Assembly (NCBI GenBank): GCA_039586095.1
Contig: JBDHLB010000003.1
Coordinates: forward strand, 66,945-130,944
DNA from: Gemmatimonadota bacterium
Lineage (GTDB): Bacteria; Gemmatimonadota; Gemmatimonadetes; Palauibacterales; Palauibacteraceae
DNA length: 64,000 bases
Reading direction: 5' to 3'
In this document: piece by piece, positions 1 to 64,000 of the stretch
How the letters are laid out: each line of letters begins with the position of its first letter
Position numbering within the stretch: the first letter of the stretch is position 1
Position numbers and translations under genes: made by a program
The notes under the pieces: model-generated
What the model was told of the DNA's origin: nothing
The model's input: the letters and a program-made list of their open reading frames with translations, nothing else
The model's database searches: none

Positions 1-782
1 TGGGGGAAGGACGTGCCGAGGTCCAGGTTCTCATCGACGGCACGAACTCGAACATCGCATCGGTTGCCCAGGGATATGTGGAGCGGATCGTCCAGAGCTA
101 CGGGCTCCGCGCCTCCTCGTTGCGGGTGATACTGCCCGTGGACATGCGGGAGAGGGCGTGGTTCAACCCCGACCTGGTGAGCCAGAACTACAACGTCCCG
201 GCCGTTGCAGGGATCCTGATCCTGCTGGTGTGTCTGCTCCTCACGTCGCTTGCCGTGGTGAGGGAGCGGGAGATCGGCACTCTGGAGCAGCTCAAGGTGA
301 GTCCCCTGAACCCCTTCGAGCTGATCGTGGGCAAGACGATTCCGTTCGGGATCATCGGGGTGATCGATCTGGTGCTGGTCACGGCTGTGGCGCTGCTGTG
401 GTTCCAGGTCCCGTTCCGGGGCAGCTTCCTGTTGCTGTTCGTGGCCAGCCTGCTCTACATCGGCTGCGGGCTCGGGCTGGGGCTTCTGCTGTCGACCGTA
501 TCGAAGACGCAGCAGGAGGCCTTCATGGGAAGCTTCCTGGTGCTGATGCCGACGATGGTCCTCTCCGGCTTTCTCTTCCCGGTGAGCAGCATGCCCACCT
601 CCTTCCAGTACCTGACGCTGCTGAACCCGGTGCGACATTATCTGGAGATCGTGCGCGACATTTTTCTGAAGGGCGTCGGATTCGAGCCGATGTGGCCGAA
701 TTTCGTGGCGCTGCTGTTGCTGGGCGTGGCCCTGCTGGGCTTCGCGACACTGCGCTTCCGACGCACGGCGGTGGAAGAGTAG
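1..782 (+). CDS. ABC-2 type transporter permease, C-terminal part (5' end outside window)
   Basis: The frame is open from nt 3 (GEGRAEVQVLIDGTNSNIASVAQGYVERIVQSY...). EREIGTLEQLKVSPL is followed by about 5 hydrophobic helices, the typical ABC-2/YadH-like layout. Confidence 0.75.
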   Translation, partial: GEGRAEVQVLIDGTNSNIASVAQGYVERIVQSYGLRASSLRVILPVDMRERAWFNPDLVSQNYNVPAVAGILILLVCLLLTSLAVVREREIGTLEQLKVSPLNPFELIVGKTIPFGIIGVIDLVLVTAVALLWFQVPFRGSFLLLFVASLLYIGCGLGLGLLLSTVSKTQQEAFMGSFLVLMPTMVLSGFLFPVSSMPTSFQYLTLLNPVRHYLEIVRDIFLKGVGFEPMWPNFVALLLLGVALLGFATLRFRRTAVEE

Positions 783-786
783 CGAC

Positions 787-1776
787 ATGGGGGATCCAAT
801 GAGGCCTGATCACCAACGCTTCCTGCTGTTGTTCGCTGCCATCGTCATCGCGGCGTGGGGCGTGCTCGGCTTCTTCGACAGGCTGCACATCGGACGCGGC
901 GGCTTCACGTACAGTCCCGCCTACGTCATCAATTACGTCGCCCCGGAGGGACCGGGCGAACGGGCCGGGCTCCGGGTCGGGGACCGGGTGGTCACCGTGG
1001 CGGGGATTCCAGTCGCGGAACTCCCGCTTTACTCACGCTGGCCCCGCGCGCTGGTGCCCGGGGTCGGCGAGTCGCTGACGCTTGCCGTTGAGCGCGAGGG
1101 CCAACCCCTGTCGTTCGACGTGATGTACGAAGGGACGCCGCCCAGCGTCGTGAACCTGCGGATCGGCGCCGGTCTCATAGGGCTCTCGTTCATGGTGTGC
1201 GGGCTGTGGGCCCTGTTTGCCGTCGGAACGACGCACGCGCGAACCCTGGCCTACATCGGTCTGGCGGCCGGCGTGGCGACCGTGGGACACGGACCCTTCC
1301 TGGGCACCTGGGAGGGGGTGGCTTCGCACATCCAGTTCGCCGCCACGTTCCTGCTGATCCTGCTCGTGCTTCGCTTCTTCATCTTCTTTCCGAAGCCGAA
1401 ACGACTGGCCAAGAATCAGATCTTCGCCGGGGCGACATTCGGCGTTTGGATGGCGTTTGTCGTCCTCCTCGTCGTGGAGCTGATCGCCCATCCGAGGTTC
1501 TACCACACGTTCGGGCCTGCCGGCTCGCTGGTGATGTTCGCGTACTTCGTGCTTACTCTGCTGATGGTGATTCATACGGTGGCGACGCTTCCGCGAGGCG
1601 AGTTGTGGCCGTCGGGAATGGGCGTAATCCTCCTCGGCCTTGTTGTGGCCATCGTGCCGTCCGTCCTCGCGTTTTTCGGTGTTCGGCTGCCGGGGGCGGC
1701 GTACTTCCCGTCGCTGTTGATCGCGATCCCCCTCACCCTGGCGCTCGGAGTGCGCAAGCACGCCGGGTGGGCGTAA
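787..1776 (+). CDS. PDZ domain-containing integral membrane protein
   Basis: N-terminal TM helix, then a PDZ-like segment (GERAGLRVGDRVVTVAGIPV...LTLAVEREGQPLSF), then about 6 hydrophobic helices. Lies 5 nt after the ABC-2 permease stop. Confidence 0.6.
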   Translation: MGDPMRPDHQRFLLLFAAIVIAAWGVLGFFDRLHIGRGGFTYSPAYVINYVAPEGPGERAGLRVGDRVVTVAGIPVAELPLYSRWPRALVPGVGESLTLAVEREGQPLSFDVMYEGTPPSVVNLRIGAGLIGLSFMVCGLWALFAVGTTHARTLAYIGLAAGVATVGHGPFLGTWEGVASHIQFAATFLLILLVLRFFIFFPKPKRLAKNQIFAGATFGVWMAFVVLLVVELIAHPRFYHTFGPAGSLVMFAYFVLTLLMVIHTVATLPRGELWPSGMGVILLGLVVAIVPSVLAFFGVRLPGAAYFPSLLIAIPLTLALGVRKHAGWA

Positions 1777-1846
1777 ACTGACCCGATTCATCTGCTGACG
1801 TCTTCGGTCCGTCTGATTGGGCCGATCGGAAAACAACGGGAGGTCC

Positions 1847-3709
1847 ATGCCCCGTTTCAAGCAGCTGATTGCCGAGATCCACCGCCGTTCGCTGTGGCAG
1901 GTGTTGGGCATCTACCTGGCCGGCTCGTGGGTCGTGCTGCAGGCCGCCGACACGCTCACGGCCAGCCTGGGTCTGCCCGATTGGGTACCCCGGCTATCCC
2001 TCGTTTTGCTGGTGATCCTGCTTCCGATGGTCGTGGCCACGGCCTTCGTTCAGGAGGGAGTTCCCGGGCGCGAGACAGACGAAGGAAGAGCGAACGAAGG
2101 TCAGCCCGCCGGGCCGGAAGTGCGAGGAGAGCCGTCGGCTGGCCGCGAGCCGACAGGCGATACTGCAGACGCGACTGACGGGGAAGCTGAAGGCGATGGA
2201 GTTCCTCACCGTCTGTTCACGTGGCGCAACGCGCTCCTGCTGGCCACAGCTTTGTTGGCTGCCTGGGGAGCCGCCGCGGCAGGCTGGCTGTTACTGGGAG
2301 GGCCTGCTTCCCCGGAAGGTCCGTCCGCCGGTGAGCGCCCCTCCCTGGCCGTACTGCCCTTCGAGGTCAGGAGCACCGAGGAGGGCAGCGAGTTCTTCGT
2401 CGCCGGGATCCACGACGACCTGCTGACGCAGCTTTCCAAGCTCGGGGGCCTCAAGCTTATCTCTCGCACATCGGTGCTGCGGTATCGCGATTCAGAGAAG
2501 TCCGTGAGGGAGATCGCGGAAGAGCTCGGCGTGGCCGCGGTCCTCGAGGGAGGCGTGCAGCGGGCCGCGGATCGACTGAAGATCAACGTGCAGCTCATCG
2601 ATGCCGAGACGGACGATCATCTGTGGGCGGAGACATACGATCGGGAGCTGACGACTCGAGACCTCTTCGAGGTCCAGAGCGACCTCGCGCGCCAGATCGC
2701 CGCTGCGCTCCAGGCGACGCTCACGCCGGAGGAAAACGCACGCCTGCGGCGGCAGCCGCCACAGAGCCTTGAGGCGTACGACCTGTACGTGGAGGCCCGC
2801 TACTACTGGAACCGCCGCACGCTCGGAGACACGCAACGAGCCCTCGACCTGTTCGAGGAAGCGATCGCGCTGGATTCCACGTACGCGCTGGCCTATGCCG
2901 GTGTGGCCGACGCGCTGATGACGTCGGTGTCGTGGGGTATGGCGACGCTGGAAGAGGTGCGTCGGAGAACGGAGACAAGCCTCGAGCGGGCTCTCGAGCT
3001 GGACCCGCTGCTCGGGGAAGTCCACGCTGCGCGCGGCAACCTTCTCGAGACCCTGCGAGAGTGGCCCGAGGCCGAAGCGGAGTTTCTGCGTGCACTCGAA
3101 CTCGCGCCGGGGTACGCGACCGCGCACCATTGGTACGCCCTCATGTTGGCCAAGCTCGGTCGGTTCGACGAAGCGCTGTCAGAGATTCGCCGGGCCGCCG
3201 AGTTGGACCCACTCTCGCCGATCATCCACACGAACGTGGGTTGGATCCACTATTTCGCGGGCGATTACGAGAGGGCCGTGGACCAGTTGGCACGGGTGAT
3301 CGAGCGAGAGCCGAGCTTCGTCTACCCACGGGTGCTCCTGGCGGACGCGTACGCGGAGCTGGGCAGACAGACGGAGGCGATCGAGTCGGCGGAGGAAGCC
3401 GTGTCACTGGACCCGTTATCCAACTACGAGCTCTGGCTCGCGTACCACTACGCCCGCGCCGGGCGTCTCGACGAGGCGGCGGAGATCGTCCGGGAGGTGG
3501 AGTCACGGGCGCAGTTCTCTGGTGATCCCACCAGGTTCGCTCTGGTGCACCTGGCGGCCGGCAATGTGGATCGTGCTTTCGAGGCGTTGGGTCGCGCGTT
3601 CGACGTCGCCTCGCCGTTCGTCAACGAGCTGAAGGTCGACCCGCGCTACGATCCGCTGCGCGCTGATCCGCGCTTCGCCCAACTCCTCGCGCGCGCGCGA
3701 CTCGATTAG
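1847..3709 (+). CDS. membrane-anchored TolB-N-like / TPR repeat protein
   Basis: ATG at 1847 preceded by GGGAGG. N-terminal FKQLIAEIHRRSLWQVLGIYLAGSWVVLQ helix. SLAVLPFEVRS...GIHDDLLTQLSKLGGLKLISRTS...LEGGVQRAADRLKINVQLIDAETDDHLWAETYDRE module, followed by TPR-like repeats. Same module as the C-terminus of the kinase at 20841-23120. Confidence 0.7.
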   Translation: MPRFKQLIAEIHRRSLWQVLGIYLAGSWVVLQAADTLTASLGLPDWVPRLSLVLLVILLPMVVATAFVQEGVPGRETDEGRANEGQPAGPEVRGEPSAGREPTGDTADATDGEAEGDGVPHRLFTWRNALLLATALLAAWGAAAAGWLLLGGPASPEGPSAGERPSLAVLPFEVRSTEEGSEFFVAGIHDDLLTQLSKLGGLKLISRTSVLRYRDSEKSVREIAEELGVAAVLEGGVQRAADRLKINVQLIDAETDDHLWAETYDRELTTRDLFEVQSDLARQIAAALQATLTPEENARLRRQPPQSLEAYDLYVEARYYWNRRTLGDTQRALDLFEEAIALDSTYALAYAGVADALMTSVSWGMATLEEVRRRTETSLERALELDPLLGEVHAARGNLLETLREWPEAEAEFLRALELAPGYATAHHWYALMLAKLGRFDEALSEIRRAAELDPLSPIIHTNVGWIHYFAGDYERAVDQLARVIEREPSFVYPRVLLADAYAELGRQTEAIESAEEAVSLDPLSNYELWLAYHYARAGRLDEAAEIVREVESRAQFSGDPTRFALVHLAAGNVDRAFEALGRAFDVASPFVNELKVDPRYDPLRADPRFAQLLARARLD

Positions 3710-3763
3710 CGCGGACCAGGCCCACGGCCACCGACGGTCTTCACAGCTCTTGTGGGCATCTGT

Positions 3764-3784
3764 GGTACACCGTATTGGTGTACC
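3764..3784. promoter_or_regulatory. operator-like inverted repeat GGTACACC-gtatt-GGTGTACC abutting the ATG at 3785
   Basis: Perfect 8-bp arms with a 5-nt spacer, read directly from the sequence. It ends 1 nt before the start codon of an ORF whose N-terminus looks HTH-like. Confidence 0.4.
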
Positions 3785-5206
3785 ATGACCAAGGACCGGT
3801 CTCGCCTCAGCCTCACCGTGCGCGACGCCGTCGCGAACGCGCCCGGTACGCTCCGGGCCCTCGCGCGCGAAGCGGGGGTGCCACACACCACGCTGGTGCG
3901 CGTCGGGAAAGGCGAGATCGAAGCGACCCCTGCCCTGGCGGAGAGCCTGGCCAACGTTTTCGAGCGCTGGGGCGAGGTCTGCAAACTGTACGGCTTCCGG
4001 GTGCGCCAGGAACTGTACCGGGCCGAGCGTCAAGGGCAGACGGAGTACTCGGCCCGGCGCGGTGGCCACGCGCCGCCCGCGCTTCGGGACGCCTTCGGCG
4101 CCTGGGCCCAATCCCGCTCTGAGGACCCGGCGGCTGCGAACGATCGAGGGTCGCTCGAGACGTCGCTCGACGTAGCGGGTCGCGCGGTATCGGTGGAGTG
4201 GCTTCTCGGCCAGCTGTGGAACTGCGCGGACGTCGTTCCACCCTCCGAGTGCGACGCGCTTTCGATTCCTCGCGGATCCACGTACGCTCGAGCCGTGCGT
4301 ACGGTGAAGCGATCCGTGAATAAGCGAAGGGCCTCGGCGCATCCAAGGGTGCCAGCAGGAGGCCACCGGGCAGACCCGATCTCCGATGCCGGCGAGACTG
4401 CCCTGGATCCGGTCTTCAGCCCATTCCCCGAGACCTCGATCTCCCGGCCTTCGCTGGCCGAGGGCGAAGTGCACCTGTGGAGCGTGTCGCTGGCGGTCGA
4501 CGACGATGTGGCACGCGCGGTGGAGCGCTGCCTCTCCGACGAGGAGCGCCGGCAGATCGCCCGTCTCCGGTTTGCCCGGCAACGCCGGGCACGTGGGGTC
4601 AGCCGGGGCTTGCTGAGGTACCTTCTTGCAGTCTACGTCGGTCTGCCCGCTGTTGAGCTGCGCTTCCGGGATGGGCCATATGGCAAGCCGGAACTGGTGC
4701 CGTTGGCTGCCGGCACCGAAAGGCGAGGTGAGGGAAACCTGGGCTTCAACCTCTCGCACTCCGCGGACTTGATGCTGATCGCCGTCGCGCCCACCCGCCG
4801 TGTCGGCGTCGACGTCGAGCAAGTTCGCCCGATCGACCAGGGAGAGCGCATCGTCCGCCGGTACTTCTCGGCGCGTGAGCAGGGCTCGATCGCCGGTGCC
4901 CCCGAAGGGCGAGCGACGGAGATCTTCCTCCGAGCCTGGACGCGGAAGGAGGCGGTCGCCAAGGCGATGGGGGAGGGAATCGTCCGCTCGCTGAGCCGTT
5001 TGGAGGTGACCGCCGCGCCCGATGTACCGGCGCGGCTGTTGGCGATCGACGGCGACCAGCGGCGTGCGGCGGACTGGTCTCTCTTCCACCTGAACCCTGC
5101 CGAAGGTTATACGGGCGCCCTGGCGATCGAGGGGCGCACCTGGCGCGTGAGCGCCTGGAACGCCGAGGTGAGCCAGTTCCTTCACGGCGCGAGCGAATCG
5201 ATATGA
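3785..5206 (+). CDS. HTH-like N-terminal region in frame with an Sfp-type 4'-phosphopantetheinyl transferase
   Basis: C-terminal ~245 aa carry PPTase motifs: EVHLWSV, YGKPEL, FNLSHSADLMLIAV, VGVDVEQV, WTRKEAVAKAMGEGI. The N-terminal ~70 aa (LRALAREAGVPHTTLVRVGKGE) are HTH-like. No in-frame stop lies between them. An alternative PPTase-only start is GTG 4469, preceded by GAGGG. Confidence 0.7.
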   Translation: MTKDRSRLSLTVRDAVANAPGTLRALAREAGVPHTTLVRVGKGEIEATPALAESLANVFERWGEVCKLYGFRVRQELYRAERQGQTEYSARRGGHAPPALRDAFGAWAQSRSEDPAAANDRGSLETSLDVAGRAVSVEWLLGQLWNCADVVPPSECDALSIPRGSTYARAVRTVKRSVNKRRASAHPRVPAGGHRADPISDAGETALDPVFSPFPETSISRPSLAEGEVHLWSVSLAVDDDVARAVERCLSDEERRQIARLRFARQRRARGVSRGLLRYLLAVYVGLPAVELRFRDGPYGKPELVPLAAGTERRGEGNLGFNLSHSADLMLIAVAPTRRVGVDVEQVRPIDQGERIVRRYFSAREQGSIAGAPEGRATEIFLRAWTRKEAVAKAMGEGIVRSLSRLEVTAAPDVPARLLAIDGDQRRAADWSLFHLNPAEGYTGALAIEGRTWRVSAWNAEVSQFLHGASESI

Positions 5207-7011
5207 GCGTCCTGCGAAGCGATCTCCGGCCGGGCGTCTACTGCGACTCGATCGTGCTCATGCAGCTCCAGAGTACGCTGGCCGACCTGCCGGGCGTGGA
5301 GGACGCCGGCGCCGTGATGGGGACGGACGACAACCTCGCGCTGCTCAAGGCCAACAAGCTGCTTCCGAAGGCGCTCCCGGCCGCGACCGGTCCCTCCGAT
5401 CTCGTGCTGGTGGTACGGGCCGAGAACGAGGAAGCGGCCACCGCGGCGCTCGGGAGGGTGGACGAGCTGCTGGCTCGCCGTCGCGCCACGGAAACCGGAG
5501 AGTTTCGCCCCCGGACGCTCACCTCGGCCGCCAGGCAACGGCCGGACGCCCGGTGGGTGCTCGTCTCCGTGCCGGGTCGCCACGCGGCGAGGGTCGCCCG
5601 CCAGGCCCTCGACTTGAACCGGCACGTTTTCCTGTTCAGCGACAACGTGCCGTTGGACCAGGAGATCGAGCTGAAGCGATCGGCCCGGGAACGCGGCCTG
5701 CTGGTGATGGGGCCGGACTGCGGCACGGCCATTCTGAACGGTGTCGGCTTCGGCTTCGCGAATCGGGTGCGACGCGGTGGAATCGGCCTGGTAGCGGCCT
5801 CCGGGACGGGGCTTCAGGCGATCTCCACCCATGTGCACGCGGCCGGCGCCGGCGTGTCGCACGCGATCGGGACCGGCGGTCGTGACCTGTCGGCGAAAGT
5901 GGGTGCAATCACTGCCATCCAGGGGCTCGAGCTCCTGTCCCGGGATCCGGAAACGCGAGTGATCGTGCTCGTCTCGAAGCCTCCGGCACCCGAGGTGACC
6001 GGCAAGGTTCTGGCAGTGGCCGGCGCGACCGGCAAGCCCGTCGTGCTCTACTTCCAGGGCGACGCTCCTTCTCTGACCGGAGAAGGCAACCTGCACGTCG
6101 CCACCAGTCTCCGTGAAGCGGGCGAACGGGCGCTGGAGCTACTGGATAACGAGGCGACTGCGCGGGGCGCTTCCGCCCCACCCGTCGTCAGGCTCAAGCC
6201 AATCGCTGACGGGTCCCCATCGTCTCTGTCGGCTGAAGCGGGAGGCGCGGGCGGCTGCCTGCGGGCTCTGTTCGCCGGCGGTACGCTGGCGTCCGAGGCG
6301 GTGCTCATGCTGCGCGATCTGGTGCCGCTCAGATCCAACATCGCAGCCGAACGCGTCGAGCCACTGCCTGAGCCGGGCCGCAGCCTCGGGCACACGATTC
6401 TCGACCTGGGCGCGGATGAGTTCACGGTGGGGCGGCCCCACCCGATGATCGACCATGACTTGCGGATCCGACGGCTCGAGCAGGAGACGGACGACCCCGA
6501 GGTGCGCGTTGTACTGTTGGATGTCGTGCTCGGTGATGGCGCGCATCCCGATCCCGCCAGCGCCTTGGCCCCGGCGATCGAATCGGCTGCGCACAGGCCG
6601 GACCTTGACATCGTGGCGCTGCTCATCGGGACCGACGAAGACCACCAAGACATCGAGATGCAGGCCGACATTCTGTCACGAGCAGGCGCGCACGTGCGAT
6701 ACGATCTCGGAGAAGCGCTCTCTCTCGTGCGCGACACGCTCGGCGCAACTGGCGCCGAAAGCGCCAGGCCCGGGACACAGCCACCACTGAGACGCACCGC
6801 CGCCTGCGAGACGGCACCGCCCACGCCTGCAACCCACCCCGTCGACCTGGCCGACCTGCAGGCGCCCGTGAGCGCGATCAACGTGGGGCTCGAGTCGTTC
6901 TACGAGAGTCTACTCGCTCAGGACGCCAAGGCGATCCACGTCGACTGGAGGCCGCCGGCGGGAGGCGACGAGACGCTGATGGCGATTCTCGACAAGATGC
7001 GGCTGCGATAG
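5203..7011 (+). CDS. fdrA: FdrA family protein (succinyl-CoA-synthetase alpha-like)
   Basis: N-terminus LRPGVYCDSIVLMQLQS...GTDDNLALL, then a CoA-ligase-like core (LVSVPGRHA..., GPDCGTAILNGVGFGFAN, VAASGTGLQA). ATGA overlap with the upstream ORF. Confidence 0.8.
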   Translation: MSVLRSDLRPGVYCDSIVLMQLQSTLADLPGVEDAGAVMGTDDNLALLKANKLLPKALPAATGPSDLVLVVRAENEEAATAALGRVDELLARRRATETGEFRPRTLTSAARQRPDARWVLVSVPGRHAARVARQALDLNRHVFLFSDNVPLDQEIELKRSARERGLLVMGPDCGTAILNGVGFGFANRVRRGGIGLVAASGTGLQAISTHVHAAGAGVSHAIGTGGRDLSAKVGAITAIQGLELLSRDPETRVIVLVSKPPAPEVTGKVLAVAGATGKPVVLYFQGDAPSLTGEGNLHVATSLREAGERALELLDNEATARGASAPPVVRLKPIADGSPSSLSAEAGGAGGCLRALFAGGTLASEAVLMLRDLVPLRSNIAAERVEPLPEPGRSLGHTILDLGADEFTVGRPHPMIDHDLRIRRLEQETDDPEVRVVLLDVVLGDGAHPDPASALAPAIESAAHRPDLDIVALLIGTDEDHQDIEMQADILSRAGAHVRYDLGEALSLVRDTLGATGAESARPGTQPPLRRTAACETAPPTPATHPVDLADLQAPVSAINVGLESFYESLLAQDAKAIHVDWRPPAGGDETLMAILDKMRLR

Positions 7012-7049
7012 GGGCCTAGGCCCCAGCAGCAGTCAGGGAGGAGACACGC

Positions 7050-8291
7050 GTGAACATAGAACAGGCGAATCGCACTGCGGTGGACCGGATGATGGCCGCC
7101 CGGCCGATCCTCACGACCGTCTCCACGGCACTGGACGCCATTCCCGGTATGCACGACCGATTGCTTCTGCACGCCGGCCCACCGATCGAATGGGAACGCG
7201 CCTCCGGCCCGCTGCGCGGAGCGATGATCGGAGCGTTGCTGTTTGAAGGCCTGGCCGAGGATGAGGCGGAAGCCGTCGCCGCGATCGAAGGCGGAGAGAT
7301 CGAATGGGAGCCCTGTCACCACCATCAGGCCGTCGGTCCGATGGCCGGCGTCACCTCGCCTTCCATGGCGGTGTACGTGGTCGAGAACGTGACCGACGGC
7401 AACGTGGCCTTCTCGAACCTGAACGAGGGTTACGGGAAAGTGCTGCGCTATGGTGCATACAGCCCGGATGTGCTGGACCGGCTGCGCTGGATGAACCAGG
7501 TGTTGGCCCCCGTCCTGGCCGACGCGCTGGCCGAGGGCGAGGGGCTCGACCTGCGAGCGTTGCTTGCAGAGGCCCTTCACATGGGTGACGAAGGCCACAA
7601 CCGGAACAAGGCCGGCTCGCTGATTTTTCTGAAACTCCTCGCGCCCCTCATCGCGAAGACGGCGGCCGACAGCACGGTGGAAGCGGAGGTGCTGAGCTTT
7701 TTGGGTGACAACGCGCTCAGCGTGCTCAACCCCGTGATGGCGGCCTGCAAGAGCATGGCGGACGCGGCCCACGGGATAGAAGGAAGCACCGTCGTAACAA
7801 CGATGGCCCGCAACGGGACCGACTTCGGGATTCGGGTGAGCGGCCTCGGCGACCGGTGGTTCACGGCCCCTTCGGCCACCCCCGATGGCCTGTACTTCAC
7901 GGGGTACACGGCGGCCGACGCGAACCCCGACATAGGAGACAGCACGATCACCGAGACAGCCGGGAGCGGCGGCTTTGCCATGGCCTCGGCGCCGGCCATC
8001 GTGAGCTTCGTGAGCGGGACGCCGCAGGACGCGTTACACGCCACGCTCGAGATGTATGAGATCTGCGAGGCCGAGCACGAACACTTCACGATCCCGCCAC
8101 TCGACTTTCGGGGTACGCCGACGGGGATCGACATCCGCAAGGTCGTAGAGCTGGATCTGCCGCCCCGCGTCAACACGGGGATCGCGCACCGCGAGCCCGG
8201 CGTCGGCCAGATTGGCGCGGGCCTGGTACGGCCGCCGATCGAGCTCTTCAGGCAGGCGCTCTTGGCGTACGCGGAGCATTACGGCCCGTGA
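7050..8291 (+). CDS. DUF1116 family protein (YlbE/YahG-like)
   Basis: GTG start preceded by GGGAGGAG. Recognised by overall resemblance to the DUF1116 partners of FdrA (HAGPPIEWERASGPLRGA..., HNRNKAGSLIF...). Lies directly downstream of fdrA. Confidence 0.7.
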   Translation: MNIEQANRTAVDRMMAARPILTTVSTALDAIPGMHDRLLLHAGPPIEWERASGPLRGAMIGALLFEGLAEDEAEAVAAIEGGEIEWEPCHHHQAVGPMAGVTSPSMAVYVVENVTDGNVAFSNLNEGYGKVLRYGAYSPDVLDRLRWMNQVLAPVLADALAEGEGLDLRALLAEALHMGDEGHNRNKAGSLIFLKLLAPLIAKTAADSTVEAEVLSFLGDNALSVLNPVMAACKSMADAAHGIEGSTVVTTMARNGTDFGIRVSGLGDRWFTAPSATPDGLYFTGYTAADANPDIGDSTITETAGSGGFAMASAPAIVSFVSGTPQDALHATLEMYEICEAEHEHFTIPPLDFRGTPTGIDIRKVVELDLPPRVNTGIAHREPGVGQIGAGLVRPPIELFRQALLAYAEHYGP

Positions 8292-8414
8292 TCTGACGGA
8301 TTTCCTGACACCACAGTGCCGGGCGGAGCCCACGTCCAGGCACGGTGTAGCCCCACATCACTCACGATCAAACTCGAGCGGAAACTCCTGCGGGGGAGAG
8401 GGAAACCAGGCAAC

Positions 8415-9851
8415 ATGGCGGAATCCGCACACAGCGACTCGACCGAAGCCGAGAGCGGCCGCAGGGTGAAGCTGCCGGTGCACATGCCGCCGGCCTTTCA
8501 TCTGCTGGCCAAGCCCACCGGTGCGCAGTGCAACCTCGACTGCGCGTACTGTTTCTTCCTCGACAAGGAACTGCTGTATCCCGACAGCCGCTTCCGCATG
8601 TCGGACGAGATGCTGGAGGGCTACATCCGCCAGCTGATTGAGTCCCATCAGACGAATCAGGTGACCGTGGCCTGGCAGGGGGGCGAGCCGACCCTGATGG
8701 GACCGGCCTTTTATCGCCGGGCGATGGAGCTCGAGGAGAAGTACCGTCGCCCCGGGATGACCTTCCTGAACACCATGCAGACGAACGGCACGCTGCTCGA
8801 CGACGAGTGGTGCGAACTGTTCAAGGAGCACGACTTCCTGATCGGGCTCAGCATCGACGGACCGGGCTGGCTGCACGACATCTACCGGCTCGACAAAGGC
8901 GGGCAGCCGACGTTCGACAAGGTCATGCGAGGCTTGCGGCTGCTGCAGAAGCACGAGGTCGAGTACAACCTCCTCACCACCGTCAACCGGGCTAACGGAG
9001 ATTACCCGCTGGAGGTCTATCACTTCCTGCGTGACGAGGCCGGCACCGACTGGATCCAGTTCATCCCGGTCGTGGAGCGCATCGACGAGACCGGCCGGGC
9101 GCTATGCCAGGAGGGATCGACCGTTTCCGATCGCTCGGTCGAGCCGGAGCAGTTCGGCCATTTCCTGAGCACGATCTTCGACGAGTGGGTCCGCAACGAT
9201 GTCGGCAAAGTCTACATCCAGACGTTCGAAGCGGCGTTGAGGAACTGGCTCGGAATGGACTCGTCCGGCATGTGCGTCTTCAACGAGACCTGCGGGGTGG
9301 GGCTGGCCATCGAGCACAACGGAGACCTCTACGCCTGTGACCATTTCGTGGAGCCGAACTATCACCTGGGCAACATCCAGGACGTGCACATGTCCGAAAT
9401 GGTCGCCTCGGATCAGCAGCTGAAGTTCGGTCAGGACAAGCGGGACACGCTGCCGCAGTATTGCCTGGATTGTGATGTGCGCTTCGCCTGCCACGGCGAG
9501 TGTCCGAAGAACCGTTTCACGCTGACCCCGGATGGGGAGCCCGGGCTGAACTACCTGTGTGCGGGATTCAAGCACTTCTTCCACCACGTCGACTTCCCGA
9601 TGAAGATCATGGCGGGTCTCTTGCGCCGACAACGGCCGGCCACGGAGGTGATGCAGATACTGGCGGCGGAGGAAGCCAAGCTGGCCGCGGCGGTGGCGCA
9701 GGCGGGTCGCAACGATCCCTGCCCGTGCGGCAGCGGACGCAAGGTCAAGAAGTGCCACGGCTTGCCCGAATCCGAGCGGGAACCGAAGCGACCCAGACGG
9801 CCGCTTCCAGAGCCGCAAAAGCGCTCCGATTCGATCGCGACAGCGACCTAG
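8415..9851 (+). CDS. anaerobic sulfatase-maturating enzyme family (radical SAM/SPASM) with C-terminal SEC-C motif
   Basis: CNLDCAYCFF radical-SAM cluster motif, GGEPTL, and SPASM cysteines (CDHF...CLDCDVRFACHGECPKNRF). C-terminal CPCGSGRKVKKCHG. ATG 8415 is preceded by GGGGAGAGGG. Confidence 0.85.
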   Translation: MAESAHSDSTEAESGRRVKLPVHMPPAFHLLAKPTGAQCNLDCAYCFFLDKELLYPDSRFRMSDEMLEGYIRQLIESHQTNQVTVAWQGGEPTLMGPAFYRRAMELEEKYRRPGMTFLNTMQTNGTLLDDEWCELFKEHDFLIGLSIDGPGWLHDIYRLDKGGQPTFDKVMRGLRLLQKHEVEYNLLTTVNRANGDYPLEVYHFLRDEAGTDWIQFIPVVERIDETGRALCQEGSTVSDRSVEPEQFGHFLSTIFDEWVRNDVGKVYIQTFEAALRNWLGMDSSGMCVFNETCGVGLAIEHNGDLYACDHFVEPNYHLGNIQDVHMSEMVASDQQLKFGQDKRDTLPQYCLDCDVRFACHGECPKNRFTLTPDGEPGLNYLCAGFKHFFHHVDFPMKIMAGLLRRQRPATEVMQILAAEEAKLAAAVAQAGRNDPCPCGSGRKVKKCHGLPESEREPKRPRRPLPEPQKRSDSIATAT

Positions 9852-9903
9852 CGCCCCCTTTCGCCGCGAACCCTGAAGCGGCGCCGATTCTACGGCGGCG
9901 ATT

Positions 9904-11349
9904 CTACATATTGGGATGCCCGATCGGGTGAAGCGCCTCGACTCTGCCGGCGAGGGCCAGCACCGCCTCTTCGCCTCGCGGCGGGCCGATGATCTGAAGG
10001 CCCACTGGCAGCCCCCCGCTGTCCAGCCCGCACGGCACGGACGCGACCGGGAGCCCGCTGAGGCTGAAGATGAAAGTGGGCGCGAACCACTCAATGTAGC
10101 TCTTCATGCGCCGGCCCCCGACTTCTTCGGGGTGGTTCTGTTCGGCCGGGAAGGGTCGCACGGCCACGCAGGGCGTCAGCACCTGGTCGAAGCGCTCGAA
10201 GGTCCGGTCCATCTCGCGCCACAGCCGTCCCCGGGCCTGTTCCGCGGCGGCGAGTTGTTCAGCGGTCACGGCGAGCCCCACTTCGATGTTTCCTCGCAGG
10301 TTCTCTCCCAATTCGTTCAGCCGATCGAGCCGGCTGACGTGGGAGGCGACCATCCAGCGGCCCCGGATCGCGAGGAACGCGTCGAAGGCGTAGGAAAGAT
10401 CGAGCTCGACCTCTTCGACAGTCGCTCCGTTCCCGTCCAGCGCCTCCGCCGCGCTCCGGCACACCGGCTCCACCTCGGACTCGAACCCCAGGCCGGTGGG
10501 GTCGCGCACGTAGGCAACCCGCAGACCATCCGCCGGGCCACGGCGCACCGCACCGATGAAGTCGCGACCCCTGGTCGGCTGCACGACCGGTGACAGGGGA
10601 CTGGGACCGGATATCGCCTGAAGCATAAGCGCGACGTCCTCCGCCGTCCGCGCCATCGGCCCTGTGACGTCGAGGTCATCCCACACGAGGTCTGTCGGAT
10701 AGGTCGGGACGAGACCGGGTGAAGGCCTCAGGCCCACGACGCCACAGAACGACGCCGGAATCCGCAACGAACCGCCCAGGTCCGTGCCCTGGGCCAGTGC
10801 GACCATCCCGCTGGCCAGCGCCGCCGCGCCGCCGCCGGTGGATCCACCGGCGCTCAGCGTTGGATCCCATGGGTTTCGTGTTCGACCGAACACCTCGTTG
10901 AACGTGTTTGCCCCGGCAGCGAACTCCGGCGTGTTGGTCTTTCCCAGCACGATGGCCCCCGCCTCGCGCAGCCGGCGCACCACCAGGGCGTCTTCGGTCG
11001 GCACGTGTTCGGCGTACAGCGGTGAGCCGTACGTGGTGCGCATCCCGGCGACGGGGGTCACGTCCTTGATCCCCACGGGAAGTCCCTGCAGGAGCCCCGG
11101 CTTCTCGCCGCGCGACTCGGCATCAACGGCTCGACGCGCAAGTGCTCGAGCCTCATCGAGGGCGGTCTCCGACAACGTGACGACCGCGTTGATCAGCTCG
11201 TTGTGGCGCTCGATCCGGGCGAGACAAGCCTCCACGACCTCGACGGGCGACAGCTCGCCGACCCCGATTCGGCGCCGGAGCTCCGTTGCGGAGAGGCGCG
11301 CGATGTCAGTGTGGTCGCTCACCGTACGCTGGCCTCGTTCATCTTCCAC
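9904..11349 (-). CDS. amidase (amidase-signature family)
   Basis: GGSTGGGAAALASG and GTDLGGSLRIPASFCG signature segments. GTG start. Confidence 0.85.
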   Translation of the reverse strand: MEDERGQRTVSDHTDIARLSATELRRRIGVGELSPVEVVEACLARIERHNELINAVVTLSETALDEARALARRAVDAESRGEKPGLLQGLPVGIKDVTPVAGMRTTYGSPLYAEHVPTEDALVVRRLREAGAIVLGKTNTPEFAAGANTFNEVFGRTRNPWDPTLSAGGSTGGGAAALASGMVALAQGTDLGGSLRIPASFCGVVGLRPSPGLVPTYPTDLVWDDLDVTGPMARTAEDVALMLQAISGPSPLSPVVQPTRGRDFIGAVRRGPADGLRVAYVRDPTGLGFESEVEPVCRSAAEALDGNGATVEEVELDLSYAFDAFLAIRGRWMVASHVSRLDRLNELGENLRGNIEVGLAVTAEQLAAAEQARGRLWREMDRTFERFDQVLTPCVAVRPFPAEQNHPEEVGGRRMKSYIEWFAPTFIFSLSGLPVASVPCGLDSGGLPVGLQIIGPPRGEEAVLALAGRVEALHPIGHPNM

Positions 11350-11385
11350 CCGCGCTCGACCTGCGAGTTCTTGCCTTCGCAGCGG

Positions 11386-12174
11386 CTACTCCTCGACGAA
11401 CGCGATCACCCGGGCGAAGGCCGCCTCGCCGCCCTTGAAGTTCCACGGAAACACGCCGAGCGTCAGCCGGCGGTTCTGCAGCTCCGGAGCGGAGATGGAG
11501 CCCCCCAGGTTCTCCACGTGCATGCAGTTGTACGGGAACAGCTTGTTGTGAGTGAGCTGGTAGTCCTCGTCGGGGAACAGCCGGTCCACGGCTTCCTTGC
11601 CCCCGAACTTCTCCTCGGTCAGCGCCCGCACCCGGTCGCAGTGTCCGAACGTGCCCTTCCCGAGGAAGCGTCCGATGGGCAGGTCCATAGGGTGGTCTGT
11701 AGAGACGGCGTCCACGCCCCAGATGTGAACCTTCTTCTCGAGCAGCCACGGCACCATGTCCGGGTGCGCGCCCGGGTGGCGGTGGACGTATCGCTCCTCG
11801 TCGGCCTCCGCCCCGAACTGCGCGTACCGGTGCCAGCCGGTATGGAGCAGCACGATGTCGCCCTCCCGGACCTCGACCCGGCTGTCGATCATCTCCGGCG
11901 TGTACGCGGCCACATCGTCCATCTCTTCGGTCAAATCGACGATGACGCCCGGTCCATAGAGCCAATCGAGCGGGATCTCGTCGATCGTCATCCCGCCGGT
12001 CACGAAGTGACGGGGCGCGTCCAGGTGGGTCCCCATGTGATTCGAGGTCTGGATGTACTGGGCGTTCACCCCGTGCTCCGCCTTCCGCTTGATGTACTTC
12101 ACTTCGAACGGCGGATAGTAGGGCCAGAAGAACACGTCCTGATTCAGCGGTTGAGAAAGATCGTATAGCTTCAT
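11386..12174 (-). CDS. cyclase family protein (kynurenine formamidase-like)
   Basis: MKLYDLSQPL...GTHLDAPRHF...HTGW motifs. GGAGAG lies upstream of the ATG. Confidence 0.8.
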   Translation of the reverse strand: MKLYDLSQPLNQDVFFWPYYPPFEVKYIKRKAEHGVNAQYIQTSNHMGTHLDAPRHFVTGGMTIDEIPLDWLYGPGVIVDLTEEMDDVAAYTPEMIDSRVEVREGDIVLLHTGWHRYAQFGAEADEERYVHRHPGAHPDMVPWLLEKKVHIWGVDAVSTDHPMDLPIGRFLGKGTFGHCDRVRALTEEKFGGKEAVDRLFPDEDYQLTHNKLFPYNCMHVENLGGSISAPELQNRRLTLGVFPWNFKGGEAAFARVIAFVEE

Positions 12175-12249
12175 TTCGACTCTCCGTTGTTGTCATCGAG
12201 GCGGCAGGCGGCGGTCCCCTGCGACGACCCGGCTCCGAGTGCCAACCTC

Positions 12250-13440
12250 CTACACGACGCCTTCGTCGCGCAGGTGGTCCACGTCAGCCTCACTCATGTT
12301 CAGCCAATCGGACAGAACCTCGGCCGTGTGCTGGCCCAGCGACGGCGGCGGTGCCTCGACCGCGCCGGGCGTGTCAGAGAGCTTGATCGGCACACCCGTG
12401 ACTCGAATGGGCCCCGCCTCCGGGTGCTCCAGCGCCACGACCATATCCCGAGCGAGCACCTGCGGGTCTTCGCAGACTTCCTGCACTGTCCTGATGCGCC
12501 CACACGGGATGCCGCGGCTCCGGAGCCTGTCGATCCAGTCGGTCGCGCCTCTTCCCATCATGACGGGCTCCAGCAGGGCATGCAGCGCATCGGCGTGTGC
12601 CACCCGGTCCGCATTCGTGCGAAAGCGTGGGTCTTCCGGCAGGTCGCCGAGGCCGGCCGCATCGCAGAACCGTTGCCACAGGCGCTCGTTGCCGCAGGCG
12701 ACATTCACGTAACCGTCCGCGCAGCGGAACGTCTCATACGGGGAGATGGATGGGTGTTTGTTGCCGATGCGGGTGGGGCTCTCGCCCGTGGCGAAGTAGA
12801 TGCCGGCCTGATACGTGAGCAACGCGACCTGGCCGTCGAGCATGCCGATGTCGACCAGCTGTCCCTGCCCCGTTCGCTCGCGCGTGAACAAAGCCAGCAA
12901 GATCCCCTGCAAGGCCAGCAGACCCGATACGATGTCGGCCTGCGAGGTCCCGACCTTGAACGGCGGACCGTCCGGATCCCCTGTCAGACTGGCGATGCCT
13001 CCCTCGCCCTGGATGATCAGATCGTAGCCGGGCAACTCGCTTTTGGGCCCTGTGTGCCCGTACCCCGAGATCGAGCAGTAGACGAGGCGCGGATTGCGCT
13101 GCTTCGCTTGCTCATAACCGGACCCGAACGCCGCCATCGTGCCGGGCCGGAAGTTCTCGACGAGCACGTCAGCCCTCTCGAGCAGTTTGCGCAGCAGCTC
13201 GAGACCCTCCGGTCGCTTGAGATCGAGCGTCAGGCTGCGCTTGTTGCGATTGACGCTCATGAAATAGGCGCTCTCGCCACGGATAAACGGCGGGCCATAG
13301 CCTCGCGTGTCGTCGCCCGCCCCCGGCCGTTCGACCTTCACCACGTCCGCCCCCATGTCACCCAGCATCATCGTGCAGTAGGGGCCGGCGAGGACCCGCG
13401 TCATGTCCAGGACCCTGAGGCCCTCTAGCGGCTTGGGCAT
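12250..13440 (-). CDS. CoA-transferase family III (CaiB/BaiF-type)
   Basis: LEGLRVLDMTRVLAGPYCTMMLGDMGADVVKVERPGAGDDTR N-terminus, typical of the family. Confidence 0.9.
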   Translation of the reverse strand: MPKPLEGLRVLDMTRVLAGPYCTMMLGDMGADVVKVERPGAGDDTRGYGPPFIRGESAYFMSVNRNKRSLTLDLKRPEGLELLRKLLERADVLVENFRPGTMAAFGSGYEQAKQRNPRLVYCSISGYGHTGPKSELPGYDLIIQGEGGIASLTGDPDGPPFKVGTSQADIVSGLLALQGILLALFTRERTGQGQLVDIGMLDGQVALLTYQAGIYFATGESPTRIGNKHPSISPYETFRCADGYVNVACGNERLWQRFCDAAGLGDLPEDPRFRTNADRVAHADALHALLEPVMMGRGATDWIDRLRSRGIPCGRIRTVQEVCEDPQVLARDMVVALEHPEAGPIRVTGVPIKLSDTPGAVEAPPPSLGQHTAEVLSDWLNMSEADVDHLRDEGVV

Positions 13441-13480
13441 TCCGTGCTCTCCGACAGCACGTGGCTGCTTGCTCCAGGTA

Positions 13481-14916
<1,436 letters not shown>

Positions 14917-14920
<4 letters not shown>

Positions 14921-15816
14921 CGAGCCTCGCCCGCTGAGCCCCGTTCGCCGCGAGCCCGAGCAGCCGCCCGGGTGAGGGCCCGCGAGGTGAGCACGCGTGC
15001 GAGCTGCCGACGGTAGGCGGACGAGGCGTGGATGTCGGACGGCGGGTCGATGTCTCGCGTCGCGGTGACCTCAGCGGCCAGACGAACCGCATCGGTCGTG
15101 GGCTCCTGCCCTTTCAGGCCCGCCACCGCCTCTGAGGCCGTGACCGGCCCTTCACCCACGCTCAGCAACACGATGCGCGCGTCGTCGCAGCGCCCTTTTC
15201 GGTCAAGCGTGAGCGTGGTGGCGACTCCGACCAGCGCGTAGTCCCCGTGTCGCCGTGAGATCTCCTCGAACGCCCAGCCGGTCCGTTTTGGCACTTTGGG
15301 CACTTCGACCGAGAGCAGCATTTCGTCTTCGGCGAGGGCCGTGGCGAACAGGCCCGTATAGAAGTCGGCCGCGGGTACACGGCGTTCAGCGCCTCGGTTT
15401 CTCACCAGGAATTGCGCGTCCAGAGCGACCATGAGGGCGGGAAGCTCTGCCGCCGGATCGGCGTGGGCCAGACTCCCGCCGATCGTGCCTCGATTGCGCA
15501 CCTGGGGGTGGGAGATGAAGGGGATCGCTTCGGAAAGCAGCGGGGCGCCGCTGCGGACGGCATCGCTGCGCTCCGCCGCCCGCTGGCGGGTCATCGCGCC
15601 GATCTTCAAACCTCGTCGTGCCTCCTCGATCCATGCGAGGTCGCCGAGCCGGTTGAGATCGATCAGGACGGCCGGCTGGGAGAGCCGAAAGTTCATGGTG
15701 GGGATGAGACTCTGCCCGCCGGCCAGCAGCTTCGCCTGCGAGCCGTACTCGGCCAGGAGCTCCAGGGCCTCGTCAGCCGTGTCGGGCCGGAAGTACCGGA
15801 ACGGGGCGGGCTTCAC
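14917..15816 (-). CDS. molybdenum hydroxylase FAD-binding medium subunit (CoxM/XdhB-like)
   Basis: VKPAPFRYFRPDTADEALELL...LLAGGQSLIPTMNFRL. GTG at 15816 overlaps the coxG-like TGA (GTGA). The 463-aa ORF in the track is an upstream extension into the neighbouring gene. Confidence 0.85.
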
Positions 15817-16355
15817 AGCAACAACACGAGAAGGACCGCGAGGACGACGATCCCGATCGCCAGCACGACGGGTCGGGAGAGCAGCTGAACGGGTGCTGCG
15901 GCCTCGGGAGGTGCTTCCCCCTGCAGGTGCCGGTTGATCGCCTCCAGGCCCTGGTGGGACATGCTCTTCGCCACGGAATCGAGCAGCCGCTGACCCACCC
16001 CGGCGATCCGACCGCCGACCTGGAGGTCGGCCGTGTACTTCATCAGGGTTTCGTCCGGGCCCTGCTCCGCCAACTGCACGTGCGCCGTGCCTTTCGTGAA
16101 GCCGGCAGCTCCTTTTCCGTCGACCCGCATCGTGAAGCTCTCGGGCACGACCTTGTCGACCAGCTCGATCGCCACGTCGAAGCGGGCCGCCGTGACCGGA
16201 CCCACGGTCGCCTCCATCTCGCCCACGTACCGATCCTCGTCGACGCGCTCCAGCTTGGTGCCCGGGAGCGCCTTGGCCAGCACGGCGGGGTCCATGAGGT
16301 TCACCCACAGCTCGTCGCGCGGACCGCTGAACAGGAACTCCGACTGGATCTCCAC
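15813..16355 (-). CDS. CoxG/SRPBCC family protein with C-terminal TM anchor
   Basis: MEIQSEFLFSGPRDELWVNLMDPAVLAKALPG... is typical CoxG. Hydrophobic tail VVLAIGIVVLAVLLVLLL. Confidence 0.8.
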   Translation of the reverse strand: MEIQSEFLFSGPRDELWVNLMDPAVLAKALPGTKLERVDEDRYVGEMEATVGPVTAARFDVAIELVDKVVPESFTMRVDGKGAAGFTKGTAHVQLAEQGPDETLMKYTADLQVGGRIAGVGQRLLDSVAKSMSHQGLEAINRHLQGEAPPEAAAPVQLLSRPVVLAIGIVVLAVLLVLLL

Positions 16356-16382
16356 GCTCTATCCGCTCCCTTCTGAAGCGAG

Positions 16383-18728
16383 TCAGCCCGTCTCGCGCGC
16401 CGCTTCCAACAGCTCGAACAGCCGGTTCGGGCTGATCGGCATCTCGAGAATCTCCAGACCCGGCATCTGGAGCGCGTTCTCGACCGCCTGGGCGAACAGC
16501 GGGTTGGTCGGGATCGCACCGGCCTCGCCGGCTCCCTTGATCCCCAGCGGGTTGAACGGGGACGGGGTCACCACGTGGTCCGTGTCGACGGGCGGCACAT
16601 CCGTGGCGGTGGGGATCAGGTAGTCCATGAACGACGCGTTTTGAAGCTGCGCGTTCTCGTCGAACACGAGCTGCTCGTAGAAGCAGTTTCCGATCCCGTG
16701 GGCCACTCCGCCGATGATCTGTCCTCTCACGATGGTCGGATTGATCACTCTGCCGCAGTCGTGCACGACCACGTAGCGCTGCACGTCGACCATGGCCGTC
16801 TCGGGATCCACCTCGACGATCATGGCGTGGACTCCGCTGGCCGTGCTGCCCTTTTCGGGACCGAAGTAGGCCGTGGCCTCGAGCCCGGGCTCCGTTCCCG
16901 GCCTCACCGCGCCTCGCAGCGGGTTTGCCAGCACGGCCAACTCGCCGAACGCGATCGATCGGCCGGGCGCCTCCTTCACGCGGACGGTGCCCGCGACAAG
17001 CTCGAGATCCGCCAGCTCCGCCTCCAGTTCCTGGGCAGCCTGCTCCAGAATCTTCTCGCGCAACGCGACGGCCGCCGCGTGGCAGGCGTTGCCAGCCACA
17101 ACCGCACCGCGGCTGGCGAACGTTCCGGTTCCCCAGTGGAACTTGCCCGTGTCCCCGGTCACCACCTCCACGTCCGTCACCTCGACGCCGAGCTGGTCAG
17201 CGACGATCTGCGCGAAAGAGGTGAAGTGACCCTGGCCCTGCGTTCCCACGCCGGTCGCCAGGCTGACCCGTCCGCTGGGCTCGACGCTCACCCGAGCGCC
17301 CTCGTACGGGCCGATGCCCGTGCCCTCCACGTACGACACGATGCCGATGCCCACATGCCGTCCTTCGGCCCGGGCGGCTGGCTGGGTCTCGCTCAGAAAC
17401 CGTGCGTAATCGATCATCTCGGTCGCCCGATCGAGCGCCGGCTCGTAGTTGCCGCTGTCGTACACGAGGGAAGCCGAGTCCTGATAGATAATCCCGTGAT
17501 CGTGCGGAAAGGCGTCCGGCGGCAGGAAGTTGCGCCGCCGAATCTCGGTCACGTCGATCCCGAGCTCGCGCGCCGCGAGGTCCAGCAAGCGCTCCATGAC
17601 GAACACGCCCGGCTGACGGCCCGCTCCGCGGACGGGGCTCACGATGGGCTTGTTGGTGAACGCCGCGCGGAACTCGCTGTAGTAGTTCGGCACCACGTAC
17701 GGGCCGAGGAGCGTGCACTGGGTGTTGATAGGAAGCGTGAGACCGTACGGGTTGTAGGCGCCCGCGTCGTACACGAACGAATCGCGCACCCCGAGGATGC
17801 GACCCTCGGCGTCCACGGCCAGCTCCGCTTCGTGGACCTGATTCCGCTCCTGGGTGGTCGCGAAGAAGCTCTCCTGGCGGTCCTCGATCCACTTCACCGG
17901 CTGACCGAGCTGCATGGTAATCCAGGGGAGCAGGACCTCCTCCGGGTAGAACATCATGATCTTCGGTCCGAATCCGCCCCCGATGAACGGAGCGATCACG
18001 CGGACCTGGTGTTCAGGCAGGCCGAGCATGCTTGCCAGGCCGTTCCGGATGGGGATCGGGGCCTGTGTGGTGTCCCACACGGTGAGCTCGCCGGACTTCT
18101 GATCCCAACTCGCCACCACACCCCGATTCTCCATCGGGGCGGAGGCGCCCCGGTCGTGGAGCAATCGGCGACGGACCACGAGCGCCGCCTGTTCGACGAT
18201 CGAGGCGTAGTCGCCCTTCTCCTGGATCGCGTGCGCGGCCAGGTTCGATTCGAACTGCTCATGGATGCGCGGAGCGTCGGACTCGAGGGCGCCTACGGGG
18301 TCGGCGACCGCCGGGAGCGGATCCAGCTCGACCTGGATGAGGGGCAGGGCATCCTCGGCCTCGTACCGGCTACGGGCGACCACGGCGGCGATCGGCTCTC
18401 CCACGTGCCGCACCTTGTCCTTCGCCAGCGGGACCTGAGTTGCGCAGTGAAACTCCAGCCGCTCGATGGGCTGAGGCGGGACGAGGAGCGGCCCGGGCTG
18501 CCAGTACTCTCCCAGGTCCGCCGCCGTGTAGACCGCGACTATGCCGTCGGACTCACGAGCCGCCGACACGTCGAGGCTCGTGATGCGCGCGTGCGCATAG
18601 TCGCTTCGCAGGAACGCGACGTGGAGCATCCCCTCCAGCTGCACGTCGTCCACGAACAGGGCCTGTCCGGTGAGCAGTCGATGATCCTCGTTGCGGGGGA
18701 CGGGAGCCCCGAAGAACGCCGCGCTCAT
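16383..18728 (-). CDS. molybdopterin-binding large subunit, xanthine dehydrogenase/CoxL (form II-like) family
   Basis: Start MSAAFFGAPVPRNEDHRLLTG at ATG 18728, 2 nt after the small-subunit stop. Contains IGGGFGPK and the loop SPVRGAGR. Confidence 0.9.
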   Translation of the reverse strand: MSAAFFGAPVPRNEDHRLLTGQALFVDDVQLEGMLHVAFLRSDYAHARITSLDVSAARESDGIVAVYTAADLGEYWQPGPLLVPPQPIERLEFHCATQVPLAKDKVRHVGEPIAAVVARSRYEAEDALPLIQVELDPLPAVADPVGALESDAPRIHEQFESNLAAHAIQEKGDYASIVEQAALVVRRRLLHDRGASAPMENRGVVASWDQKSGELTVWDTTQAPIPIRNGLASMLGLPEHQVRVIAPFIGGGFGPKIMMFYPEEVLLPWITMQLGQPVKWIEDRQESFFATTQERNQVHEAELAVDAEGRILGVRDSFVYDAGAYNPYGLTLPINTQCTLLGPYVVPNYYSEFRAAFTNKPIVSPVRGAGRQPGVFVMERLLDLAARELGIDVTEIRRRNFLPPDAFPHDHGIIYQDSASLVYDSGNYEPALDRATEMIDYARFLSETQPAARAEGRHVGIGIVSYVEGTGIGPYEGARVSVEPSGRVSLATGVGTQGQGHFTSFAQIVADQLGVEVTDVEVVTGDTGKFHWGTGTFASRGAVVAGNACHAAAVALREKILEQAAQELEAELADLELVAGTVRVKEAPGRSIAFGELAVLANPLRGAVRPGTEPGLEATAYFGPEKGSTASGVHAMIVEVDPETAMVDVQRYVVVHDCGRVINPTIVRGQIIGGVAHGIGNCFYEQLVFDENAQLQNASFMDYLIPTATDVPPVDTDHVVTPSPFNPLGIKGAGEAGAIPTNPLFAQAVENALQMPGLEILEMPISPNRLFELLEAARETG

Positions 18729-18730
18729 CG

Positions 18731-19261
18731 TTAGGCCCCTTCCCCGCGGTCCGCCCCTTCCGCCACCGCCCTCACCGCCTCGACCATGCTCTGGTATCCG
18801 GTGCAGCGACAAAGATTTCCGGACAGCGCCTCGCGGATCTCGGGCTCATCCGGATCGGGGTTCTCTTCGAGAAAGGGAATCAGGGTGAGGAGCACGCCGG
18901 GGGTGCAGAAGCCGCACTGCAGGGCGTGGGCCTCGTGGAAGGCCGCCTGCAGCGGGTGAAGGGGCGCCTCCTCGGCCACCCCCTCCGTGGCGGCGGCTGC
19001 CCCGTGCGCCCCGTCCGCCAGCCCCTCCACGGTCGTGAGCTCTGCGCCGTCGGCCTGAACGGCGAACATCAAACAGGAACGAACCGCTTCGCCGTTCATC
19101 AGCACGGTACACGCACCACAGACGCCGTGCTCGCACCCGACATGCGTGCCGGTCAGCTCGAGATCCTGTCGGAGGAAATCACTCAGGAGGAGGCGCGGTT
19201 CGACCGACCGCTCGTGACGAACGCCGTTCACCGTCAGCTGGATCGTGTGAAGCTCGCGCAC
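18731..19261 (-). CDS. (2Fe-2S)-binding small subunit (CoxS-like)
   Basis: GCEHGVCGACTV and CGFCTPG...CRCTGY cluster motifs. GTG 19261 with GGAG 8 nt upstream. Confidence 0.9.
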   Translation of the reverse strand: MRELHTIQLTVNGVRHERSVEPRLLLSDFLRQDLELTGTHVGCEHGVCGACTVLMNGEAVRSCLMFAVQADGAELTTVEGLADGAHGAAAATEGVAEEAPLHPLQAAFHEAHALQCGFCTPGVLLTLIPFLEENPDPDEPEIREALSGNLCRCTGYQSMVEAVRAVAEGADRGEGA

Positions 19262-19426
19262 GCGCTGGCTCCGCTCTCTATCGGACCGATTGTCCCCCGT
19301 CGCTCCTGACCGGAGGCCGCTGCGGGTCTCCGCCGGGCGAAGGGATGCGACGCGGACAGAAGAACAGGTTAGATGCCCGCAGCGGCGCTGGCAATCGAGT
19401 GCCACGCGTCCTCGCGGTGGCAGGTG

Positions 19427-20818
19427 TCAGGGCGTTTCGGCGTCACCCTGGCGTGGTACGAGGTTGAGTGCCGCATGAAGCCCGACTCCCAATAGAACGG
19501 CGAGCACCACCTCGTTCGCGATCAGAATTCCCACGATCGTCGGCAAGGCTTCGATCCATTCCCTCCCGAGCGAGAACCGGAGGTAGGAGGGCAGGCCGAT
19601 GGCCAATATCAACGTCGTGCCGACAACCAGATGATTTTCAGTCGTCCGCGGCGCCGCCTGCAGGAGCCGGATGGCCGACACGGCGATCATCCCGCACACG
19701 ATGACGAACACGCCGCCCAGCACAGACCTTGGCATAGCGACCAGCAGCGCGCCGAACTTGGGGCTGAGCCCGTACAGGAGAAGGAACACAGCCGCGATCT
19801 GCACCACGAATCGACTCGCCACCCGTGTGGCCGCGATGATCCCGATGTTCTGCGTGTAGCTCGTGCAGGGAAGTCCTCCGAAAACGGAAGCCAGGGCGCT
19901 TCCGAGCCCCTCGGCGAAGATGCCACGGTTCATGTGTCGAACCGTGTAGGGCTCGTCCGTGACGGCGCACGTGGCCGCGTAGTCGCCGAGCGATTCGACC
20001 ATCGACCCGAAATACCCGGCCAGCACGGCGAGGATGGCGGCGCCGGCGAACTCCCACCCGAAGCCCGGACCGCCGTACGGGAACAGCCCTGGGAGAGAGA
20101 TCCACGCTTTCTCGGACACGAGCGCCCAGTCGACTTGGCCGAGCGCACCTCCGAGGCCGAGCCCGACCACCCAGATGGAGAGAAAGATCGAAGCTCGCGC
20201 CAGGATTCCGCCGAACACGCTTCGCCCCAGCACCTGGAGCGCGAAAACGAGCGCGATCACGGCCGCGGCGAGCAGAAAGTTCAGCACGTCGCCGTCGCCG
20301 ACCAGCAGTCGGATGGCCACCTGACCGAGCGCCAGCGCGATCGTGAGCACGACCGTACCCGCCACCACCGGCGGGAAGAGACGGCGCAGCATGCTGAGCA
20401 CGCGTGACCCGCCGACGGCCATCTCCACCAGGCCGCCGACGAACGCGCCGCCCCACATCGCGGCGGGCCCCAGCTGCCCGGCGACCGGAGCGAGCGTGCC
20501 GGTCAGCGTGGCCGATGGACCCTGAATGATCGGCAGCCGATTGCCGATCGTCGTCTGCAGCAGGGTGGCGACGCCCATCGAGAACAGGCAGAAGTTGATG
20601 AACCGTGCCTCTTCGGAGGCGGACATGCCGATCGCGGCAGCTACGGCCAGCGGCAGCACGAAGGGTGAGATGTCGACCAGTGTATGCTGCCACCCGTAGA
20701 GGAGCGACTCCCACCAGGTGGACGGCCGCTCATCGATCCGATAGATGGGATCTGCCACCTTCGGCAGCTCGTCCCATACCGGTACGTCGCTGGCTGGGGT
20801 CATGGGGCGCCGCGCCAT
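19427..20818 (-). CDS. NCS2 (xanthine/uracil permease) family transporter
   Basis: LYGWQHTLVDISPFVLPLAVA..., polytopic, with NCS2-like segments. Start is 22 nt after the kinase stop. Confidence 0.8.
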   Translation of the reverse strand: MARRPMTPASDVPVWDELPKVADPIYRIDERPSTWWESLLYGWQHTLVDISPFVLPLAVAAAIGMSASEEARFINFCLFSMGVATLLQTTIGNRLPIIQGPSATLTGTLAPVAGQLGPAAMWGGAFVGGLVEMAVGGSRVLSMLRRLFPPVVAGTVVLTIALALGQVAIRLLVGDGDVLNFLLAAAVIALVFALQVLGRSVFGGILARASIFLSIWVVGLGLGGALGQVDWALVSEKAWISLPGLFPYGGPGFGWEFAGAAILAVLAGYFGSMVESLGDYAATCAVTDEPYTVRHMNRGIFAEGLGSALASVFGGLPCTSYTQNIGIIAATRVASRFVVQIAAVFLLLYGLSPKFGALLVAMPRSVLGGVFVIVCGMIAVSAIRLLQAAPRTTENHLVVGTTLILAIGLPSYLRFSLGREWIEALPTIVGILIANEVVLAVLLGVGLHAALNLVPRQGDAETP

Positions 20819-20840
20819 CCGGTGGATACGAGGCCAGGTC

Positions 20841-23120
20841 CTACGCCGTAAAACTCATGCGGCGCAGCAGGCCCTCGAAACGCGGGTCGTCTCGTATCGC
20901 GTCGAACCAGGGACCGACCTTCATGTAGAACAGCAGGTTCTTCTGCAGGACGAACAGGCGCCAGGATCGATCCGCCAGCGATTCCTCCAGATGCTCGAAG
21001 GCGCGGTCCGCGTCGCCCAGCAATGCATAGATAATGCCGTGCACGGTGGGATCGTACCACTCTTCCTTCAGCTCGCTCAAGGCGGCGAGCGCCTCAGCCC
21101 GCTTGCCGGCCACCGCGTGGATCTCCGCCTTGGCGAACCCCCAATACGGTACGTCGGGCCGCAGCTCGACCACCTTTTCGAACGCGTCGAGCGCTTCCTG
21201 GTCGCGTCCCAACAGCGGCAGGAGGAGGATGAGCCAGGCATAGGCCGAAAAGAAGCGCGGCTCCAGGTCGACCGTGTGGCGAAAATCAGCCAGGGCGCCC
21301 GCGTAGTCACGGGCCATGAAGCGAACGATCCCCGTCGTGACGCGGATCGCGTGCGACAGCGGGTCCAGCTCCCCGGCGCGCAATACCTGCTCCCGCGCCT
21401 CCTCGTGGCGGCCCAGGGCAGCGAGTAGTGTGGCGTACCACTGATGGGCCGTGGCGTAGTTGGGGTCTAGCTCGATCGCCCGGAGGTACTCCTCCTCCTC
21501 TGCCTTCCAGTCCCGTTCCGTGCGGAGGATCTGGCCCCGTGAGGCGTGCGCCGACGCCAGCCGCTCGTCGAGCTCCAGCGCTCGATCGACGGCGACTCTC
21601 GCTTTCGTCAGCGCCTCGACCTCGGGCATGTATCCGTACGAACCCAGGAGGAGATACGTATCCGCCAGCCCGGCGTACGCGGGGGCATACATGGGATCCC
21701 GCCCGATCGCGCTCCGGAATTTCTCCTCGGCGTCCTCCAGGCCGACCCGAGTCCGCCGATTCCACGAATACCGCCCCTTGATGTAGAGTTCGTGGGCCTC
21801 GACGTCCTGTGTCGGAAGCCGCTGGATCATCGAGAGCTCGCTGGTTGAGATGGTCGCGTGAAGCGCCTCGGCGATTCGCTGTGCGACCTCGCTCTGGATC
21901 GCGAAGATGTCCGTAACCTGGCGATCGTATGTTTCCGCCCACAGGTGGTCGTCGGTTGCCGCGTCGATCAGCTGGCTGACGATCCGGACGCGATCCCCTG
22001 ACCGTCGCACGCTCCCCTCGAGCACGGTCGCCACGTTGAGCTGTTCGCCGATCTCCTTGAGCGTAAGATCCGTGTCCTTGTATCCCATGACCGAGGTCCG
22101 GGAAATCACCTTCAGGTCATGGATCTTGGACAGGTGGGCGATGATGTCTTCGGTGATCCCTTCGCTGAAGTACTCCGTGTGCTCGTCACGATTCAGATTC
22201 TGGAGCGGGAGAACCGCGACGGACTTGCTGTGAGGAGCGCCCGGCGTCGCGCGCGTGAACCGCGCTTGCAGTCGTGAGAGCCAGCTTCGCCCGGCGCCCG
22301 CCGCTCGTGAAGCCGCGGGGGTAGCCCTGCGCCCCTCGCTCGCAGACTTGAGGGCTTCACTGAACGCCGCCGCGCTCGGCCAACGATCCTCGGGCTCCGT
22401 CTTCAGCGCCCGCTCGAGCACCGCTCTCAGCTCGTCCGGAACACCCGCCCAGCGGGACTGCGGACGCGCATCTCCGCGCCATGGGTATCCTGTAAGCGCT
22501 TCGTACAGAACTGCGCCCAGCGAGTAGATGTCCGCCCTGGCCGTGGCGCCGCCCAGGTACTGCTCTGGCGCCATGTAGGCCGGCGTACCGACGACGACGC
22601 CGCTGCGGGTGAGCGTATCCCCGCCGAAATCGGTGATTGCCTTGGCGATGCCAAAATCCGCGACGACGGCCGCGTCCTCACCGCACAGGATGTTCGCCGG
22701 TTTGATGTCCCGGTGAACGACACCGCGCCGGTGCGCATACTCGAGCGCCCGCGCGACGTCTCGTCCGATGCGTACGACGTGGGCAGCCGGAAGCTTTCCC
22801 ACCCGATCCAGCTTGTTGCGCAGGTTCTCTCCCTCGACGAACGGCATGATGAAGTAGACGAGATCTCCGGCCACGCCTGAGTCGAGAAGCGGCAGGATGT
22901 GAGGGTGCTGGAGGTTGGCCGTGACGTGGATTTCTCGCCTGAAGCGCGCCGGAGCGAGGTGGGAGGTCAGATCGGGGTGGATCGTCTTGATCGCCACCGG
23001 TCGTCCGTGCTTCCGATCACGGGCACGGTAGACGGTTCCCATCCCGCCTTCCCCGATCAGCGTATCGAGCTCGTAGCGATCGCCCAGCTCGGCGTGGAGG
23101 ATTTCGTGCGGATCAGGCAT
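20841..23120 (-). CDS. Ser/Thr protein kinase with TolB-N-like and TPR C-terminal modules
   Basis: GEGGMGTVYRARD...VAIK, HRDIKPANIL, DFGIAK, APE. C-terminal VAVLPLQNLNRD...LEGSVRRSGDRVRIVSQLIDAATDDHLWAETYDR plus TPR repeats. Confidence 0.9.
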   Translation of the reverse strand: MPDPHEILHAELGDRYELDTLIGEGGMGTVYRARDRKHGRPVAIKTIHPDLTSHLAPARFRREIHVTANLQHPHILPLLDSGVAGDLVYFIMPFVEGENLRNKLDRVGKLPAAHVVRIGRDVARALEYAHRRGVVHRDIKPANILCGEDAAVVADFGIAKAITDFGGDTLTRSGVVVGTPAYMAPEQYLGGATARADIYSLGAVLYEALTGYPWRGDARPQSRWAGVPDELRAVLERALKTEPEDRWPSAAAFSEALKSASEGRRATPAASRAAGAGRSWLSRLQARFTRATPGAPHSKSVAVLPLQNLNRDEHTEYFSEGITEDIIAHLSKIHDLKVISRTSVMGYKDTDLTLKEIGEQLNVATVLEGSVRRSGDRVRIVSQLIDAATDDHLWAETYDRQVTDIFAIQSEVAQRIAEALHATISTSELSMIQRLPTQDVEAHELYIKGRYSWNRRTRVGLEDAEEKFRSAIGRDPMYAPAYAGLADTYLLLGSYGYMPEVEALTKARVAVDRALELDERLASAHASRGQILRTERDWKAEEEEYLRAIELDPNYATAHQWYATLLAALGRHEEAREQVLRAGELDPLSHAIRVTTGIVRFMARDYAGALADFRHTVDLEPRFFSAYAWLILLLPLLGRDQEALDAFEKVVELRPDVPYWGFAKAEIHAVAGKRAEALAALSELKEEWYDPTVHGIIYALLGDADRAFEHLEESLADRSWRLFVLQKNLLFYMKVGPWFDAIRDDPRFEGLLRRMSFTA

Positions 23121-23232
23121 GCCGGGGTCTCGACGACTCCTTCGCGGCGGCCGCAAGGCACGACGCTGTCACATGGGAACAAGGCCTGGCGGCGGTCAAT
23201 CGACGAAATGTAGGCAAGGCGGGCGGAGGATC

Positions 23233-23258
23233 AAAACAGCGCGGGGCCGAGCCGCCCC
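23233..23258 (-). terminator. weak intrinsic-terminator-like hairpin
   Basis: Minus strand reads GGGGC-GGCTCG-GCCCC, then GCGCTGTTTT. The stem is short and the T-tract is displaced. Confidence 0.3.
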
Positions 23259-23274
23259 CAATTGCCAGCCGACC

Positions 23275-23784
23275 TCACATTCCGGACCACAGCGTGAAGC
23301 CCAGCTTGACCACGATGGCCCAATCATCGGGGTCGAACGGTTGCCACGAGGCCAGCGTAACGAGGGCAGTACGGGGGATGGGGAGAAACACGACCAGAGA
23401 ATTCGTGAGCTGGAACTCGGGACGGTAATCGGTGACCGGCAGCATCACGAACCCCGGTCCGATGGATGAGCTAAGCCCGAACGTCTTGGGGGGCACGAAA
23501 ACGTACTGATACTCGGCCGCGACGATCACCGTCGGCCTCTCCGTGATGTCGGCGTCCGTCCACGAGATGGTGGTATAGGGACGGAAGTCGGCGATGTAGG
23601 GCGGCCCCGCCGCGTGCAGCTCGAGCACGGTGAACGTGTTCGAAGGAACGACTAGCGCCCCCACCCCGAGCGTGACGAGTTGCGCCTCCGCGTCGTCGGG
23701 TCCGAACAGCAGAGCGAGGCCCAGAAGCATCATTGCACGTCGCATCAGCACTCGGGTCCAGCTTCGGCCGTCAGAGTTCATCAT
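23275..23784 (-). CDS. secreted hypothetical protein
   Basis: Signal-peptide-like MRRAMMLLGLALLFGPDDAEA, beta-rich remainder. Start uncertain (ATG 23784, 23745 or 23733). Confidence 0.45.
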   Translation of the reverse strand: MMNSDGRSWTRVLMRRAMMLLGLALLFGPDDAEAQLVTLGVGALVVPSNTFTVLELHAAGPPYIADFRPYTTISWTDADITERPTVIVAAEYQYVFVPPKTFGLSSSIGPGFVMLPVTDYRPEFQLTNSLVVFLPIPRTALVTLASWQPFDPDDWAIVVKLGFTLWSGM

Positions 23785-23803
23785 CACAGGAGATTCTCGA
23801 GGT

Positions 23804-24364
23804 TCAATAGATAAACGGTATGAATCGCTTCGTGTTCTGCATATAGACTCTGTACGCCGGCCCGAAGTACTCGGTGTTCTCACGCTCCTCGAAAGTGGCT
23901 GTCGCGTGCAGAAAGCCGGTGGCCAAGGCAGCGAGCCCGGCGGCCTCCCAGGACGGTCTCTTGAGGAACACGCCCCACGCGAGAAGCAATAGCGACGTGT
24001 ACATCGGGTGCCGGATGAGCTTGTAGACACCCGTCGTGACCAGATGTGTGGTCTTCTCGATTCCGATTAGTGTCCCATCCGTGGAGCCTCGATCACCCGG
24101 CCTACCCTCCCTGCGAAGCTGACGCACGGCCGGGAACAGTGGAACCAGAGAAGCCACTAGCAGGAACCAGGACGCGATCTGGTGAGGAGCAAGCGGTTCT
24201 CCGAACCACTGAGCGAAACTTTCGAAGCTGAGGACTATCAAGGCGAGGATGCACTCCCAAGCGAAGAACCGGTAGAAGCCATGGGAGCGCGGGGCCGTCA
24301 GCGAGCCTCGAGAGATGTAGGCGACTACTGCGGACAGCACGACGAAGACTGCCAGGCGCGTCAC
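23804..24364 (-). CDS. ICMT-family membrane methyltransferase
   Basis: GVYKLIRHPMYTSLLLLAWG...EERENTEYFG motif region. 4-5 TM helices. Confidence 0.75.
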   Translation of the reverse strand: MTRLAVFVVLSAVVAYISRGSLTAPRSHGFYRFFAWECILALIVLSFESFAQWFGEPLAPHQIASWFLLVASLVPLFPAVRQLRREGRPGDRGSTDGTLIGIEKTTHLVTTGVYKLIRHPMYTSLLLLAWGVFLKRPSWEAAGLAALATGFLHATATFEERENTEYFGPAYRVYMQNTKRFIPFIY

Positions 24365-24368
24365 CTGC

Positions 24369-25580
24369 TCACTCCGGCGTGTCCGCTCTGGCCGATTCTC
24401 CCTTTCGACTCAGCCTGGCGCCCAGATCGACCCGGTACGTACGTCCACGCCAGTCGACTTCCGGCTTGAGCAACATGGACAGTCCGATCGGAATCACGGT
24501 CGGAAACGGCACCCAGGCCATCCCGGCGTACCGGAAGGGAACGGGTGCTCCGCCGTAGACGCGGTTCAGTCGCAGTTGGTGAAGCCCCTCGGCGGCCAGC
24601 ACGACGGCAGGCGGGAGTGCTGCCCATGCGGGCCCGGTCGCCAGCGCGGCGATGGCGAGAGCGAGCGAAGCGAAGAAGCTGACGGCACGGAAGACGAGTG
24701 GCCACACGAAGTCGGCCGGCATGCCACCTCTCCCGAAGAACAGCCAGCGACGCCAGAGCCTGAGAAAGTCTCCGAAACCCAAGCCGTAGTTGATGATATG
24801 GAGCGGGTGGGTGCCTATGATGTTGCGATACCCCGCATCCACGATGCGGGCTCCCAGGTACATGTCGTCCACCAGTTGACCCGCGGCACACTCGACCCCG
24901 CCAATTGCCGCGAGCGCCTCCCTGCGGAACACCATGAGCTGGCCGACCAGAAAGGGGAGTTCTCGGTGCTCGCCGGCTTTGACCTCCATGTTGGCGAGTG
25001 CGTACGCGTTCAGGATGATGTGATGGGCGACGTCCCCGGGAGTGCGCGGTGGGCTGGGCGTGACAGCCGGCGCGAAAGCGGCACCCGCCCGTTCATCGGC
25101 GTCGAGGTGCTCGATCAGATTCATGAGGACCTGTGTGTCGGGTCGACTGTCTGAATCTCCGAAGCCGATGTACTCGCCCGAGGCTTCCGCCTCCCCCGCG
25201 ATCATGTTGTTGATCTTGCCGGTGACGTCGACCGGCGGCTTCCCGGCGAACACGATGCGCGCGGCACCGTGCCCTCCGCTTCGCCGGTGCTGCTCGATCG
25301 CATCCCGGGCGAGCGCGCACGCGGGATCATTCTCGTCCTCGAACACGAAGATTGTCTCGATCTCGCCGGGATAGCCCGTATTCAACGCCGCCCGGAAGTT
25401 CTCCGCCTGTTCGACGTCCGCGCCCTTCACGGGCCGTACGACGGTGACCGACGGGTAGGCACGAAGGCGCGGCGGTCTCTCCGTCTCTCGACGGTGAAGA
25501 CCGCGAACGGCTTCCCGATGGCTCAGGACGAGATGAACCAGGAATCCGATGGAAACCAGCGTGACGACCGCAACGAACAC
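24369..25580 (-). CDS. family 2/21 glycosyltransferase (ceramide glucosyltransferase-like)
   Basis: N-terminal TM helix, YPSVTVVRPVKGAD, FGDSD, and an (Q/R)xxRW-like RLWRRW motif. Confidence 0.75.
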   Translation of the reverse strand: MFVAVVTLVSIGFLVHLVLSHREAVRGLHRRETERPPRLRAYPSVTVVRPVKGADVEQAENFRAALNTGYPGEIETIFVFEDENDPACALARDAIEQHRRSGGHGAARIVFAGKPPVDVTGKINNMIAGEAEASGEYIGFGDSDSRPDTQVLMNLIEHLDADERAGAAFAPAVTPSPPRTPGDVAHHIILNAYALANMEVKAGEHRELPFLVGQLMVFRREALAAIGGVECAAGQLVDDMYLGARIVDAGYRNIIGTHPLHIINYGLGFGDFLRLWRRWLFFGRGGMPADFVWPLVFRAVSFFASLALAIAALATGPAWAALPPAVVLAAEGLHQLRLNRVYGGAPVPFRYAGMAWVPFPTVIPIGLSMLLKPEVDWRGRTYRVDLGARLSRKGESARADTPE

Positions 25581-25690
25581 TCGACCCTCCCGGCCAGTTC
25601 GACGGACAAACTCTCACAAATCGCTCCCTGCCGGTAGTCACGATGCTCCTCAGCGACCAGATTCCCAACCAGGCCCACCGGAGGCCACGG

Positions 25691-25710
25691 CCGTTCGGTG
25701 CACCGAACGG
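25691..25710. promoter_or_regulatory. perfect 20-bp palindrome CCGTTCGGTGCACCGAACGG
   Basis: Read directly from the sequence. Lies about 110 nt upstream of the glycosyltransferase start, inside a non-coding divergent region of about 600 nt. Function unknown. Confidence 0.35.
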
Positions 25711-26198
25711 CGTGCGTGTCGTGCTCCGATGATCGAGGAGCAGGCGGGCCGACGAGTCGCAGGTTCCACCGGTCGCTCGTGCTGTGCCGTGCGATTGCGG
25801 GTTTGCCCGCTCTCGCTGAGTACTTCGCGGCCGTCTCTCTTCCTCTGTCGGATGTCGTGGCCTGCCTGGCGATCGCCGCTCGGGTGGCGACCGCCGGCGG
25901 CAACACGAGGCGGGGGGGGATTGTCGATCGCGGCGGGCTAGCAGAAGGGCCGCCTCGCCCGGCTGACCCGCGCGCTGTGCCCGCTTGCCGGGGCCGCTTC
26001 TCAAGAGTTACATGAGGTCTCTTCCCCTAGTACGCAGGCCGGTGTTTCCCGAGCCATCAGACAGCCTCGAGCGCATCTTGCGCCGGCGCGACCTCATGGG
26101 GTTTACGGGGGTAGCCATCTGCGATGCCGACGATGCCGCGGCGGTCGCAAACCGAACTCTGAACTGGAATGATGCAACGCGAGCGTGGAACAGCTGTG

Positions 26199-29081
26199 AT
26201 GAACAAGAGCCTGCTCCTGAATCTCCGCACGGCGGCTTCGGTCCTGACCGGCTCCGCGGCGTTGGCCGTCGGATTGGCCTCCTGCGGCGACAGCCCGACC
26301 GAGCCCCCGCCCCCTCCGGCGCCGGCCATCTCGCTCTCGAGTTCCTCGGTCTTGCTGACACAGGAGATCGGCTCCAGCGCCACGAGCGCCTCCTTCGATG
26401 TCTCGAACAGCGGTGGCGGCACGCTCAGTTGGTCCGTTTCCGCCGATCGGTCGTGGGTGAACGCGACCCCTGCATCCGGTTCGCTGAGCGCGGGCTCATC
26501 GACCACCGTCAACGTGACTACGAACGGCACGATCTTGGGGACCGGCGCCTACCAGGCGGCCGTCACGGTGAGCGGCAACGCGTCGAATTCGCCTCAGACC
26601 CTCGACGCCGCGCTGACCGTCACACAGACGTCTCCGCTCGCGCTCGGCGACGGAACGCCGGTCGTGGGTCTGGGCGGCCAGGCGTCGAGCGAGATCCTGT
26701 TCGAGCACGATCTGCCCGGCGGCAGCGGCAGCGTGGCCCCGACGGACGGGGGTGGCGCAGCATCGCCGGCATCGACCAACGGCTCGCGAGCCCTTGTCGC
26801 CAGCCTGCTACGGGTCACGCTCGCCAGCGGCTCGGGAAACGCCGACCTCTACGTGCGGCAAGGCACGCCGCCCACCACTACCTCGTTCGACTGTGCCTCG
26901 ACGGAGTCGGGAAACACCGAGACCTGCGAGTTGCTCAATCCCGAAGGGGGCAGCTGGTTTGTGCTCGTCCGCGGCGCGGCCTCGTTCGAAGGAGCCGTGG
27001 CCAGTCTCCAGTTCCTGGAAGACGTCGAGCCCGCCTCCATTCAGCTCTCTCCCGCCTCCATCACGGTCGAGGCCCCGCAAGGCACTGACGCCTCGGAGAC
27101 GCTGACGATCACGAATCCCGGCGATCTCACGTTGTCCTGGACGGCAAGCGCCGATGAAGAGTGGATCGAAGTGAGCCCCCCGTCCGGTTCGCTGGCACCC
27201 GGCGCTTCGGTCGACGTCACGGTCTCGATCGCCAGCTCGGACCTGGCGACGGGCGACTACTCTGGCGCCATCACGGTCAGCGACCCGACCGGATCTGCCG
27301 ATCCGCAGAACGCGTCGATCGACCTGATCGTCGCACCGGCCGCCGTGATCGATCTGGGGAGGACGGCGTTGAACTTCGACGTGCTCGAAGGCTCCAATCC
27401 GGCCAGCCAGACGTTCAGCATCACGAATGGCGGCGGCTTGACGCTCAACTGGGTCGCGACGGAGCAGCGGACCTGGATGGAGGTCCAGCCGGTGCTCGGG
27501 TCGCTGGCACCCGGTGCGTCGGTCACCGTCACCGTGACCGTACTGAGTGAAGGCCTCGACGCGAACACGTACACCGGCAACATCACGATCGAGGACGAGA
27601 ACGCGTCCAACAGTCCGCAGACCGTTGCCGTCAGCCTGACCGTGGCGCCGGTTCCCATCATCCAGCTCGATCCGGGGACGCTCGACTTCACCACCGACGA
27701 GGGCCAGGAGCCGGCCGATCAGACTTTCGATGTGAGAAACACGGGCGCGGCCGAGCTCAACTGGAGCGCGTCGGTCGACCAGTCCTGGCTCTCGCTCGAA
27801 CCGGCTTCGGGTTCGGTGGCCGTGGGAGGTTCCGAGACCGTCACGGCGTCGATTTCGACGGCCGGGCTCGCGGCGGGGAACTACACCGCCGAGATCACGG
27901 TCAGCGATCCGAACGCCAACAATTCACCCCAGGCGATGAACGTGACCCTCGCCATCATCCCTGCCGGCTTCCGGCAGCTCAAGGTCACGGGTGGGGGCAA
28001 TGGCGCCGGTAACGTGACGAGCTCGCCCGCCGGGATCGATTGCGACCTGAGCGGGGATCTCTTTGCGGGCACCTGCAGCGGATTCTTCGCGCAGGATTCC
28101 GATGTCACGCTCATGGCCACGCCGGAGCTCGGCAACGAGTTCACGGAATGGCTGGGGGACTGCAGCGGCACGGGAGACTGCGTCGTGACGCTGGATGAGA
28201 ATCGGATCGCAACGGTACGCTTCGAGGACCCCGAGATGGATATCGAGATCCGATTCACCGCGGGAAGCACGCCCACGGAGTCCCAGGTGGAGGCGTTCGC
28301 CGCCGCCGAGGAGCGCTGGGAGCGGATCATCACGCTCGGCCTCCCCGACATTCCACTCGACCTGCCGGCCGGTCGGTGTGGGAACAACGCGCCAGCGATT
28401 AATGAGACGGTGGACGACCTGGTCATTCTCGCGACCGTCACCAACATCGATGGGCCGGGAGGCATCTTGGGGCAGGCGGGGCCCTGTTTCCTGCGCTCGG
28501 ACAGTCGGTTGCCGATTCTCGGTCTCATGCAGTTCGATTCCAGCGACCTGGAAGCACTGGAGTTCGACGACAGCGAGAGGTTCAGGGACCTCATCATTCA
28601 TGAGATGGGGCACGTTCTGGGGATCGGCGTGATCTGGGATGACCTCGGACTGCTGCAACAGCCGTCGCGGGGCGGTGGCATCGACCCGCATTTCACCGGC
28701 CCCGAAGCCCTGGGATCCTTCGACCTTCTGGGTGGCGGGTTCTACTCCGGCAACAAGGTCCCGGTGGAGAACATCGGCGGTGCCGGGACCGCCGACTCAC
28801 ACTGGCGCGAGAGTGTGCTCGACGCGGAGCTGATGACGGGCTTCCTCGACCAGCCTCCCAATCCACTTTCGCGGCTGACGATCAGCTCGCTCGCCGATGT
28901 CGGTTACGACGTGGACGTGGCCCGCGCGGACCCCTACTTCATCGTTCTCAACGCCCGCGCCAGCCGGTCCTCGCCGCCGATCCAGCTCAGGGACGATATC
29001 TGGCGAGGCCAGATCTACGTCGCCGAGCCTGATGGCACCGTTCGTCGTCTGGAGGACGCGCGTCTGGAGGATGAGCGTTGA
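26199..29081 (+). CDS. multi-domain lipoprotein with C-terminal leishmanolysin-like (M8) metallopeptidase domain
   Basis: Lipobox LASCG. Four ~95-aa repeats (L.W.... W... P.SGSL.PG.S..V.V...........Y.G.ITV.D). PPC-like domain (ADLYVRQG...GSWFVLVRG). B-repeat-like domain (GNVTSSPAGIDC...FTEWLGDCSGTGDCVVTL). HEMGHVLGIG plus DSHWRESVLDAELMTG. Confidence 0.8.
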   Translation: MNKSLLLNLRTAASVLTGSAALAVGLASCGDSPTEPPPPPAPAISLSSSSVLLTQEIGSSATSASFDVSNSGGGTLSWSVSADRSWVNATPASGSLSAGSSTTVNVTTNGTILGTGAYQAAVTVSGNASNSPQTLDAALTVTQTSPLALGDGTPVVGLGGQASSEILFEHDLPGGSGSVAPTDGGGAASPASTNGSRALVASLLRVTLASGSGNADLYVRQGTPPTTTSFDCASTESGNTETCELLNPEGGSWFVLVRGAASFEGAVASLQFLEDVEPASIQLSPASITVEAPQGTDASETLTITNPGDLTLSWTASADEEWIEVSPPSGSLAPGASVDVTVSIASSDLATGDYSGAITVSDPTGSADPQNASIDLIVAPAAVIDLGRTALNFDVLEGSNPASQTFSITNGGGLTLNWVATEQRTWMEVQPVLGSLAPGASVTVTVTVLSEGLDANTYTGNITIEDENASNSPQTVAVSLTVAPVPIIQLDPGTLDFTTDEGQEPADQTFDVRNTGAAELNWSASVDQSWLSLEPASGSVAVGGSETVTASISTAGLAAGNYTAEITVSDPNANNSPQAMNVTLAIIPAGFRQLKVTGGGNGAGNVTSSPAGIDCDLSGDLFAGTCSGFFAQDSDVTLMATPELGNEFTEWLGDCSGTGDCVVTLDENRIATVRFEDPEMDIEIRFTAGSTPTESQVEAFAAAEERWERIITLGLPDIPLDLPAGRCGNNAPAINETVDDLVILATVTNIDGPGGILGQAGPCFLRSDSRLPILGLMQFDSSDLEALEFDDSERFRDLIIHEMGHVLGIGVIWDDLGLLQQPSRGGGIDPHFTGPEALGSFDLLGGGFYSGNKVPVENIGGAGTADSHWRESVLDAELMTGFLDQPPNPLSRLTISSLADVGYDVDVARADPYFIVLNARASRSSPPIQLRDDIWRGQIYVAEPDGTVRRLEDARLEDER

Positions 29082-29689
29082 GCAGGCGCGTCGTGCGCGT
29101 CGCGTTCGTCGCGATCACCGCGGTTGGTGCTACGGCGGGTTGCTACTCTCAGCAGTATGCCGGCGATCGAGACCCGGCTTCGTGCGAAGCGGTGGACGGG
29201 GCGCTCTCGCCCTCCCTCGAGGCCGATGTCCTGGCCGGCGAGTATCGACTCGTGGTCGTCGCGACCGAGGGCACGCGAGCCGGAGAGTCCGTCAGCGGCG
29301 CGCTGAGTCTGGTGCCCACGCCCGACGGCATGCGGGAACTGCTCGATCCCTCGGCAGGAATGACGCCCCGTGAAGGTGTGAGCGTCCCTCTGTTCGGGAC
29401 GGCCGACCTGGACGTGGATGCGGTGGGTGGCGTGATCGCGGGAGGTCTCGCGTCAGACGACCCCCAACGTCCGGGTGCGATGGTGGTCGAGGACAGGACT
29501 GCCGAGGGACAGCCTCCGCAGCTGTTCATCCGCCTGGGCTCGGAAGGCAACGATCGCACGCGACAGAGGTTCGACGGTGCCTATTTCGCCCTCGTGGTCA
29601 CCGCCGTCGAGGCTGACGCGATGCATGGCTCGTGGACGAGCGGACTCGAAACCATGCAGGCCGGCGGCCACTTCTGCGCGTACCGATAG
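29078..29689 (+). CDS. hypothetical lipoprotein
   Basis: Signal and lipobox (AVGATAGCYS). 4-nt overlap with the upstream protease gene. Confidence 0.55.
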   Translation: MSRRVVRVAFVAITAVGATAGCYSQQYAGDRDPASCEAVDGALSPSLEADVLAGEYRLVVVATEGTRAGESVSGALSLVPTPDGMRELLDPSAGMTPREGVSVPLFGTADLDVDAVGGVIAGGLASDDPQRPGAMVVEDRTAEGQPPQLFIRLGSEGNDRTRQRFDGAYFALVVTAVEADAMHGSWTSGLETMQAGGHFCAYR

Positions 29690-29921
29690 TTCGGCAGCCA
29701 CCGCAACGAACCGGTGCCGCCGAGTCGGGGTCCCGAGTCCGTTGCCTTCCATCCGTTACCTTCTGTGAGCACGTGTCGTCTTAGGTAAAAGGCGGCGGTC
29801 CGCCCGGTGGCCGCGGATTGGCCGAGCGGTCGGGCCCTTAACAGGACGGGGGCGACCTTCGTCTAACCGATGTAGGCTGGACTTCTGGCAGGGGCGGTTC
29901 CACCCTGGAGGCTGACGTTCC

Positions 29922-30635
29922 ATGATTCCTATCCGAAGACTCCCGCTCACGGCGACCGTTCTCGCCGCGCTCGTCGTCGGTGGTTGTGCCACCCTGCAAA
30001 CCAGGGCCGATTTTGACCGCGAGGTCGGGTTCTCCGAGCTGCAAACGTTTACCTGGCTCGAGCCGAGCGCGGATCAACGCACCACGCTGGAAGGAGTCAG
30101 TCCCTTCCTGGAGCGCCGGCTCCAGCGAGCGGTGGAGAGCGAGTTGCTCGACCGGGGCTTCGTGAGAGGAAGCGGGGAGGAGGTCGACTTTCTCGTGACC
30201 GGCTACGTCGTGTCTGCGCCTCGAGAGAGTCGTGTCAGTCGGGCGCCGCGGAGTACGGCTCGAGTGTCGGTCGGCGTGGGATTCGGTTGGTCATCCTGGG
30301 GTCCCAGCTGGAATCGCTGGGGGCCTGGCTGGGGCTGGGGCTGGCCGAGCTGGGGCTGGGGATCTCCCTGGGGCGTTCACGGCTCCCTGTTCTGGTCACC
30401 GTGGTGGGGATCGTCCGTCGCGTTCTTCCCTTACTACCCGACGGGCTCCCGTGCACCCGACGGCTCGACGCCGGGCACGCTGGTCGTCGAGATCTTCGAG
30501 GTGCAGAGCCACAAGCTCGTGTGGCGGGGCTGGACCGAAGGCGCGTTCCTGGACACCATCGAGCCCGACGAGCTCGCGATCTTCGTGGACGAAACGGTGC
30601 ACGAGATCATGCTGAGGTTCCCGCCGGAGAGCTGA
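29922..30635 (+). CDS. DUF4136-like lipoprotein with Trp/Gly-rich insert
   Basis: Lipobox LVVGGCAT. ADFDREVGFSELQTFTW and C-terminal GTLVVEIFEVQSHKLVWRGW are DUF4136-like. The central insert holds 13 Trp in about 42 aa. Confidence 0.6.
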   Translation: MIPIRRLPLTATVLAALVVGGCATLQTRADFDREVGFSELQTFTWLEPSADQRTTLEGVSPFLERRLQRAVESELLDRGFVRGSGEEVDFLVTGYVVSAPRESRVSRAPRSTARVSVGVGFGWSSWGPSWNRWGPGWGWGWPSWGWGSPWGVHGSLFWSPWWGSSVAFFPYYPTGSRAPDGSTPGTLVVEIFEVQSHKLVWRGWTEGAFLDTIEPDELAIFVDETVHEIMLRFPPES

Positions 30636-30663
30636 GACCGTCACTCGATCTGCCGGGTGACCG

Positions 30664-31749
30664 TCATTTGTCGACGAAGATGTCCTTCGGCATGTGCATG
30701 CTGACCAGCATGTGGGGGATGTCGACCACTTCCGAGATCTTGAGGTCCCCCGCGAGCGAGCACAGAACGTAGGCCTCCGTGGGCTCCAGCCCGTGCTCCT
30801 CAACCAGGTAATCGACCATGTACCCCGTAGCCTTTCGGGCGGCTTCATCGATGGTCGTCGCATACGCCGTGACCGCGTAGAAATCCTCCGACTCGTACTG
30901 CGGTTCCTGGATCGGGCGACCGCCCTTGATGACGTCCACCTCGTACACGATGCGCATCGGGGCCTCGATGGCCGTCCCCGAGACCTCGCCGTCGCCCTGG
31001 ACCGCATGCGTGTCCCCGATCGAGAACAGGGCGCCCTCCACGAACACCGGGAAATAGGCGGTCACGCCCGTGGTGATGTGCTTGTTGTCCATGTTCCCGC
31101 CATTCGCGCGCGGAGGGATGGTCGACAGCAGGGAATCGGTGGCCGGGGCCACCCCCATGACACCGGGGAACGGTCGAAGCGGAATCTCGATGCCCTCCGC
31201 GAACCGTGCCTTCCCCGCGTCGGGGCCCAGTTCGAACGACCGGAGCCAGTGCCCGTCGAACCGGTCCGATAGGAAACCGAAACCGGGAACGACGGCCGCC
31301 CAACCCCATTCTCCCACATCGATCTCGTGCAACGTGACGGCCAAAATATCGCCCGGCTCCGCCCCCTCAACGTAGACGGGCCCGGTGAGCGGGTGAATCG
31401 GGTCGAAGCTCACATTTGCCAGGTCTTCCAGATCCGAATCGGGCGCGAGCTGGCCGTCGCTCGCTTCCTCGGTGAAGACCTCCACCACGGCCCCCGCCGG
31501 CACGCGAAGAACGGGTGCAATCGTCGCACTGAATCGATTGTGCGTCTGATCCGCCGTCAGCTGGTAGGACGGTTCGGCGTACGCGGTGCTCTCCGGCTTC
31601 GATCCCGCGGTGGCCGCAGCGTCGACTGCCGTGTCCACCGCGGTGTCGCCGGGCTGTGGGGCGGGGGATGAGCACGCTACGCCTATCAACAGGACACAGG
31701 CCGCCGCCAGCGTGTACGCAGCGGGACTGCTCATTCTTCGGTGCCGCAT
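30664..31749 (-). CDS. acetamidase/formamidase family protein with lipoprotein signal
   Basis: GGNMDNKHITTGVTAYFPVFVEGALFSIGDTHAVQGDGEVSGTAIE. Start MRHRRMSSPAAYTLAAACVLLIGVACSS. Confidence 0.85.
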   Translation of the reverse strand: MRHRRMSSPAAYTLAAACVLLIGVACSSPAPQPGDTAVDTAVDAAATAGSKPESTAYAEPSYQLTADQTHNRFSATIAPVLRVPAGAVVEVFTEEASDGQLAPDSDLEDLANVSFDPIHPLTGPVYVEGAEPGDILAVTLHEIDVGEWGWAAVVPGFGFLSDRFDGHWLRSFELGPDAGKARFAEGIEIPLRPFPGVMGVAPATDSLLSTIPPRANGGNMDNKHITTGVTAYFPVFVEGALFSIGDTHAVQGDGEVSGTAIEAPMRIVYEVDVIKGGRPIQEPQYESEDFYAVTAYATTIDEAARKATGYMVDYLVEEHGLEPTEAYVLCSLAGDLKISEVVDIPHMLVSMHMPKDIFVDK

Positions 31750-32174
31750 GACATGCCTCCCTGAAGTCCGTCCTGCCCTGCGCGGCGGATCTCTCCCGCC
31801 GGCCCCGGTTGAGAAACGACGCAGTCTATAGCGATCGACGTCCCGCCGCATCCACCGAACCGGCTTCGCGCCGGCCTCGCGCGGCTGAGCTCCCGTCACC
31901 TCCCGAGCTCGTGATCGGCACGCGCCTACCCGTCAACGCGGGGTGGCTTCGGCGACCGGGCGGGACCAAATGCCCCAACGCGTGGGAGAGGCGGCCGGGG
32001 GCACCGCGTCGCGTGCTGCGTACGCATATATACAGCAACGTCTTATGAATACCCGCTCGGCAAGTGTCCTCTGGCACGAAAGGTGAGGATACAGGCGGGA
32101 GCCACGCACGCAACGACGAAGTGAATGACACGCGTCCATCGCACAAACCTTACAAATAGAACAGACGACCACAC

Positions 32175-34844
32175 ATGCCCGATACGACGCCAGCCTGCGA
32201 ACCTCACAAGATCAAGACGGTTCGGCCGGTCTCCTTCCCGACGCTCGAGCAGCGAAAGCAGTATCTGGCCGACGCCCGCTTCAACGTGTTCAACCTCAGA
32301 CCGAGCCAGGTGAGCTTCGACATGTGCTCGCTCGGCACGAGCGCCTCGAGCCAGGAGCAGCTGGCGGGCCAGGTGATCGGCGACGAGGCGTACGCGGGCA
32401 GCCGCAACTTCGAGAACCTCCAGAAAGCGGTACGCGAGGTGCTGGGCCACGGCTACGTGTGCCCGACCCACAACATCCTGGGCTGCCTCAAGCTTCTCGT
32501 GTCCACGCTGGTGCCGCCCGGCTCCGTGCTGGCCAGCAACTCCAGGGATCGCGTCGACGTGCTCACGCCGCGGGAAGTCCGGGTTCGGGACGTGCGGGAC
32601 CCTGACGAGCCCGTGTTCACGGGCAACATGGAGCTGGGGAAGCTGGAGGAGGTTCTGGAAGAAGGGGGCGTGGCGCTGGTCGACTGCCACGCCTTCGCTG
32701 ACGGGCAACATCCCTTCAGTCTCGCCAACCTGCGGGCCGCACGCGTGCTCGCCGACCGCTTCGGAGTGCGTCTGGTTGTCGATGGATCCCGGGTGATCGA
32801 GAACGCCTGGTACATCCAGCGTCACGAGCCGGGCCAGGCGGACCGCACGATTGCCGACATCGTTCAGCAGATCGTGAAGACCAGCCACATCCTGCAGCTC
32901 GACGGTGCCCAGGATCCCAAGTGCAACACGGGCGGGCTGCTCAGCACGGACAATCCGGACGACTACGAGAAATTCATGAACGAGGTGGTCGTCTTCGAGG
33001 GGCTGCACACGTACGGCGGAATGGCGGGGCGCACGATGGAGGTGCTGGTGCGCGGCCTCCGTGAGATGTGCGATGAAGAGGAAGTTCGCTGGGTGATGCA
33101 CCAGACGGAGCGATTCACGCGGCGGCTGCGCGAGGCGGGCGTTCCGCTCGAGCGGGGGTGTGACGGCGCGTACATCATCGCTGACGAGCTCCTTCCACAC
33201 GTGGGCGACCGGGCGAAGGACACCTTCTCGGCAGCGCTATACCTCATCTCAGGGGTGCGCGCCGTGGCGCCCCACCTGACCGGACGAAGCGACCCCGTTC
33301 CCGTTCAGATTCCGCGGCTCGCGATGACCAACGAGCAGCTGGATCAGGTGGCCGACGCCATCGTGAGTCTCCTGCACCAGCGCGACGAGGTACCGCCGCT
33401 TCAGCCCACTTCGATCGGCCAGTGGCGGGACGAGATGGAGTATCACTGGGTGCTTCCCGACCTGGAGCCGTTCGAGTTCGACACCTTTCCGTTCGAGATC
33501 CACACGATCGAGCGGGTGGGCGTGTTGACGCGCGACCAGCGCGAACGGGCCATGCGCATGGCCGGCTACAACACGTTCCTGCTCCGTTCTGCCGACGTGA
33601 CGATCGATCTGCTGACCGACTCGGGTACGAGCGCCATGAGCGTGGACCAGTGGTCCGATTACGAAGGGGTGCGTGCGAGCGCGACGACGAGTGACGAGTA
33701 CTTCCGGCTGGTCGATGTTCTGCAGGAAGCCTTCGGATACGAGCACATCATCCCGACCCACCAGGGACGGGCCGCCGAGCACATCCTGAGCCAGATCATG
33801 ATCGAGCCCGGGCAGCTCGTTCCCGGCAACATGTACTTCACCACCACCAAGCTGCATCAGGAGCTGGCCGGTGGCGTGTTCGTCGATGTGATCGTGGACG
33901 AAGCGAAGGACCCGCAGAGCGACCATCCGTGGAAGGGCGACATCGACCTGGCCAAGCTCCACGCGCTGGTGGACGAGCACGGCGCCGACAAGATCGCCTA
34001 CGTTTCGTTCGAGCACTCCGTGAACATGGCCGGCGGCCAGCCGGTCAGCATGGACAACATGAAGGACGTGTACGCCTACTGCGGTGACGTCGGCATCCCC
34101 GTCTTCTTCGACGCCACCCGCGTCGTCGAGAACGCCTACATGATCCAGAGCCGCGACGCGCGCTACGCCGACACTCCGATTCGGGACATCCTGCGCGAGA
34201 TGATGCTCTACGGGGACGGTTGCACCGTGAGCGGCAAGAAGGACTTCCTCATCAACATCGGCGGGGTCCTCGCGTTCCGGGAGAACGAGGAATGGACCCG
34301 GAAGGCCGAGGATCTGCTGCGCATCTACGAAGGGAACGTGACGGACGGCGGCCTCGCCACGGCCGACCTGGCGGCGATCGCGCGTGGCGTCGAGGAGATG
34401 GTCGATGATCGGTACATTCGGGCCCGGGTCGGACAGACCCAGCGGCTCGGGGAGATGTTGCTCGAGGCAGGGGTGCCGATCGTCACGCCGCCCGGCAGCC
34501 ACGCGATCTTTCTCGATGCGAAACGCTTCCTGTCCCACATCGACCAGGATGAGTTCCCCGCCCAGCGGTTGGCTGCGGAGGTGTTCATCGAGACGGGCGT
34601 GCGCGCGATGGAGCGTGGGAACGTCTCGAAGGGGCGGAATCCGGAGACGGGGGAGAACTACCGTCCGGCGCTGGAGCTCGTGAGGCTGACCATCCCAAGG
34701 CGCGTGTACACGAACGATCACATGCGCGCGGTCGCCGACGGAATCATCCGGCTGTACGAGCGCCGGGAGCAGATCAAGGGACTGCGCTTCGTCTACGAGC
34801 CCGACAAGCTCCGCTTCTTCCAGGGGCGATTCGAGTCGCTGTAA
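32175..34844 (+). CDS. tandem beta-eliminating lyase (tryptophanase/tyrosine phenol-lyase-like) fusion, 889 aa
   Basis: C-terminal half has DLLTDSGTSAM, IPTHQGRAAEHI, TVSGKKDFLINIGG and RLTIPRRVYT. The N-terminal half has the same fold-length pattern but THNILGCL and LDGAQDPKCNTGG. Confidence 0.85.
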   Translation: MPDTTPACEPHKIKTVRPVSFPTLEQRKQYLADARFNVFNLRPSQVSFDMCSLGTSASSQEQLAGQVIGDEAYAGSRNFENLQKAVREVLGHGYVCPTHNILGCLKLLVSTLVPPGSVLASNSRDRVDVLTPREVRVRDVRDPDEPVFTGNMELGKLEEVLEEGGVALVDCHAFADGQHPFSLANLRAARVLADRFGVRLVVDGSRVIENAWYIQRHEPGQADRTIADIVQQIVKTSHILQLDGAQDPKCNTGGLLSTDNPDDYEKFMNEVVVFEGLHTYGGMAGRTMEVLVRGLREMCDEEEVRWVMHQTERFTRRLREAGVPLERGCDGAYIIADELLPHVGDRAKDTFSAALYLISGVRAVAPHLTGRSDPVPVQIPRLAMTNEQLDQVADAIVSLLHQRDEVPPLQPTSIGQWRDEMEYHWVLPDLEPFEFDTFPFEIHTIERVGVLTRDQRERAMRMAGYNTFLLRSADVTIDLLTDSGTSAMSVDQWSDYEGVRASATTSDEYFRLVDVLQEAFGYEHIIPTHQGRAAEHILSQIMIEPGQLVPGNMYFTTTKLHQELAGGVFVDVIVDEAKDPQSDHPWKGDIDLAKLHALVDEHGADKIAYVSFEHSVNMAGGQPVSMDNMKDVYAYCGDVGIPVFFDATRVVENAYMIQSRDARYADTPIRDILREMMLYGDGCTVSGKKDFLINIGGVLAFRENEEWTRKAEDLLRIYEGNVTDGGLATADLAAIARGVEEMVDDRYIRARVGQTQRLGEMLLEAGVPIVTPPGSHAIFLDAKRFLSHIDQDEFPAQRLAAEVFIETGVRAMERGNVSKGRNPETGENYRPALELVRLTIPRRVYTNDHMRAVADGIIRLYERREQIKGLRFVYEPDKLRFFQGRFESL

Positions 34845-35062
34845 GACGCCGGGGGCCGAGTCGTCGGGGTCCGGGCAGCCTTCCTTCACGAAAGCCGGAC
34901 GCGTCTCCGTGACAGACGAGGCCATGACCGAGAGAAGGCCCCGACCGACGCGGTGCGTCAGCCGGGGCCGTTCCCAACTTCGTAGCTCCCAAAGTTACTG
35001 CTCTGCTTATGACTTGCTTCCAACTCACTGTCGGCGTGATCACCGACGTCGGCTCAAGGGGC

Positions 35063-35596
35063 TCAGTTCCCGTCGCCCTCGTCCTCGCCTTCCTCATCGT
35101 CGGCGGACGGGACGTTGCCGATCAACTCGCCCTCGGTCTTGGCGACGATCATCCAGGTCGTAAAGATCTCGTCCGAGTGACGGGAATACCACCGGTTCCA
35201 CGACTGCACGACCTCGTCCCACTCTTCCCGCTCCGGCGTGCCTTCCTCCGGCAGCGGGTTGGCCTCGAAGTACTCCTGGCAGGGAGCACCGCAGGGCGCC
35301 TCGATGGCGGCGAGGTCGGCATACTCCGCGATCACGATGAGCTGGTCTGCGTTGCTTCCGTAGTAGTGCTGGGAAACTCGAAGGTTGATGACGTTCGGGT
35401 TCAACTGCATCTGGGGCAGCCAACGCTCGCGCATGAACCGCATCACGTTCGCCCGCTGGGGCCCGAACGGCGCGTCGAACGTCGTGACGGCGATGACGCG
35501 AGTGCCTGGGCCGTCCTGAGCCTCGACCGACATCGGCACGAGGAGCCCGCTGCCGACTACGGCAGCCACTGCCAGGAGCGTGAATAGCTTTCTCAT
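35063..35596 (-). CDS. secreted hypothetical protein with acidic tail
   Basis: MRKLFTLLAVAAVVGSGLLVPMSVEAQ signal. GAGAGGA upstream of the ATG. C-terminal DDEEGEDEGDGN. Confidence 0.55.
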   Translation of the reverse strand: MRKLFTLLAVAAVVGSGLLVPMSVEAQDGPGTRVIAVTTFDAPFGPQRANVMRFMRERWLPQMQLNPNVINLRVSQHYYGSNADQLIVIAEYADLAAIEAPCGAPCQEYFEANPLPEEGTPEREEWDEVVQSWNRWYSRHSDEIFTTWMIVAKTEGELIGNVPSADDEEGEDEGDGN

Positions 35597-35777
35597 CGGT
35601 GTTCCTCTCTGGGCTGGGACTGAAAGGGAGCCACGAATGGCCGCCCCGACCGCGCAGAAATCGCGCAGTGCCGGCGCGAACGACGGCCGAGTATGTTGAC
35701 CGACTCCTGCCCGCGTCAAGAGCCGGCCGTCTTCAAATGGTGGGCGCTACAGGGGACGCTGACTACTTCGACGCGTC

Positions 35778-36260
35778 CTATTTCATCGTCCAGGTGCCGT
35801 CCCAGCGTACGACGTACCGGCCGTCGGGCCACTCGGCGACGCGGCTGGTCTGACCACCCCCGCTCACGCCTTCGAACTTGCCGGTGCCACCCAGCAGGTT
35901 CCAGGAACCGCCCGCGGCTGTTTCCTCCCATGAGATCCACCACACGTCACCCTCGAGGTCGACCCCGTCGCAGTAGCCTTTGGCCATCAGATCGCTGCCG
36001 TCGGCCGCCATTACCACCGTGCCGGAGCACGACTGCGTCGCCATGCCGAAGGGGTTACTCTCCTCGTCGCCAAACACGATGCCGTCCACGCCCACCATCT
36101 GCAGCACGCGTCCATCCGGCGTTTCGGAGGTCACCGCAGGCTTGGGAACCAGGGCCACGTATCCGCCGCCCGACATCTGCTGGGCACTAACCGAACCGAC
36201 GACGCCCAAAGCGAGAACTGCGGCGAGCGAGATGGCTCGTGGGAGTTGGCTGGTCTGCAT
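35778..36260 (-). CDS. secreted hypothetical protein
   Basis: MQTSQLPRAISLAAVLALGVVGSVSAQ signal. AGGAGA lies 8 nt upstream of the ATG. Confidence 0.5.
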   Translation of the reverse strand: MQTSQLPRAISLAAVLALGVVGSVSAQQMSGGGYVALVPKPAVTSETPDGRVLQMVGVDGIVFGDEESNPFGMATQSCSGTVVMAADGSDLMAKGYCDGVDLEGDVWWISWEETAAGGSWNLLGGTGKFEGVSGGGQTSRVAEWPDGRYVVRWDGTWTMK

Positions 36261-36384
36261 GGAAGATCTCCTGAGCTGGGCTGTATCCATCGGACAGATT
36301 CGTTGAGGCGCCACTCTACCACCGCCTCCGACGCAGCGAAAGGTGCGACGTGAGGGGCGCTGCAGCTCAGATCCCCGGGGCGTC

Positions 36385-38412
36385 CTAGGGCAGCCGCTCG
36401 AAACCACCCGGACGATAGTGGTAGGCGGGACGCCCCGGGAACTCGCCCCGCAGCAACGCGTTCCGGTCGCGCAGGTCCCGCGCGAACACGTAACGCCCCG
36501 TGAGGTCGGGCCGGTTCGCCGCCAGATGAGGCACGTAGTTGGTGTACCCCGCCTCATCGTGCCGCAGCTCCGCCACGCAGGTGGCCGTGAGCTCCGCGTT
36601 GGGCAGCAGACGCAGGGTACGGTCGTCGTTCACCATCGGGTACACGAGCGCACCCTCCGGTTGAATGAGTCCCTCCAGCTCGACCTCCAGTTGCTGCGCC
36701 GTCCACACACCGGCCTCCGCCAGACGCACCGCCTCTTCGAGCTGGCAGTGATCGGAGCGTCGATAGACGCGCTCGGTCAAAGCGGCGGGCAGGCCCACCT
36801 CGTGCATCCGGGCGAGCAGACGGTTTCCCCACGACACGGATACGAAGATCAGACCCTCCTCGATGCCGGCCTTCCGTGCCTCCTGTGCCAGGTCGAGCTT
36901 TAGTCCTGCCATCCCGAGGCGATAGACGCGGAAGCGCTGCGGCGTGCCGTACAGGAGCGCGTATCCAAAGGACAGGACGAGCACCATCGTGAGCCAATCG
37001 GCGGTGCGGAGCCGGCCGAGAGAAAACCGATCCGAGACGACGCGATGGCCCATTCGGTCGTACAGGCCCAGAAACGCGCGGCTCGTCAGGGGCAGCACGA
37101 AGGCGAGGGTCGAGTAGAGGAAACGCGGTCCGAGGAACGCATCCCGGTGCCAGTAAAAGAAGTAGGCGATGGGGAGCGCCAGGAATCCGAGTACCAGACG
37201 CCCGTCCCAGCGGCGGTTGGCCAGTCCCGCCGCCAGGAACAGACCCAACGGCAGGAGGGCGGGGATCGCCCACTCGAACAGGAACGAGTTGAGGAGCGCC
37301 AGGTCCACGAGCTGTGACTGAAGCCCGATGAGGGGCGTATGCACTCCGCCGTACGGAGTCGAGTGGAACCCGAGGCCATGATCGGCGCCCCACAGCTTCA
37401 TGTACCCCGGCTGCAGAGGGTCACCGGTCGTGAGCGCATTGTAGGCGAGGAAGAGCCCTGCGCAGACGGCGAACCCGCCGAGCCCGGCGAGGAGATGAAG
37501 CAGACGGGCGCGGCCTCGCGCGACGCCCACCAGTGCGACGATCGCGAAGGCGGACCCCACAGCGATCGCGGTGAGCGGTCGGCTCAGGAACGCCATTCCG
37601 AGCGCGAGGCCGGCGCCGGCGAGCCACACGGCCGTGCCTCCGCCCTCCCAGCGGGCGAACAGGGCGAGGAACAGGGCGACGAAGAAGAGAGCGCTCACGT
37701 GATTCATGTAGCTGGCGCCCATGAACCAGAAGAACGGCGAAAGAAGGGTCAGAAGCAGCGTGAGCCGCGCCGTCCGTCGGTCGTACACTCGCCGTGTGAA
37801 GCCGAACAGGAGCCACGCGGTTCCTGCTGTCATCAGAATCGGCATCAGCCACGGGACGCCGGCGAGCACACCCGGCGCGAGGGCGCCAGCGTGGCCGGGC
37901 GGATACTGTGAATACCACCGCTCCCCGTCCACGAGCATGTTCTCGGCCGCGAAGAACGCTTCGAAGGGCGGTGCCGGGGCCCAGACGTGTCCGCTCGCGA
38001 AGATCCGCGCCTGGAACAGCTGTGCGATGCTGTCCACCAGAAGCGGTCGTCTCGCGAAGGCGAACACCGAAGCCGTCACGAGCAGCAGGAGCAGGACCGC
38101 CAGGCCCGCCGCCAGGAACGTGCGGTCACCGAACCGTTCCGCCTCCCCCAGACGGCTCAGCCAGCCTCGCACACGTCGTGGAAGCCCGGGCACCATCAGC
38201 GCGAGCAGCCATGCCACGGCGCCAAACGTGAAGAGCCCGAGGAGCCATTCGGCTGGATCGAGAAGCCAACCCGTCCTCGTCATCTGGCCGAACAGCGCAC
38301 GAAGAGGCAGGAAGGGAAGCACGAGGAGCAGCACGCCCACCATCCGGAGCCCCACATGGCGCACGCCGCGTGATTCCGTACCGGACGGTTCCGGGCCCTG
38401 CGTCCGACTCAT
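36385..38412 (-). CDS. polytopic membrane protein, GT-C (ArnT/PMT-like) glycosyltransferase candidate
   Basis: About 12 hydrophobic helices plus a ~200-aa soluble C-terminal domain. Family assignment rests on architecture only. Confidence 0.45.
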   Translation of the reverse strand: MSRTQGPEPSGTESRGVRHVGLRMVGVLLLVLPFLPLRALFGQMTRTGWLLDPAEWLLGLFTFGAVAWLLALMVPGLPRRVRGWLSRLGEAERFGDRTFLAAGLAVLLLLLVTASVFAFARRPLLVDSIAQLFQARIFASGHVWAPAPPFEAFFAAENMLVDGERWYSQYPPGHAGALAPGVLAGVPWLMPILMTAGTAWLLFGFTRRVYDRRTARLTLLLTLLSPFFWFMGASYMNHVSALFFVALFLALFARWEGGGTAVWLAGAGLALGMAFLSRPLTAIAVGSAFAIVALVGVARGRARLLHLLAGLGGFAVCAGLFLAYNALTTGDPLQPGYMKLWGADHGLGFHSTPYGGVHTPLIGLQSQLVDLALLNSFLFEWAIPALLPLGLFLAAGLANRRWDGRLVLGFLALPIAYFFYWHRDAFLGPRFLYSTLAFVLPLTSRAFLGLYDRMGHRVVSDRFSLGRLRTADWLTMVLVLSFGYALLYGTPQRFRVYRLGMAGLKLDLAQEARKAGIEEGLIFVSVSWGNRLLARMHEVGLPAALTERVYRRSDHCQLEEAVRLAEAGVWTAQQLEVELEGLIQPEGALVYPMVNDDRTLRLLPNAELTATCVAELRHDEAGYTNYVPHLAANRPDLTGRYVFARDLRDRNALLRGEFPGRPAYHYRPGGFERLP

Positions 38413-38476
38413 CGGCTGCACGCCTCTGACATCCACCCCACCCTGTCGATCCGCCTCGTTTTCTCTCGCAACACCG

Positions 38477-39319
38477 TCAGGCGTGGGCGGCATCCGATTC
38501 GAACGCGAACGCACCGTACCCGACCACCTGCCCTCTGGACCCGGCCGTATCGCCGGAGTTGCGAAGATCCAGCGTCCGGGCCTTCAGTCTCCGCCTTCGC
38601 GCCATGTGCAGCAAGGCGCGGACCGGAACGGCGCCGCACGCCTGGTGAGCCTTGATGTCGTCTGGCTGCAGCTCCTCGATCGCGCGGGCCGTTCGAGCGT
38701 CCGTCCGGCGGGCCGACTCGTAGTCGAGGAAGTGGCTCAAGTCCGAGCTGACGATCAGGAGCGTTCCCTCCGTCCACACCGAGTCCAGGGCGCCGGCCAC
38801 GAGCTCCGGCCGGGCATCTCCCACGACGATGGGCAGGAAAGAGAACTCGTCGAGGGTTCGCTGCAGAAAGGGAAGGTGGACCTCCAGCGAGTGTTCGTCG
38901 GCGTGGGCGTCGTCCCGCATGGTCGCGCCGGGCAAGAGCACAAAGCGCTCTCGAGCTTCCGCATCCACCGCGACCTCGCCCAGAGGAGTCGCGAACGCGT
39001 CGACGGTCGGCACCGCCACGCCGTGGAAGGGGACGTGATGCGCCGGTCCCGCCAGCACGATCCGGGAGATCGATGGGGAAGCATCCGCCGTGCGCGTGTA
39101 CGCGCTCGCGGCGACCGGGCCCGAGTACACGTAACCGGCGTGCGGCGCGATGAGCGCTTCGAGGCGACCCGGCTTCCTGTAGGTCTCAAGGGCGGGTGTT
39201 CCTGGCGGGGAGGGCTGACAAGCGGCGGATTGCCGCAGGAGCGCATCGACCTCGTCGGCGAGCTGACGGGTGTCGGCGGGATAGAAGAGTCCGGCCACGG
39301 CCGGTCTTCGGACATTCAT
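38477..39319 (-). CDS. Memo-like protein (AmmeMemoRadiSam system protein B family)
   Basis: RRPAVAGLFYPAD...APHAGYVYSGPVAASAY...SSDLSHF...ACG motifs. Confidence 0.85.
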   Translation of the reverse strand: MNVRRPAVAGLFYPADTRQLADEVDALLRQSAACQPSPPGTPALETYRKPGRLEALIAPHAGYVYSGPVAASAYTRTADASPSISRIVLAGPAHHVPFHGVAVPTVDAFATPLGEVAVDAEARERFVLLPGATMRDDAHADEHSLEVHLPFLQRTLDEFSFLPIVVGDARPELVAGALDSVWTEGTLLIVSSDLSHFLDYESARRTDARTARAIEELQPDDIKAHQACGAVPVRALLHMARRRRLKARTLDLRNSGDTAGSRGQVVGYGAFAFESDAAHA

Positions 39320-39530
39320 GCGTCACCCTCCGCATCCGATCTACCGGTCAAAAGTACGACGCCACGCGGCAGGCACGCACCCGCGCGCTGGAGATCCATG
39401 AGTGACAGACCTCGCAGATGCGCGTATATGATGAAGGGTAGGCGTGCACGGCGCCGGAGACACATGAATCGAGCTGCGATGCGGGGTAGCGGCGAATGAT
39501 CCGGCGGCCCGGATCCCCAAGAGAGGAATC

Positions 39531-42314
39531 ATGGAGACAGCAGTAGGCCAGAAGTTCGTATACGCGTTTGCGGAAGGCGACGGCAAGAACAAGCAGCTTC
39601 TGGGCGGCAAGGGCGCGAACCTGTGCGAGATGACCCAGATCGGGCTCAAGGTGCCACCCGGCTTCGTCGTGACGACGGAGGCCTGCCTCGCCTATCTGGG
39701 TTCACCCGACAACGCGCTGCCCGACGGCCTGATGGAGCAGGTTCGGGAGGAGATGAGCGAGCTCGAGAGGCAGTCAGGCCGCCGTTTCGGGGATTCCGAG
39801 AACCCGCTGCTCGTCTCGGTGCGCTCGGGTTCGGCGATGTCGATGCCAGGGATGATGGACACGATTCTCAACCTGGGCCTCAACTCCGACACGCTGGCCG
39901 GTCTGGTCGAACAGACGCAGGACGCACGCTTCGCCTACGACGCCTACCGGCGGTTCATCCAGCTGTTCGGAAAGGTCGCGCTCGGGGTGCCCGACGAGCT
40001 GTTCGACGCCGAGTTCGAGATCGTGAAGCGCGAGGTCGGGGCAAAGCAGGACGTGGACCTGGTCGCGGATGACCTGGAGCAGATCAGCCGTCGCTTCCTT
40101 CAGGTCGTCGAGAACTACACGGGCACGCCTCTGCCGATGGATCCGCACGACCAGCTCGAGATCGCCATCAAGGCCGTGTTCGACTCGTGGATGGGCAAGC
40201 GAGCCGTCGACTACCGACGCGAATTCAACATCACGCCGGACATGGCCAACGGAACGGCCGTCAACGTGCTCACGATGGTGTTCGGCAACATGGGGGACGA
40301 CTGCTCGACCGGCGTGGCCTTTACCCGGAACCCGGGCACCGGCGAGAACGAGCTGTACGGCGAATATCTGGTGAATGCCCAAGGCGAAGACGTGGTGGCC
40401 GGGATCCGCACCCCGAAGCCGATCCACGAAATGGCCGACGAGATGCCCGAGCTGTACGAGGAGCTGGTCGACCTGCAGAAACGGCTCGAGGCACACTTCC
40501 ACGAGGTCCAGGACTTCGAGTACACGATCGAGCGGGGCACCCTGTACTGCCTGCAGACGCGTGACGGAAAGATGAACGCGTCGGCGCGCGTCACGACGTC
40601 CGTCGAGATGGAGCGAGAGGGGCTGCTGACCAAGGAAGAAGCCCTGCTGAGGGTGGAGGCCGAGCATCTCGAGCAGATCCTGTATCCGAGACTGGATCCT
40701 TCGTTCGACGGGCAGCCCCTGGCTACCGGCCTGGCGGCCTCGCCGGGGGCGGCGTTCGGCCAGGCGGTCTTCGACGCCGATCGTGCAGAGGCGCTGGGTC
40801 GAAAGGGCGTGAAGGTCATCCTGGTGCGTGAGGAGACCAAGCCCGAGGACATCCACGGCTTCTTCGCCTCGCAGGGTATTCTGACCAGCAGGGGCGGAAA
40901 GACCTCGCACGCCGCCGTCGTAGCCCGGGGTATGGGCAAGCCATGCGTGGCCGGTGCCGAGGGTCTGGAGGTCGACACGCAGCTCCGACGAGCCTTCGCC
41001 GGAGACGCGGTCGTCAAGGAGGGAGACGTCATCACGCTGGATGGGACGACGGGGCACATCTACCTCGGCGAGGTCCCGATGGTGGAAGCCGACTTCTCCG
41101 ACGATCTGAAGCAGCTGCTGGAGTGGGCGGACGCGACGGCACGACTCGACGTGCTGGCGAACGCGGACACCCCCGACGACGCGACCCGCGCGATCCGGTA
41201 CGGCGCCATGGGGATCGGGTTGTGTCGTACCGAGCGCATGTTCAACGCCTCCGACCGGCTGCCCATCGTGCTGGACATGATCGTCGCGGACACCCCGGAG
41301 GCACGTCAGGTAGCCCTCGATCGGCTGCTACCCATCCAGCGCGCCGACTTCAAGGCGATCTTCGAGGTCATGTCGCCCCGGCCGGTGATCATCCGGTTGC
41401 TCGACCCGCCGATCCACGAGTTCCTCCCGGCCGAGGATGTGTTGGTCGACGAGATCGCGAGCCTTCGGCAGCTGCGTTCGACGGCGCACGGAATGGACGT
41501 GCTGGCGAACACGATCCGGCTGCTGAGTCCGGCCGATCCGGAGTGGGCCACCGAATTCCCGAACGCCGTGCAGGAGCTGGCCGATGCCCGGGTGCTCGAC
41601 AAGCTGATCAGCCACAAGGAAGTCCTGCTCGCCCGGGCCCGCTCGCTGCACGAGATCAATCCGATGCTCGGTCATCGCGGCGTGCGGCTCGGCCTGACGT
41701 ATCCCGAGATCTATGCCATGCAGATCCGGGCCATTCTCGAGGCCACCGCTCTGTGCTTGAAGGAGGGCGTGGAGGTGCACCCGGAGATCATGGTGCCCCA
41801 GGTGGTGACGGCGCAGGAGTTGACCCGTGTGCGCTCGGACGTGGATGCCGTGCGCAAGGACGTGGAGTCCGCCCACGGTGTCACGCTCGATTTCAAGTTC
41901 GGCTCGATGATCGAGACCGTGCGGGCCTGTATGCGGGCGGAAGACCTGGCCAGCGTTGCCGAGTTCTTCTCGTTCGGGACGAACGACCTGACTCAGGCCA
42001 CCTTCTCGTTCAGCCGTGAGGACGCCGAGAACAAGTTCCTGCCGATGTACAACGAACGCGGGATCCTGCAGGACAATCCGTTCGAGGTACTGGATCGAAA
42101 GGGCGTGGCGAGACTGATGAAGCAGGCCGTCGAGTGGGGCCGGGACACGACGCCGGATCTCGAGGTGGGTATCTGCGGGGAGCACGGCGGACACCCGCTC
42201 TCGATCCAGTTCTGCCACGGCCTGGGGCTCGACTACGTCTCCTGTTCGCCGCCGCGGATCCCGATCGCCCGTCTGGCTGCGGCCCACGCGTCGATCAAGA
42301 ACGTGCAGTTCTGA
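39531..42314 (+). CDS. ppdK: pyruvate, phosphate dikinase
   Basis: FVYAFAEGDGKNKQLLGGKGANLCEMT, GGKTSHAAVVARGMGKPCV, and FFSFGTNDLTQ...GICGEHGG. Confidence 0.97.
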   Translation: METAVGQKFVYAFAEGDGKNKQLLGGKGANLCEMTQIGLKVPPGFVVTTEACLAYLGSPDNALPDGLMEQVREEMSELERQSGRRFGDSENPLLVSVRSGSAMSMPGMMDTILNLGLNSDTLAGLVEQTQDARFAYDAYRRFIQLFGKVALGVPDELFDAEFEIVKREVGAKQDVDLVADDLEQISRRFLQVVENYTGTPLPMDPHDQLEIAIKAVFDSWMGKRAVDYRREFNITPDMANGTAVNVLTMVFGNMGDDCSTGVAFTRNPGTGENELYGEYLVNAQGEDVVAGIRTPKPIHEMADEMPELYEELVDLQKRLEAHFHEVQDFEYTIERGTLYCLQTRDGKMNASARVTTSVEMEREGLLTKEEALLRVEAEHLEQILYPRLDPSFDGQPLATGLAASPGAAFGQAVFDADRAEALGRKGVKVILVREETKPEDIHGFFASQGILTSRGGKTSHAAVVARGMGKPCVAGAEGLEVDTQLRRAFAGDAVVKEGDVITLDGTTGHIYLGEVPMVEADFSDDLKQLLEWADATARLDVLANADTPDDATRAIRYGAMGIGLCRTERMFNASDRLPIVLDMIVADTPEARQVALDRLLPIQRADFKAIFEVMSPRPVIIRLLDPPIHEFLPAEDVLVDEIASLRQLRSTAHGMDVLANTIRLLSPADPEWATEFPNAVQELADARVLDKLISHKEVLLARARSLHEINPMLGHRGVRLGLTYPEIYAMQIRAILEATALCLKEGVEVHPEIMVPQVVTAQELTRVRSDVDAVRKDVESAHGVTLDFKFGSMIETVRACMRAEDLASVAEFFSFGTNDLTQATFSFSREDAENKFLPMYNERGILQDNPFEVLDRKGVARLMKQAVEWGRDTTPDLEVGICGEHGGHPLSIQFCHGLGLDYVSCSPPRIPIARLAAAHASIKNVQF

Positions 42315-42406
42315 GCGCGCGACCCCGGCGTACCCTGAGAATACTGACGCACGGCTTGCCTTTTCGTCTCGACACACCGATATTTTAGGCCGTCTTAAAT
42401 ATTGGA

Positions 42407-42425
42407 TTAGGTAGCTATTACCTGT
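42407..42425. promoter_or_regulatory. DtxR/MntR-type operator candidate (TTAGGTAGCTATTACCTGT)
   Basis: AGGTA-N5-TACCT inverted repeat in an AT-rich patch, directly 5' of the DtxR-family ORF. Matches 11 of 19 positions of the DtxR box TTAGGTTAGCCTAACCTAA as I recall it. A second weaker box, TTTTAGGCCGTCTTAAA, lies at about 42384. Confidence 0.4.
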
Positions 42426-42427
42426 GG

Positions 42428-43029
42428 GTGCGTCGAGGCAAGCCCATGAGTACTCAGAGCGGGAGCGGACTCAGCCGGTCGGGCGAGGATTACCTGAAGG
42501 CGATCTACGCGCTTCAGACGTCGTGCGGCGGCCCCGCCCAGACCAGCGCCATCGCGAACGCCCTCGAGGTGGCGCCTCCGTCGGTGAGCGGCATGGTCAA
42601 GCGCCTCTCCGACGCGGGCCTGCTCGAACACATCCCCTACCGTGGTGTGCGGCTCACGGTTGAGGGGCGACGGGCGGCGCTGCGCATGATGCGCCGGCAT
42701 CGGATCCTGGAGACCTACCTGACCACCAAGCTCGGGTACGACTGGGACTCGGTGCACGCCGAAGCCGAGCGTCTCGAGCACTGCCCGAAGGCAGCACCGC
42801 GGAGCTTCGGATGGTGAGCGACAAGGACGCCGAGCGCCTGCGGTACATCGGCTCCCTGGGGCTTCGGCCCGGGACGGAGTTCGAGATCGCGGCGCGCCAG
42901 CCCTTCAACGGACCGGTCACGATTCGTCTGAAGCGGGAGCCGGGTGACGGCGAACACGAGCAGGCGATCGGGCACGAGCAAGTGATCGGACACGAGCTCG
43001 CACGATCGCTTCTGTGCGTGGAGGACTGA
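42428..43029 (+). pseudogene. DtxR/MntR-family metalloregulator split across two reading frames
   Basis: Frame A (42428-42817) encodes the wHTH and dimerisation domain up to HAEAERLEH, then 11 unrelated aa and a stop. Frame B (42811-43029, open further upstream) encodes a FeoA/SH3-like C-terminal domain (ELRMVSDKDAERLRYIGSLGLRPGTEFEI...). Confidence 0.6.
42955..42996 (+). repeat. 18-nt tandem repeat, about 2.3 copies (CACGAGCAGGCGATCGGG / CACGAGCAAGTGATCGGA / CACGAG)
   Basis: Read directly from the sequence. Encodes HEQAIG-HEQVIG-HE near the C-terminus of the split regulator. Confidence 0.8.
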
Positions 43030-43030
43030 C

Positions 43031-44146
43031 GTGGTTCACCCCGGAATAGCCCTGTTGATCTTCGCGGTCGTGGTGACCCTGCTCGTCGTGCTGTTCTGGC
43101 CGACCCGCGGCCTGGTGCCGCGGCTCGCTCGCTACCGTCGCGTCACCGACCGTGTGCTTGCCGAGGACACGCTCAAGCACCTGTACAACTGCGAGTATGC
43201 GGGGACTCCGGCCACGGAGGAGAGCCTGGCGGGCGCCCTCGAGACATCCAGGCACGAGGCCGTCGGGCTGCTGAATCGTCTCCAGGAGCTCGAGTTCGTG
43301 CAGGTGGAAGGTGAGCGCGCGACACTCACCGACGAGGGTCGGCGCTATGCCCTGCGCGTGCTTCGCAGCCATCGCTTGTGGGAGACCTACCTTGCCGAGC
43401 GAACGGGCGTGGCGCCCAGCGAGTGGCACGCCCAGGCCGATCGCAAGGAGCACGTGCTGACGGGCGAGGAGGCGGAAGGCCTGGCTTCCCGTCTGGGCTA
43501 CCCCCTCTACGACCCTCACGGGGATCCGATCCCCACAGCCGCCGGGCGTGTCCCGCCCGCCCGAGGCATGCAGCTGACCGCCATCGAGCCCGGTCAGGCG
43601 GCTCGGATCATCCATCTGGAAGACGAGCCCGCCCAGCTGTTCGAAGCCATCGTCGGCGCGGGTCTGGGGCCGCTCATGTCCATCCGCCTGCTCGAGGCGA
43701 CGCCGTCGGCCGTGCGCGTCGAGGCGCAGGGGGTGGAGCACGTTCTCGACCCGGCCGTGGCCAGTCGTATTACCGTCGAACCGGTGGATGAGGAGACGGC
43801 GGAAGGCCCCACCGAGACACTGGCCGATCTGGACGAAGGCGAGCGCGGCTGGGTGGTCGGAATCTCCCGTCTGTGCCAGGGGCCGGCCCGCCGTCGCCTG
43901 CTGGATCTGGGTGTGGTGCCGGGCACGCTCGTGCGAGCGGAGCTGATGAGCACGGGCGGCGACCCGGTGGCCTACCGGATTCGCGGCGCCCTGATCGCGT
44001 TGCGCGACGACCAGGCATCGCTGGTCCGCATCGAGCGTGTGCCTGCCGACGAGCAGGCCGCCGCTTCGGATCGGCATGCGGCGGACGCGGTGGGGATCGG
44101 ATCGAGCGAGAGCGATCGCCTCCCACTCGAAGGCAGGGATGGCTAG
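43031..44146 (+). CDS. membrane-anchored DtxR-like domain fused to two FeoA domains
   Basis: N-terminal helix GIALLIFAVVVTLLVVLFWP. LRSHRLWETYL, H-x3-D-x2-EH, DPHGDPIP. Two SH3-like FeoA repeats. Stop overlaps the feoB start. Confidence 0.75.
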   Translation: MVHPGIALLIFAVVVTLLVVLFWPTRGLVPRLARYRRVTDRVLAEDTLKHLYNCEYAGTPATEESLAGALETSRHEAVGLLNRLQELEFVQVEGERATLTDEGRRYALRVLRSHRLWETYLAERTGVAPSEWHAQADRKEHVLTGEEAEGLASRLGYPLYDPHGDPIPTAAGRVPPARGMQLTAIEPGQAARIIHLEDEPAQLFEAIVGAGLGPLMSIRLLEATPSAVRVEAQGVEHVLDPAVASRITVEPVDEETAEGPTETLADLDEGERGWVVGISRLCQGPARRRLLDLGVVPGTLVRAELMSTGGDPVAYRIRGALIALRDDQASLVRIERVPADEQAAASDRHAADAVGIGSSESDRLPLEGRDG

Positions 44147-46404
44147 CATGGCGCGCACGGCGGCTCCCTGCCACGGCTGCGCAGCGAACCGCGAGGAAGC
44201 GCTGGTCCAGCTCGGCATCAGCCCCGACCGTTTCGACTACCTGGTCGCTCTCGCTGGAAACCCGAACACGGGCAAGAGCACCGTGTTCAATGCGCTCACG
44301 GGCCTGCGACAGCACACCGGGAATTGGCCGGGGAAGACGGTGGCGCGCGCCGAGGGCACCTACGGGGAGGACGAAGACCGCTTCAAGGTGGTCGATCTGC
44401 CCGGGACGTACTCTCTCCAGGCCGGGAGCCCCGACGAGGAGGTCGCTCGCGATTTTGTGCTGTTCGGGCGGCCGGACGTCACCGTCGTGGTGGTCGATGC
44501 GACCCGCCTCGAGCGGAACCTGAACCTCGTGCTGCAGATCCTCGAGATCACGGATCGGGTGGTCGTGTGTCTGAACCTGATGGACGAGGCCCGCCGGCAC
44601 GGCATCGCCGTCGACGAACGCAAGCTGGAGAAGGAGCTCGGCGTGCCGGTCATCCCGAGCGTGGCCCGGAGCGGCACGGGCATTCCGGAGCTGCGAGATG
44701 CGATCCGAAGGGTAGCTACGGGCGAGATCACCCCCGAGCCGTTTCGCATTGCAGAGTATCCGTCAGAGGTCGAACGAGCGCTCACCGAGCTGGTGCCCCT
44801 CGTACAGGACGCGTATCCGGAGCTGCCGAACGCCCGCTGGGTGAGCCTGCGCCTCCTGAACGCGGATCAACGGGTGGCCGACGCGGTGCGATCGGGTGAG
44901 ATCGGCCTGCTGGACTCCGACGATGCCGCGCTTGCCGTCGCCTGGTCGTCCGGTCGAGGCGGCGCGAGCCGGGCTTCGACGGCCGGCCCCCTGGCGGGCC
45001 CGGCCACCGGTCACGTCTCGAGGGAGCGCCACGCCCTCGACACAGGCGGGCCCGAGCTCCAGGGAAGCCAGGGAAGCGGGGGTGTCGCGGTCGCGGAGCC
45101 GTTTCCGGCGGTCGACTCGCTGGAGGCCGTCGGGCGGGTCGTGCTCGACCGGGCCGCCGCGCTCCGCTGGAAACTGAGCCCCGACTTTCATGACGCGCTG
45201 ATGGGGCGGTTCTACGAGGCAGCGCACGCGATCGCCGATCGTTCCAGTGCGGTCGGTCTGAGGAAGGCGAAGTTCGACCTGGATCGGACCCTGGACCGCC
45301 TGCTCACGAACCGCTGGCTCGGCTATCCGGTCATGCTGTTCATGCTGGCGGCCGTGTTCTGGATCACGATATCGGGTGCCAACGTCCCGTCGGGCCTTCT
45401 CGCGACGCTGCTCATCGACAACGTGCATCCGATGCTGCTCTCGTTCGGCGCCGGCCTGGGACTTCCCGGCTGGCTGAGCGGCCTCCTGTTCGACGGCGTG
45501 TACCTGGCGACAGCGTGGGTCGTGGCGGTGATGCTGCCGCCGATGGCCATCTTCTTCCCGCTCTTCACGCTGCTGGAGGACTTCGGCTACCTGCCGCGCG
45601 TCGCCTTCAACCTGGACAGCCTGTTCCGGCGGGCCGGCGCCCACGGAAAGCAGGCGCTCACCATGTGCATGGGCTTCGGCTGCAACGCTGCGGGCGTGGT
45701 GTCGACTCGGGTGATCGACAGCCCTCGCGAGCGGCTGATCGCGATCATCACGAACAACTTCTCGCTATGCAACGGGCGCTGGCCGACCCAGATCCTGCTG
45801 GCCACGATCTTCGTGGGGGCTCTGGTGCCGGCCCATCTGGCCGGTCTCGTGTCGGCGACGGCCGTGGTCGGCGTGGCGCTGCTGGGCGTCTTCGCGATGT
45901 TCGTCGCCTCGTGGCTCCTTTCCCGTACGATGTTGCGGGGCGAGGCAACCACCTTCAGCCTCGAGCTGCCCCCGTACCGGCCGCCACGGCTTCTTCAGAC
46001 GTTGTACACGTCGATCATCGACCGGACGCTGATCGTTCTGTGGCGCGCGGTCGTCTTCGCGGCGCCCGCGGGTGCCGTGATCTGGCTTGTCTCCAACATC
46101 TCTGTCGGTAATGCGAGTCTGGCGGAGCACTTCATCTCGTGGGCGAATCCGTTCGGGATCCTGCTCGGGCTGAACGGCGTGATCCTGCTGGCCTACGTGG
46201 TCTCGGACTGCAGGCTGGACGGCGCTCACAGGCATCAACGTCATGTTGTTCAGCTTGCTCCACAATCCGTGCTCCACGACCCTGTACACGATCTACCGGG
46301 AGACGGGAAGCGCGAAGTGGACCGTCGTATCGGCCCTCCTCCCGCTGGTCATGGGCTTCACGCTGTGCTTCGTGGTGGCGCAGGTATGGCGCTGGGTGGT
46401 CTAA
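44139..46404 (+). pseudogene. feoB: ferrous iron transporter FeoB, frame-disrupted near 46200-46215
   Basis: G domain GNPNTGKSTVFNALTG...DLPGTYSL. Membrane domain runs to ...[13 protein letters not shown] in one frame. The conserved C-terminus [36 protein letters not shown]... is in the +1 frame and ends with TAA at 46402-46404. The span is 2266 nt, not a multiple of 3. Confidence 0.7.
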
Positions 46405-46778
46405 GAGCGCCTCGAAGACAGCTCTTTGATTCGCATCAACTGCCCGGCGATCTCATCCACTGCTTTGTCGAGCGAGACCCCCAGCGCGGGGTCTACAGGA
46501 CCGACGGCCGCCAGAGAGGAAGAGCGGCAGTCGAGCACTCGCGTCCACCACACCGCCGACCAGAACTGCAGCTGATCGAGCGCGTCACGTTCCCTCACGG
46601 CCAGCGCGAGATCGAACCGCTGCGCGATGCCCTCGATCAGCTCGGCCAAGCGTCCCAGCTCCGCCCGAATGTCCTCTGCGGCCGGCTCGGCCTCCACCTG
46701 CCGCTCCAGTTCCTGCGCTTCCTCGAGCAAGCGACCGAACCGTACGGACAATCGCCGGCTTTGGCTTTCTCTCAGCAT
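46401..46778 (-). CDS. hypothetical helical protein
   Basis: ORF with plausible composition ([29 protein letters not shown]...). No family recognised. Converges on and overlaps the feoB stop. Confidence 0.4.
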
Positions 46779-46828
46779 CCCTGCCTCGGGTCCATCCCTG
46801 CCTCGGATCGTTTTCGGGTTCGGCGAGA

Positions 46829-47251
46829 CTACTCGCCCACGAGTGCGACGGCCACGCGGCGTTTGCGGGGCCGCGTGTCGAAATCCAGCAGGACGACCTG
46901 CTGCCACGTGCCCAGTGGGACTTGCCCGTCGACGATCGGCAGCGCGAGCGAGGGGCCGATCAAACAGGCCCGAACGTGGCTGTGTCCGTTGTCATCGTGC
47001 CAGGTCTCCTCGTGCTCGTAACGACCATCCCGCGGAGCAATCCCTTCGAGGGCAGCCGAGATGTCGTGATGTACGAGCCCCGGTTCGTACTCGAGCGTAG
47101 AGAGCGCACCCGTCGAGCCGACGACCATCGCCGTGAGCTGCCCGCACTGAATTCCGCTCTGGCGTACGACCGTCTGCAATTCGGCCGTCAGATCCAGGAT
47201 GTGGTCGTCACCCTGCGTGTCGCGCGTAAGCATATGGCTATGAGTGATCAT
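46829..47251 (-). CDS. yjbQ: YjbQ/UPF0047 family protein
   Basis: DITAELQ...GQLTAMVVGSTGALSTLEYEPG...HVRACLIGPSLALPIVDGQVPLGTWQQVVLLDFD. Confidence 0.85.
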   Translation of the reverse strand: MITHSHMLTRDTQGDDHILDLTAELQTVVRQSGIQCGQLTAMVVGSTGALSTLEYEPGLVHHDISAALEGIAPRDGRYEHEETWHDDNGHSHVRACLIGPSLALPIVDGQVPLGTWQQVVLLDFDTRPRKRRVAVALVGE

Positions 47252-47355
47252 GGTTCTGCCCGCACCTCGCTTTCAGCCAGTCGGAGCGACCCGATCCCGC
47301 ACATGCCCGGAACATGCGTCCATCCGCCCGGTAAAGCCGGATGAAGGAGACGAGC

Positions 47356-47595
47356 ATGCCATACTACGACTATTACTGTGCAGCCAACGACCGGACGGTG
47401 GAAGTCCGGCACTCCATGTCGGAGACGTTGCGGACGTGGGGCGAGTTGTGCGAGCGCGCCGGGCTGTCGACGGACGAGACACCTGCCGACGCAGCGATCG
47501 AGCGCAAGGTAACGGCCGGCGTCCCGCTGACCGGCCGCTCGGCCGGGTCTCCGCCTGAGGCTTGCGGTCCATCCTGTGCCTGCGCCTGGGACTGA
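47356..47595 (+). CDS. FmdB-like zinc-ribbon family small protein
   Basis: AAGGAG 7 nt upstream of the ATG. MPYYDYYCAANDRTVEVRHSMSE... resembles the FmdB-family N-terminus. C-terminal CGPSCAC. Confidence 0.55.
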   Translation: MPYYDYYCAANDRTVEVRHSMSETLRTWGELCERAGLSTDETPADAAIERKVTAGVPLTGRSAGSPPEACGPSCACAWD

Positions 47596-47678
47596 CGCCA
47601 CTCGACATTCATCGCGGTGCCCCTGAGATTCTTCATTCCTGAGCTGTCCAAACCACTTTACCACAGGAGTGAAGACTC

Positions 47679-48512
47679 ATGCAGTTCGATGCCGAATCCC
47701 TTGCGGCGCTTGCGAGTACGTTGGTCACCACATGGGGCCTGCGGGTGGTGGGCGCGATCGCGGTGCTCATCATCGGCCGCATGGCGGCCCGCTGGTTGCG
47801 CGGCCTGACGAAGCGCGCCCTCGAGCGCGGCAAGACCGAGCCCACGTTGATTCCCTTCCTGTCCGGATTCGTCTACTCGTTGGCCATCGCCTTCGTGGTG
47901 ATCGCCGTGCTCGGCTTGTTCGGAATCCCCACGGCCTCCTTCGTGGCCGTTCTCGGTGCCGCGGGTCTGGCCATCGGTCTCGCCATGCAGGGGACCTTCT
48001 CCAACTTCGCGGCGGGAGTCATGCTGCTCGTCTTCCGACCGTTCAAGATGGGGGATGTGGTGGAGGTCGCCGGATCGCTCGGCAAGGTGCAGGAGATCGG
48101 GATCTTCACCACGACCATGAACACGCCCGACAACATTCAGGTCATCGTGCCGAACGCGCAGATCTTCGGACAGGTGATCAAGAACGTGACGGGCAACGAC
48201 ACCCGTCGCGTCGACCTGATCATGGGCGTCTCGTACGAGGACGATCTGTCGGTCGCCAAGCAGACGATCGAGCGCGTGGTCGCGGCGCATCCAATGGTGC
48301 TGGAGGACCCGGCTCCTGTGGTGGCCGTCGCTGAGCTGGCCGACTCGTCGGTCAACTTCGTCGTGCGACCCTGGTGCAAGACCGACGATTACTTCACCGT
48401 TCGCTGGGAGGTGACGCGGCAGCTCAAGGAAGAGCTGGAAGCCGCCGGCTGCTCGATTCCGTTCCCGCAACGGGACGTGCACCTCTTCCCGGCCGAGCAG
48501 AGCGCGGCATGA
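47679..48512 (+). CDS. small-conductance mechanosensitive channel (MscS family)
   Basis: Three TM helices. AGLAIGLAMQGTFSNFAAGVMLLVFRPFKMGDVVEVAG...G.V.EIGIFTT. Confidence 0.9.
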   Translation: MQFDAESLAALASTLVTTWGLRVVGAIAVLIIGRMAARWLRGLTKRALERGKTEPTLIPFLSGFVYSLAIAFVVIAVLGLFGIPTASFVAVLGAAGLAIGLAMQGTFSNFAAGVMLLVFRPFKMGDVVEVAGSLGKVQEIGIFTTTMNTPDNIQVIVPNAQIFGQVIKNVTGNDTRRVDLIMGVSYEDDLSVAKQTIERVVAAHPMVLEDPAPVVAVAELADSSVNFVVRPWCKTDDYFTVRWEVTRQLKEELEAAGCSIPFPQRDVHLFPAEQSAA

Positions 48513-48576
48513 CGCGTCGCGAATTGCGGGGTGGCTCGCATCCGCGTGTGAAGCCCGGAGCACCCACGATGAAGCC

Positions 48577-50217
48577 ATGACGCACCCGAAGCTGCTCGAA
48601 AAGCGAGCGGAGACCCCGACCCCCGCCGGCGGCCTGCTGGCAGTGAGCGCCGGCCGGCTTCCTGCAGACATCCTGCGTGAAGCGTCCCGGCGGTTGGGAT
48701 GGGCAGCTCTCCTTTACTCGGCCACCTTCTTTCTCGCCTACTTCGGCGGCCACACGCTGGGTGTGCTGACGGGAACGGCCACTCTGTCGATGCTGCTCGA
48801 CAGTCCGCTGCAGACCACCACGGCCGTGGTGGCGATCACGCTCGGCGTGCTTCTCTTCTTCGCCTCCCGGCGCTCGCAGTTGGCGCCTGGCCTACTGCTG
48901 GATGTCGGCCTCGTGTTCGAGGTTGTCGCGGCGTTCGGAATCGCGACGGCGGAGTTCTGGGGCGTATATGGCCAGTGGCCAGGTTGGGAGGTCGTTTCCC
49001 AGGGGGTCATGGGCGTCTCCTGGGTCTGCGTGTGGATCCTCTTCTTTCCCATGCTGGCCCCCAACACGCCGGGCAAGGTGCTGCTCGCCTCCCTGACCGC
49101 CGCCATGATGCCCAGCTTGGTCGTCCTGTTGTCGCAGGCGTTCGGGGCGACGAGCCCGGAGGCGCCCGTCGGCTTCCTCGCCATATACCTCGCTTTCAGC
49201 TCGACCATCTGCGCCTTGCTGGCATACGTGACCTCGCGCCTCGTGTACCGGTTCGGGATCCGGCTCCAGAAGGCCCGTGAGGTGGGGAGCTATCAGCTGG
49301 TCGAGCCGCTCGGTGTGGGCGGCATGGGTGAGGTGTGGCGAGCCTCCCACCGCATGCTCGCCCGCCCGGCGGCAGTGAAGCTGATTCGCCCCGAGGTCCT
49401 CGGGGGCGATCAGACGACGCGGCAGGTCGTGCTGACGAGATTCCAGCGAGAGGCGGAGGCGACCGCTGCGCTCCGGTCCGTCCACACGATTCAGCTCCAC
49501 GACTTCGGCGTGACAGAGGATGGGTCGTTCTACTACGTGATGGAGCTGCTCGACGGTCTGAGCTTCAAGGATCTGGTCGAGCGGTTTGGCCCCGTTCCGC
49601 CGGGTCGGGTGGTCCATTTGCTGCGGCAGGCGTGCCACTCGCTGGGCGAGGCACACCAGCGCGGGATGATTCACAGGGACGTGAAGCCAGCCAACCTGTA
49701 CACGTGCCGGCTGGGTCCGGATCACGATTTCGTAAAGGTGCTGGATTTCGGGCTGGTCAAGAGCACGGACGATGCCCTTCCGGGGGCGACGGAGCTGACC
49801 GCCGCCGGCGTCGTGACGGGAACGCCCGCCTTCATACCGCCGGAGGCGGCGACCGGGCAAGGCGGACTGGACGGCCGGGCCGATCTCTATGCTCTCGGCT
49901 GCGTGGCCTACTGGCTGCTCACGGGCAAGCATGTGTTCGAGGGAGACACGCCGATGGCCGTCGTGCTCGACCACGTGCGAACGCCGCCGGTTCCGCCATC
50001 CCGCCGGACGGAGATCGAGGTGCCGGCCGATCTCGAGGCGCTGGTTCTTTCGTGCCTGGCCAAAGAGCCGGCCGACCGACCGGAGGGCGCCACAGAACTG
50101 TCGCGGATGCTCGCCGACACGGGTCTGGACGGTGCGTGGGGAGCGAAGGAGGCAGCCGCGTGGTGGAATCTCCACCTCCCGATGGCAGGTGACTCCGCGG
50201 GACGCCCCGCCACGTAG
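48577..50217 (+). CDS. Ser/Thr protein kinase with polytopic N-terminal membrane domain
   Basis: About 6 N-terminal TM helices, then GVGGMGEVWRASH...AVKLI, HRDVKPANLY, DFGLVK, PPE. Confidence 0.9.
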   Translation: MTHPKLLEKRAETPTPAGGLLAVSAGRLPADILREASRRLGWAALLYSATFFLAYFGGHTLGVLTGTATLSMLLDSPLQTTTAVVAITLGVLLFFASRRSQLAPGLLLDVGLVFEVVAAFGIATAEFWGVYGQWPGWEVVSQGVMGVSWVCVWILFFPMLAPNTPGKVLLASLTAAMMPSLVVLLSQAFGATSPEAPVGFLAIYLAFSSTICALLAYVTSRLVYRFGIRLQKAREVGSYQLVEPLGVGGMGEVWRASHRMLARPAAVKLIRPEVLGGDQTTRQVVLTRFQREAEATAALRSVHTIQLHDFGVTEDGSFYYVMELLDGLSFKDLVERFGPVPPGRVVHLLRQACHSLGEAHQRGMIHRDVKPANLYTCRLGPDHDFVKVLDFGLVKSTDDALPGATELTAAGVVTGTPAFIPPEAATGQGGLDGRADLYALGCVAYWLLTGKHVFEGDTPMAVVLDHVRTPPVPPSRRTEIEVPADLEALVLSCLAKEPADRPEGATELSRMLADTGLDGAWGAKEAAAWWNLHLPMAGDSAGRPAT

Positions 50218-50293
50218 AAGTGTATGGTTGCCGGAGGCGCTCGGTACGTAGAGCTTGCCGGCGGAGTTGTCCACGGTTCAAGGAGCGACGGCG

Positions 50294-50905
50294 ATGAGCC
50301 CGAACGACGATCTGTCCGATCTGTCACTGGACGACATAGAAGAAGGCCTCAAGAAGCCGGGGCCCAAGCGCAGCGAGCGAAAGACGAAGCGAAAGACGAA
50401 GAGTCCAGACATGCCGGCCCCTGCAATCGACGTGTCCGGTAACGGACCGAAGAAGTCGAGACGCTTTACGTTCCTCCTGGTCGGTCTCCTGCTCGGTGTA
50501 TTGGGCACGTTGTTCCTGCCTCCGCTGGTCCGGCCCTACCTGCCGGACGCGCTGCTCCCCCGCGGCGAAGAGGTGACGGGTCCGGTTCTGGGCAAGCAGC
50601 GAGAGGCGCCGGACCGGTTGCTCATCACCCTCGAGGCAGAACAGGGCGCGATCCTCGCCACGTTCACGGAGCAGGTGGCCGAGATCGATCTTCTCGTGGG
50701 TGTAGGCGACACGGTGACGCTCGGCGTTCCCGAGTATCAGCCGTTCGTCGAGAACCCGCGTTTCGAGGGCATCCGCAAAGCGTCTGCACCGGCGGCGGGC
50801 TCGCCGGGGCCCGACGCATCCCAGCCCCAGTCCCTGGAGCAACAGACTCCACCCGACACCTCATCACCCGACACCTCATCGGTCAGCCAGGATACGACCG
50901 GATGA
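50294..50905 (+). CDS. hypothetical single-pass membrane protein
   Basis: AAGGAG 9 nt upstream of the ATG. Basic N-terminus, TM helix FTFLLVGLLLGVLGTLFL, PDTSS-PDTSS tail. ATGA overlap with the next gene. Confidence 0.5.
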   Translation: MSPNDDLSDLSLDDIEEGLKKPGPKRSERKTKRKTKSPDMPAPAIDVSGNGPKKSRRFTFLLVGLLLGVLGTLFLPPLVRPYLPDALLPRGEEVTGPVLGKQREAPDRLLITLEAEQGAILATFTEQVAEIDLLVGVGDTVTLGVPEYQPFVENPRFEGIRKASAPAAGSPGPDASQPQSLEQQTPPDTSSPDTSSVSQDTTG

Positions 50906-52290
50906 AGGACGCCAGGGTCGGACTCGTGTATCGTTTGCGCGTGTTGGCGAGTGTGCTCCTTCTGGCCGTCCTTGCCGTCCTCGCGGTTCCGGGTTCGCGA
51001 CAGGCTGGTCTGACGGCCCAGGCTGGCGACCAGCAGCCGCCCGCGACCCCGGAGACCGGCAGCGTCATCTTCTTCCATCCGGACGGGATGGGGGTGAACA
51101 CCTGGACCGCGCTCCGTCTGCTCGAGGCGGGGCCCGATGGCCGCCTTAGCTGGGATCGTCTTCCGGCCATGGCCGTCTACACCGGACACCTCACCGACGC
51201 GGTGACGGCCACGTCGAACGCGGGTGCCACGATCCATGCGTACGGAGTGAAGGTGCCTGCCAACAGCTTCGGGTTGAACGACTCGGAGCCTATCGTGGCT
51301 CGCTCCGGTCGGCCCGAGAGCATCCTTCTCGAGGCACAGGAGGTCGGCTACGCAACCGGCCTGGTGAACAGCGGCACGATCACCGAGCCGGGCACCGGAG
51401 CGTTCTGTGCGCGCGTTGTGGAGCGGACCAATCATGCCGAGATCGCCCTGCAGATTCTGGACGCCGGTCCGGAGGTGATTCTGGGTGGAGGCGAGCGCTA
51501 CTTCCTCCCGACGGGCGCCGAGGGCGTTCACGGGGTCGGAGCCCGGGCCGACGGCCGCGACCTGGTCGCCGAGGCACGCGCCCGCGGATACGCGGTGGTT
51601 TACACACGGCAGCAGTTGGAGGCGCTCCCCGACACGGTCTCTCGCGTGCTGGGCCTCTTCGCCTCCAACCACACGTTCAACGCGCGTTCGGAGGCGGCCC
51701 TCGAGGAGGCCGGTCTGCCCCCGTACGCCGAGATCGCTCCCAGCATCGGCGAGATGACCCAAGCCGCGCTGGCGGTCCTGTCCCGATCGGACCGCAACTT
51801 CCTGCTCGTCATCGAGGAGGAAGGGACCGACAACTTCAGCAACGCGAACAACGCCTACGGTACGATGGAGGCGGGGCGGCGGGCCGACGAGGCCATCGCG
51901 GTGGTCCTCGAGCACCTCGCCGGCGATCCGACGGCCCTGCTGGTGGTGACATCCGACAGCGATGCAGGAGGTCTTCAGGCGATCGGCTCGACGGAGGGGT
52001 GGCTCAAGCCGGATGCTCCGTTGCCCGAGCGGGACTTGAACGGGGCGCCCATGGACGGCGCACTCGGGACGGCTTCGCCACCCTTCCTGTCCGCACCGGA
52101 TCGTGCGGGCAACCGCTGGCCGTTCGCGATCGCCTGGGCGACGCTGCGGGATGCGAGTGGGGGTGTCCTGGTCCGTGCCGCCGGAATGAACGCGGACCTC
52201 GTGTCCGGCACGCTGGATTCGACGGACATCTACGCCGTGATGTATCAAACGCTGTTCGGACGTCCGCCGGACACTACGGACGAACCATGA
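50902..52290 (+). CDS. alkaline phosphatase-fold protein (divergent PhoA-like)
   Basis: Signal peptide. FHPDGMGVNTW and TSNAGATIHAYGVKV align to PhoA GDGMG and DSAASATAWSTGVKT (from memory). Several downstream metal-ligand positions look substituted. Confidence 0.65.
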   Translation: MKDARVGLVYRLRVLASVLLLAVLAVLAVPGSRQAGLTAQAGDQQPPATPETGSVIFFHPDGMGVNTWTALRLLEAGPDGRLSWDRLPAMAVYTGHLTDAVTATSNAGATIHAYGVKVPANSFGLNDSEPIVARSGRPESILLEAQEVGYATGLVNSGTITEPGTGAFCARVVERTNHAEIALQILDAGPEVILGGGERYFLPTGAEGVHGVGARADGRDLVAEARARGYAVVYTRQQLEALPDTVSRVLGLFASNHTFNARSEAALEEAGLPPYAEIAPSIGEMTQAALAVLSRSDRNFLLVIEEEGTDNFSNANNAYGTMEAGRRADEAIAVVLEHLAGDPTALLVVTSDSDAGGLQAIGSTEGWLKPDAPLPERDLNGAPMDGALGTASPPFLSAPDRAGNRWPFAIAWATLRDASGGVLVRAAGMNADLVSGTLDSTDIYAVMYQTLFGRPPDTTDEP

Positions 52291-52532
52291 AGATGCCCCC
52301 TGAGGGACAACCAGGCGGGAGACCGAGAATGCACACGGTGACGTTGAAGATAGAAGGTATGAAGTGCGATGGTTGCGCGACCGCCGTCCGTTCGGCTCTG
52401 GAAGGCGTCGAAGGGGTCAGCGCTGTCGACGTGTCGCTGCCCGATGGCTCCGCGAGCGTGCAGCTGGAGCCTTCCGTCGACCGGAGCGTGTTGGTCGACG
52501 TGATCGCCGAGGCCGGCTACCAGGCGGTCTGA
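52287..52532 (+). CDS. heavy-metal-associated (HMA, CopZ-like) domain protein
   Basis: VTLKIEGMKCDGCATAVRSALEGVEGV. ATGA overlap with the upstream gene. An alternative start is ATG 52329. Confidence 0.8.
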   Translation: MKMPPEGQPGGRPRMHTVTLKIEGMKCDGCATAVRSALEGVEGVSAVDVSLPDGSASVQLEPSVDRSVLVDVIAEAGYQAV

Positions 52533-52623
52533 GCCCGGCAGTTAGCCCTGCAGATGGTCCAGAGCCCGGCAGACGGTCCGGGGACCGGCCGCCAGGCCAA
52601 ACCACTTCAGCGGGGCAGCCGCC

Positions 52624-53148
52624 CTAGCGAGTCTCGTAGATCTGAGTGTTCCCCTCGTCGTCGAACAGCAGGACGCTGTAGGGTTCCTGCTTGCCCCCGA
52701 CTTCCATACCCGGGGATCCGACCGGCATACCGGGCACCGCCAGACCGGCCGCGGCAGGCCGCTCTTCCAGCAACCGGGCGATCACGTCCGCCGGGACGTG
52801 ACCTTCGACGATGTAGCCATCGATCACGGCCGTGTGGCAGGAGGACAGCCGAGCCGGTACGCCAAGCTCGGCCTTCTTCTCAGTCAGCTGCGCATCCGAG
52901 ACATTCTCGCTCTTGACTTCGAACCCGCTCTCCTCGAGGTGCCTGACCCAGGCACCGCAACACCCTCAGGTGGGGCTCTTGTAGACGACGATTTCCGCGT
53001 CGCTCAGATCGGACGCCGTGGCCATCTCGACGGCCTGAGAGGAGCTTCCGTCGGCCGAGGCCTCTCCACCGCATCCGGCCACGATCACGGCCAACACTGC
53101 CGCGACCCAGTGGCTGGCGGGCAGCCCTTTCGTACCGCGAACTCTCAT
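52624..53148 (-). CDS. DUF411/CopG-family copper-binding protein with one in-frame TGA (52966-52968) at the first Cys position of the CxCC motif
   Basis: GAGGAG upstream of ATG 53148. Lipobox VAGCGG. VVYKSPT-TGA-GCCGAWVRHLEESGF...SSCHTAVIDGYIVEGHVP...GLAVPGMPVGSPGME... The frame is otherwise uninterrupted to TAG 52624-52626. Confidence 0.7.
52938..52956 (-). other. SECIS-like hairpin 10 nt downstream of the in-frame TGA
   Basis: mRNA reads UGA GGGUGUUGC GGUGCCU-GGGUC-AGGCACC. Perfect 7-bp stem, 5-nt loop containing GGUC. Extendable by G-C, U-G and U-A pairs after one C/U mismatch. Confidence 0.45.
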
Positions 53149-53331
53149 GGTGCGCTCCTCTCGGTCTCGGTTGCCGGCAGTGTCCGTAGACGCCCAAGAT
53201 GACGGCCGTCGTCCGCAGCGCAACTACCCGGGTGTGTCGGGGGAGTGCCTCGGCCGGAAGGGCGAGAGCAGCGGGCCGGCGCGTCAGTGGTCACGGCGGC
53301 ACAAGCGGAGTTCGAAGAGGTACACGTAGCC

Positions 53332-54486
53332 ATGGATTTTCTCGGGATCAAGATTTCGGCAGCGGATGTCCAGCTGTGGCTGGAGCAGGCGTGGGCGTTC
53401 GCGGGTCCGCGTCTGCTGACAACCGTCGGTATCGCGGGCGGCGCCTTCGTGGCGTACTGGATCGGCAAGCGGGTACTCGATCGCGTCTGTCGGCTCGTGA
53501 CCCGCACCGCGTCGAGAATAGACGACATGGTCGCCCGGCTCGTACAGCGGACGTTCGTGATGTCCGTCATCTTCTGGACCATCTGGAGGCTCACGTATAT
53601 CTGGACGATGACCGTAGCCGCGGACTTCGTCGCCGCCGCGTGGATCGTCGCCTTGAGCCTGCCCGCCGGCCAGTTCGTGGTCGATCTCATGACCCTCGTC
53701 GAGCGTCGGTTGGTCACCCGGACCGCGACCGCGCTCGACGATACGGCGCTCCCGATGATCAACAAGGTGATCCGATTCCTCGTCATCGGCCTGGGCGTGC
53801 TCCTGGCTCTGCAATACCTGAACGTGAATGTCGCGCCGCTGATGGCCGGCGCCGGCGTCGCCGGGCTGGCCGTATCGCTGGCTGCCCGGGACACGCTCTC
53901 CAACCTGATCGCAGGCGTGCTGCTGATCATCGACCGACCGTTCCACGTCGGCGACCGGATCGAGCTGTGGAGCGCGCCTCTGGAGACGGGGACGTGGGGA
54001 GACGTGGTGGAGATCGGATTGCGGGCGACGACCATCCGCAATCCGGATAACCTCATCATGGTAATCCCGAACAACGAGATCATGCGGCGCGACATCGTGA
54101 ACTACACGGCATCGGGCTCACACATCCGGTTGCGGATTCCGATCGGGATCGCGTTCGACGCGGACGAGAACCTGGCTAAGGAGCTCATCCTGCAGGCAGC
54201 TCGCGAAACCGAGGGCGTCAAGGAGACACCCGACCCATTGGTCATCGTTCGCAGTTTCGGGCAATCGGAGGTGCAGCTGCAGCTCCGGGTGTGGATCAAG
54301 CAGGCCAGAGAGCGGCGAGCGATCTCGGATGCGATCACCGGCCGCGTGCGTCAGCTGTTCCAGGAGCACGGAGTCGAGATTCCGTACCCGAAGCGCGATA
54401 TCTACGTCCGATCGGTTCCCCCATCGGGGACGGCGGCCGCGCCCGAGTCACGCCCCGACGCGCCGGGCGGAGAGCCCTGGGAGTGA
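53332..54486 (+). CDS. mechanosensitive ion channel family protein (MscS-like)
   Basis: AGVAGLAVSLAARDTLSNLIAGVLLIIDRPFHVGDRIEL...GDVVEIGLRATTIRNPDN. Confidence 0.85.
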   Translation: MDFLGIKISAADVQLWLEQAWAFAGPRLLTTVGIAGGAFVAYWIGKRVLDRVCRLVTRTASRIDDMVARLVQRTFVMSVIFWTIWRLTYIWTMTVAADFVAAAWIVALSLPAGQFVVDLMTLVERRLVTRTATALDDTALPMINKVIRFLVIGLGVLLALQYLNVNVAPLMAGAGVAGLAVSLAARDTLSNLIAGVLLIIDRPFHVGDRIELWSAPLETGTWGDVVEIGLRATTIRNPDNLIMVIPNNEIMRRDIVNYTASGSHIRLRIPIGIAFDADENLAKELILQAARETEGVKETPDPLVIVRSFGQSEVQLQLRVWIKQARERRAISDAITGRVRQLFQEHGVEIPYPKRDIYVRSVPPSGTAAAPESRPDAPGGEPWE

Positions 54487-55916
54487 ACGCTTTGCCCACG
54501 CCGCTCCTCCGCCTGTGCCGGGTCCTGGGCCCACTGGCGCTTCTCGGATGCGTCGGCCTCTCGCCGCTCGACGCTCAGCAAACGCAGGAGCGCGAACGAC
54601 TGCCCTTCGTGCGCGACGCTTTTCTTCTGCGCGGAGCCACGCTGATCGACGGACGCGGGGGACCGCCCCGGGAGAACACGGCCCTTCTCATCTACAACGG
54701 CCGCATTCAGGCCGTGGGCCAGCAGGAGCGGATGCTGCTTCCCGAGGGCACGCAGGTGGTCGAGCTTGAAGGGAAGTACGTCCTGCCCGGCTTCGTGGAC
54801 ACGCGTGCCGTGCCGCGGGACGCGGCGTCCATGCAGGCACTCCTGTTCAACGGGATCACGGCCGTGCTGAGCCTGGGTCCCGCCGCGAGTGACGGAACGG
54901 TGGAGACCGTGGAACGTGGCGGTGGCCCGGGACCCCGTATCTTCCTGGCCGGCCCTCCTCTGGATGAAGTACCGGGGCTCGTGCCGGGCGCGACACTCAT
55001 CCGCGATGAGGAGGAAGCGCGAGCCGCCGTCCGTTTGCAGAAGGACGCGGGCACCGACTTAGTGCAGCTCTACCGGGGGCTTTCCCCTCCGCTGGTCCGG
55101 GCGGCTGTCGACGAGGCGCACGCGCGCGACATGTCGGTGATCGGCGACCTGGAGACGACCAGCTGGATCGAGGCGGCGAGGTTCGGCATCGACGTGCTTC
55201 GTCCGATCGTGTCGCGCAACCCCGACCTGCTGCCCGCCGATACGAGAGGCGAGTATCGATTGGATTGGGAAGCCGGCGAAGCCCAGCGGGTCCTCGGATG
55301 GCTCGAGCGCGTCGAGCCCGAGGGAGAGGCATTCGACGACGCACTGGGCGCGTTGCTCGGAACGGACGTGACGGTCGAGCCGTCGCTCGTCTCGATCGAA
55401 TCGACTCTGTTCTGTGGCCATCCGGACTACCCGGCTCCCGCCGATGGCCAGCTGTGGTGGTTGGACGACGCCGCCGGGAGCGTCGCCGCCGAGTGCATCA
55501 ACGAGGAGGGCTTTCTTGCGCGAGCCAGCGAGGCGTGGCCGGCAGCGTTGCGGCTCACGTCCGTGCTGCACGAACAGGGTGTGCGGCTGCTGGCCGGATC
55601 AGACAGTCCACTGACGCACCTTCCGCCGGGCACCGCCTACCAGCGCGAGCTCGAGCTGCTCGCCCGGGCGGGCATCCCGCCGCTCGAAGTCCTGAGCATC
55701 GCCACACGGAACGGCGCCATCGCCCTCGGCCGGCTACACGAGATGGGAACGATAGAGGTCGGAAAGAGGGCCGACCTCGTGCTGCTCGGGGGCAATCCCC
55801 TGGAGGACATTGGGGCGACCCGGGACGTCCTGTGGGTCATGTTGGAGGGCGACGTGTTCGTGGTCGATCGGGGAGAAGGCGATCGGGAGCAGGAGGAGGG
55901 CGAAGAGGCGCACTAG
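54483..55916 (+). CDS. secreted amidohydrolase-family protein
   Basis: GTGA overlap start, signal peptide. LIYNGRIQAVG...VLPGFVDT and C-terminal GSDSP...GTIEVGKRADLVLL amidohydrolase pattern. The usual HxH after PG..D is replaced by TRA. Confidence 0.7.
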   Translation: MNALPTPLLRLCRVLGPLALLGCVGLSPLDAQQTQERERLPFVRDAFLLRGATLIDGRGGPPRENTALLIYNGRIQAVGQQERMLLPEGTQVVELEGKYVLPGFVDTRAVPRDAASMQALLFNGITAVLSLGPAASDGTVETVERGGGPGPRIFLAGPPLDEVPGLVPGATLIRDEEEARAAVRLQKDAGTDLVQLYRGLSPPLVRAAVDEAHARDMSVIGDLETTSWIEAARFGIDVLRPIVSRNPDLLPADTRGEYRLDWEAGEAQRVLGWLERVEPEGEAFDDALGALLGTDVTVEPSLVSIESTLFCGHPDYPAPADGQLWWLDDAAGSVAAECINEEGFLARASEAWPAALRLTSVLHEQGVRLLAGSDSPLTHLPPGTAYQRELELLARAGIPPLEVLSIATRNGAIALGRLHEMGTIEVGKRADLVLLGGNPLEDIGATRDVLWVMLEGDVFVVDRGEGDREQEEGEEAH

Positions 55917-55919
55917 GCC

Positions 55920-56630
55920 TCAGGCGGCCTGTCCCTTCTCCTCGTCGGTCGGACAGTACAGGTCCCGTCGGCGCTCCAGATCGTGCGCCACCGCCGCCTT
56001 GAAGCCTCGCTCGCCCGCCTCCGCCAGCAGCTTCTCCCGGTAGGCGGCGATGTCTATGAGTTCCAGTCGCAGCCGTGCCGTCCGAAAGAGGCGTGGGAAC
56101 CGCTCCCCCGGGGCATGGATGTGGTGCAGGCCCCCGCTGTAGACCATGAGCATGTCACCGCTCGGGATACCGAGCAGGATGTCGGCGATGCCCCCGCGCA
56201 CCGTCATCGGGTGGCCGTGAAGATCCAGTCCGGTGGGCCGCTTCATACGCCCTTCGGGCATGATGACGATCAGCGCATCCGGGTCGTCGATTCGCTTCAG
56301 AACCTCCGTCCACGTGTGGTCCCGGGCGCGGGTGATCGATACCACGTTGTGCCCGACCAGGCGAAAGAAGCGGCCGACGAACGGTCGGGCCAGCGTCTTC
56401 TGGGCCACAGGGACCACACCACTCCGAGACATCTTTCGGAGCAGCTGGTTGGGCGCGGCACCGACGAAGATCGGTTCGAAGAGACTCGTGTGGTTGAGCA
56501 GAGCCATGACACGGAGGTTCTCCCACGGGACCTCCGGCTCCGCTTCGATCCATTGCCGATCGAAGCGCCAGAAGACCTTGCTCGCGCACTTGATGAGCAA
56601 GAGAAGCAGATATACAAGGTAGCTGCGCAT
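55920..56630 (-). CDS. lysophospholipid (PlsC-like) acyltransferase
   Basis: ALLNHTSLFEP (an HX4D-type variant with E) and VIMPEGRM motifs. N-terminal hydrophobic helix. Confidence 0.7.
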   Translation of the reverse strand: MRSYLVYLLLLLIKCASKVFWRFDRQWIEAEPEVPWENLRVMALLNHTSLFEPIFVGAAPNQLLRKMSRSGVVPVAQKTLARPFVGRFFRLVGHNVVSITRARDHTWTEVLKRIDDPDALIVIMPEGRMKRPTGLDLHGHPMTVRGGIADILLGIPSGDMLMVYSGGLHHIHAPGERFPRLFRTARLRLELIDIAAYREKLLAEAGERGFKAAVAHDLERRRDLYCPTDEEKGQAA

Positions 56631-56747
56631 GGCGACCAGAAGAGTGAACCGTCCGGCGACCCCGGGTCAAGCCGCCCCCGCCGTGGATGGCTCGCCGGGG
56701 CACACCGATGAGGCACCGGTAGCGCACCGGCTGCATGTCCCTCTATC

Positions 56748-57086
56748 TTGGCGGCCATGATTCCTCAGACGTTGTTCGCCATTCTGCAGGTGCCCGTGGC
56801 GCCGATCGACGTCACCTCGGTCGTCGCGGTGATCATGGGTATACTGGTGATCCTCATCCCGATCTCGGGACTCACGGCCCGCTTCGCCCTCAAGCCCATC
56901 GCCGAGGCGGTAGCGCGGATGCGCGAGGCGCAGGGGGCATCGCAGGCGCTCGGTCTCGTGGAGCAGCGGCTTGCGCTTCTCGAGCAGCAGATGTCGAACC
57001 TGGAGTCCGACATGAAACGCATCGAGGACGTGACCGAGTTCGACAGACAACTCCGCTCGGGATCCCAGGAGACCGAAGAGGCGTAG
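56748..57086 (+). CDS. small membrane protein with coiled-coil tail
   Basis: TM helix VVAVIMGILVILIPISG followed by LVEQRLALLEQQMSNLESDMKRIE. No family recognised. Confidence 0.45.
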   Translation: MAAMIPQTLFAILQVPVAPIDVTSVVAVIMGILVILIPISGLTARFALKPIAEAVARMREAQGASQALGLVEQRLALLEQQMSNLESDMKRIEDVTEFDRQLRSGSQETEEA

Positions 57087-57279
57087 TCTTCGCACGGGAC
57101 TGCAGTACAGGCGGTGGAGCCGGCGTGTCCGGATTCGCCGCACGAGCCAGCCCGCTGTACTCGATCATCACGCAAAACGATCGGCACGGAAAAGGAATCG
57201 AGTTCGGCCCTCAGGGCCCTCGTTCCAGGAACCGCGGCTCCCGACGGACCGCGTTCACGCACTACGACGGAGGTAGAGA

Positions 57280-58251
57280 ATGAAGCGCATCAGGAGCACC
57301 GGGGTCACTGCCGGACTGACGGGAGTCCTCGTCGGCCTGGGACTGTTGGCGACCGGATCGCCGACGTCCGCCCAGCAGGACTTTTCGAGCGTGCAGATCG
57401 AGGCCACGCACGTGGCCGGCAACGTCTATATGCTGACCGGGCAGGGCGGAAACATGGCCGTGTCGGTCGGGCCGGACGGTGCGCTGCTCGTCGACGACCA
57501 GTTCGCACCGCTCGCCGACAAGATTCGCGCGGCGATGGCCGAGCTGGGGCAGGGCTCGGGGGCCGAGCTGCGCTTCGTGCTCAACACGCACTGGCACGGC
57601 GACCACACGGGTGGGAACGTGGAGTTCGGCCCGGAGGCGCCGATCATCTCACATGACAACGTGCGAAAGCGTCTCTCCAGTCCCCAGCAGCTGTTCGGTC
57701 GTGTGATCGAGCCGATCGGTCCCGCGGGGCTGCCGGTGATCACGTTCGGCGAGTCGGTCTCCATCCACTTCAACGGGGAGGAGATCCGCGCCATCCATGT
57801 CCCTCACGGTCATACGGACGGTGACGCCGTGATCTTCTTCACCGATGCGAACGTAGTTCATCTGGGCGACGATTTCTTCGCCGGGCGATTTCCCTTCGTC
57901 GACCTGGAGTCGGGGGGTAGCGTGCCAGGTCTTACGCGCGGGATCGCCTCCCTCCTCGAGAAGCTTCCCGAGGACGCACAGCTGATCCCGGGACACGGTT
58001 CTCTATCCAGCGTCGAGGATCTGCGCGAGTACCACGGCATGCTGGTAGAAACCTCGGCCATCGTCCAGAAGCGGATCGACGCCGGCGCAACGCGCGATGA
58101 GGCGATCGCCGAAGGCCTGCCGGCCGGATGGGAAGAGTGGGGCAGCGGCTTCATCGATCAGGAACGTTGGCTGGGCATCGTGTACGACAGCCTGACCAGC
58201 GAGCACGAGCACGGCGAAGATCACCAACACGACGCCGAGCACGAGCATTAG
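57280..58251 (+). CDS. secreted MBL-fold metallo-hydrolase with His-rich tail
   Basis: GGAGG upstream, signal peptide, LNTHWHGDHTGGN, HVPHGHTDGD. C-terminal EHEHGEDHQHDAEHEH. Confidence 0.85.
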   Translation: MKRIRSTGVTAGLTGVLVGLGLLATGSPTSAQQDFSSVQIEATHVAGNVYMLTGQGGNMAVSVGPDGALLVDDQFAPLADKIRAAMAELGQGSGAELRFVLNTHWHGDHTGGNVEFGPEAPIISHDNVRKRLSSPQQLFGRVIEPIGPAGLPVITFGESVSIHFNGEEIRAIHVPHGHTDGDAVIFFTDANVVHLGDDFFAGRFPFVDLESGGSVPGLTRGIASLLEKLPEDAQLIPGHGSLSSVEDLREYHGMLVETSAIVQKRIDAGATRDEAIAEGLPAGWEEWGSGFIDQERWLGIVYDSLTSEHEHGEDHQHDAEHEH

Positions 58252-58302
58252 AGCGCGCCGGGCGGCCACCAGGTCGGCAGGCCGAAACAAGCAGGCGGAC
58301 GA

Positions 58303-61167
58303 GTGAGCGATAGTGGAAACGGGGCGGGCGACGGACGTGGCGCGCCGCCGAACCTGACAGCGGACGGTTACAACGCCGGGTACGCGGAGCGCCTGCAAGA
58401 GCGCGCGCTGCGGGAGCGTGGGCTGGTGCCGCCTTCACTGGCGGCGTGGCCTGTGGCCGCGGTCCCGTCTGCCGCGCCCGTCCCTCCCTCCGCGGCGGAA
58501 GGGCCACCGCCGGAGGCACCCGTCCTCGCTGTGAAGGGAGAGGAACGTCTCCGACTGGCGGCCATCGCCGGCGCCCTCGTGGAAGCCTACCGCGCTTACG
58601 GCCACCTGGCGGCGAAGATCGATCCGCTCGGCTCGGAGCCACCCGGTCACCCCATGCTGGATCCCGGCTTTTACGGAGTGATGCGAGACGATCTCGCCTC
58701 GCTTCCGGCGTCGGCCGTCCAGCTGGAGCACCTCGGAGACACGGTAGGCGAGGTGCTCGATCGGCTCGAGCGCGTGTACTGCGGCCCGATCGGCTACGAG
58801 CTCGACCACGTCGAGAACCCGGCGGAACGCGATTGGCTGGTCGAATCGATCGAGTCGAATCGTCACAGCCGCTCCCTGGAGGCCGACGAAGGACGCGCGC
58901 TCCTGCAACGGCTGACCGAGGTCGAGGGCCTCGAGCAGTTCCTGCATCGCTCGTATCTGGGGATGAAGCGCTTCTCGATCGAGGGCCTGGATATGCTGGT
59001 TCCGATGCTGGACCACGTCCTGACACGCGCGTCCCAGTATTGCGTGAAGCAGGCGTTCCTCGGCATGGCCCACCGGGGGCGGCTCAACGTGCTCGCGCAC
59101 ATCATCGGCATCTCCTACGAGTCGATTCTGGCCGAGTTCGAGGAAGAGACGTCGCGCGGGATCCAGACGGCGTTGCCCGAGCTCGGGTCGGGCGATGTGA
59201 AGTATCACATCGGGGCGCGCGCGCGGGTCAGCTCGGAGCAGCTGGACGTGGAGGTGCACCTGGCCCCCAACCCGAGCCATCTGGAGCACGTCGACCCCGT
59301 CGTGCTCGGAATGGCGCGGGGTGCCCGCTATGTGGAGCACTCCGGTGACCCGGAGTGCATGCTCCCGATCCTGATCCATGGGGATGCGTCGTTCGCGGCA
59401 CAGGGAGTCGTGGCGGAGACGCTGAACCTGTCCCGGCTGCGGGCCTACGAGACGGGCGGCACGATCCACCTCATCGCCAACAACCAGCTCGGGTTCACCA
59501 CGATGCCGAGCGAGGGTCGCTCGACGCGGTACGCGAGCGATCTGGCGCTGGGCTTCCGCATGCCCGTTGTCCATGTGAACGCGGACGAGCCCGAAGCGTG
59601 TCTCGCGGCGGTGCGTCTCGCGGTCGACTATCGCTTCCAGTTCGGTCAGGATCTGGTCATCGACCTGGTGGGCTATCGACGCTACGGCCACAACGAGGGC
59701 GACGAGCCGGGCTTCACGCAGCCCCGCATGTACGATCTGATCAAGGATCACCCCACGGTGCGGACCCGATGGGCCGATCGCCTGATCGAGGCGGGAACGA
59801 TCACCCGCGACGACGAGCGGGCCATGAGCGAGGCTCTCGTCGAGACCCTCGCCAATGCGCGAGAGGAGATTCAGGCGGCGCAGCGCGCACGGCTCGAGGC
59901 CGCGGACGGCACGCTCGCCCCCCATCTCGTCGACGACGAGCCGGAAGCCGAGGAGCAGGAGGAAACGCTCGTCGAGATCGCGGAAGAGGGTCGCGAGCTC
60001 TCCACCGGGGTCCCCATCCTTCGCCTCGAGACGCTGAACGAGGCCATCCATCGCTGGCCGGAAGGCTTCGAGCCGTTCGGGAAGCTCGAGCGCCAGCTTT
60101 CCCGCCGTCGTGACTCGCTGCACGAGGCCCTGGATTGGGGACACGCGGAGGCGCTCGCCCTGGCGAGCCTGCTGACCGACGGCGTGCCGATTCGCTTCAC
60201 GGGAGAGGACACGGCGCGCGGCACCTTCAGCCATCGCCACCTCGTGCTCCACGATGGAAACACGGGCGAGACGTACACCCCGCTGGAGCACCTGACCTCC
60301 GATCAGGCCCACTTCCAGGTGGCTAACAGCCCGCTATCTGAGATCGCCACGCTCGGCTTCGAGTACGGTTTCAGTACGATCGCGCTGGACGCGCTCGTCC
60401 TGTGGGAAGCGCAATTCGGCGACTTCGCCAACGTAGGCCAGGCGATCATCGATCAGTTCATCAGCGCAGGCCACACGAAGTGGGGGCAGGAGTCTCGCCT
60501 GGTCCTGCTTTTGCCCCACGGCTACGAGGGGCAGGGACCGGAGCACTCGAGCGCCCGGCTGGAGAGGTTCCTTCAGCTCGCCGCGCAGGGAAACCTGCGG
60601 GTCGTCAACTGCACGACGCCGGCGCAGTACTTCCACCTGCTCCGGCTCCAGGCCCGGCGACCGGCGCGGAGGCCGCTCATCGTCATGACGCCCAAGAGCC
60701 TGCTGCGCCACCCGCGCGCCCGCTCCTCGGTGGACGAGCTGGCGGAGGGGCGCTTCCGGGCGGTGCTGCCGGACGTGGCAGCCGACGCGGAGCCGGAGCG
60801 CATCGATCGGGTGCTGCTGTGCAGTGGCAAGGTGTTCTATGAGCTCGAGGGCTCGGACGAGCGGAGCGCATCCGAACGATGCGCGGTCGTGCGGCTCGAG
60901 CAGCTGTACCCCTTCCCGCGATCAGGGCTGCAGGCCGTGCTGGGACGCTTCCCGAGTCTCGCGGAGATTCGCTGGGTGCAGGAGGAACCGGCGAACATGG
61001 GCGCCTGGCGATTCCTGGCTCCTCAGCTGCGTCGCGCGGTGCCTGCGGGGGTCGAGATCACCTACGTGGGTCGTGCGGCCAAGGCGAGCCCCGCGGAAGG
61101 ATACGCCGGTCGCCACGAGATCCGTCAGCGCAGAATCATCGAGCGCGCCTTTCAGGTGGCCGAATAG
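58303..61167 (+). CDS. sucA: 2-oxoglutarate dehydrogenase E1 component
   Basis: YCGPIGYELDHVENPAERDWL, KRFSIEGLD, GMAHRGRLNVL, HGDASFAAQGVV, YRRYGHNEGDEP, HGYEGQGPEHSSAR. Confidence 0.95.
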   Translation: MSDSGNGAGDGRGAPPNLTADGYNAGYAERLQERALRERGLVPPSLAAWPVAAVPSAAPVPPSAAEGPPPEAPVLAVKGEERLRLAAIAGALVEAYRAYGHLAAKIDPLGSEPPGHPMLDPGFYGVMRDDLASLPASAVQLEHLGDTVGEVLDRLERVYCGPIGYELDHVENPAERDWLVESIESNRHSRSLEADEGRALLQRLTEVEGLEQFLHRSYLGMKRFSIEGLDMLVPMLDHVLTRASQYCVKQAFLGMAHRGRLNVLAHIIGISYESILAEFEEETSRGIQTALPELGSGDVKYHIGARARVSSEQLDVEVHLAPNPSHLEHVDPVVLGMARGARYVEHSGDPECMLPILIHGDASFAAQGVVAETLNLSRLRAYETGGTIHLIANNQLGFTTMPSEGRSTRYASDLALGFRMPVVHVNADEPEACLAAVRLAVDYRFQFGQDLVIDLVGYRRYGHNEGDEPGFTQPRMYDLIKDHPTVRTRWADRLIEAGTITRDDERAMSEALVETLANAREEIQAAQRARLEAADGTLAPHLVDDEPEAEEQEETLVEIAEEGRELSTGVPILRLETLNEAIHRWPEGFEPFGKLERQLSRRRDSLHEALDWGHAEALALASLLTDGVPIRFTGEDTARGTFSHRHLVLHDGNTGETYTPLEHLTSDQAHFQVANSPLSEIATLGFEYGFSTIALDALVLWEAQFGDFANVGQAIIDQFISAGHTKWGQESRLVLLLPHGYEGQGPEHSSARLERFLQLAAQGNLRVVNCTTPAQYFHLLRLQARRPARRPLIVMTPKSLLRHPRARSSVDELAEGRFRAVLPDVAADAEPERIDRVLLCSGKVFYELEGSDERSASERCAVVRLEQLYPFPRSGLQAVLGRFPSLAEIRWVQEEPANMGAWRFLAPQLRRAVPAGVEITYVGRAAKASPAEGYAGRHEIRQRRIIERAFQVAE

Positions 61168-61206
61168 AGGTCAGCCGGCGCCCAGATCTGTCGGAGAAGG
61201 CGTCAG

Positions 61207-61503
61207 TCAGCCGGTCCAGCGCTTGACCGTCCGCTTCATGTCGGCCAGCTCGCTGACGATCTTCTGATGAAACTCCTCGATCTCGTCGGACGCCCCGTTC
61301 TGCTTCAGCTCGGACAGCCGATCCTTCGCCCGATCGTACTTCGCGTCCAATCGGGCGATCATCGCTTTCATCCGAACTTTGGTGGCGGCCTTGGCGTCCC
61401 CGAGATCGTCACGCATCACGTCCGCTCGCTCGCGGAACTTCTCCAGCGCGGCCTCGGCCCGCTCGAGCAGCGAATCGACTTCCGCCGAGGGTTCATCCAT
61501 CAT
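61207..61503 (-). CDS. hypothetical helical protein
   Basis: GAGGAA upstream of ATGATG. Charged helical sequence with no recognised family. Confidence 0.45.
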   Translation of the reverse strand: MMDEPSAEVDSLLERAEAALEKFRERADVMRDDLGDAKAATKVRMKAMIARLDAKYDRAKDRLSELKQNGASDEIEEFHQKIVSELADMKRTVKRWTG

Positions 61504-61619
61504 GCTTTCCTCACTCGATACAGCCGTGGTGGGAGCAACGCCCGGATCTCCGGATCGCACGTCGCAGAGGTATTCATAAACATGCGACGAAAGCGTTGAG
61601 GATGCACCCCTTGTGCTCG

Positions 61620-62885
61620 CTACGGTCCGTGTCCCGCGCTTCCCACCGCGAGGTTGTCACGGATCGGCACCTTCGGGAAAGCGCTGGCAAACAGCGCATA
61701 ACAGAGGCCGAACAGGCCGACGAACCCGATCGAAATCGAGACCTCGGGCCACCCGAGCGGAAGTGAATCACCCTCCCAGACCGAGGGAACGACGAGGGTG
61801 TATCGCTCCAGCCAGAAGCCGATCAGAATCAGCAGCGCGACGAAGGCCAGCCAGCGCGGGTTCATCTTCGGACGTCGTGCGAGCAGGAAAAGGAAGGGAA
61901 GGGCGAAGATCAGCACCATCTGCAGCCAGTAGATCCTCGAGAACATCTCTCCGGTGCGTGGCACGAAGAAGTTCACCTCGCGCGGGATGTTGCCGTACCA
62001 GATGACGAGGAACTGCGAGAACCACAGATAGGTCCAGAACACGACGAACGCGAACAGCAGTTTGCCGAGGTCGTGGAACTCCCATTGGTCCCACAGGGTG
62101 CCGTACACACGCTGGTAGCGTGATGCCACCAGCGCTACGAGCGCCAGCAGACACAGCCAGCCGCCCACGAAGAAGTAGGGCCCCCACACGATGCTGATGA
62201 ATCCGGGCACCAGGGACATGACCAGATCGTAGGATAGCACCGAGAACACGATGACCCACGTGAGGATCAACGCCGGAGACATCCACGACATCCGTCGCCG
62301 GCAGCGCTCCAGTTCCTCTTCGTCGCCCCGCCAGTTACGCGCCAAGGTACGCGCCAGACTGCGGCGCCAGCCCGTCTGGTGCTCGGCGAACAGCGGAGCA
62401 TCGGTCCTGAGCGAATGCCACAGGAAGACGAAGCTCGCCACGTAGAGAATCAGCAGCAAGATTCCGTTTCGCAGGAACACACCGTCGAGGGTAAGCCAGT
62501 CGCGGTTCAGATGCTCGGTTTCGACTTCACCCAGCCAGGGCAACACGTACTCCGCGCCCAGGTAGAGCAGCACGAAAAGAATGAAGGAGACCGGAAGGAA
62601 CGCGCCCGCCGCCTCGGCGACGCGCCGGAAGCCCATGCCCCAGTGTCCTTTGGCGGCCTGCAGGATCGCCCCGAACACGACCCCGGCCATGGCGAGAGAT
62701 GTCCAGAACAGGAAGTTCGTCCACACGCTCAGCCAGGCTCGCTGCGGCGCGGGTCCAATGGTCAGGAAGAAGCCCAGCAGCCCGAGCGCGAGCGCGAACA
62801 GGCAGAGGCCCAGCCAGCGGCCGGAGATTCCGCCCAGCGTAGCGAGCGCCTGCTCCGGCGTCCGCCGCATCCTCGGGGCCCTCAT
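61620..62885 (-). CDS. actF: alternative complex III NrfD-like membrane subunit (ActF-like)
   Basis: About 10 TM helices of NrfD/PsrC type. ATGA overlap with the upstream cytochrome c gene. Position after the ActD/ActE homologues. Confidence 0.7.
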   Translation of the reverse strand: MRAPRMRRTPEQALATLGGISGRWLGLCLFALALGLLGFFLTIGPAPQRAWLSVWTNFLFWTSLAMAGVVFGAILQAAKGHWGMGFRRVAEAAGAFLPVSFILFVLLYLGAEYVLPWLGEVETEHLNRDWLTLDGVFLRNGILLLILYVASFVFLWHSLRTDAPLFAEHQTGWRRSLARTLARNWRGDEEELERCRRRMSWMSPALILTWVIVFSVLSYDLVMSLVPGFISIVWGPYFFVGGWLCLLALVALVASRYQRVYGTLWDQWEFHDLGKLLFAFVVFWTYLWFSQFLVIWYGNIPREVNFFVPRTGEMFSRIYWLQMVLIFALPFLFLLARRPKMNPRWLAFVALLILIGFWLERYTLVVPSVWEGDSLPLGWPEVSISIGFVGLFGLCYALFASAFPKVPIRDNLAVGSAGHGP

Positions 62886-63532
62886 CGCCCGCCTCCCGCG
62901 GCGCTTGCCGGTCCGGCCTCGCCTTCGCCCGCCGGGCGCGCCGCTTTAGCTTCCATGCCCTCCGCACCGGCCGCCGGCATCGGCTCCGGTTGCGCGTCCA
63001 CCGGGGAGCGCGCCTGAAGGTCCCGCAGCCACGCCACCACGAGCCAGCGCTCATCGGCCGGGATGCGCTTGTACGCGGGCATCAATCCCCGGCCGTTGGC
63101 GATCATTCCCCACACATAGCCGTCGGAGAAGTCGCGCGCCCGCTGCGACATGAGGTTCAGCGTGGGCAGGGCCGGAATCCGGTTCGGTCCCACCACCGAG
63201 CCGTCGCCCCGTCCCGTCGGTCCGTGGCACGGGAGGCAGAACTGTGCGAACCGCTCCTCGCCGCGCGCCAGCTCCTCTTCCGTGAGCGCATCCGGCAGCG
63301 GGCTCGTGAGCAGCGAGTCGGCGGCCAGCAGATCGTATGCGCGCTCCGCGTCCACCGGCACCGCGCCCTCGGGCGGCAGCCACGGCTGTTCCTCGTACGT
63401 CTCGATCGAGGGCTGCTGGCTCATCGTCGAGAAGATCGGGATGTACTTGATCTGATCGTCGCAGGCCGCGAGCAGGGGCACGAGAGAAGCGACGAGGAAC
63501 GCCGCGGGCACGAATCGTCGCGGCCGGCTCAT
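62882..63532 (-). CDS. actE: alternative complex III monoheme cytochrome c lipoprotein (ActE-like)
   Basis: Lipobox LLAACD. One CxxCH site (CLPCHG). GYVWGMIANGRGLMPAY. Confidence 0.8.
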   Translation of the reverse strand: MSRPRRFVPAAFLVASLVPLLAACDDQIKYIPIFSTMSQQPSIETYEEQPWLPPEGAVPVDAERAYDLLAADSLLTSPLPDALTEEELARGEERFAQFCLPCHGPTGRGDGSVVGPNRIPALPTLNLMSQRARDFSDGYVWGMIANGRGLMPAYKRIPADERWLVVAWLRDLQARSPVDAQPEPMPAAGAEGMEAKAARPAGEGEAGPASAAGGGR

Positions 63533-64000
63533 CGGTGCACCTCCACCTCCACGTCGACGGCGCCGGCCTCCCGCACGATCGTCTCGACCCGGCTCTGCTC
63601 ACTGCCCCTGGACGGCACGAAGACCCCCCAGCGGTCCACCGAGAACGACGTGCGGTAGCTTTCGGCCAGCCGGAACGCCGGTTTGCGGGCGTGGATCAAC
63701 ATGGCCATCAGGGCGAAGATGCCCGTCAGCAGAATCGTCAGCTCGAACATCACGACGATGAACGGCGGAATCGAGACGATCGGCTTGCCCTGCGTCACGA
63801 TCGGGTACGCCAGCGATGTGCCTGCCGTGATCAACAGACCCGTGATGCAGCCGGTGATCCCTCCGATCAGCGCCCACAGCCCGACCGGCGAGGAATGGAT
63901 GTCCATGGCCTCCTCGAGCTCCTCGGAGGGGACCGGGGAATACACCTGCAGGTCGAGGTGACCCGCTTCCCGCAGGCTCTCGATCGCCTGCCGCGCCTCG
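63529..64000 (-). CDS. actD: alternative complex III membrane subunit ActD (DUF3341), 5' end outside window
   Basis: The frame stays open upstream to the window edge (EARQAIESLREAGHLDLQVYSPVP...). Two TM helices and a DUF3341-like pattern. Confidence 0.75.
   Translation of the reverse strand, partial: EARQAIESLREAGHLDLQVYSPVPSEELEEAMDIHSSPVGLWALIGGITGCITGLLITAGTSLAYPIVTQGKPIVSIPPFIVVMFELTILLTGIFALMAMLIHARKPAFRLAESYRTSFSVDRWGVFVPSRGSEQSRVETIVREAGAVDVEVEVHR

What the first reader, a model, noticed from the sequence alone, without database searches (positions are those of the whole stretch)
52624..53148. Candidate selenocysteine-containing CopG/DUF411 copper protein: TGA at the first Cys of CxCC plus a SECIS-like hairpin
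What the sequence shows:
- The minus-strand frame from ATG 53148 (GAGGAG upstream, lipobox VAGCGG) to TAG 52624 is interrupted only by TGA at 52966-52968.
- The translation reads ...EIVVYKSPT-[TGA]-GCCGAWVRHLEESGFEV...SSCHTAVIDGYIVEGHVP...GLAVPGMPVGSPGME...
- Sequence downstream of the TGA stays fully family-like to the natural stop, so there is no sign of decay.
- Ten nt after the TGA the mRNA can form a perfect 7-bp stem GGUGCCU/AGGCACC with loop GGGUC (52938-52956). After one mismatch it extends by 3 more pairs.

Established knowledge, from memory:
- DUF411/CopG proteins carry a conserved C-x-C-C-x-x-W motif that ligates a Cu cluster. The TGA sits exactly where the first Cys is expected.
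- The E. coli fdhF SECIS has a GGUC apical loop with G23/U24 counted from the U of UGA. Here the loop G/U fall at +22/+23.

Inference: UGA is recoded as Sec in a redox-active copper-binding motif. I do not recall DUF411 in published selenoprotein lists. The alternative is a very recent TGC-to-TGA nonsense mutation. A convergent HMA/CopZ-like gene (52287-52532) gives the locus a copper context.
Basis: partly seen in the sequence, partly recalled or inferred. Interest (0 to 1): 0.8.

Follow-up and report, generated by a model that had tools for sequence, protein, structure and literature searches.

The report
Selenocysteine form of copper protein CopG
The in-frame TGA in this copper-protein (CopG/DUF411) gene is very probably a selenocysteine codon, because the same TGA, a full reading frame after it and a hairpin beside it recur in at least 115 genome assemblies from many bacterial phyla. 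This selenoprotein family is missing from current catalogues and is stored in databases as truncated pieces.

Summary
The minus-strand ORF 53148..52624 encodes a lipoprotein-type CopG/DUF411 protein. It is interrupted only by TGA at 52966-52968, exactly at the first Cys of the family's YKSPT-C-G-C-C motif.

The selenocysteine (Sec) reading is strongly supported by comparison:
- **Genomes:** 116 of those hits are DUF411 genes with TGA at this codon and an intact ~110-residue domain after it. They come from Acidobacteriota, Gemmatimonadota, Chloroflexota, Methylomirabilota and others.
- **Metagenomes:** 20 of 113 motif-matched DUF411 genes carry TGA; the rest carry TGC or TGT.
- **Divergence:** the TGA forms are only 54% identical to each other at the median, yet all ligand motifs after the TGA are invariant. 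Decay is excluded.
- **Hairpin:** an uninterrupted hairpin of at least 7 bp follows the TGA in 79% of TGA forms and 13% of Cys forms. Its loop centre lies 22-27 nt from the U of UGA.
- **This gene:** its hairpin meets all four published bacterial SECIS constraints. Two independent metagenome assemblies carry the identical TGA.

Not shown: selA, selB, selC or selD in the same genome, and selenium in the protein.

A May 2026 catalogue of 119 prokaryotic selenoprotein families and NCBIfam both lack this family. It is best filed as a new member of a known kind.

The parts
52624..53148 (-). Complete Sec-CopG (DUF411) gene: 174 codons plus TAG stop, read through the TGA at codon 61
   Evidence: An identical copy occurs in independent assemblies L241 and L242.
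53155..53160 (-). Shine-Dalgarno-like GAGGAG, 6 nt upstream of the ATG
   Evidence: Read directly from the sequence.
53071..53148 (-). Lipoprotein-type signal peptide (residues 1-26, lipobox VAG-C26), lying entirely upstream of the TGA
   Evidence: In 118 of 125 TGA-type relatives a hydrophobic leader likewise lies upstream of the TGA, in the same frame.
52966..52968 (-). In-frame TGA (codon 61), proposed selenocysteine codon, at the first Cys position of the CxCC motif
52957..52968 (-). U-G-C-C motif (codons 61-64), the counterpart of CopG's copper-cluster-binding C-x-C-C
   Evidence: Alignment to 6WIS. Role of the motif taken from review PMC7558416.
52938..52956 (-). SECIS-like hairpin at +13..+31 from the U of UGA: 8-bp stem, apical loop G21-G22-U23 (52948-52946)
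   Evidence: It meets the four constraints of the published bacterial SECIS model: loop of 3 nt starting with G, 8-bp stem, spacing of 17 nt, and dG of -13.1 kcal/mol.
52932..52962 (-). Extended lower stem of the same hairpin (+7..+37), with mismatches
   Evidence: RNAfold minimum-free-energy structure.
52705..52848 (-). Pfam DUF411 core (residues 101-148) holding the invariant C104-H105-T, E-G-H117-V-P and P-G-M141-P-x-G-S-P-G-M148 motifs, all downstream of the TGA
   Evidence: The motifs are invariant across 220 homologues.
52329..52532 (+). Convergent 67-aa HMA (CopZ-like) metal-binding gene with an MKCDGC motif; possible functional partner
   Evidence: Pfam HMA E=1e-13. The same adjacency is seen only in Gemmatimonadota locus L007.

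Best explanation
The gene encodes a selenocysteine-containing CopG (DUF411) lipoprotein, and it belongs to a large, apparently uncatalogued subfamily with the motif U-G-C-C.

**Proposed mechanism:**
1. The mRNA is translated from ATG 53148.
2. At UGA (codon 61) the hairpin 9 nt downstream acts as a bacterial SECIS. Its loop GGU starts 17 nt after the UGA. It recruits SelB.GTP.Sec-tRNA(Sec), which inserts selenocysteine in competition with release factor 2.
3. The 174-residue precursor carries its signal peptide and lipobox upstream of the UGA. It is exported and anchored at Cys26.
4. Outside the cytoplasm, the thioredoxin-like domain handles copper through U61-G-C63-C64 plus two conserved methionines. 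CopG does this with C-x-C-C.
5. Sec occupies the N-terminal position of the CxxC-equivalent pair (U61...C64). This is the position Sec takes in other thioredoxin-fold UxxC selenoproteins. There it would give a lower pKa, a softer copper ligand and a more reactive, less easily over-oxidised redox centre. That suits the Cu(I)/Cu(II) interconversion or copper transfer proposed for CopG.

**Shown here:** the gene anatomy, family membership, conservation of the UGA with its downstream frame across phyla, Cys/Sec homologue pairs, and hairpin enrichment specific to the TGA forms.

**Inferred:** SelB-dependent insertion, export, copper binding, and the chemical advantage of Sec.
For: - **Position:** the TGA aligns with the first Cys of YKSPT-C-GCC.
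- **Genome scan:** 116 are DUF411 genes whose frame continues for ~110 residues after the TGA. They comprise 48 Acidobacteriota, 32 Gemmatimonadota, 14 Chloroflexota, 6 Methylomirabilota and single cases in about ten other lineages.
- **Metagenome scan:** with TGA/TGC/TGT allowed, the result was 20 TGA, 62 TGC and 31 TGT.
- **Divergence with conservation:** the 131 distinct TGA forms share a median 54% identity (minimum 37%). C-H-T, E-G-H-V-P and P-G-M-P-x-G-x-P-G-M, all downstream of the TGA, are invariant.
- **Phylogeny:** TGA forms make 6-7 large pure clades. A rough tree needs about 16 Sec/Cys switches, against 69 for shuffled labels.
- **Signal peptide:** it lies upstream of the TGA in 118 of 125 genes, so only read-through yields an exportable domain.
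- **Hairpin length:** at least 7 uninterrupted base pairs in 79% of TGA forms versus 13% of Cys forms. The loop centre falls at +22..+27 in 112 of 117.
- **Hairpin controls:** the contrast holds for the same amino-acid motif W[VI]xHL (85% vs 20%), for GC3>0.75 (87% vs 10%), and after thinning to 65% identity (79% vs 14%).
- **Folding energy:** about 2-3 kcal/mol lower at equal G+C. TGA forms also fold better than synonymous-codon resamples (z -0.60, p 9e-9), with no such signal in a downstream control region.
- **Covariation at third codon positions:** pair 18-30 is AU 15, GC 13, GU 3 with no mismatches in one clade. Between the window and L007, C18-G26 changes to U18-A26.
- **SECIS model:** a strict version of the published model is passed by 48 of 131 TGA forms and 0 of 89 Cys forms. 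The window passes.
- **Genetic code:** TGA is the commonest ordinary stop in the window (20 of 39 ORFs), so the code is standard.
- **Independent assemblies:** the identical TGA appears in two of them.
- **Another selenoprotein gene:** a host genome, Rokubacteria locus L014, has an AhpC/TSA-redoxin gene with TGA at UxxC and a strong hairpin 3 kb away.
Against: - No tRNA-Sec, selA, selB or selD lies in the 64-kb window or in 1.6 Mb of related loci. The rest of the genomes could not be searched.
- There is no experimental evidence of selenium.
- The window's hairpin alone is not more stable than shuffles.
- Much of the hairpin's stability comes from amino-acid choice, so the synonymous-site signal is modest.
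- The Chloroflexota clade (14 sequences) keeps the TGA and the frame but lacks the compact hairpin.
- All statistical comparisons involve related sequences, so the p-values overstate independence.
- All carriers are metagenome-assembled genomes. None is a cultured isolate.
Confidence: 0.9

Rival explanations
1. The TGA is a recent TGC-to-TGA nonsense mutation and the gene is a fresh pseudogene.
For: A single base change from TGC would give it. No Sec machinery is seen in the window.
Against: - The same TGA occurs in 131 distinct orthologues that are only 54% identical at the median. All keep an intact frame and invariant ligand motifs downstream.
- The TGA forms make large monophyletic clades.
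- A position-specific hairpin accompanies the TGA but not TGC/TGT.
Confidence: 0.02
2. The TGA is a sequencing or assembly error.
For: The window comes from a metagenome-type assembly. One related contig (L243) is chimeric or rearranged.
Against: Two independent assemblies (L241, L242) have the identical TGA and flanks. More than a hundred assemblies from unrelated projects and technologies, including closed long-read chromosomes, show the same codon.
Confidence: 0.01
3. The UGA is read through, but not as selenocysteine. It could be read as Cys by a tRNA(Sec)-like tRNA(Cys) with a SelB-like factor, or by near-cognate tRNA (Trp/Cys) read-through stimulated by the hairpin.
For: Nothing here shows selenium or the Sec-synthesis genes. 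The comparative signals (conserved UGA, hairpin, Cys homologues) would look the same. UGA-to-Cys recoding by Sec-like tRNAs has been reported in some bacteria; this is from my own knowledge and was not checked here.
Against: - The site is the N-terminal position of a thioredoxin-fold CxxC-like redox and metal motif. That is the typical Sec site in catalogued UxxC selenoproteins (PMC13188914).
- Recoding to Cys would give no advantage over a TGC codon, yet the TGA has been kept across many phyla.
- A second gene of a known selenoprotein family with TGA plus hairpin lies in one host genome.
Confidence: 0.05
4. Translation ends at the TGA. The locus makes a 60-residue peptide and, from an internal start, a separate C-terminal DUF411 fragment. 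This is how gene callers annotate it.
For: Public gene calls split it this way: 60-aa and 67-aa products in L242, and 108-aa 'MVHLQEHGF...' ORFs in relatives.
Against: - The solved CopG domain spans both sides of the TGA (query 53-168).
- The C-terminal piece would lack the signal peptide, strand beta-1 and the whole CxCC motif. The N-terminal piece is only a leader plus linker.
- The internal starts differ between relatives and are not conserved.
Confidence: 0.02

Closest known systems
CopG (DUF411, PF04214), e.g. Pseudomonas aeruginosa CopG, PDB 6WIS/6WJE
   Same: - Same domain: E=3e-32 to 6WIS over 113 residues and Pfam 94.9 bits.
- Same motif positions (x-G-C-C, C-H-T, E-G-H-V-P, P-G-M-P-x-G-S-P-G-M).
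- Same extracytoplasmic targeting.
- CopG is described as a periplasmic thioredoxin-like protein that binds a tetranuclear copper cluster through CxCC plus two methionines. It is proposed to oxidise Cu(I) or pass copper to multicopper oxidases (PMC7558416).
- Some TGA-type genes sit next to P-type ATPases (7 loci) or multicopper oxidases (7 loci), as Cys-type genes do.
   Different: - The first Cys of CxCC is encoded by UGA and followed by a SECIS-like hairpin.
- The window's gene is not in a cop/cus/cue cluster. Only an HMA gene is adjacent.
- It is predicted to be a lipoprotein.
Thioredoxin-fold UxxC bacterial selenoproteins (Sec-thioredoxin, Sec-glutaredoxin, DsbA-like, Prx-like thiol:disulfide oxidoreductases)
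   Same: Sec replaces the N-terminal Cys of a CxxC-type motif at the start of helix 1 of a thioredoxin-like fold. Cys-containing homologues are far more common. A coding-region hairpin lies just after the UGA (catalogue in PMC13188914).
   Different: Those are thiol-disulfide or peroxide oxidoreductases. Here the motif (U-x-C-C) is a copper-cluster site. The family (PF04214) is absent from the 119-family catalogue and from NCBIfam.
Predicted metal-handling selenoproteins (Sec forms of CopZ-family 2Fe-2S proteins, E1-E2 cation ATPase UxxC, SO_0444 Cu/Zn efflux transporter UxC, YHS-domain protein, MerT-like)
   Same: Sec sits in a Cys-rich metal-binding motif of a heavy-metal homeostasis protein (PMC13188914).
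   Different: These are unrelated folds and families. None is a periplasmic copper-cluster protein, and none is reported from Vicinamibacterales or Gemmatimonadota in that catalogue.
Escherichia coli fdhF SECIS / consensus bacterial SECIS model
   Same: A stem-loop lies immediately 3' of the UGA inside the ORF. It has a small apical loop beginning with G followed by G/U, 16-37 nt from the UGA to the loop, and dG <= -7.5 kcal/mol (model quoted in PMC13188914 section 5). The window has an 8-bp stem, loop GGU, spacing of 17 nt and dG of -13.1.
   Different: There is no sequence similarity and no Rfam match. The hairpin register shifts between clades, with loop centres from +22 to +27. SelB binding is untested.

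Membership tests
CopG / DUF411 (PF04214) | Significant match to the family profile | tested here: met
   PF04214 E=2.3e-27, 94.9 bits against a cut-off of 27.
CopG / DUF411 (PF04214) | C-x-C-C motif after strand beta-1 (YKSPT-C-G-C-C) | tested here: met
   The motif is present as [TGA]-G-C-C. The second and third Cys are ordinary codons and the first position is the UGA.
CopG / DUF411 (PF04214) | Conserved Met pair and His motifs (C-H-T, E-G-H-V-P, P-G-M-P-x-G-S-P-G-M) | tested here: met
   All are present at residues 104-106, 115-119 and 139-148. They are invariant in 220 homologues.
CopG / DUF411 (PF04214) | Thioredoxin-like fold as in PDB 6WIS | tested here: met
   Shown by sequence only: E=3e-32 to 6WIS, query 53-168 against chain 5-117. 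No structure was modelled.
CopG / DUF411 (PF04214) | Extracytoplasmic location | tested here: met
   N-terminal hydrophobic leader with lipobox VAG-C. A leader is present in 118 of 125 TGA-type relatives. This is predicted, not demonstrated.
CopG / DUF411 (PF04214) | Genetic linkage to copper export or oxidation genes (copA, cus, multicopper oxidase) | tested here: inconclusive
   In the window only a convergent HMA gene is copper-related. Among relatives, a P-type ATPase lies near 7 of 136 TGA loci and 9 of 93 Cys loci. A multicopper oxidase lies near 7 of 136 and 6 of 93.
CopG / DUF411 (PF04214) | Binds a tetranuclear copper cluster and contributes to copper resistance | not testable with these tools
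   This needs biochemistry or genetics.
Bacterial selenoprotein (UGA recoded via SelB and SECIS) | In-frame UGA with a conserved coding sequence on both sides | tested here: met
Bacterial selenoprotein (UGA recoded via SelB and SECIS) | Homologues with Cys aligned to the UGA | tested here: met
   All named homologues read C-G-C-C. In metagenomes 93 carry TGC/TGT and 20 carry TGA at the same codon.
Bacterial selenoprotein (UGA recoded via SelB and SECIS) | UGA conserved in orthologues of different lineages | tested here: met
   116 genes in 115 species-representative genome assemblies from more than 10 phylum-level groups.
Bacterial selenoprotein (UGA recoded via SelB and SECIS) | SECIS stem-loop just downstream: 3-9 nt loop starting with G, stem of at least 4 bp, 16-37 nt from the UGA, dG <= -7.5 kcal/mol | tested here: met
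   The window has loop GGU, an 8-bp stem, 17-nt spacing and dG of -13.1 kcal/mol. Family-wide enrichment over Cys forms holds under three controls. The Chloroflexota clade is an exception.
Bacterial selenoprotein (UGA recoded via SelB and SECIS) | selA, selB, selD and tRNA-Sec in the same genome | not testable with these tools
   None is in the window or in 1.6 Mb of fetched loci. Whole genomes could not be read. As indirect support, a second TGA-containing redoxin gene lies in host locus L014.
Bacterial selenoprotein (UGA recoded via SelB and SECIS) | Selenium in the polypeptide | not testable with these tools
   This needs 75Se labelling or mass spectrometry.

The most novel reading that the evidence does not exclude
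Sec-CopG is a genuinely undescribed and widespread selenoprotein family in which a selenolate directly ligates or bridges the tetranuclear copper cluster. That would be a natural Se-Cu cluster. Periplasmic copper handling in dominant soil and sediment phyla (Vicinamibacterales, Gemmatimonadota, Methylomirabilota, Chloroflexota) would then depend on selenium supply. The use of Sec would also mark CopG as a redox catalyst rather than a passive chaperone.
Probability: 0.35. Interest if true: 0.85.

Novelty: new member of a known kind. Interest (0 to 1): 0.68.

Why it matters
- **A new family for the selenoproteome.** It is not rare. It appears in at least 115 species-level genome assemblies and in roughly one in six motif-matched DUF411 genes in metagenomes. 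Its hosts are mostly uncultured soil, groundwater and sediment lineages whose selenium use is little studied.
- **A link between two trace elements.** Selenium availability could limit copper detoxification or copper delivery.
- **A clue to CopG's mechanism.** In catalogued selenoproteins Sec usually marks catalytic redox sites (PMC13188914). Its recurrence at the first CxCC position therefore favours the oxidoreductase view of CopG. It also supplies natural Sec/Cys pairs for testing that view.
- **An annotation error to fix.** These genes are stored as truncated ORFs of 60, 67 or 108 residues. The truncated ORFs hide the signal peptide and the metal site.

Tried and rejected
- **Rfam:** no match at gathering thresholds over the whole window. 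Only chance-level matches at E<=10 around the hairpin. No curated bacterial SECIS model matches.
- **ARAGORN:** no tRNA-Sec in the window or in 240 loci totalling 1.6 Mb.
- **Motif search for SelD, SelB and SelA** in six-frame translations of all loci: nothing.
- **Pfam on 39 window ORFs:** no Sec-machinery genes.
- **Scan for other in-frame TGA genes in the window:** no credible second selenoprotein. The TGA at 55920 is an ordinary stop followed in frame by the next ORF.
- **Single-sequence folding versus shuffles:** not significant. I replaced it with a comparison of Sec forms against Cys forms.
- **One consensus structure for all TGA forms:** rejected, because the hairpin register differs between clades and even within one clade.
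- **Promoter and terminator scan of 52200-53400:** nothing.
- **Literature:** 'DUF411'+'selenocysteine' gave 0 papers and 'PF04214' gave 0. 'CopG'+'selenoprotein' returned mostly papers about the eukaryotic gene COPG. The primary CopG structure paper (PMC7415965) is not held, so CopG's chemistry is cited from a review.
- **Conserved gene neighbourhood:** none found. Neighbours are diverse, and HMA adjacency occurs only in the window and L007.
- **Taxon of the window:** not determined directly. It is probably Gemmatimonadota-like, by best DUF411 match and by HMA synteny with L007. This is an inference.
Full report
**1. The observation**

GAGGAG lies 6 nt upstream of the ATG. The N-terminus looks like a lipoprotein signal peptide (…AAVLAVIVAG-C26). 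The only interruption is TGA at 52968-52966, which is codon 61.

With Cys placed at that codon, the protein matches Pfam DUF411 at 94.9 bits against a cut-off of 27. It matches the solved CopG structure 6WIS at E=3e-32 over residues 53-168. The solved domain therefore spans both sides of the TGA. Homologues read YKSPT-C-G-C-C, so the TGA stands exactly at the first Cys.

The hairpin at 52956-52938 exists. It has 8 bp with loop GGU, or 7 bp with loop GGGUC, and three more pairs after a mismatch. On its own it is not more stable than dinucleotide shuffles of this 66% G+C sequence (z = -0.68).

**2. Not an error and not a changed genetic code**

The same locus was found in four other public assemblies. 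Two independent JGI metagenome contigs (L241, L242) are identical over the gene and have the same TGA. Among 39 window ORFs supported by third-position G+C, TGA is the most frequent stop (20), so TGA is an ordinary stop in this organism.

**3. The decisive comparison**

My own estimate for equal base frequencies is about 17 chance hits in the whole collection.

Translating through the TGA shows that 116 of the 120 are DUF411 genes. Their frame continues for about 110 residues through …W-V-x-H-L…S-C-H-T-A…E-G-H-V-P…P-G-M-P-x-G-S-P-G-M-E… to a normal stop. Only four hits are chance matches. By record title the carriers are:

| Group | Genes |
|---|---|
| Acidobacteriota (mostly Vicinamibacterales) | 48 |
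| Gemmatimonadota | 32 |
| Chloroflexota | 14 |
| Methylomirabilota/Rokubacteria | 6 |
| Others, 1-3 each | 16 |

The last row comprises Myxococcota and other delta-proteobacterial bins, Binatia, Nitrospinaceae, Tectomicrobia, beta-proteobacteria, a Pseudomonadales bin, Verrucomicrobiota, one bin labelled Bifidobacteriaceae, and three bins labelled only as uncultured bacteria. All are metagenome-assembled genomes.

A second scan, of metagenome contigs, allowed TGA, TGC or TGT at that codon. It gave 113 DUF411 genes: 20 with TGA, 62 with TGC and 31 with TGT. About one in six genes with this motif uses TGA.

**4. Selection on the read-through product**

The 131 distinct TGA forms are only 54% identical to one another at the median (minimum 37%). 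Yet every family-invariant motif after the TGA is kept. On a neighbour-joining tree the TGA forms fall into 6-7 large pure clades. About 16 Sec/Cys switches are needed, against 69 when labels are shuffled.

In 118 of 125 genes with a complete upstream region, a hydrophobic signal-peptide-like segment lies upstream of the TGA in the same frame. The leader and the domain it must export are thus on opposite sides of the codon. A pseudogene, or two separate products, cannot explain this.

**5. The RNA element**

I compared the 131 TGA forms with 89 Cys forms, aligned by codon.

| Measure | TGA forms | Cys forms |
|---|---|---|
| Mean folding energy, +10..+48 (kcal/mol) | -11.5 | -7.9 |
| Uninterrupted hairpin of at least 7 bp | 79% | 13% |
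| Same, within amino-acid motif W-[VI]-x-H-L | 85% | 20% |
| Same, within genes with GC3>0.75 | 87% | 10% |
| Same, after thinning to 65% identity | 79% | 14% |
| Pass a strict version of the published SECIS model | 48/131 | 0/89 |

- The energy difference persists within G+C bins.
- In TGA forms the loop centre lies at +22..+27 in 112 of 117 hairpins. In Cys forms it is scattered.
- Resampling synonymous codons gives a modest but significant signal for TGA forms (mean z -0.60, p 9e-9). Cys forms give -0.24, and a downstream control region gives none. Much of the stem is therefore built by choosing suitable amino acids at variable positions.
- Covariation occurs at third codon positions. In the main Vicinamibacterales clade, pair 18-30 is A-U in 15 sequences, G-C in 13 and G-U in 3, with none unpaired. 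In another clade, pair 18-36 switches from C-G to G-C. Between the window and its nearest relative L007, C18-G26 becomes U18-A26.
- The hairpin register differs between clades, so the feature is conserved rather than the sequence.
- The published bacterial SECIS model requires a 3-9 nt loop with G in its first two positions, a stem of at least 4 bp, 16-37 nt from the UGA, and dG <= -7.5 kcal/mol (PMC13188914). The window meets all four: loop GGU, 8 bp, 17 nt and -13.1 kcal/mol.
- The Chloroflexota clade (14 sequences) is an unexplained exception. It keeps the TGA and the frame but has no compact hairpin.

**6. What could not be shown**

The window holds one tRNA (Arg) and no selA, selB or selD. 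None was found in 1.6 Mb of related loci.

One piece of indirect support exists. The Rokubacteria contig L014 carries, 3 kb from its TGA-type DUF411, an AhpC/TSA-redoxin gene with TGA at F-F-T-T-T-[TGA]-P-N-C. This is the UxxC site of a catalogued selenoprotein family, and a strong hairpin follows it.

**7. Function**

CopG is described as a periplasmic thioredoxin-like protein. It binds a tetranuclear copper cluster through CxCC and two methionines, contributes to copper resistance, and is proposed to oxidise Cu(I) or hand copper to multicopper oxidases (PMC7558416).

The window protein has all these motifs, with Sec in place of the first Cys. Read as U-x-x-C (U61…C64), this is the arrangement found in other thioredoxin-fold selenoproteins (catalogue). 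I infer a membrane-anchored extracytoplasmic copper redox or transfer protein whose reactive first ligand is a selenolate.

The gene context in the window is only weakly copper-related. There is a convergent HMA gene at 52329-52532, but otherwise MscS channels, an alkaline phosphatase, a kinase and an amidohydrolase. Among relatives, P-type ATPases and multicopper oxidases are the most recurrent neighbours. They occur at similar, low frequency for TGA and Cys forms.

**8. Novelty**

[quoted passage not shown] It does not list DUF411, PF04214, CopG or a UGCC motif (PMC13188914). NCBIfam release 20 (June 2026), which holds the models used to annotate selenoproteins, has no model matching this protein. 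Full-text searches for DUF411 with selenocysteine, and for PF04214, found nothing.

Public protein collections hold the TGA forms only as truncated ORFs. The window's gene is stored as pieces of 60 and 67 residues. Vicinamibacterales relatives are stored as unnamed 108-residue ORFs starting 'MVHLQEHGF…', one cluster of which has 102 members.

Within the limits of the literature I could search, this is an unrecognised selenoprotein family. In kind it is a further Cys-to-Sec thioredoxin-fold family decoded by the ordinary bacterial mechanism. I therefore class it as a new member of a known kind.

**9. Verdict**

- Confidence that the codon is translated as selenocysteine is about 0.9.
- The main remaining doubts are the untested presence of Sec machinery and the possibility of non-Sec read-through.
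- Interest is 0.68. It is a sizeable, ecologically widespread addition to the selenoproteome, it bears on the CopG mechanism, and it corrects a systematic annotation error. It does not reveal a new recoding mechanism.

Noticed in passing
L014 (Rokubacteria MAG JACPCW010000027.1), minus strand, about 1110-1346 in + coordinates: An AhpC/TSA-redoxin ORF has an in-frame TGA at FFTTT-[TGA]-PNC and a strong hairpin right after it, so it is a likely selenoprotein of a known family. Its C-terminal part continues in another frame, which suggests a frameshift or an assembly error.
   Followed up: partly
L243 (ENA ZHEN15-1 scaffold_70288), from nt 1039 onward; corresponds to window 51887-52924: The contig is identical to the window up to the middle of the DUF411 gene, then switches to unrelated sequence. 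This fuses the 3' two-thirds of DUF411 in frame to an N-terminus that looked RND-efflux-like by eye (no family search was run). It is a chimeric contig or a real rearrangement.
   Followed up: partly
Proteins P0122, P0127, P0138 (relatives of L001/L019); window 52624-52827 and 52969-53148: Gene callers store the TGA-type genes as truncated ORFs. Vicinamibacterales relatives appear as 108-aa ORFs starting 'MVHLQEHGF...', one cluster with 102 members. The window's gene appears as pieces of 67 and 60 aa. All lack the signal peptide and the CxCC motif.
   Followed up: yes
Chloroflexota loci L003, L009-L011, L015, L017, L036, L037, L046, L047, L058, L065, L109, L237: This clade keeps the TGA and the full frame but lacks the compact hairpin seen elsewhere. 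Only 7% have at least 7 bp, and there is no consensus fold. It may use a different SECIS type.
   Followed up: partly
Proteins P0001 (279 aa) and P0121 (230 aa): These metagenomic proteins have two DUF411 domains in tandem. Where the motif is present, each domain has its own C-x-C-C.
   Followed up: no
L042 and L069 (both on CBDBMZ010000003.1, Vicinamibacterales): One genome carries two TGA-type DUF411 copies about 4.3 Mb apart.
   Followed up: no
window 32175-34844 (+): An 889-residue ORF has two matches to the beta-eliminating lyase family. It looks like an unusually long or duplicated tryptophanase/tyrosine phenol-lyase-like protein.
   Followed up: no
window 8316-9851 (+): A radical SAM/SPASM protein has a C-terminal SEC-C motif. 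It lies next to AllG-like, CoA-ligase and phosphopantetheinyl-transferase genes (3752-8291).
   Followed up: no
window 42428-47021 (+): An iron cluster lies 6 kb from the CopG gene: DtxR-type repressor, FeoA, a repressor-FeoA fusion and FeoB. The region is rich in metal-homeostasis genes, although the others concern iron rather than copper.
   Followed up: no
window 55920-55922 (-): The TGA stop of an acyltransferase gene is followed in the same frame by an ORF beginning with a hydrophobic segment. I judged these to be two adjacent genes, not a recoding site.
   Followed up: partly
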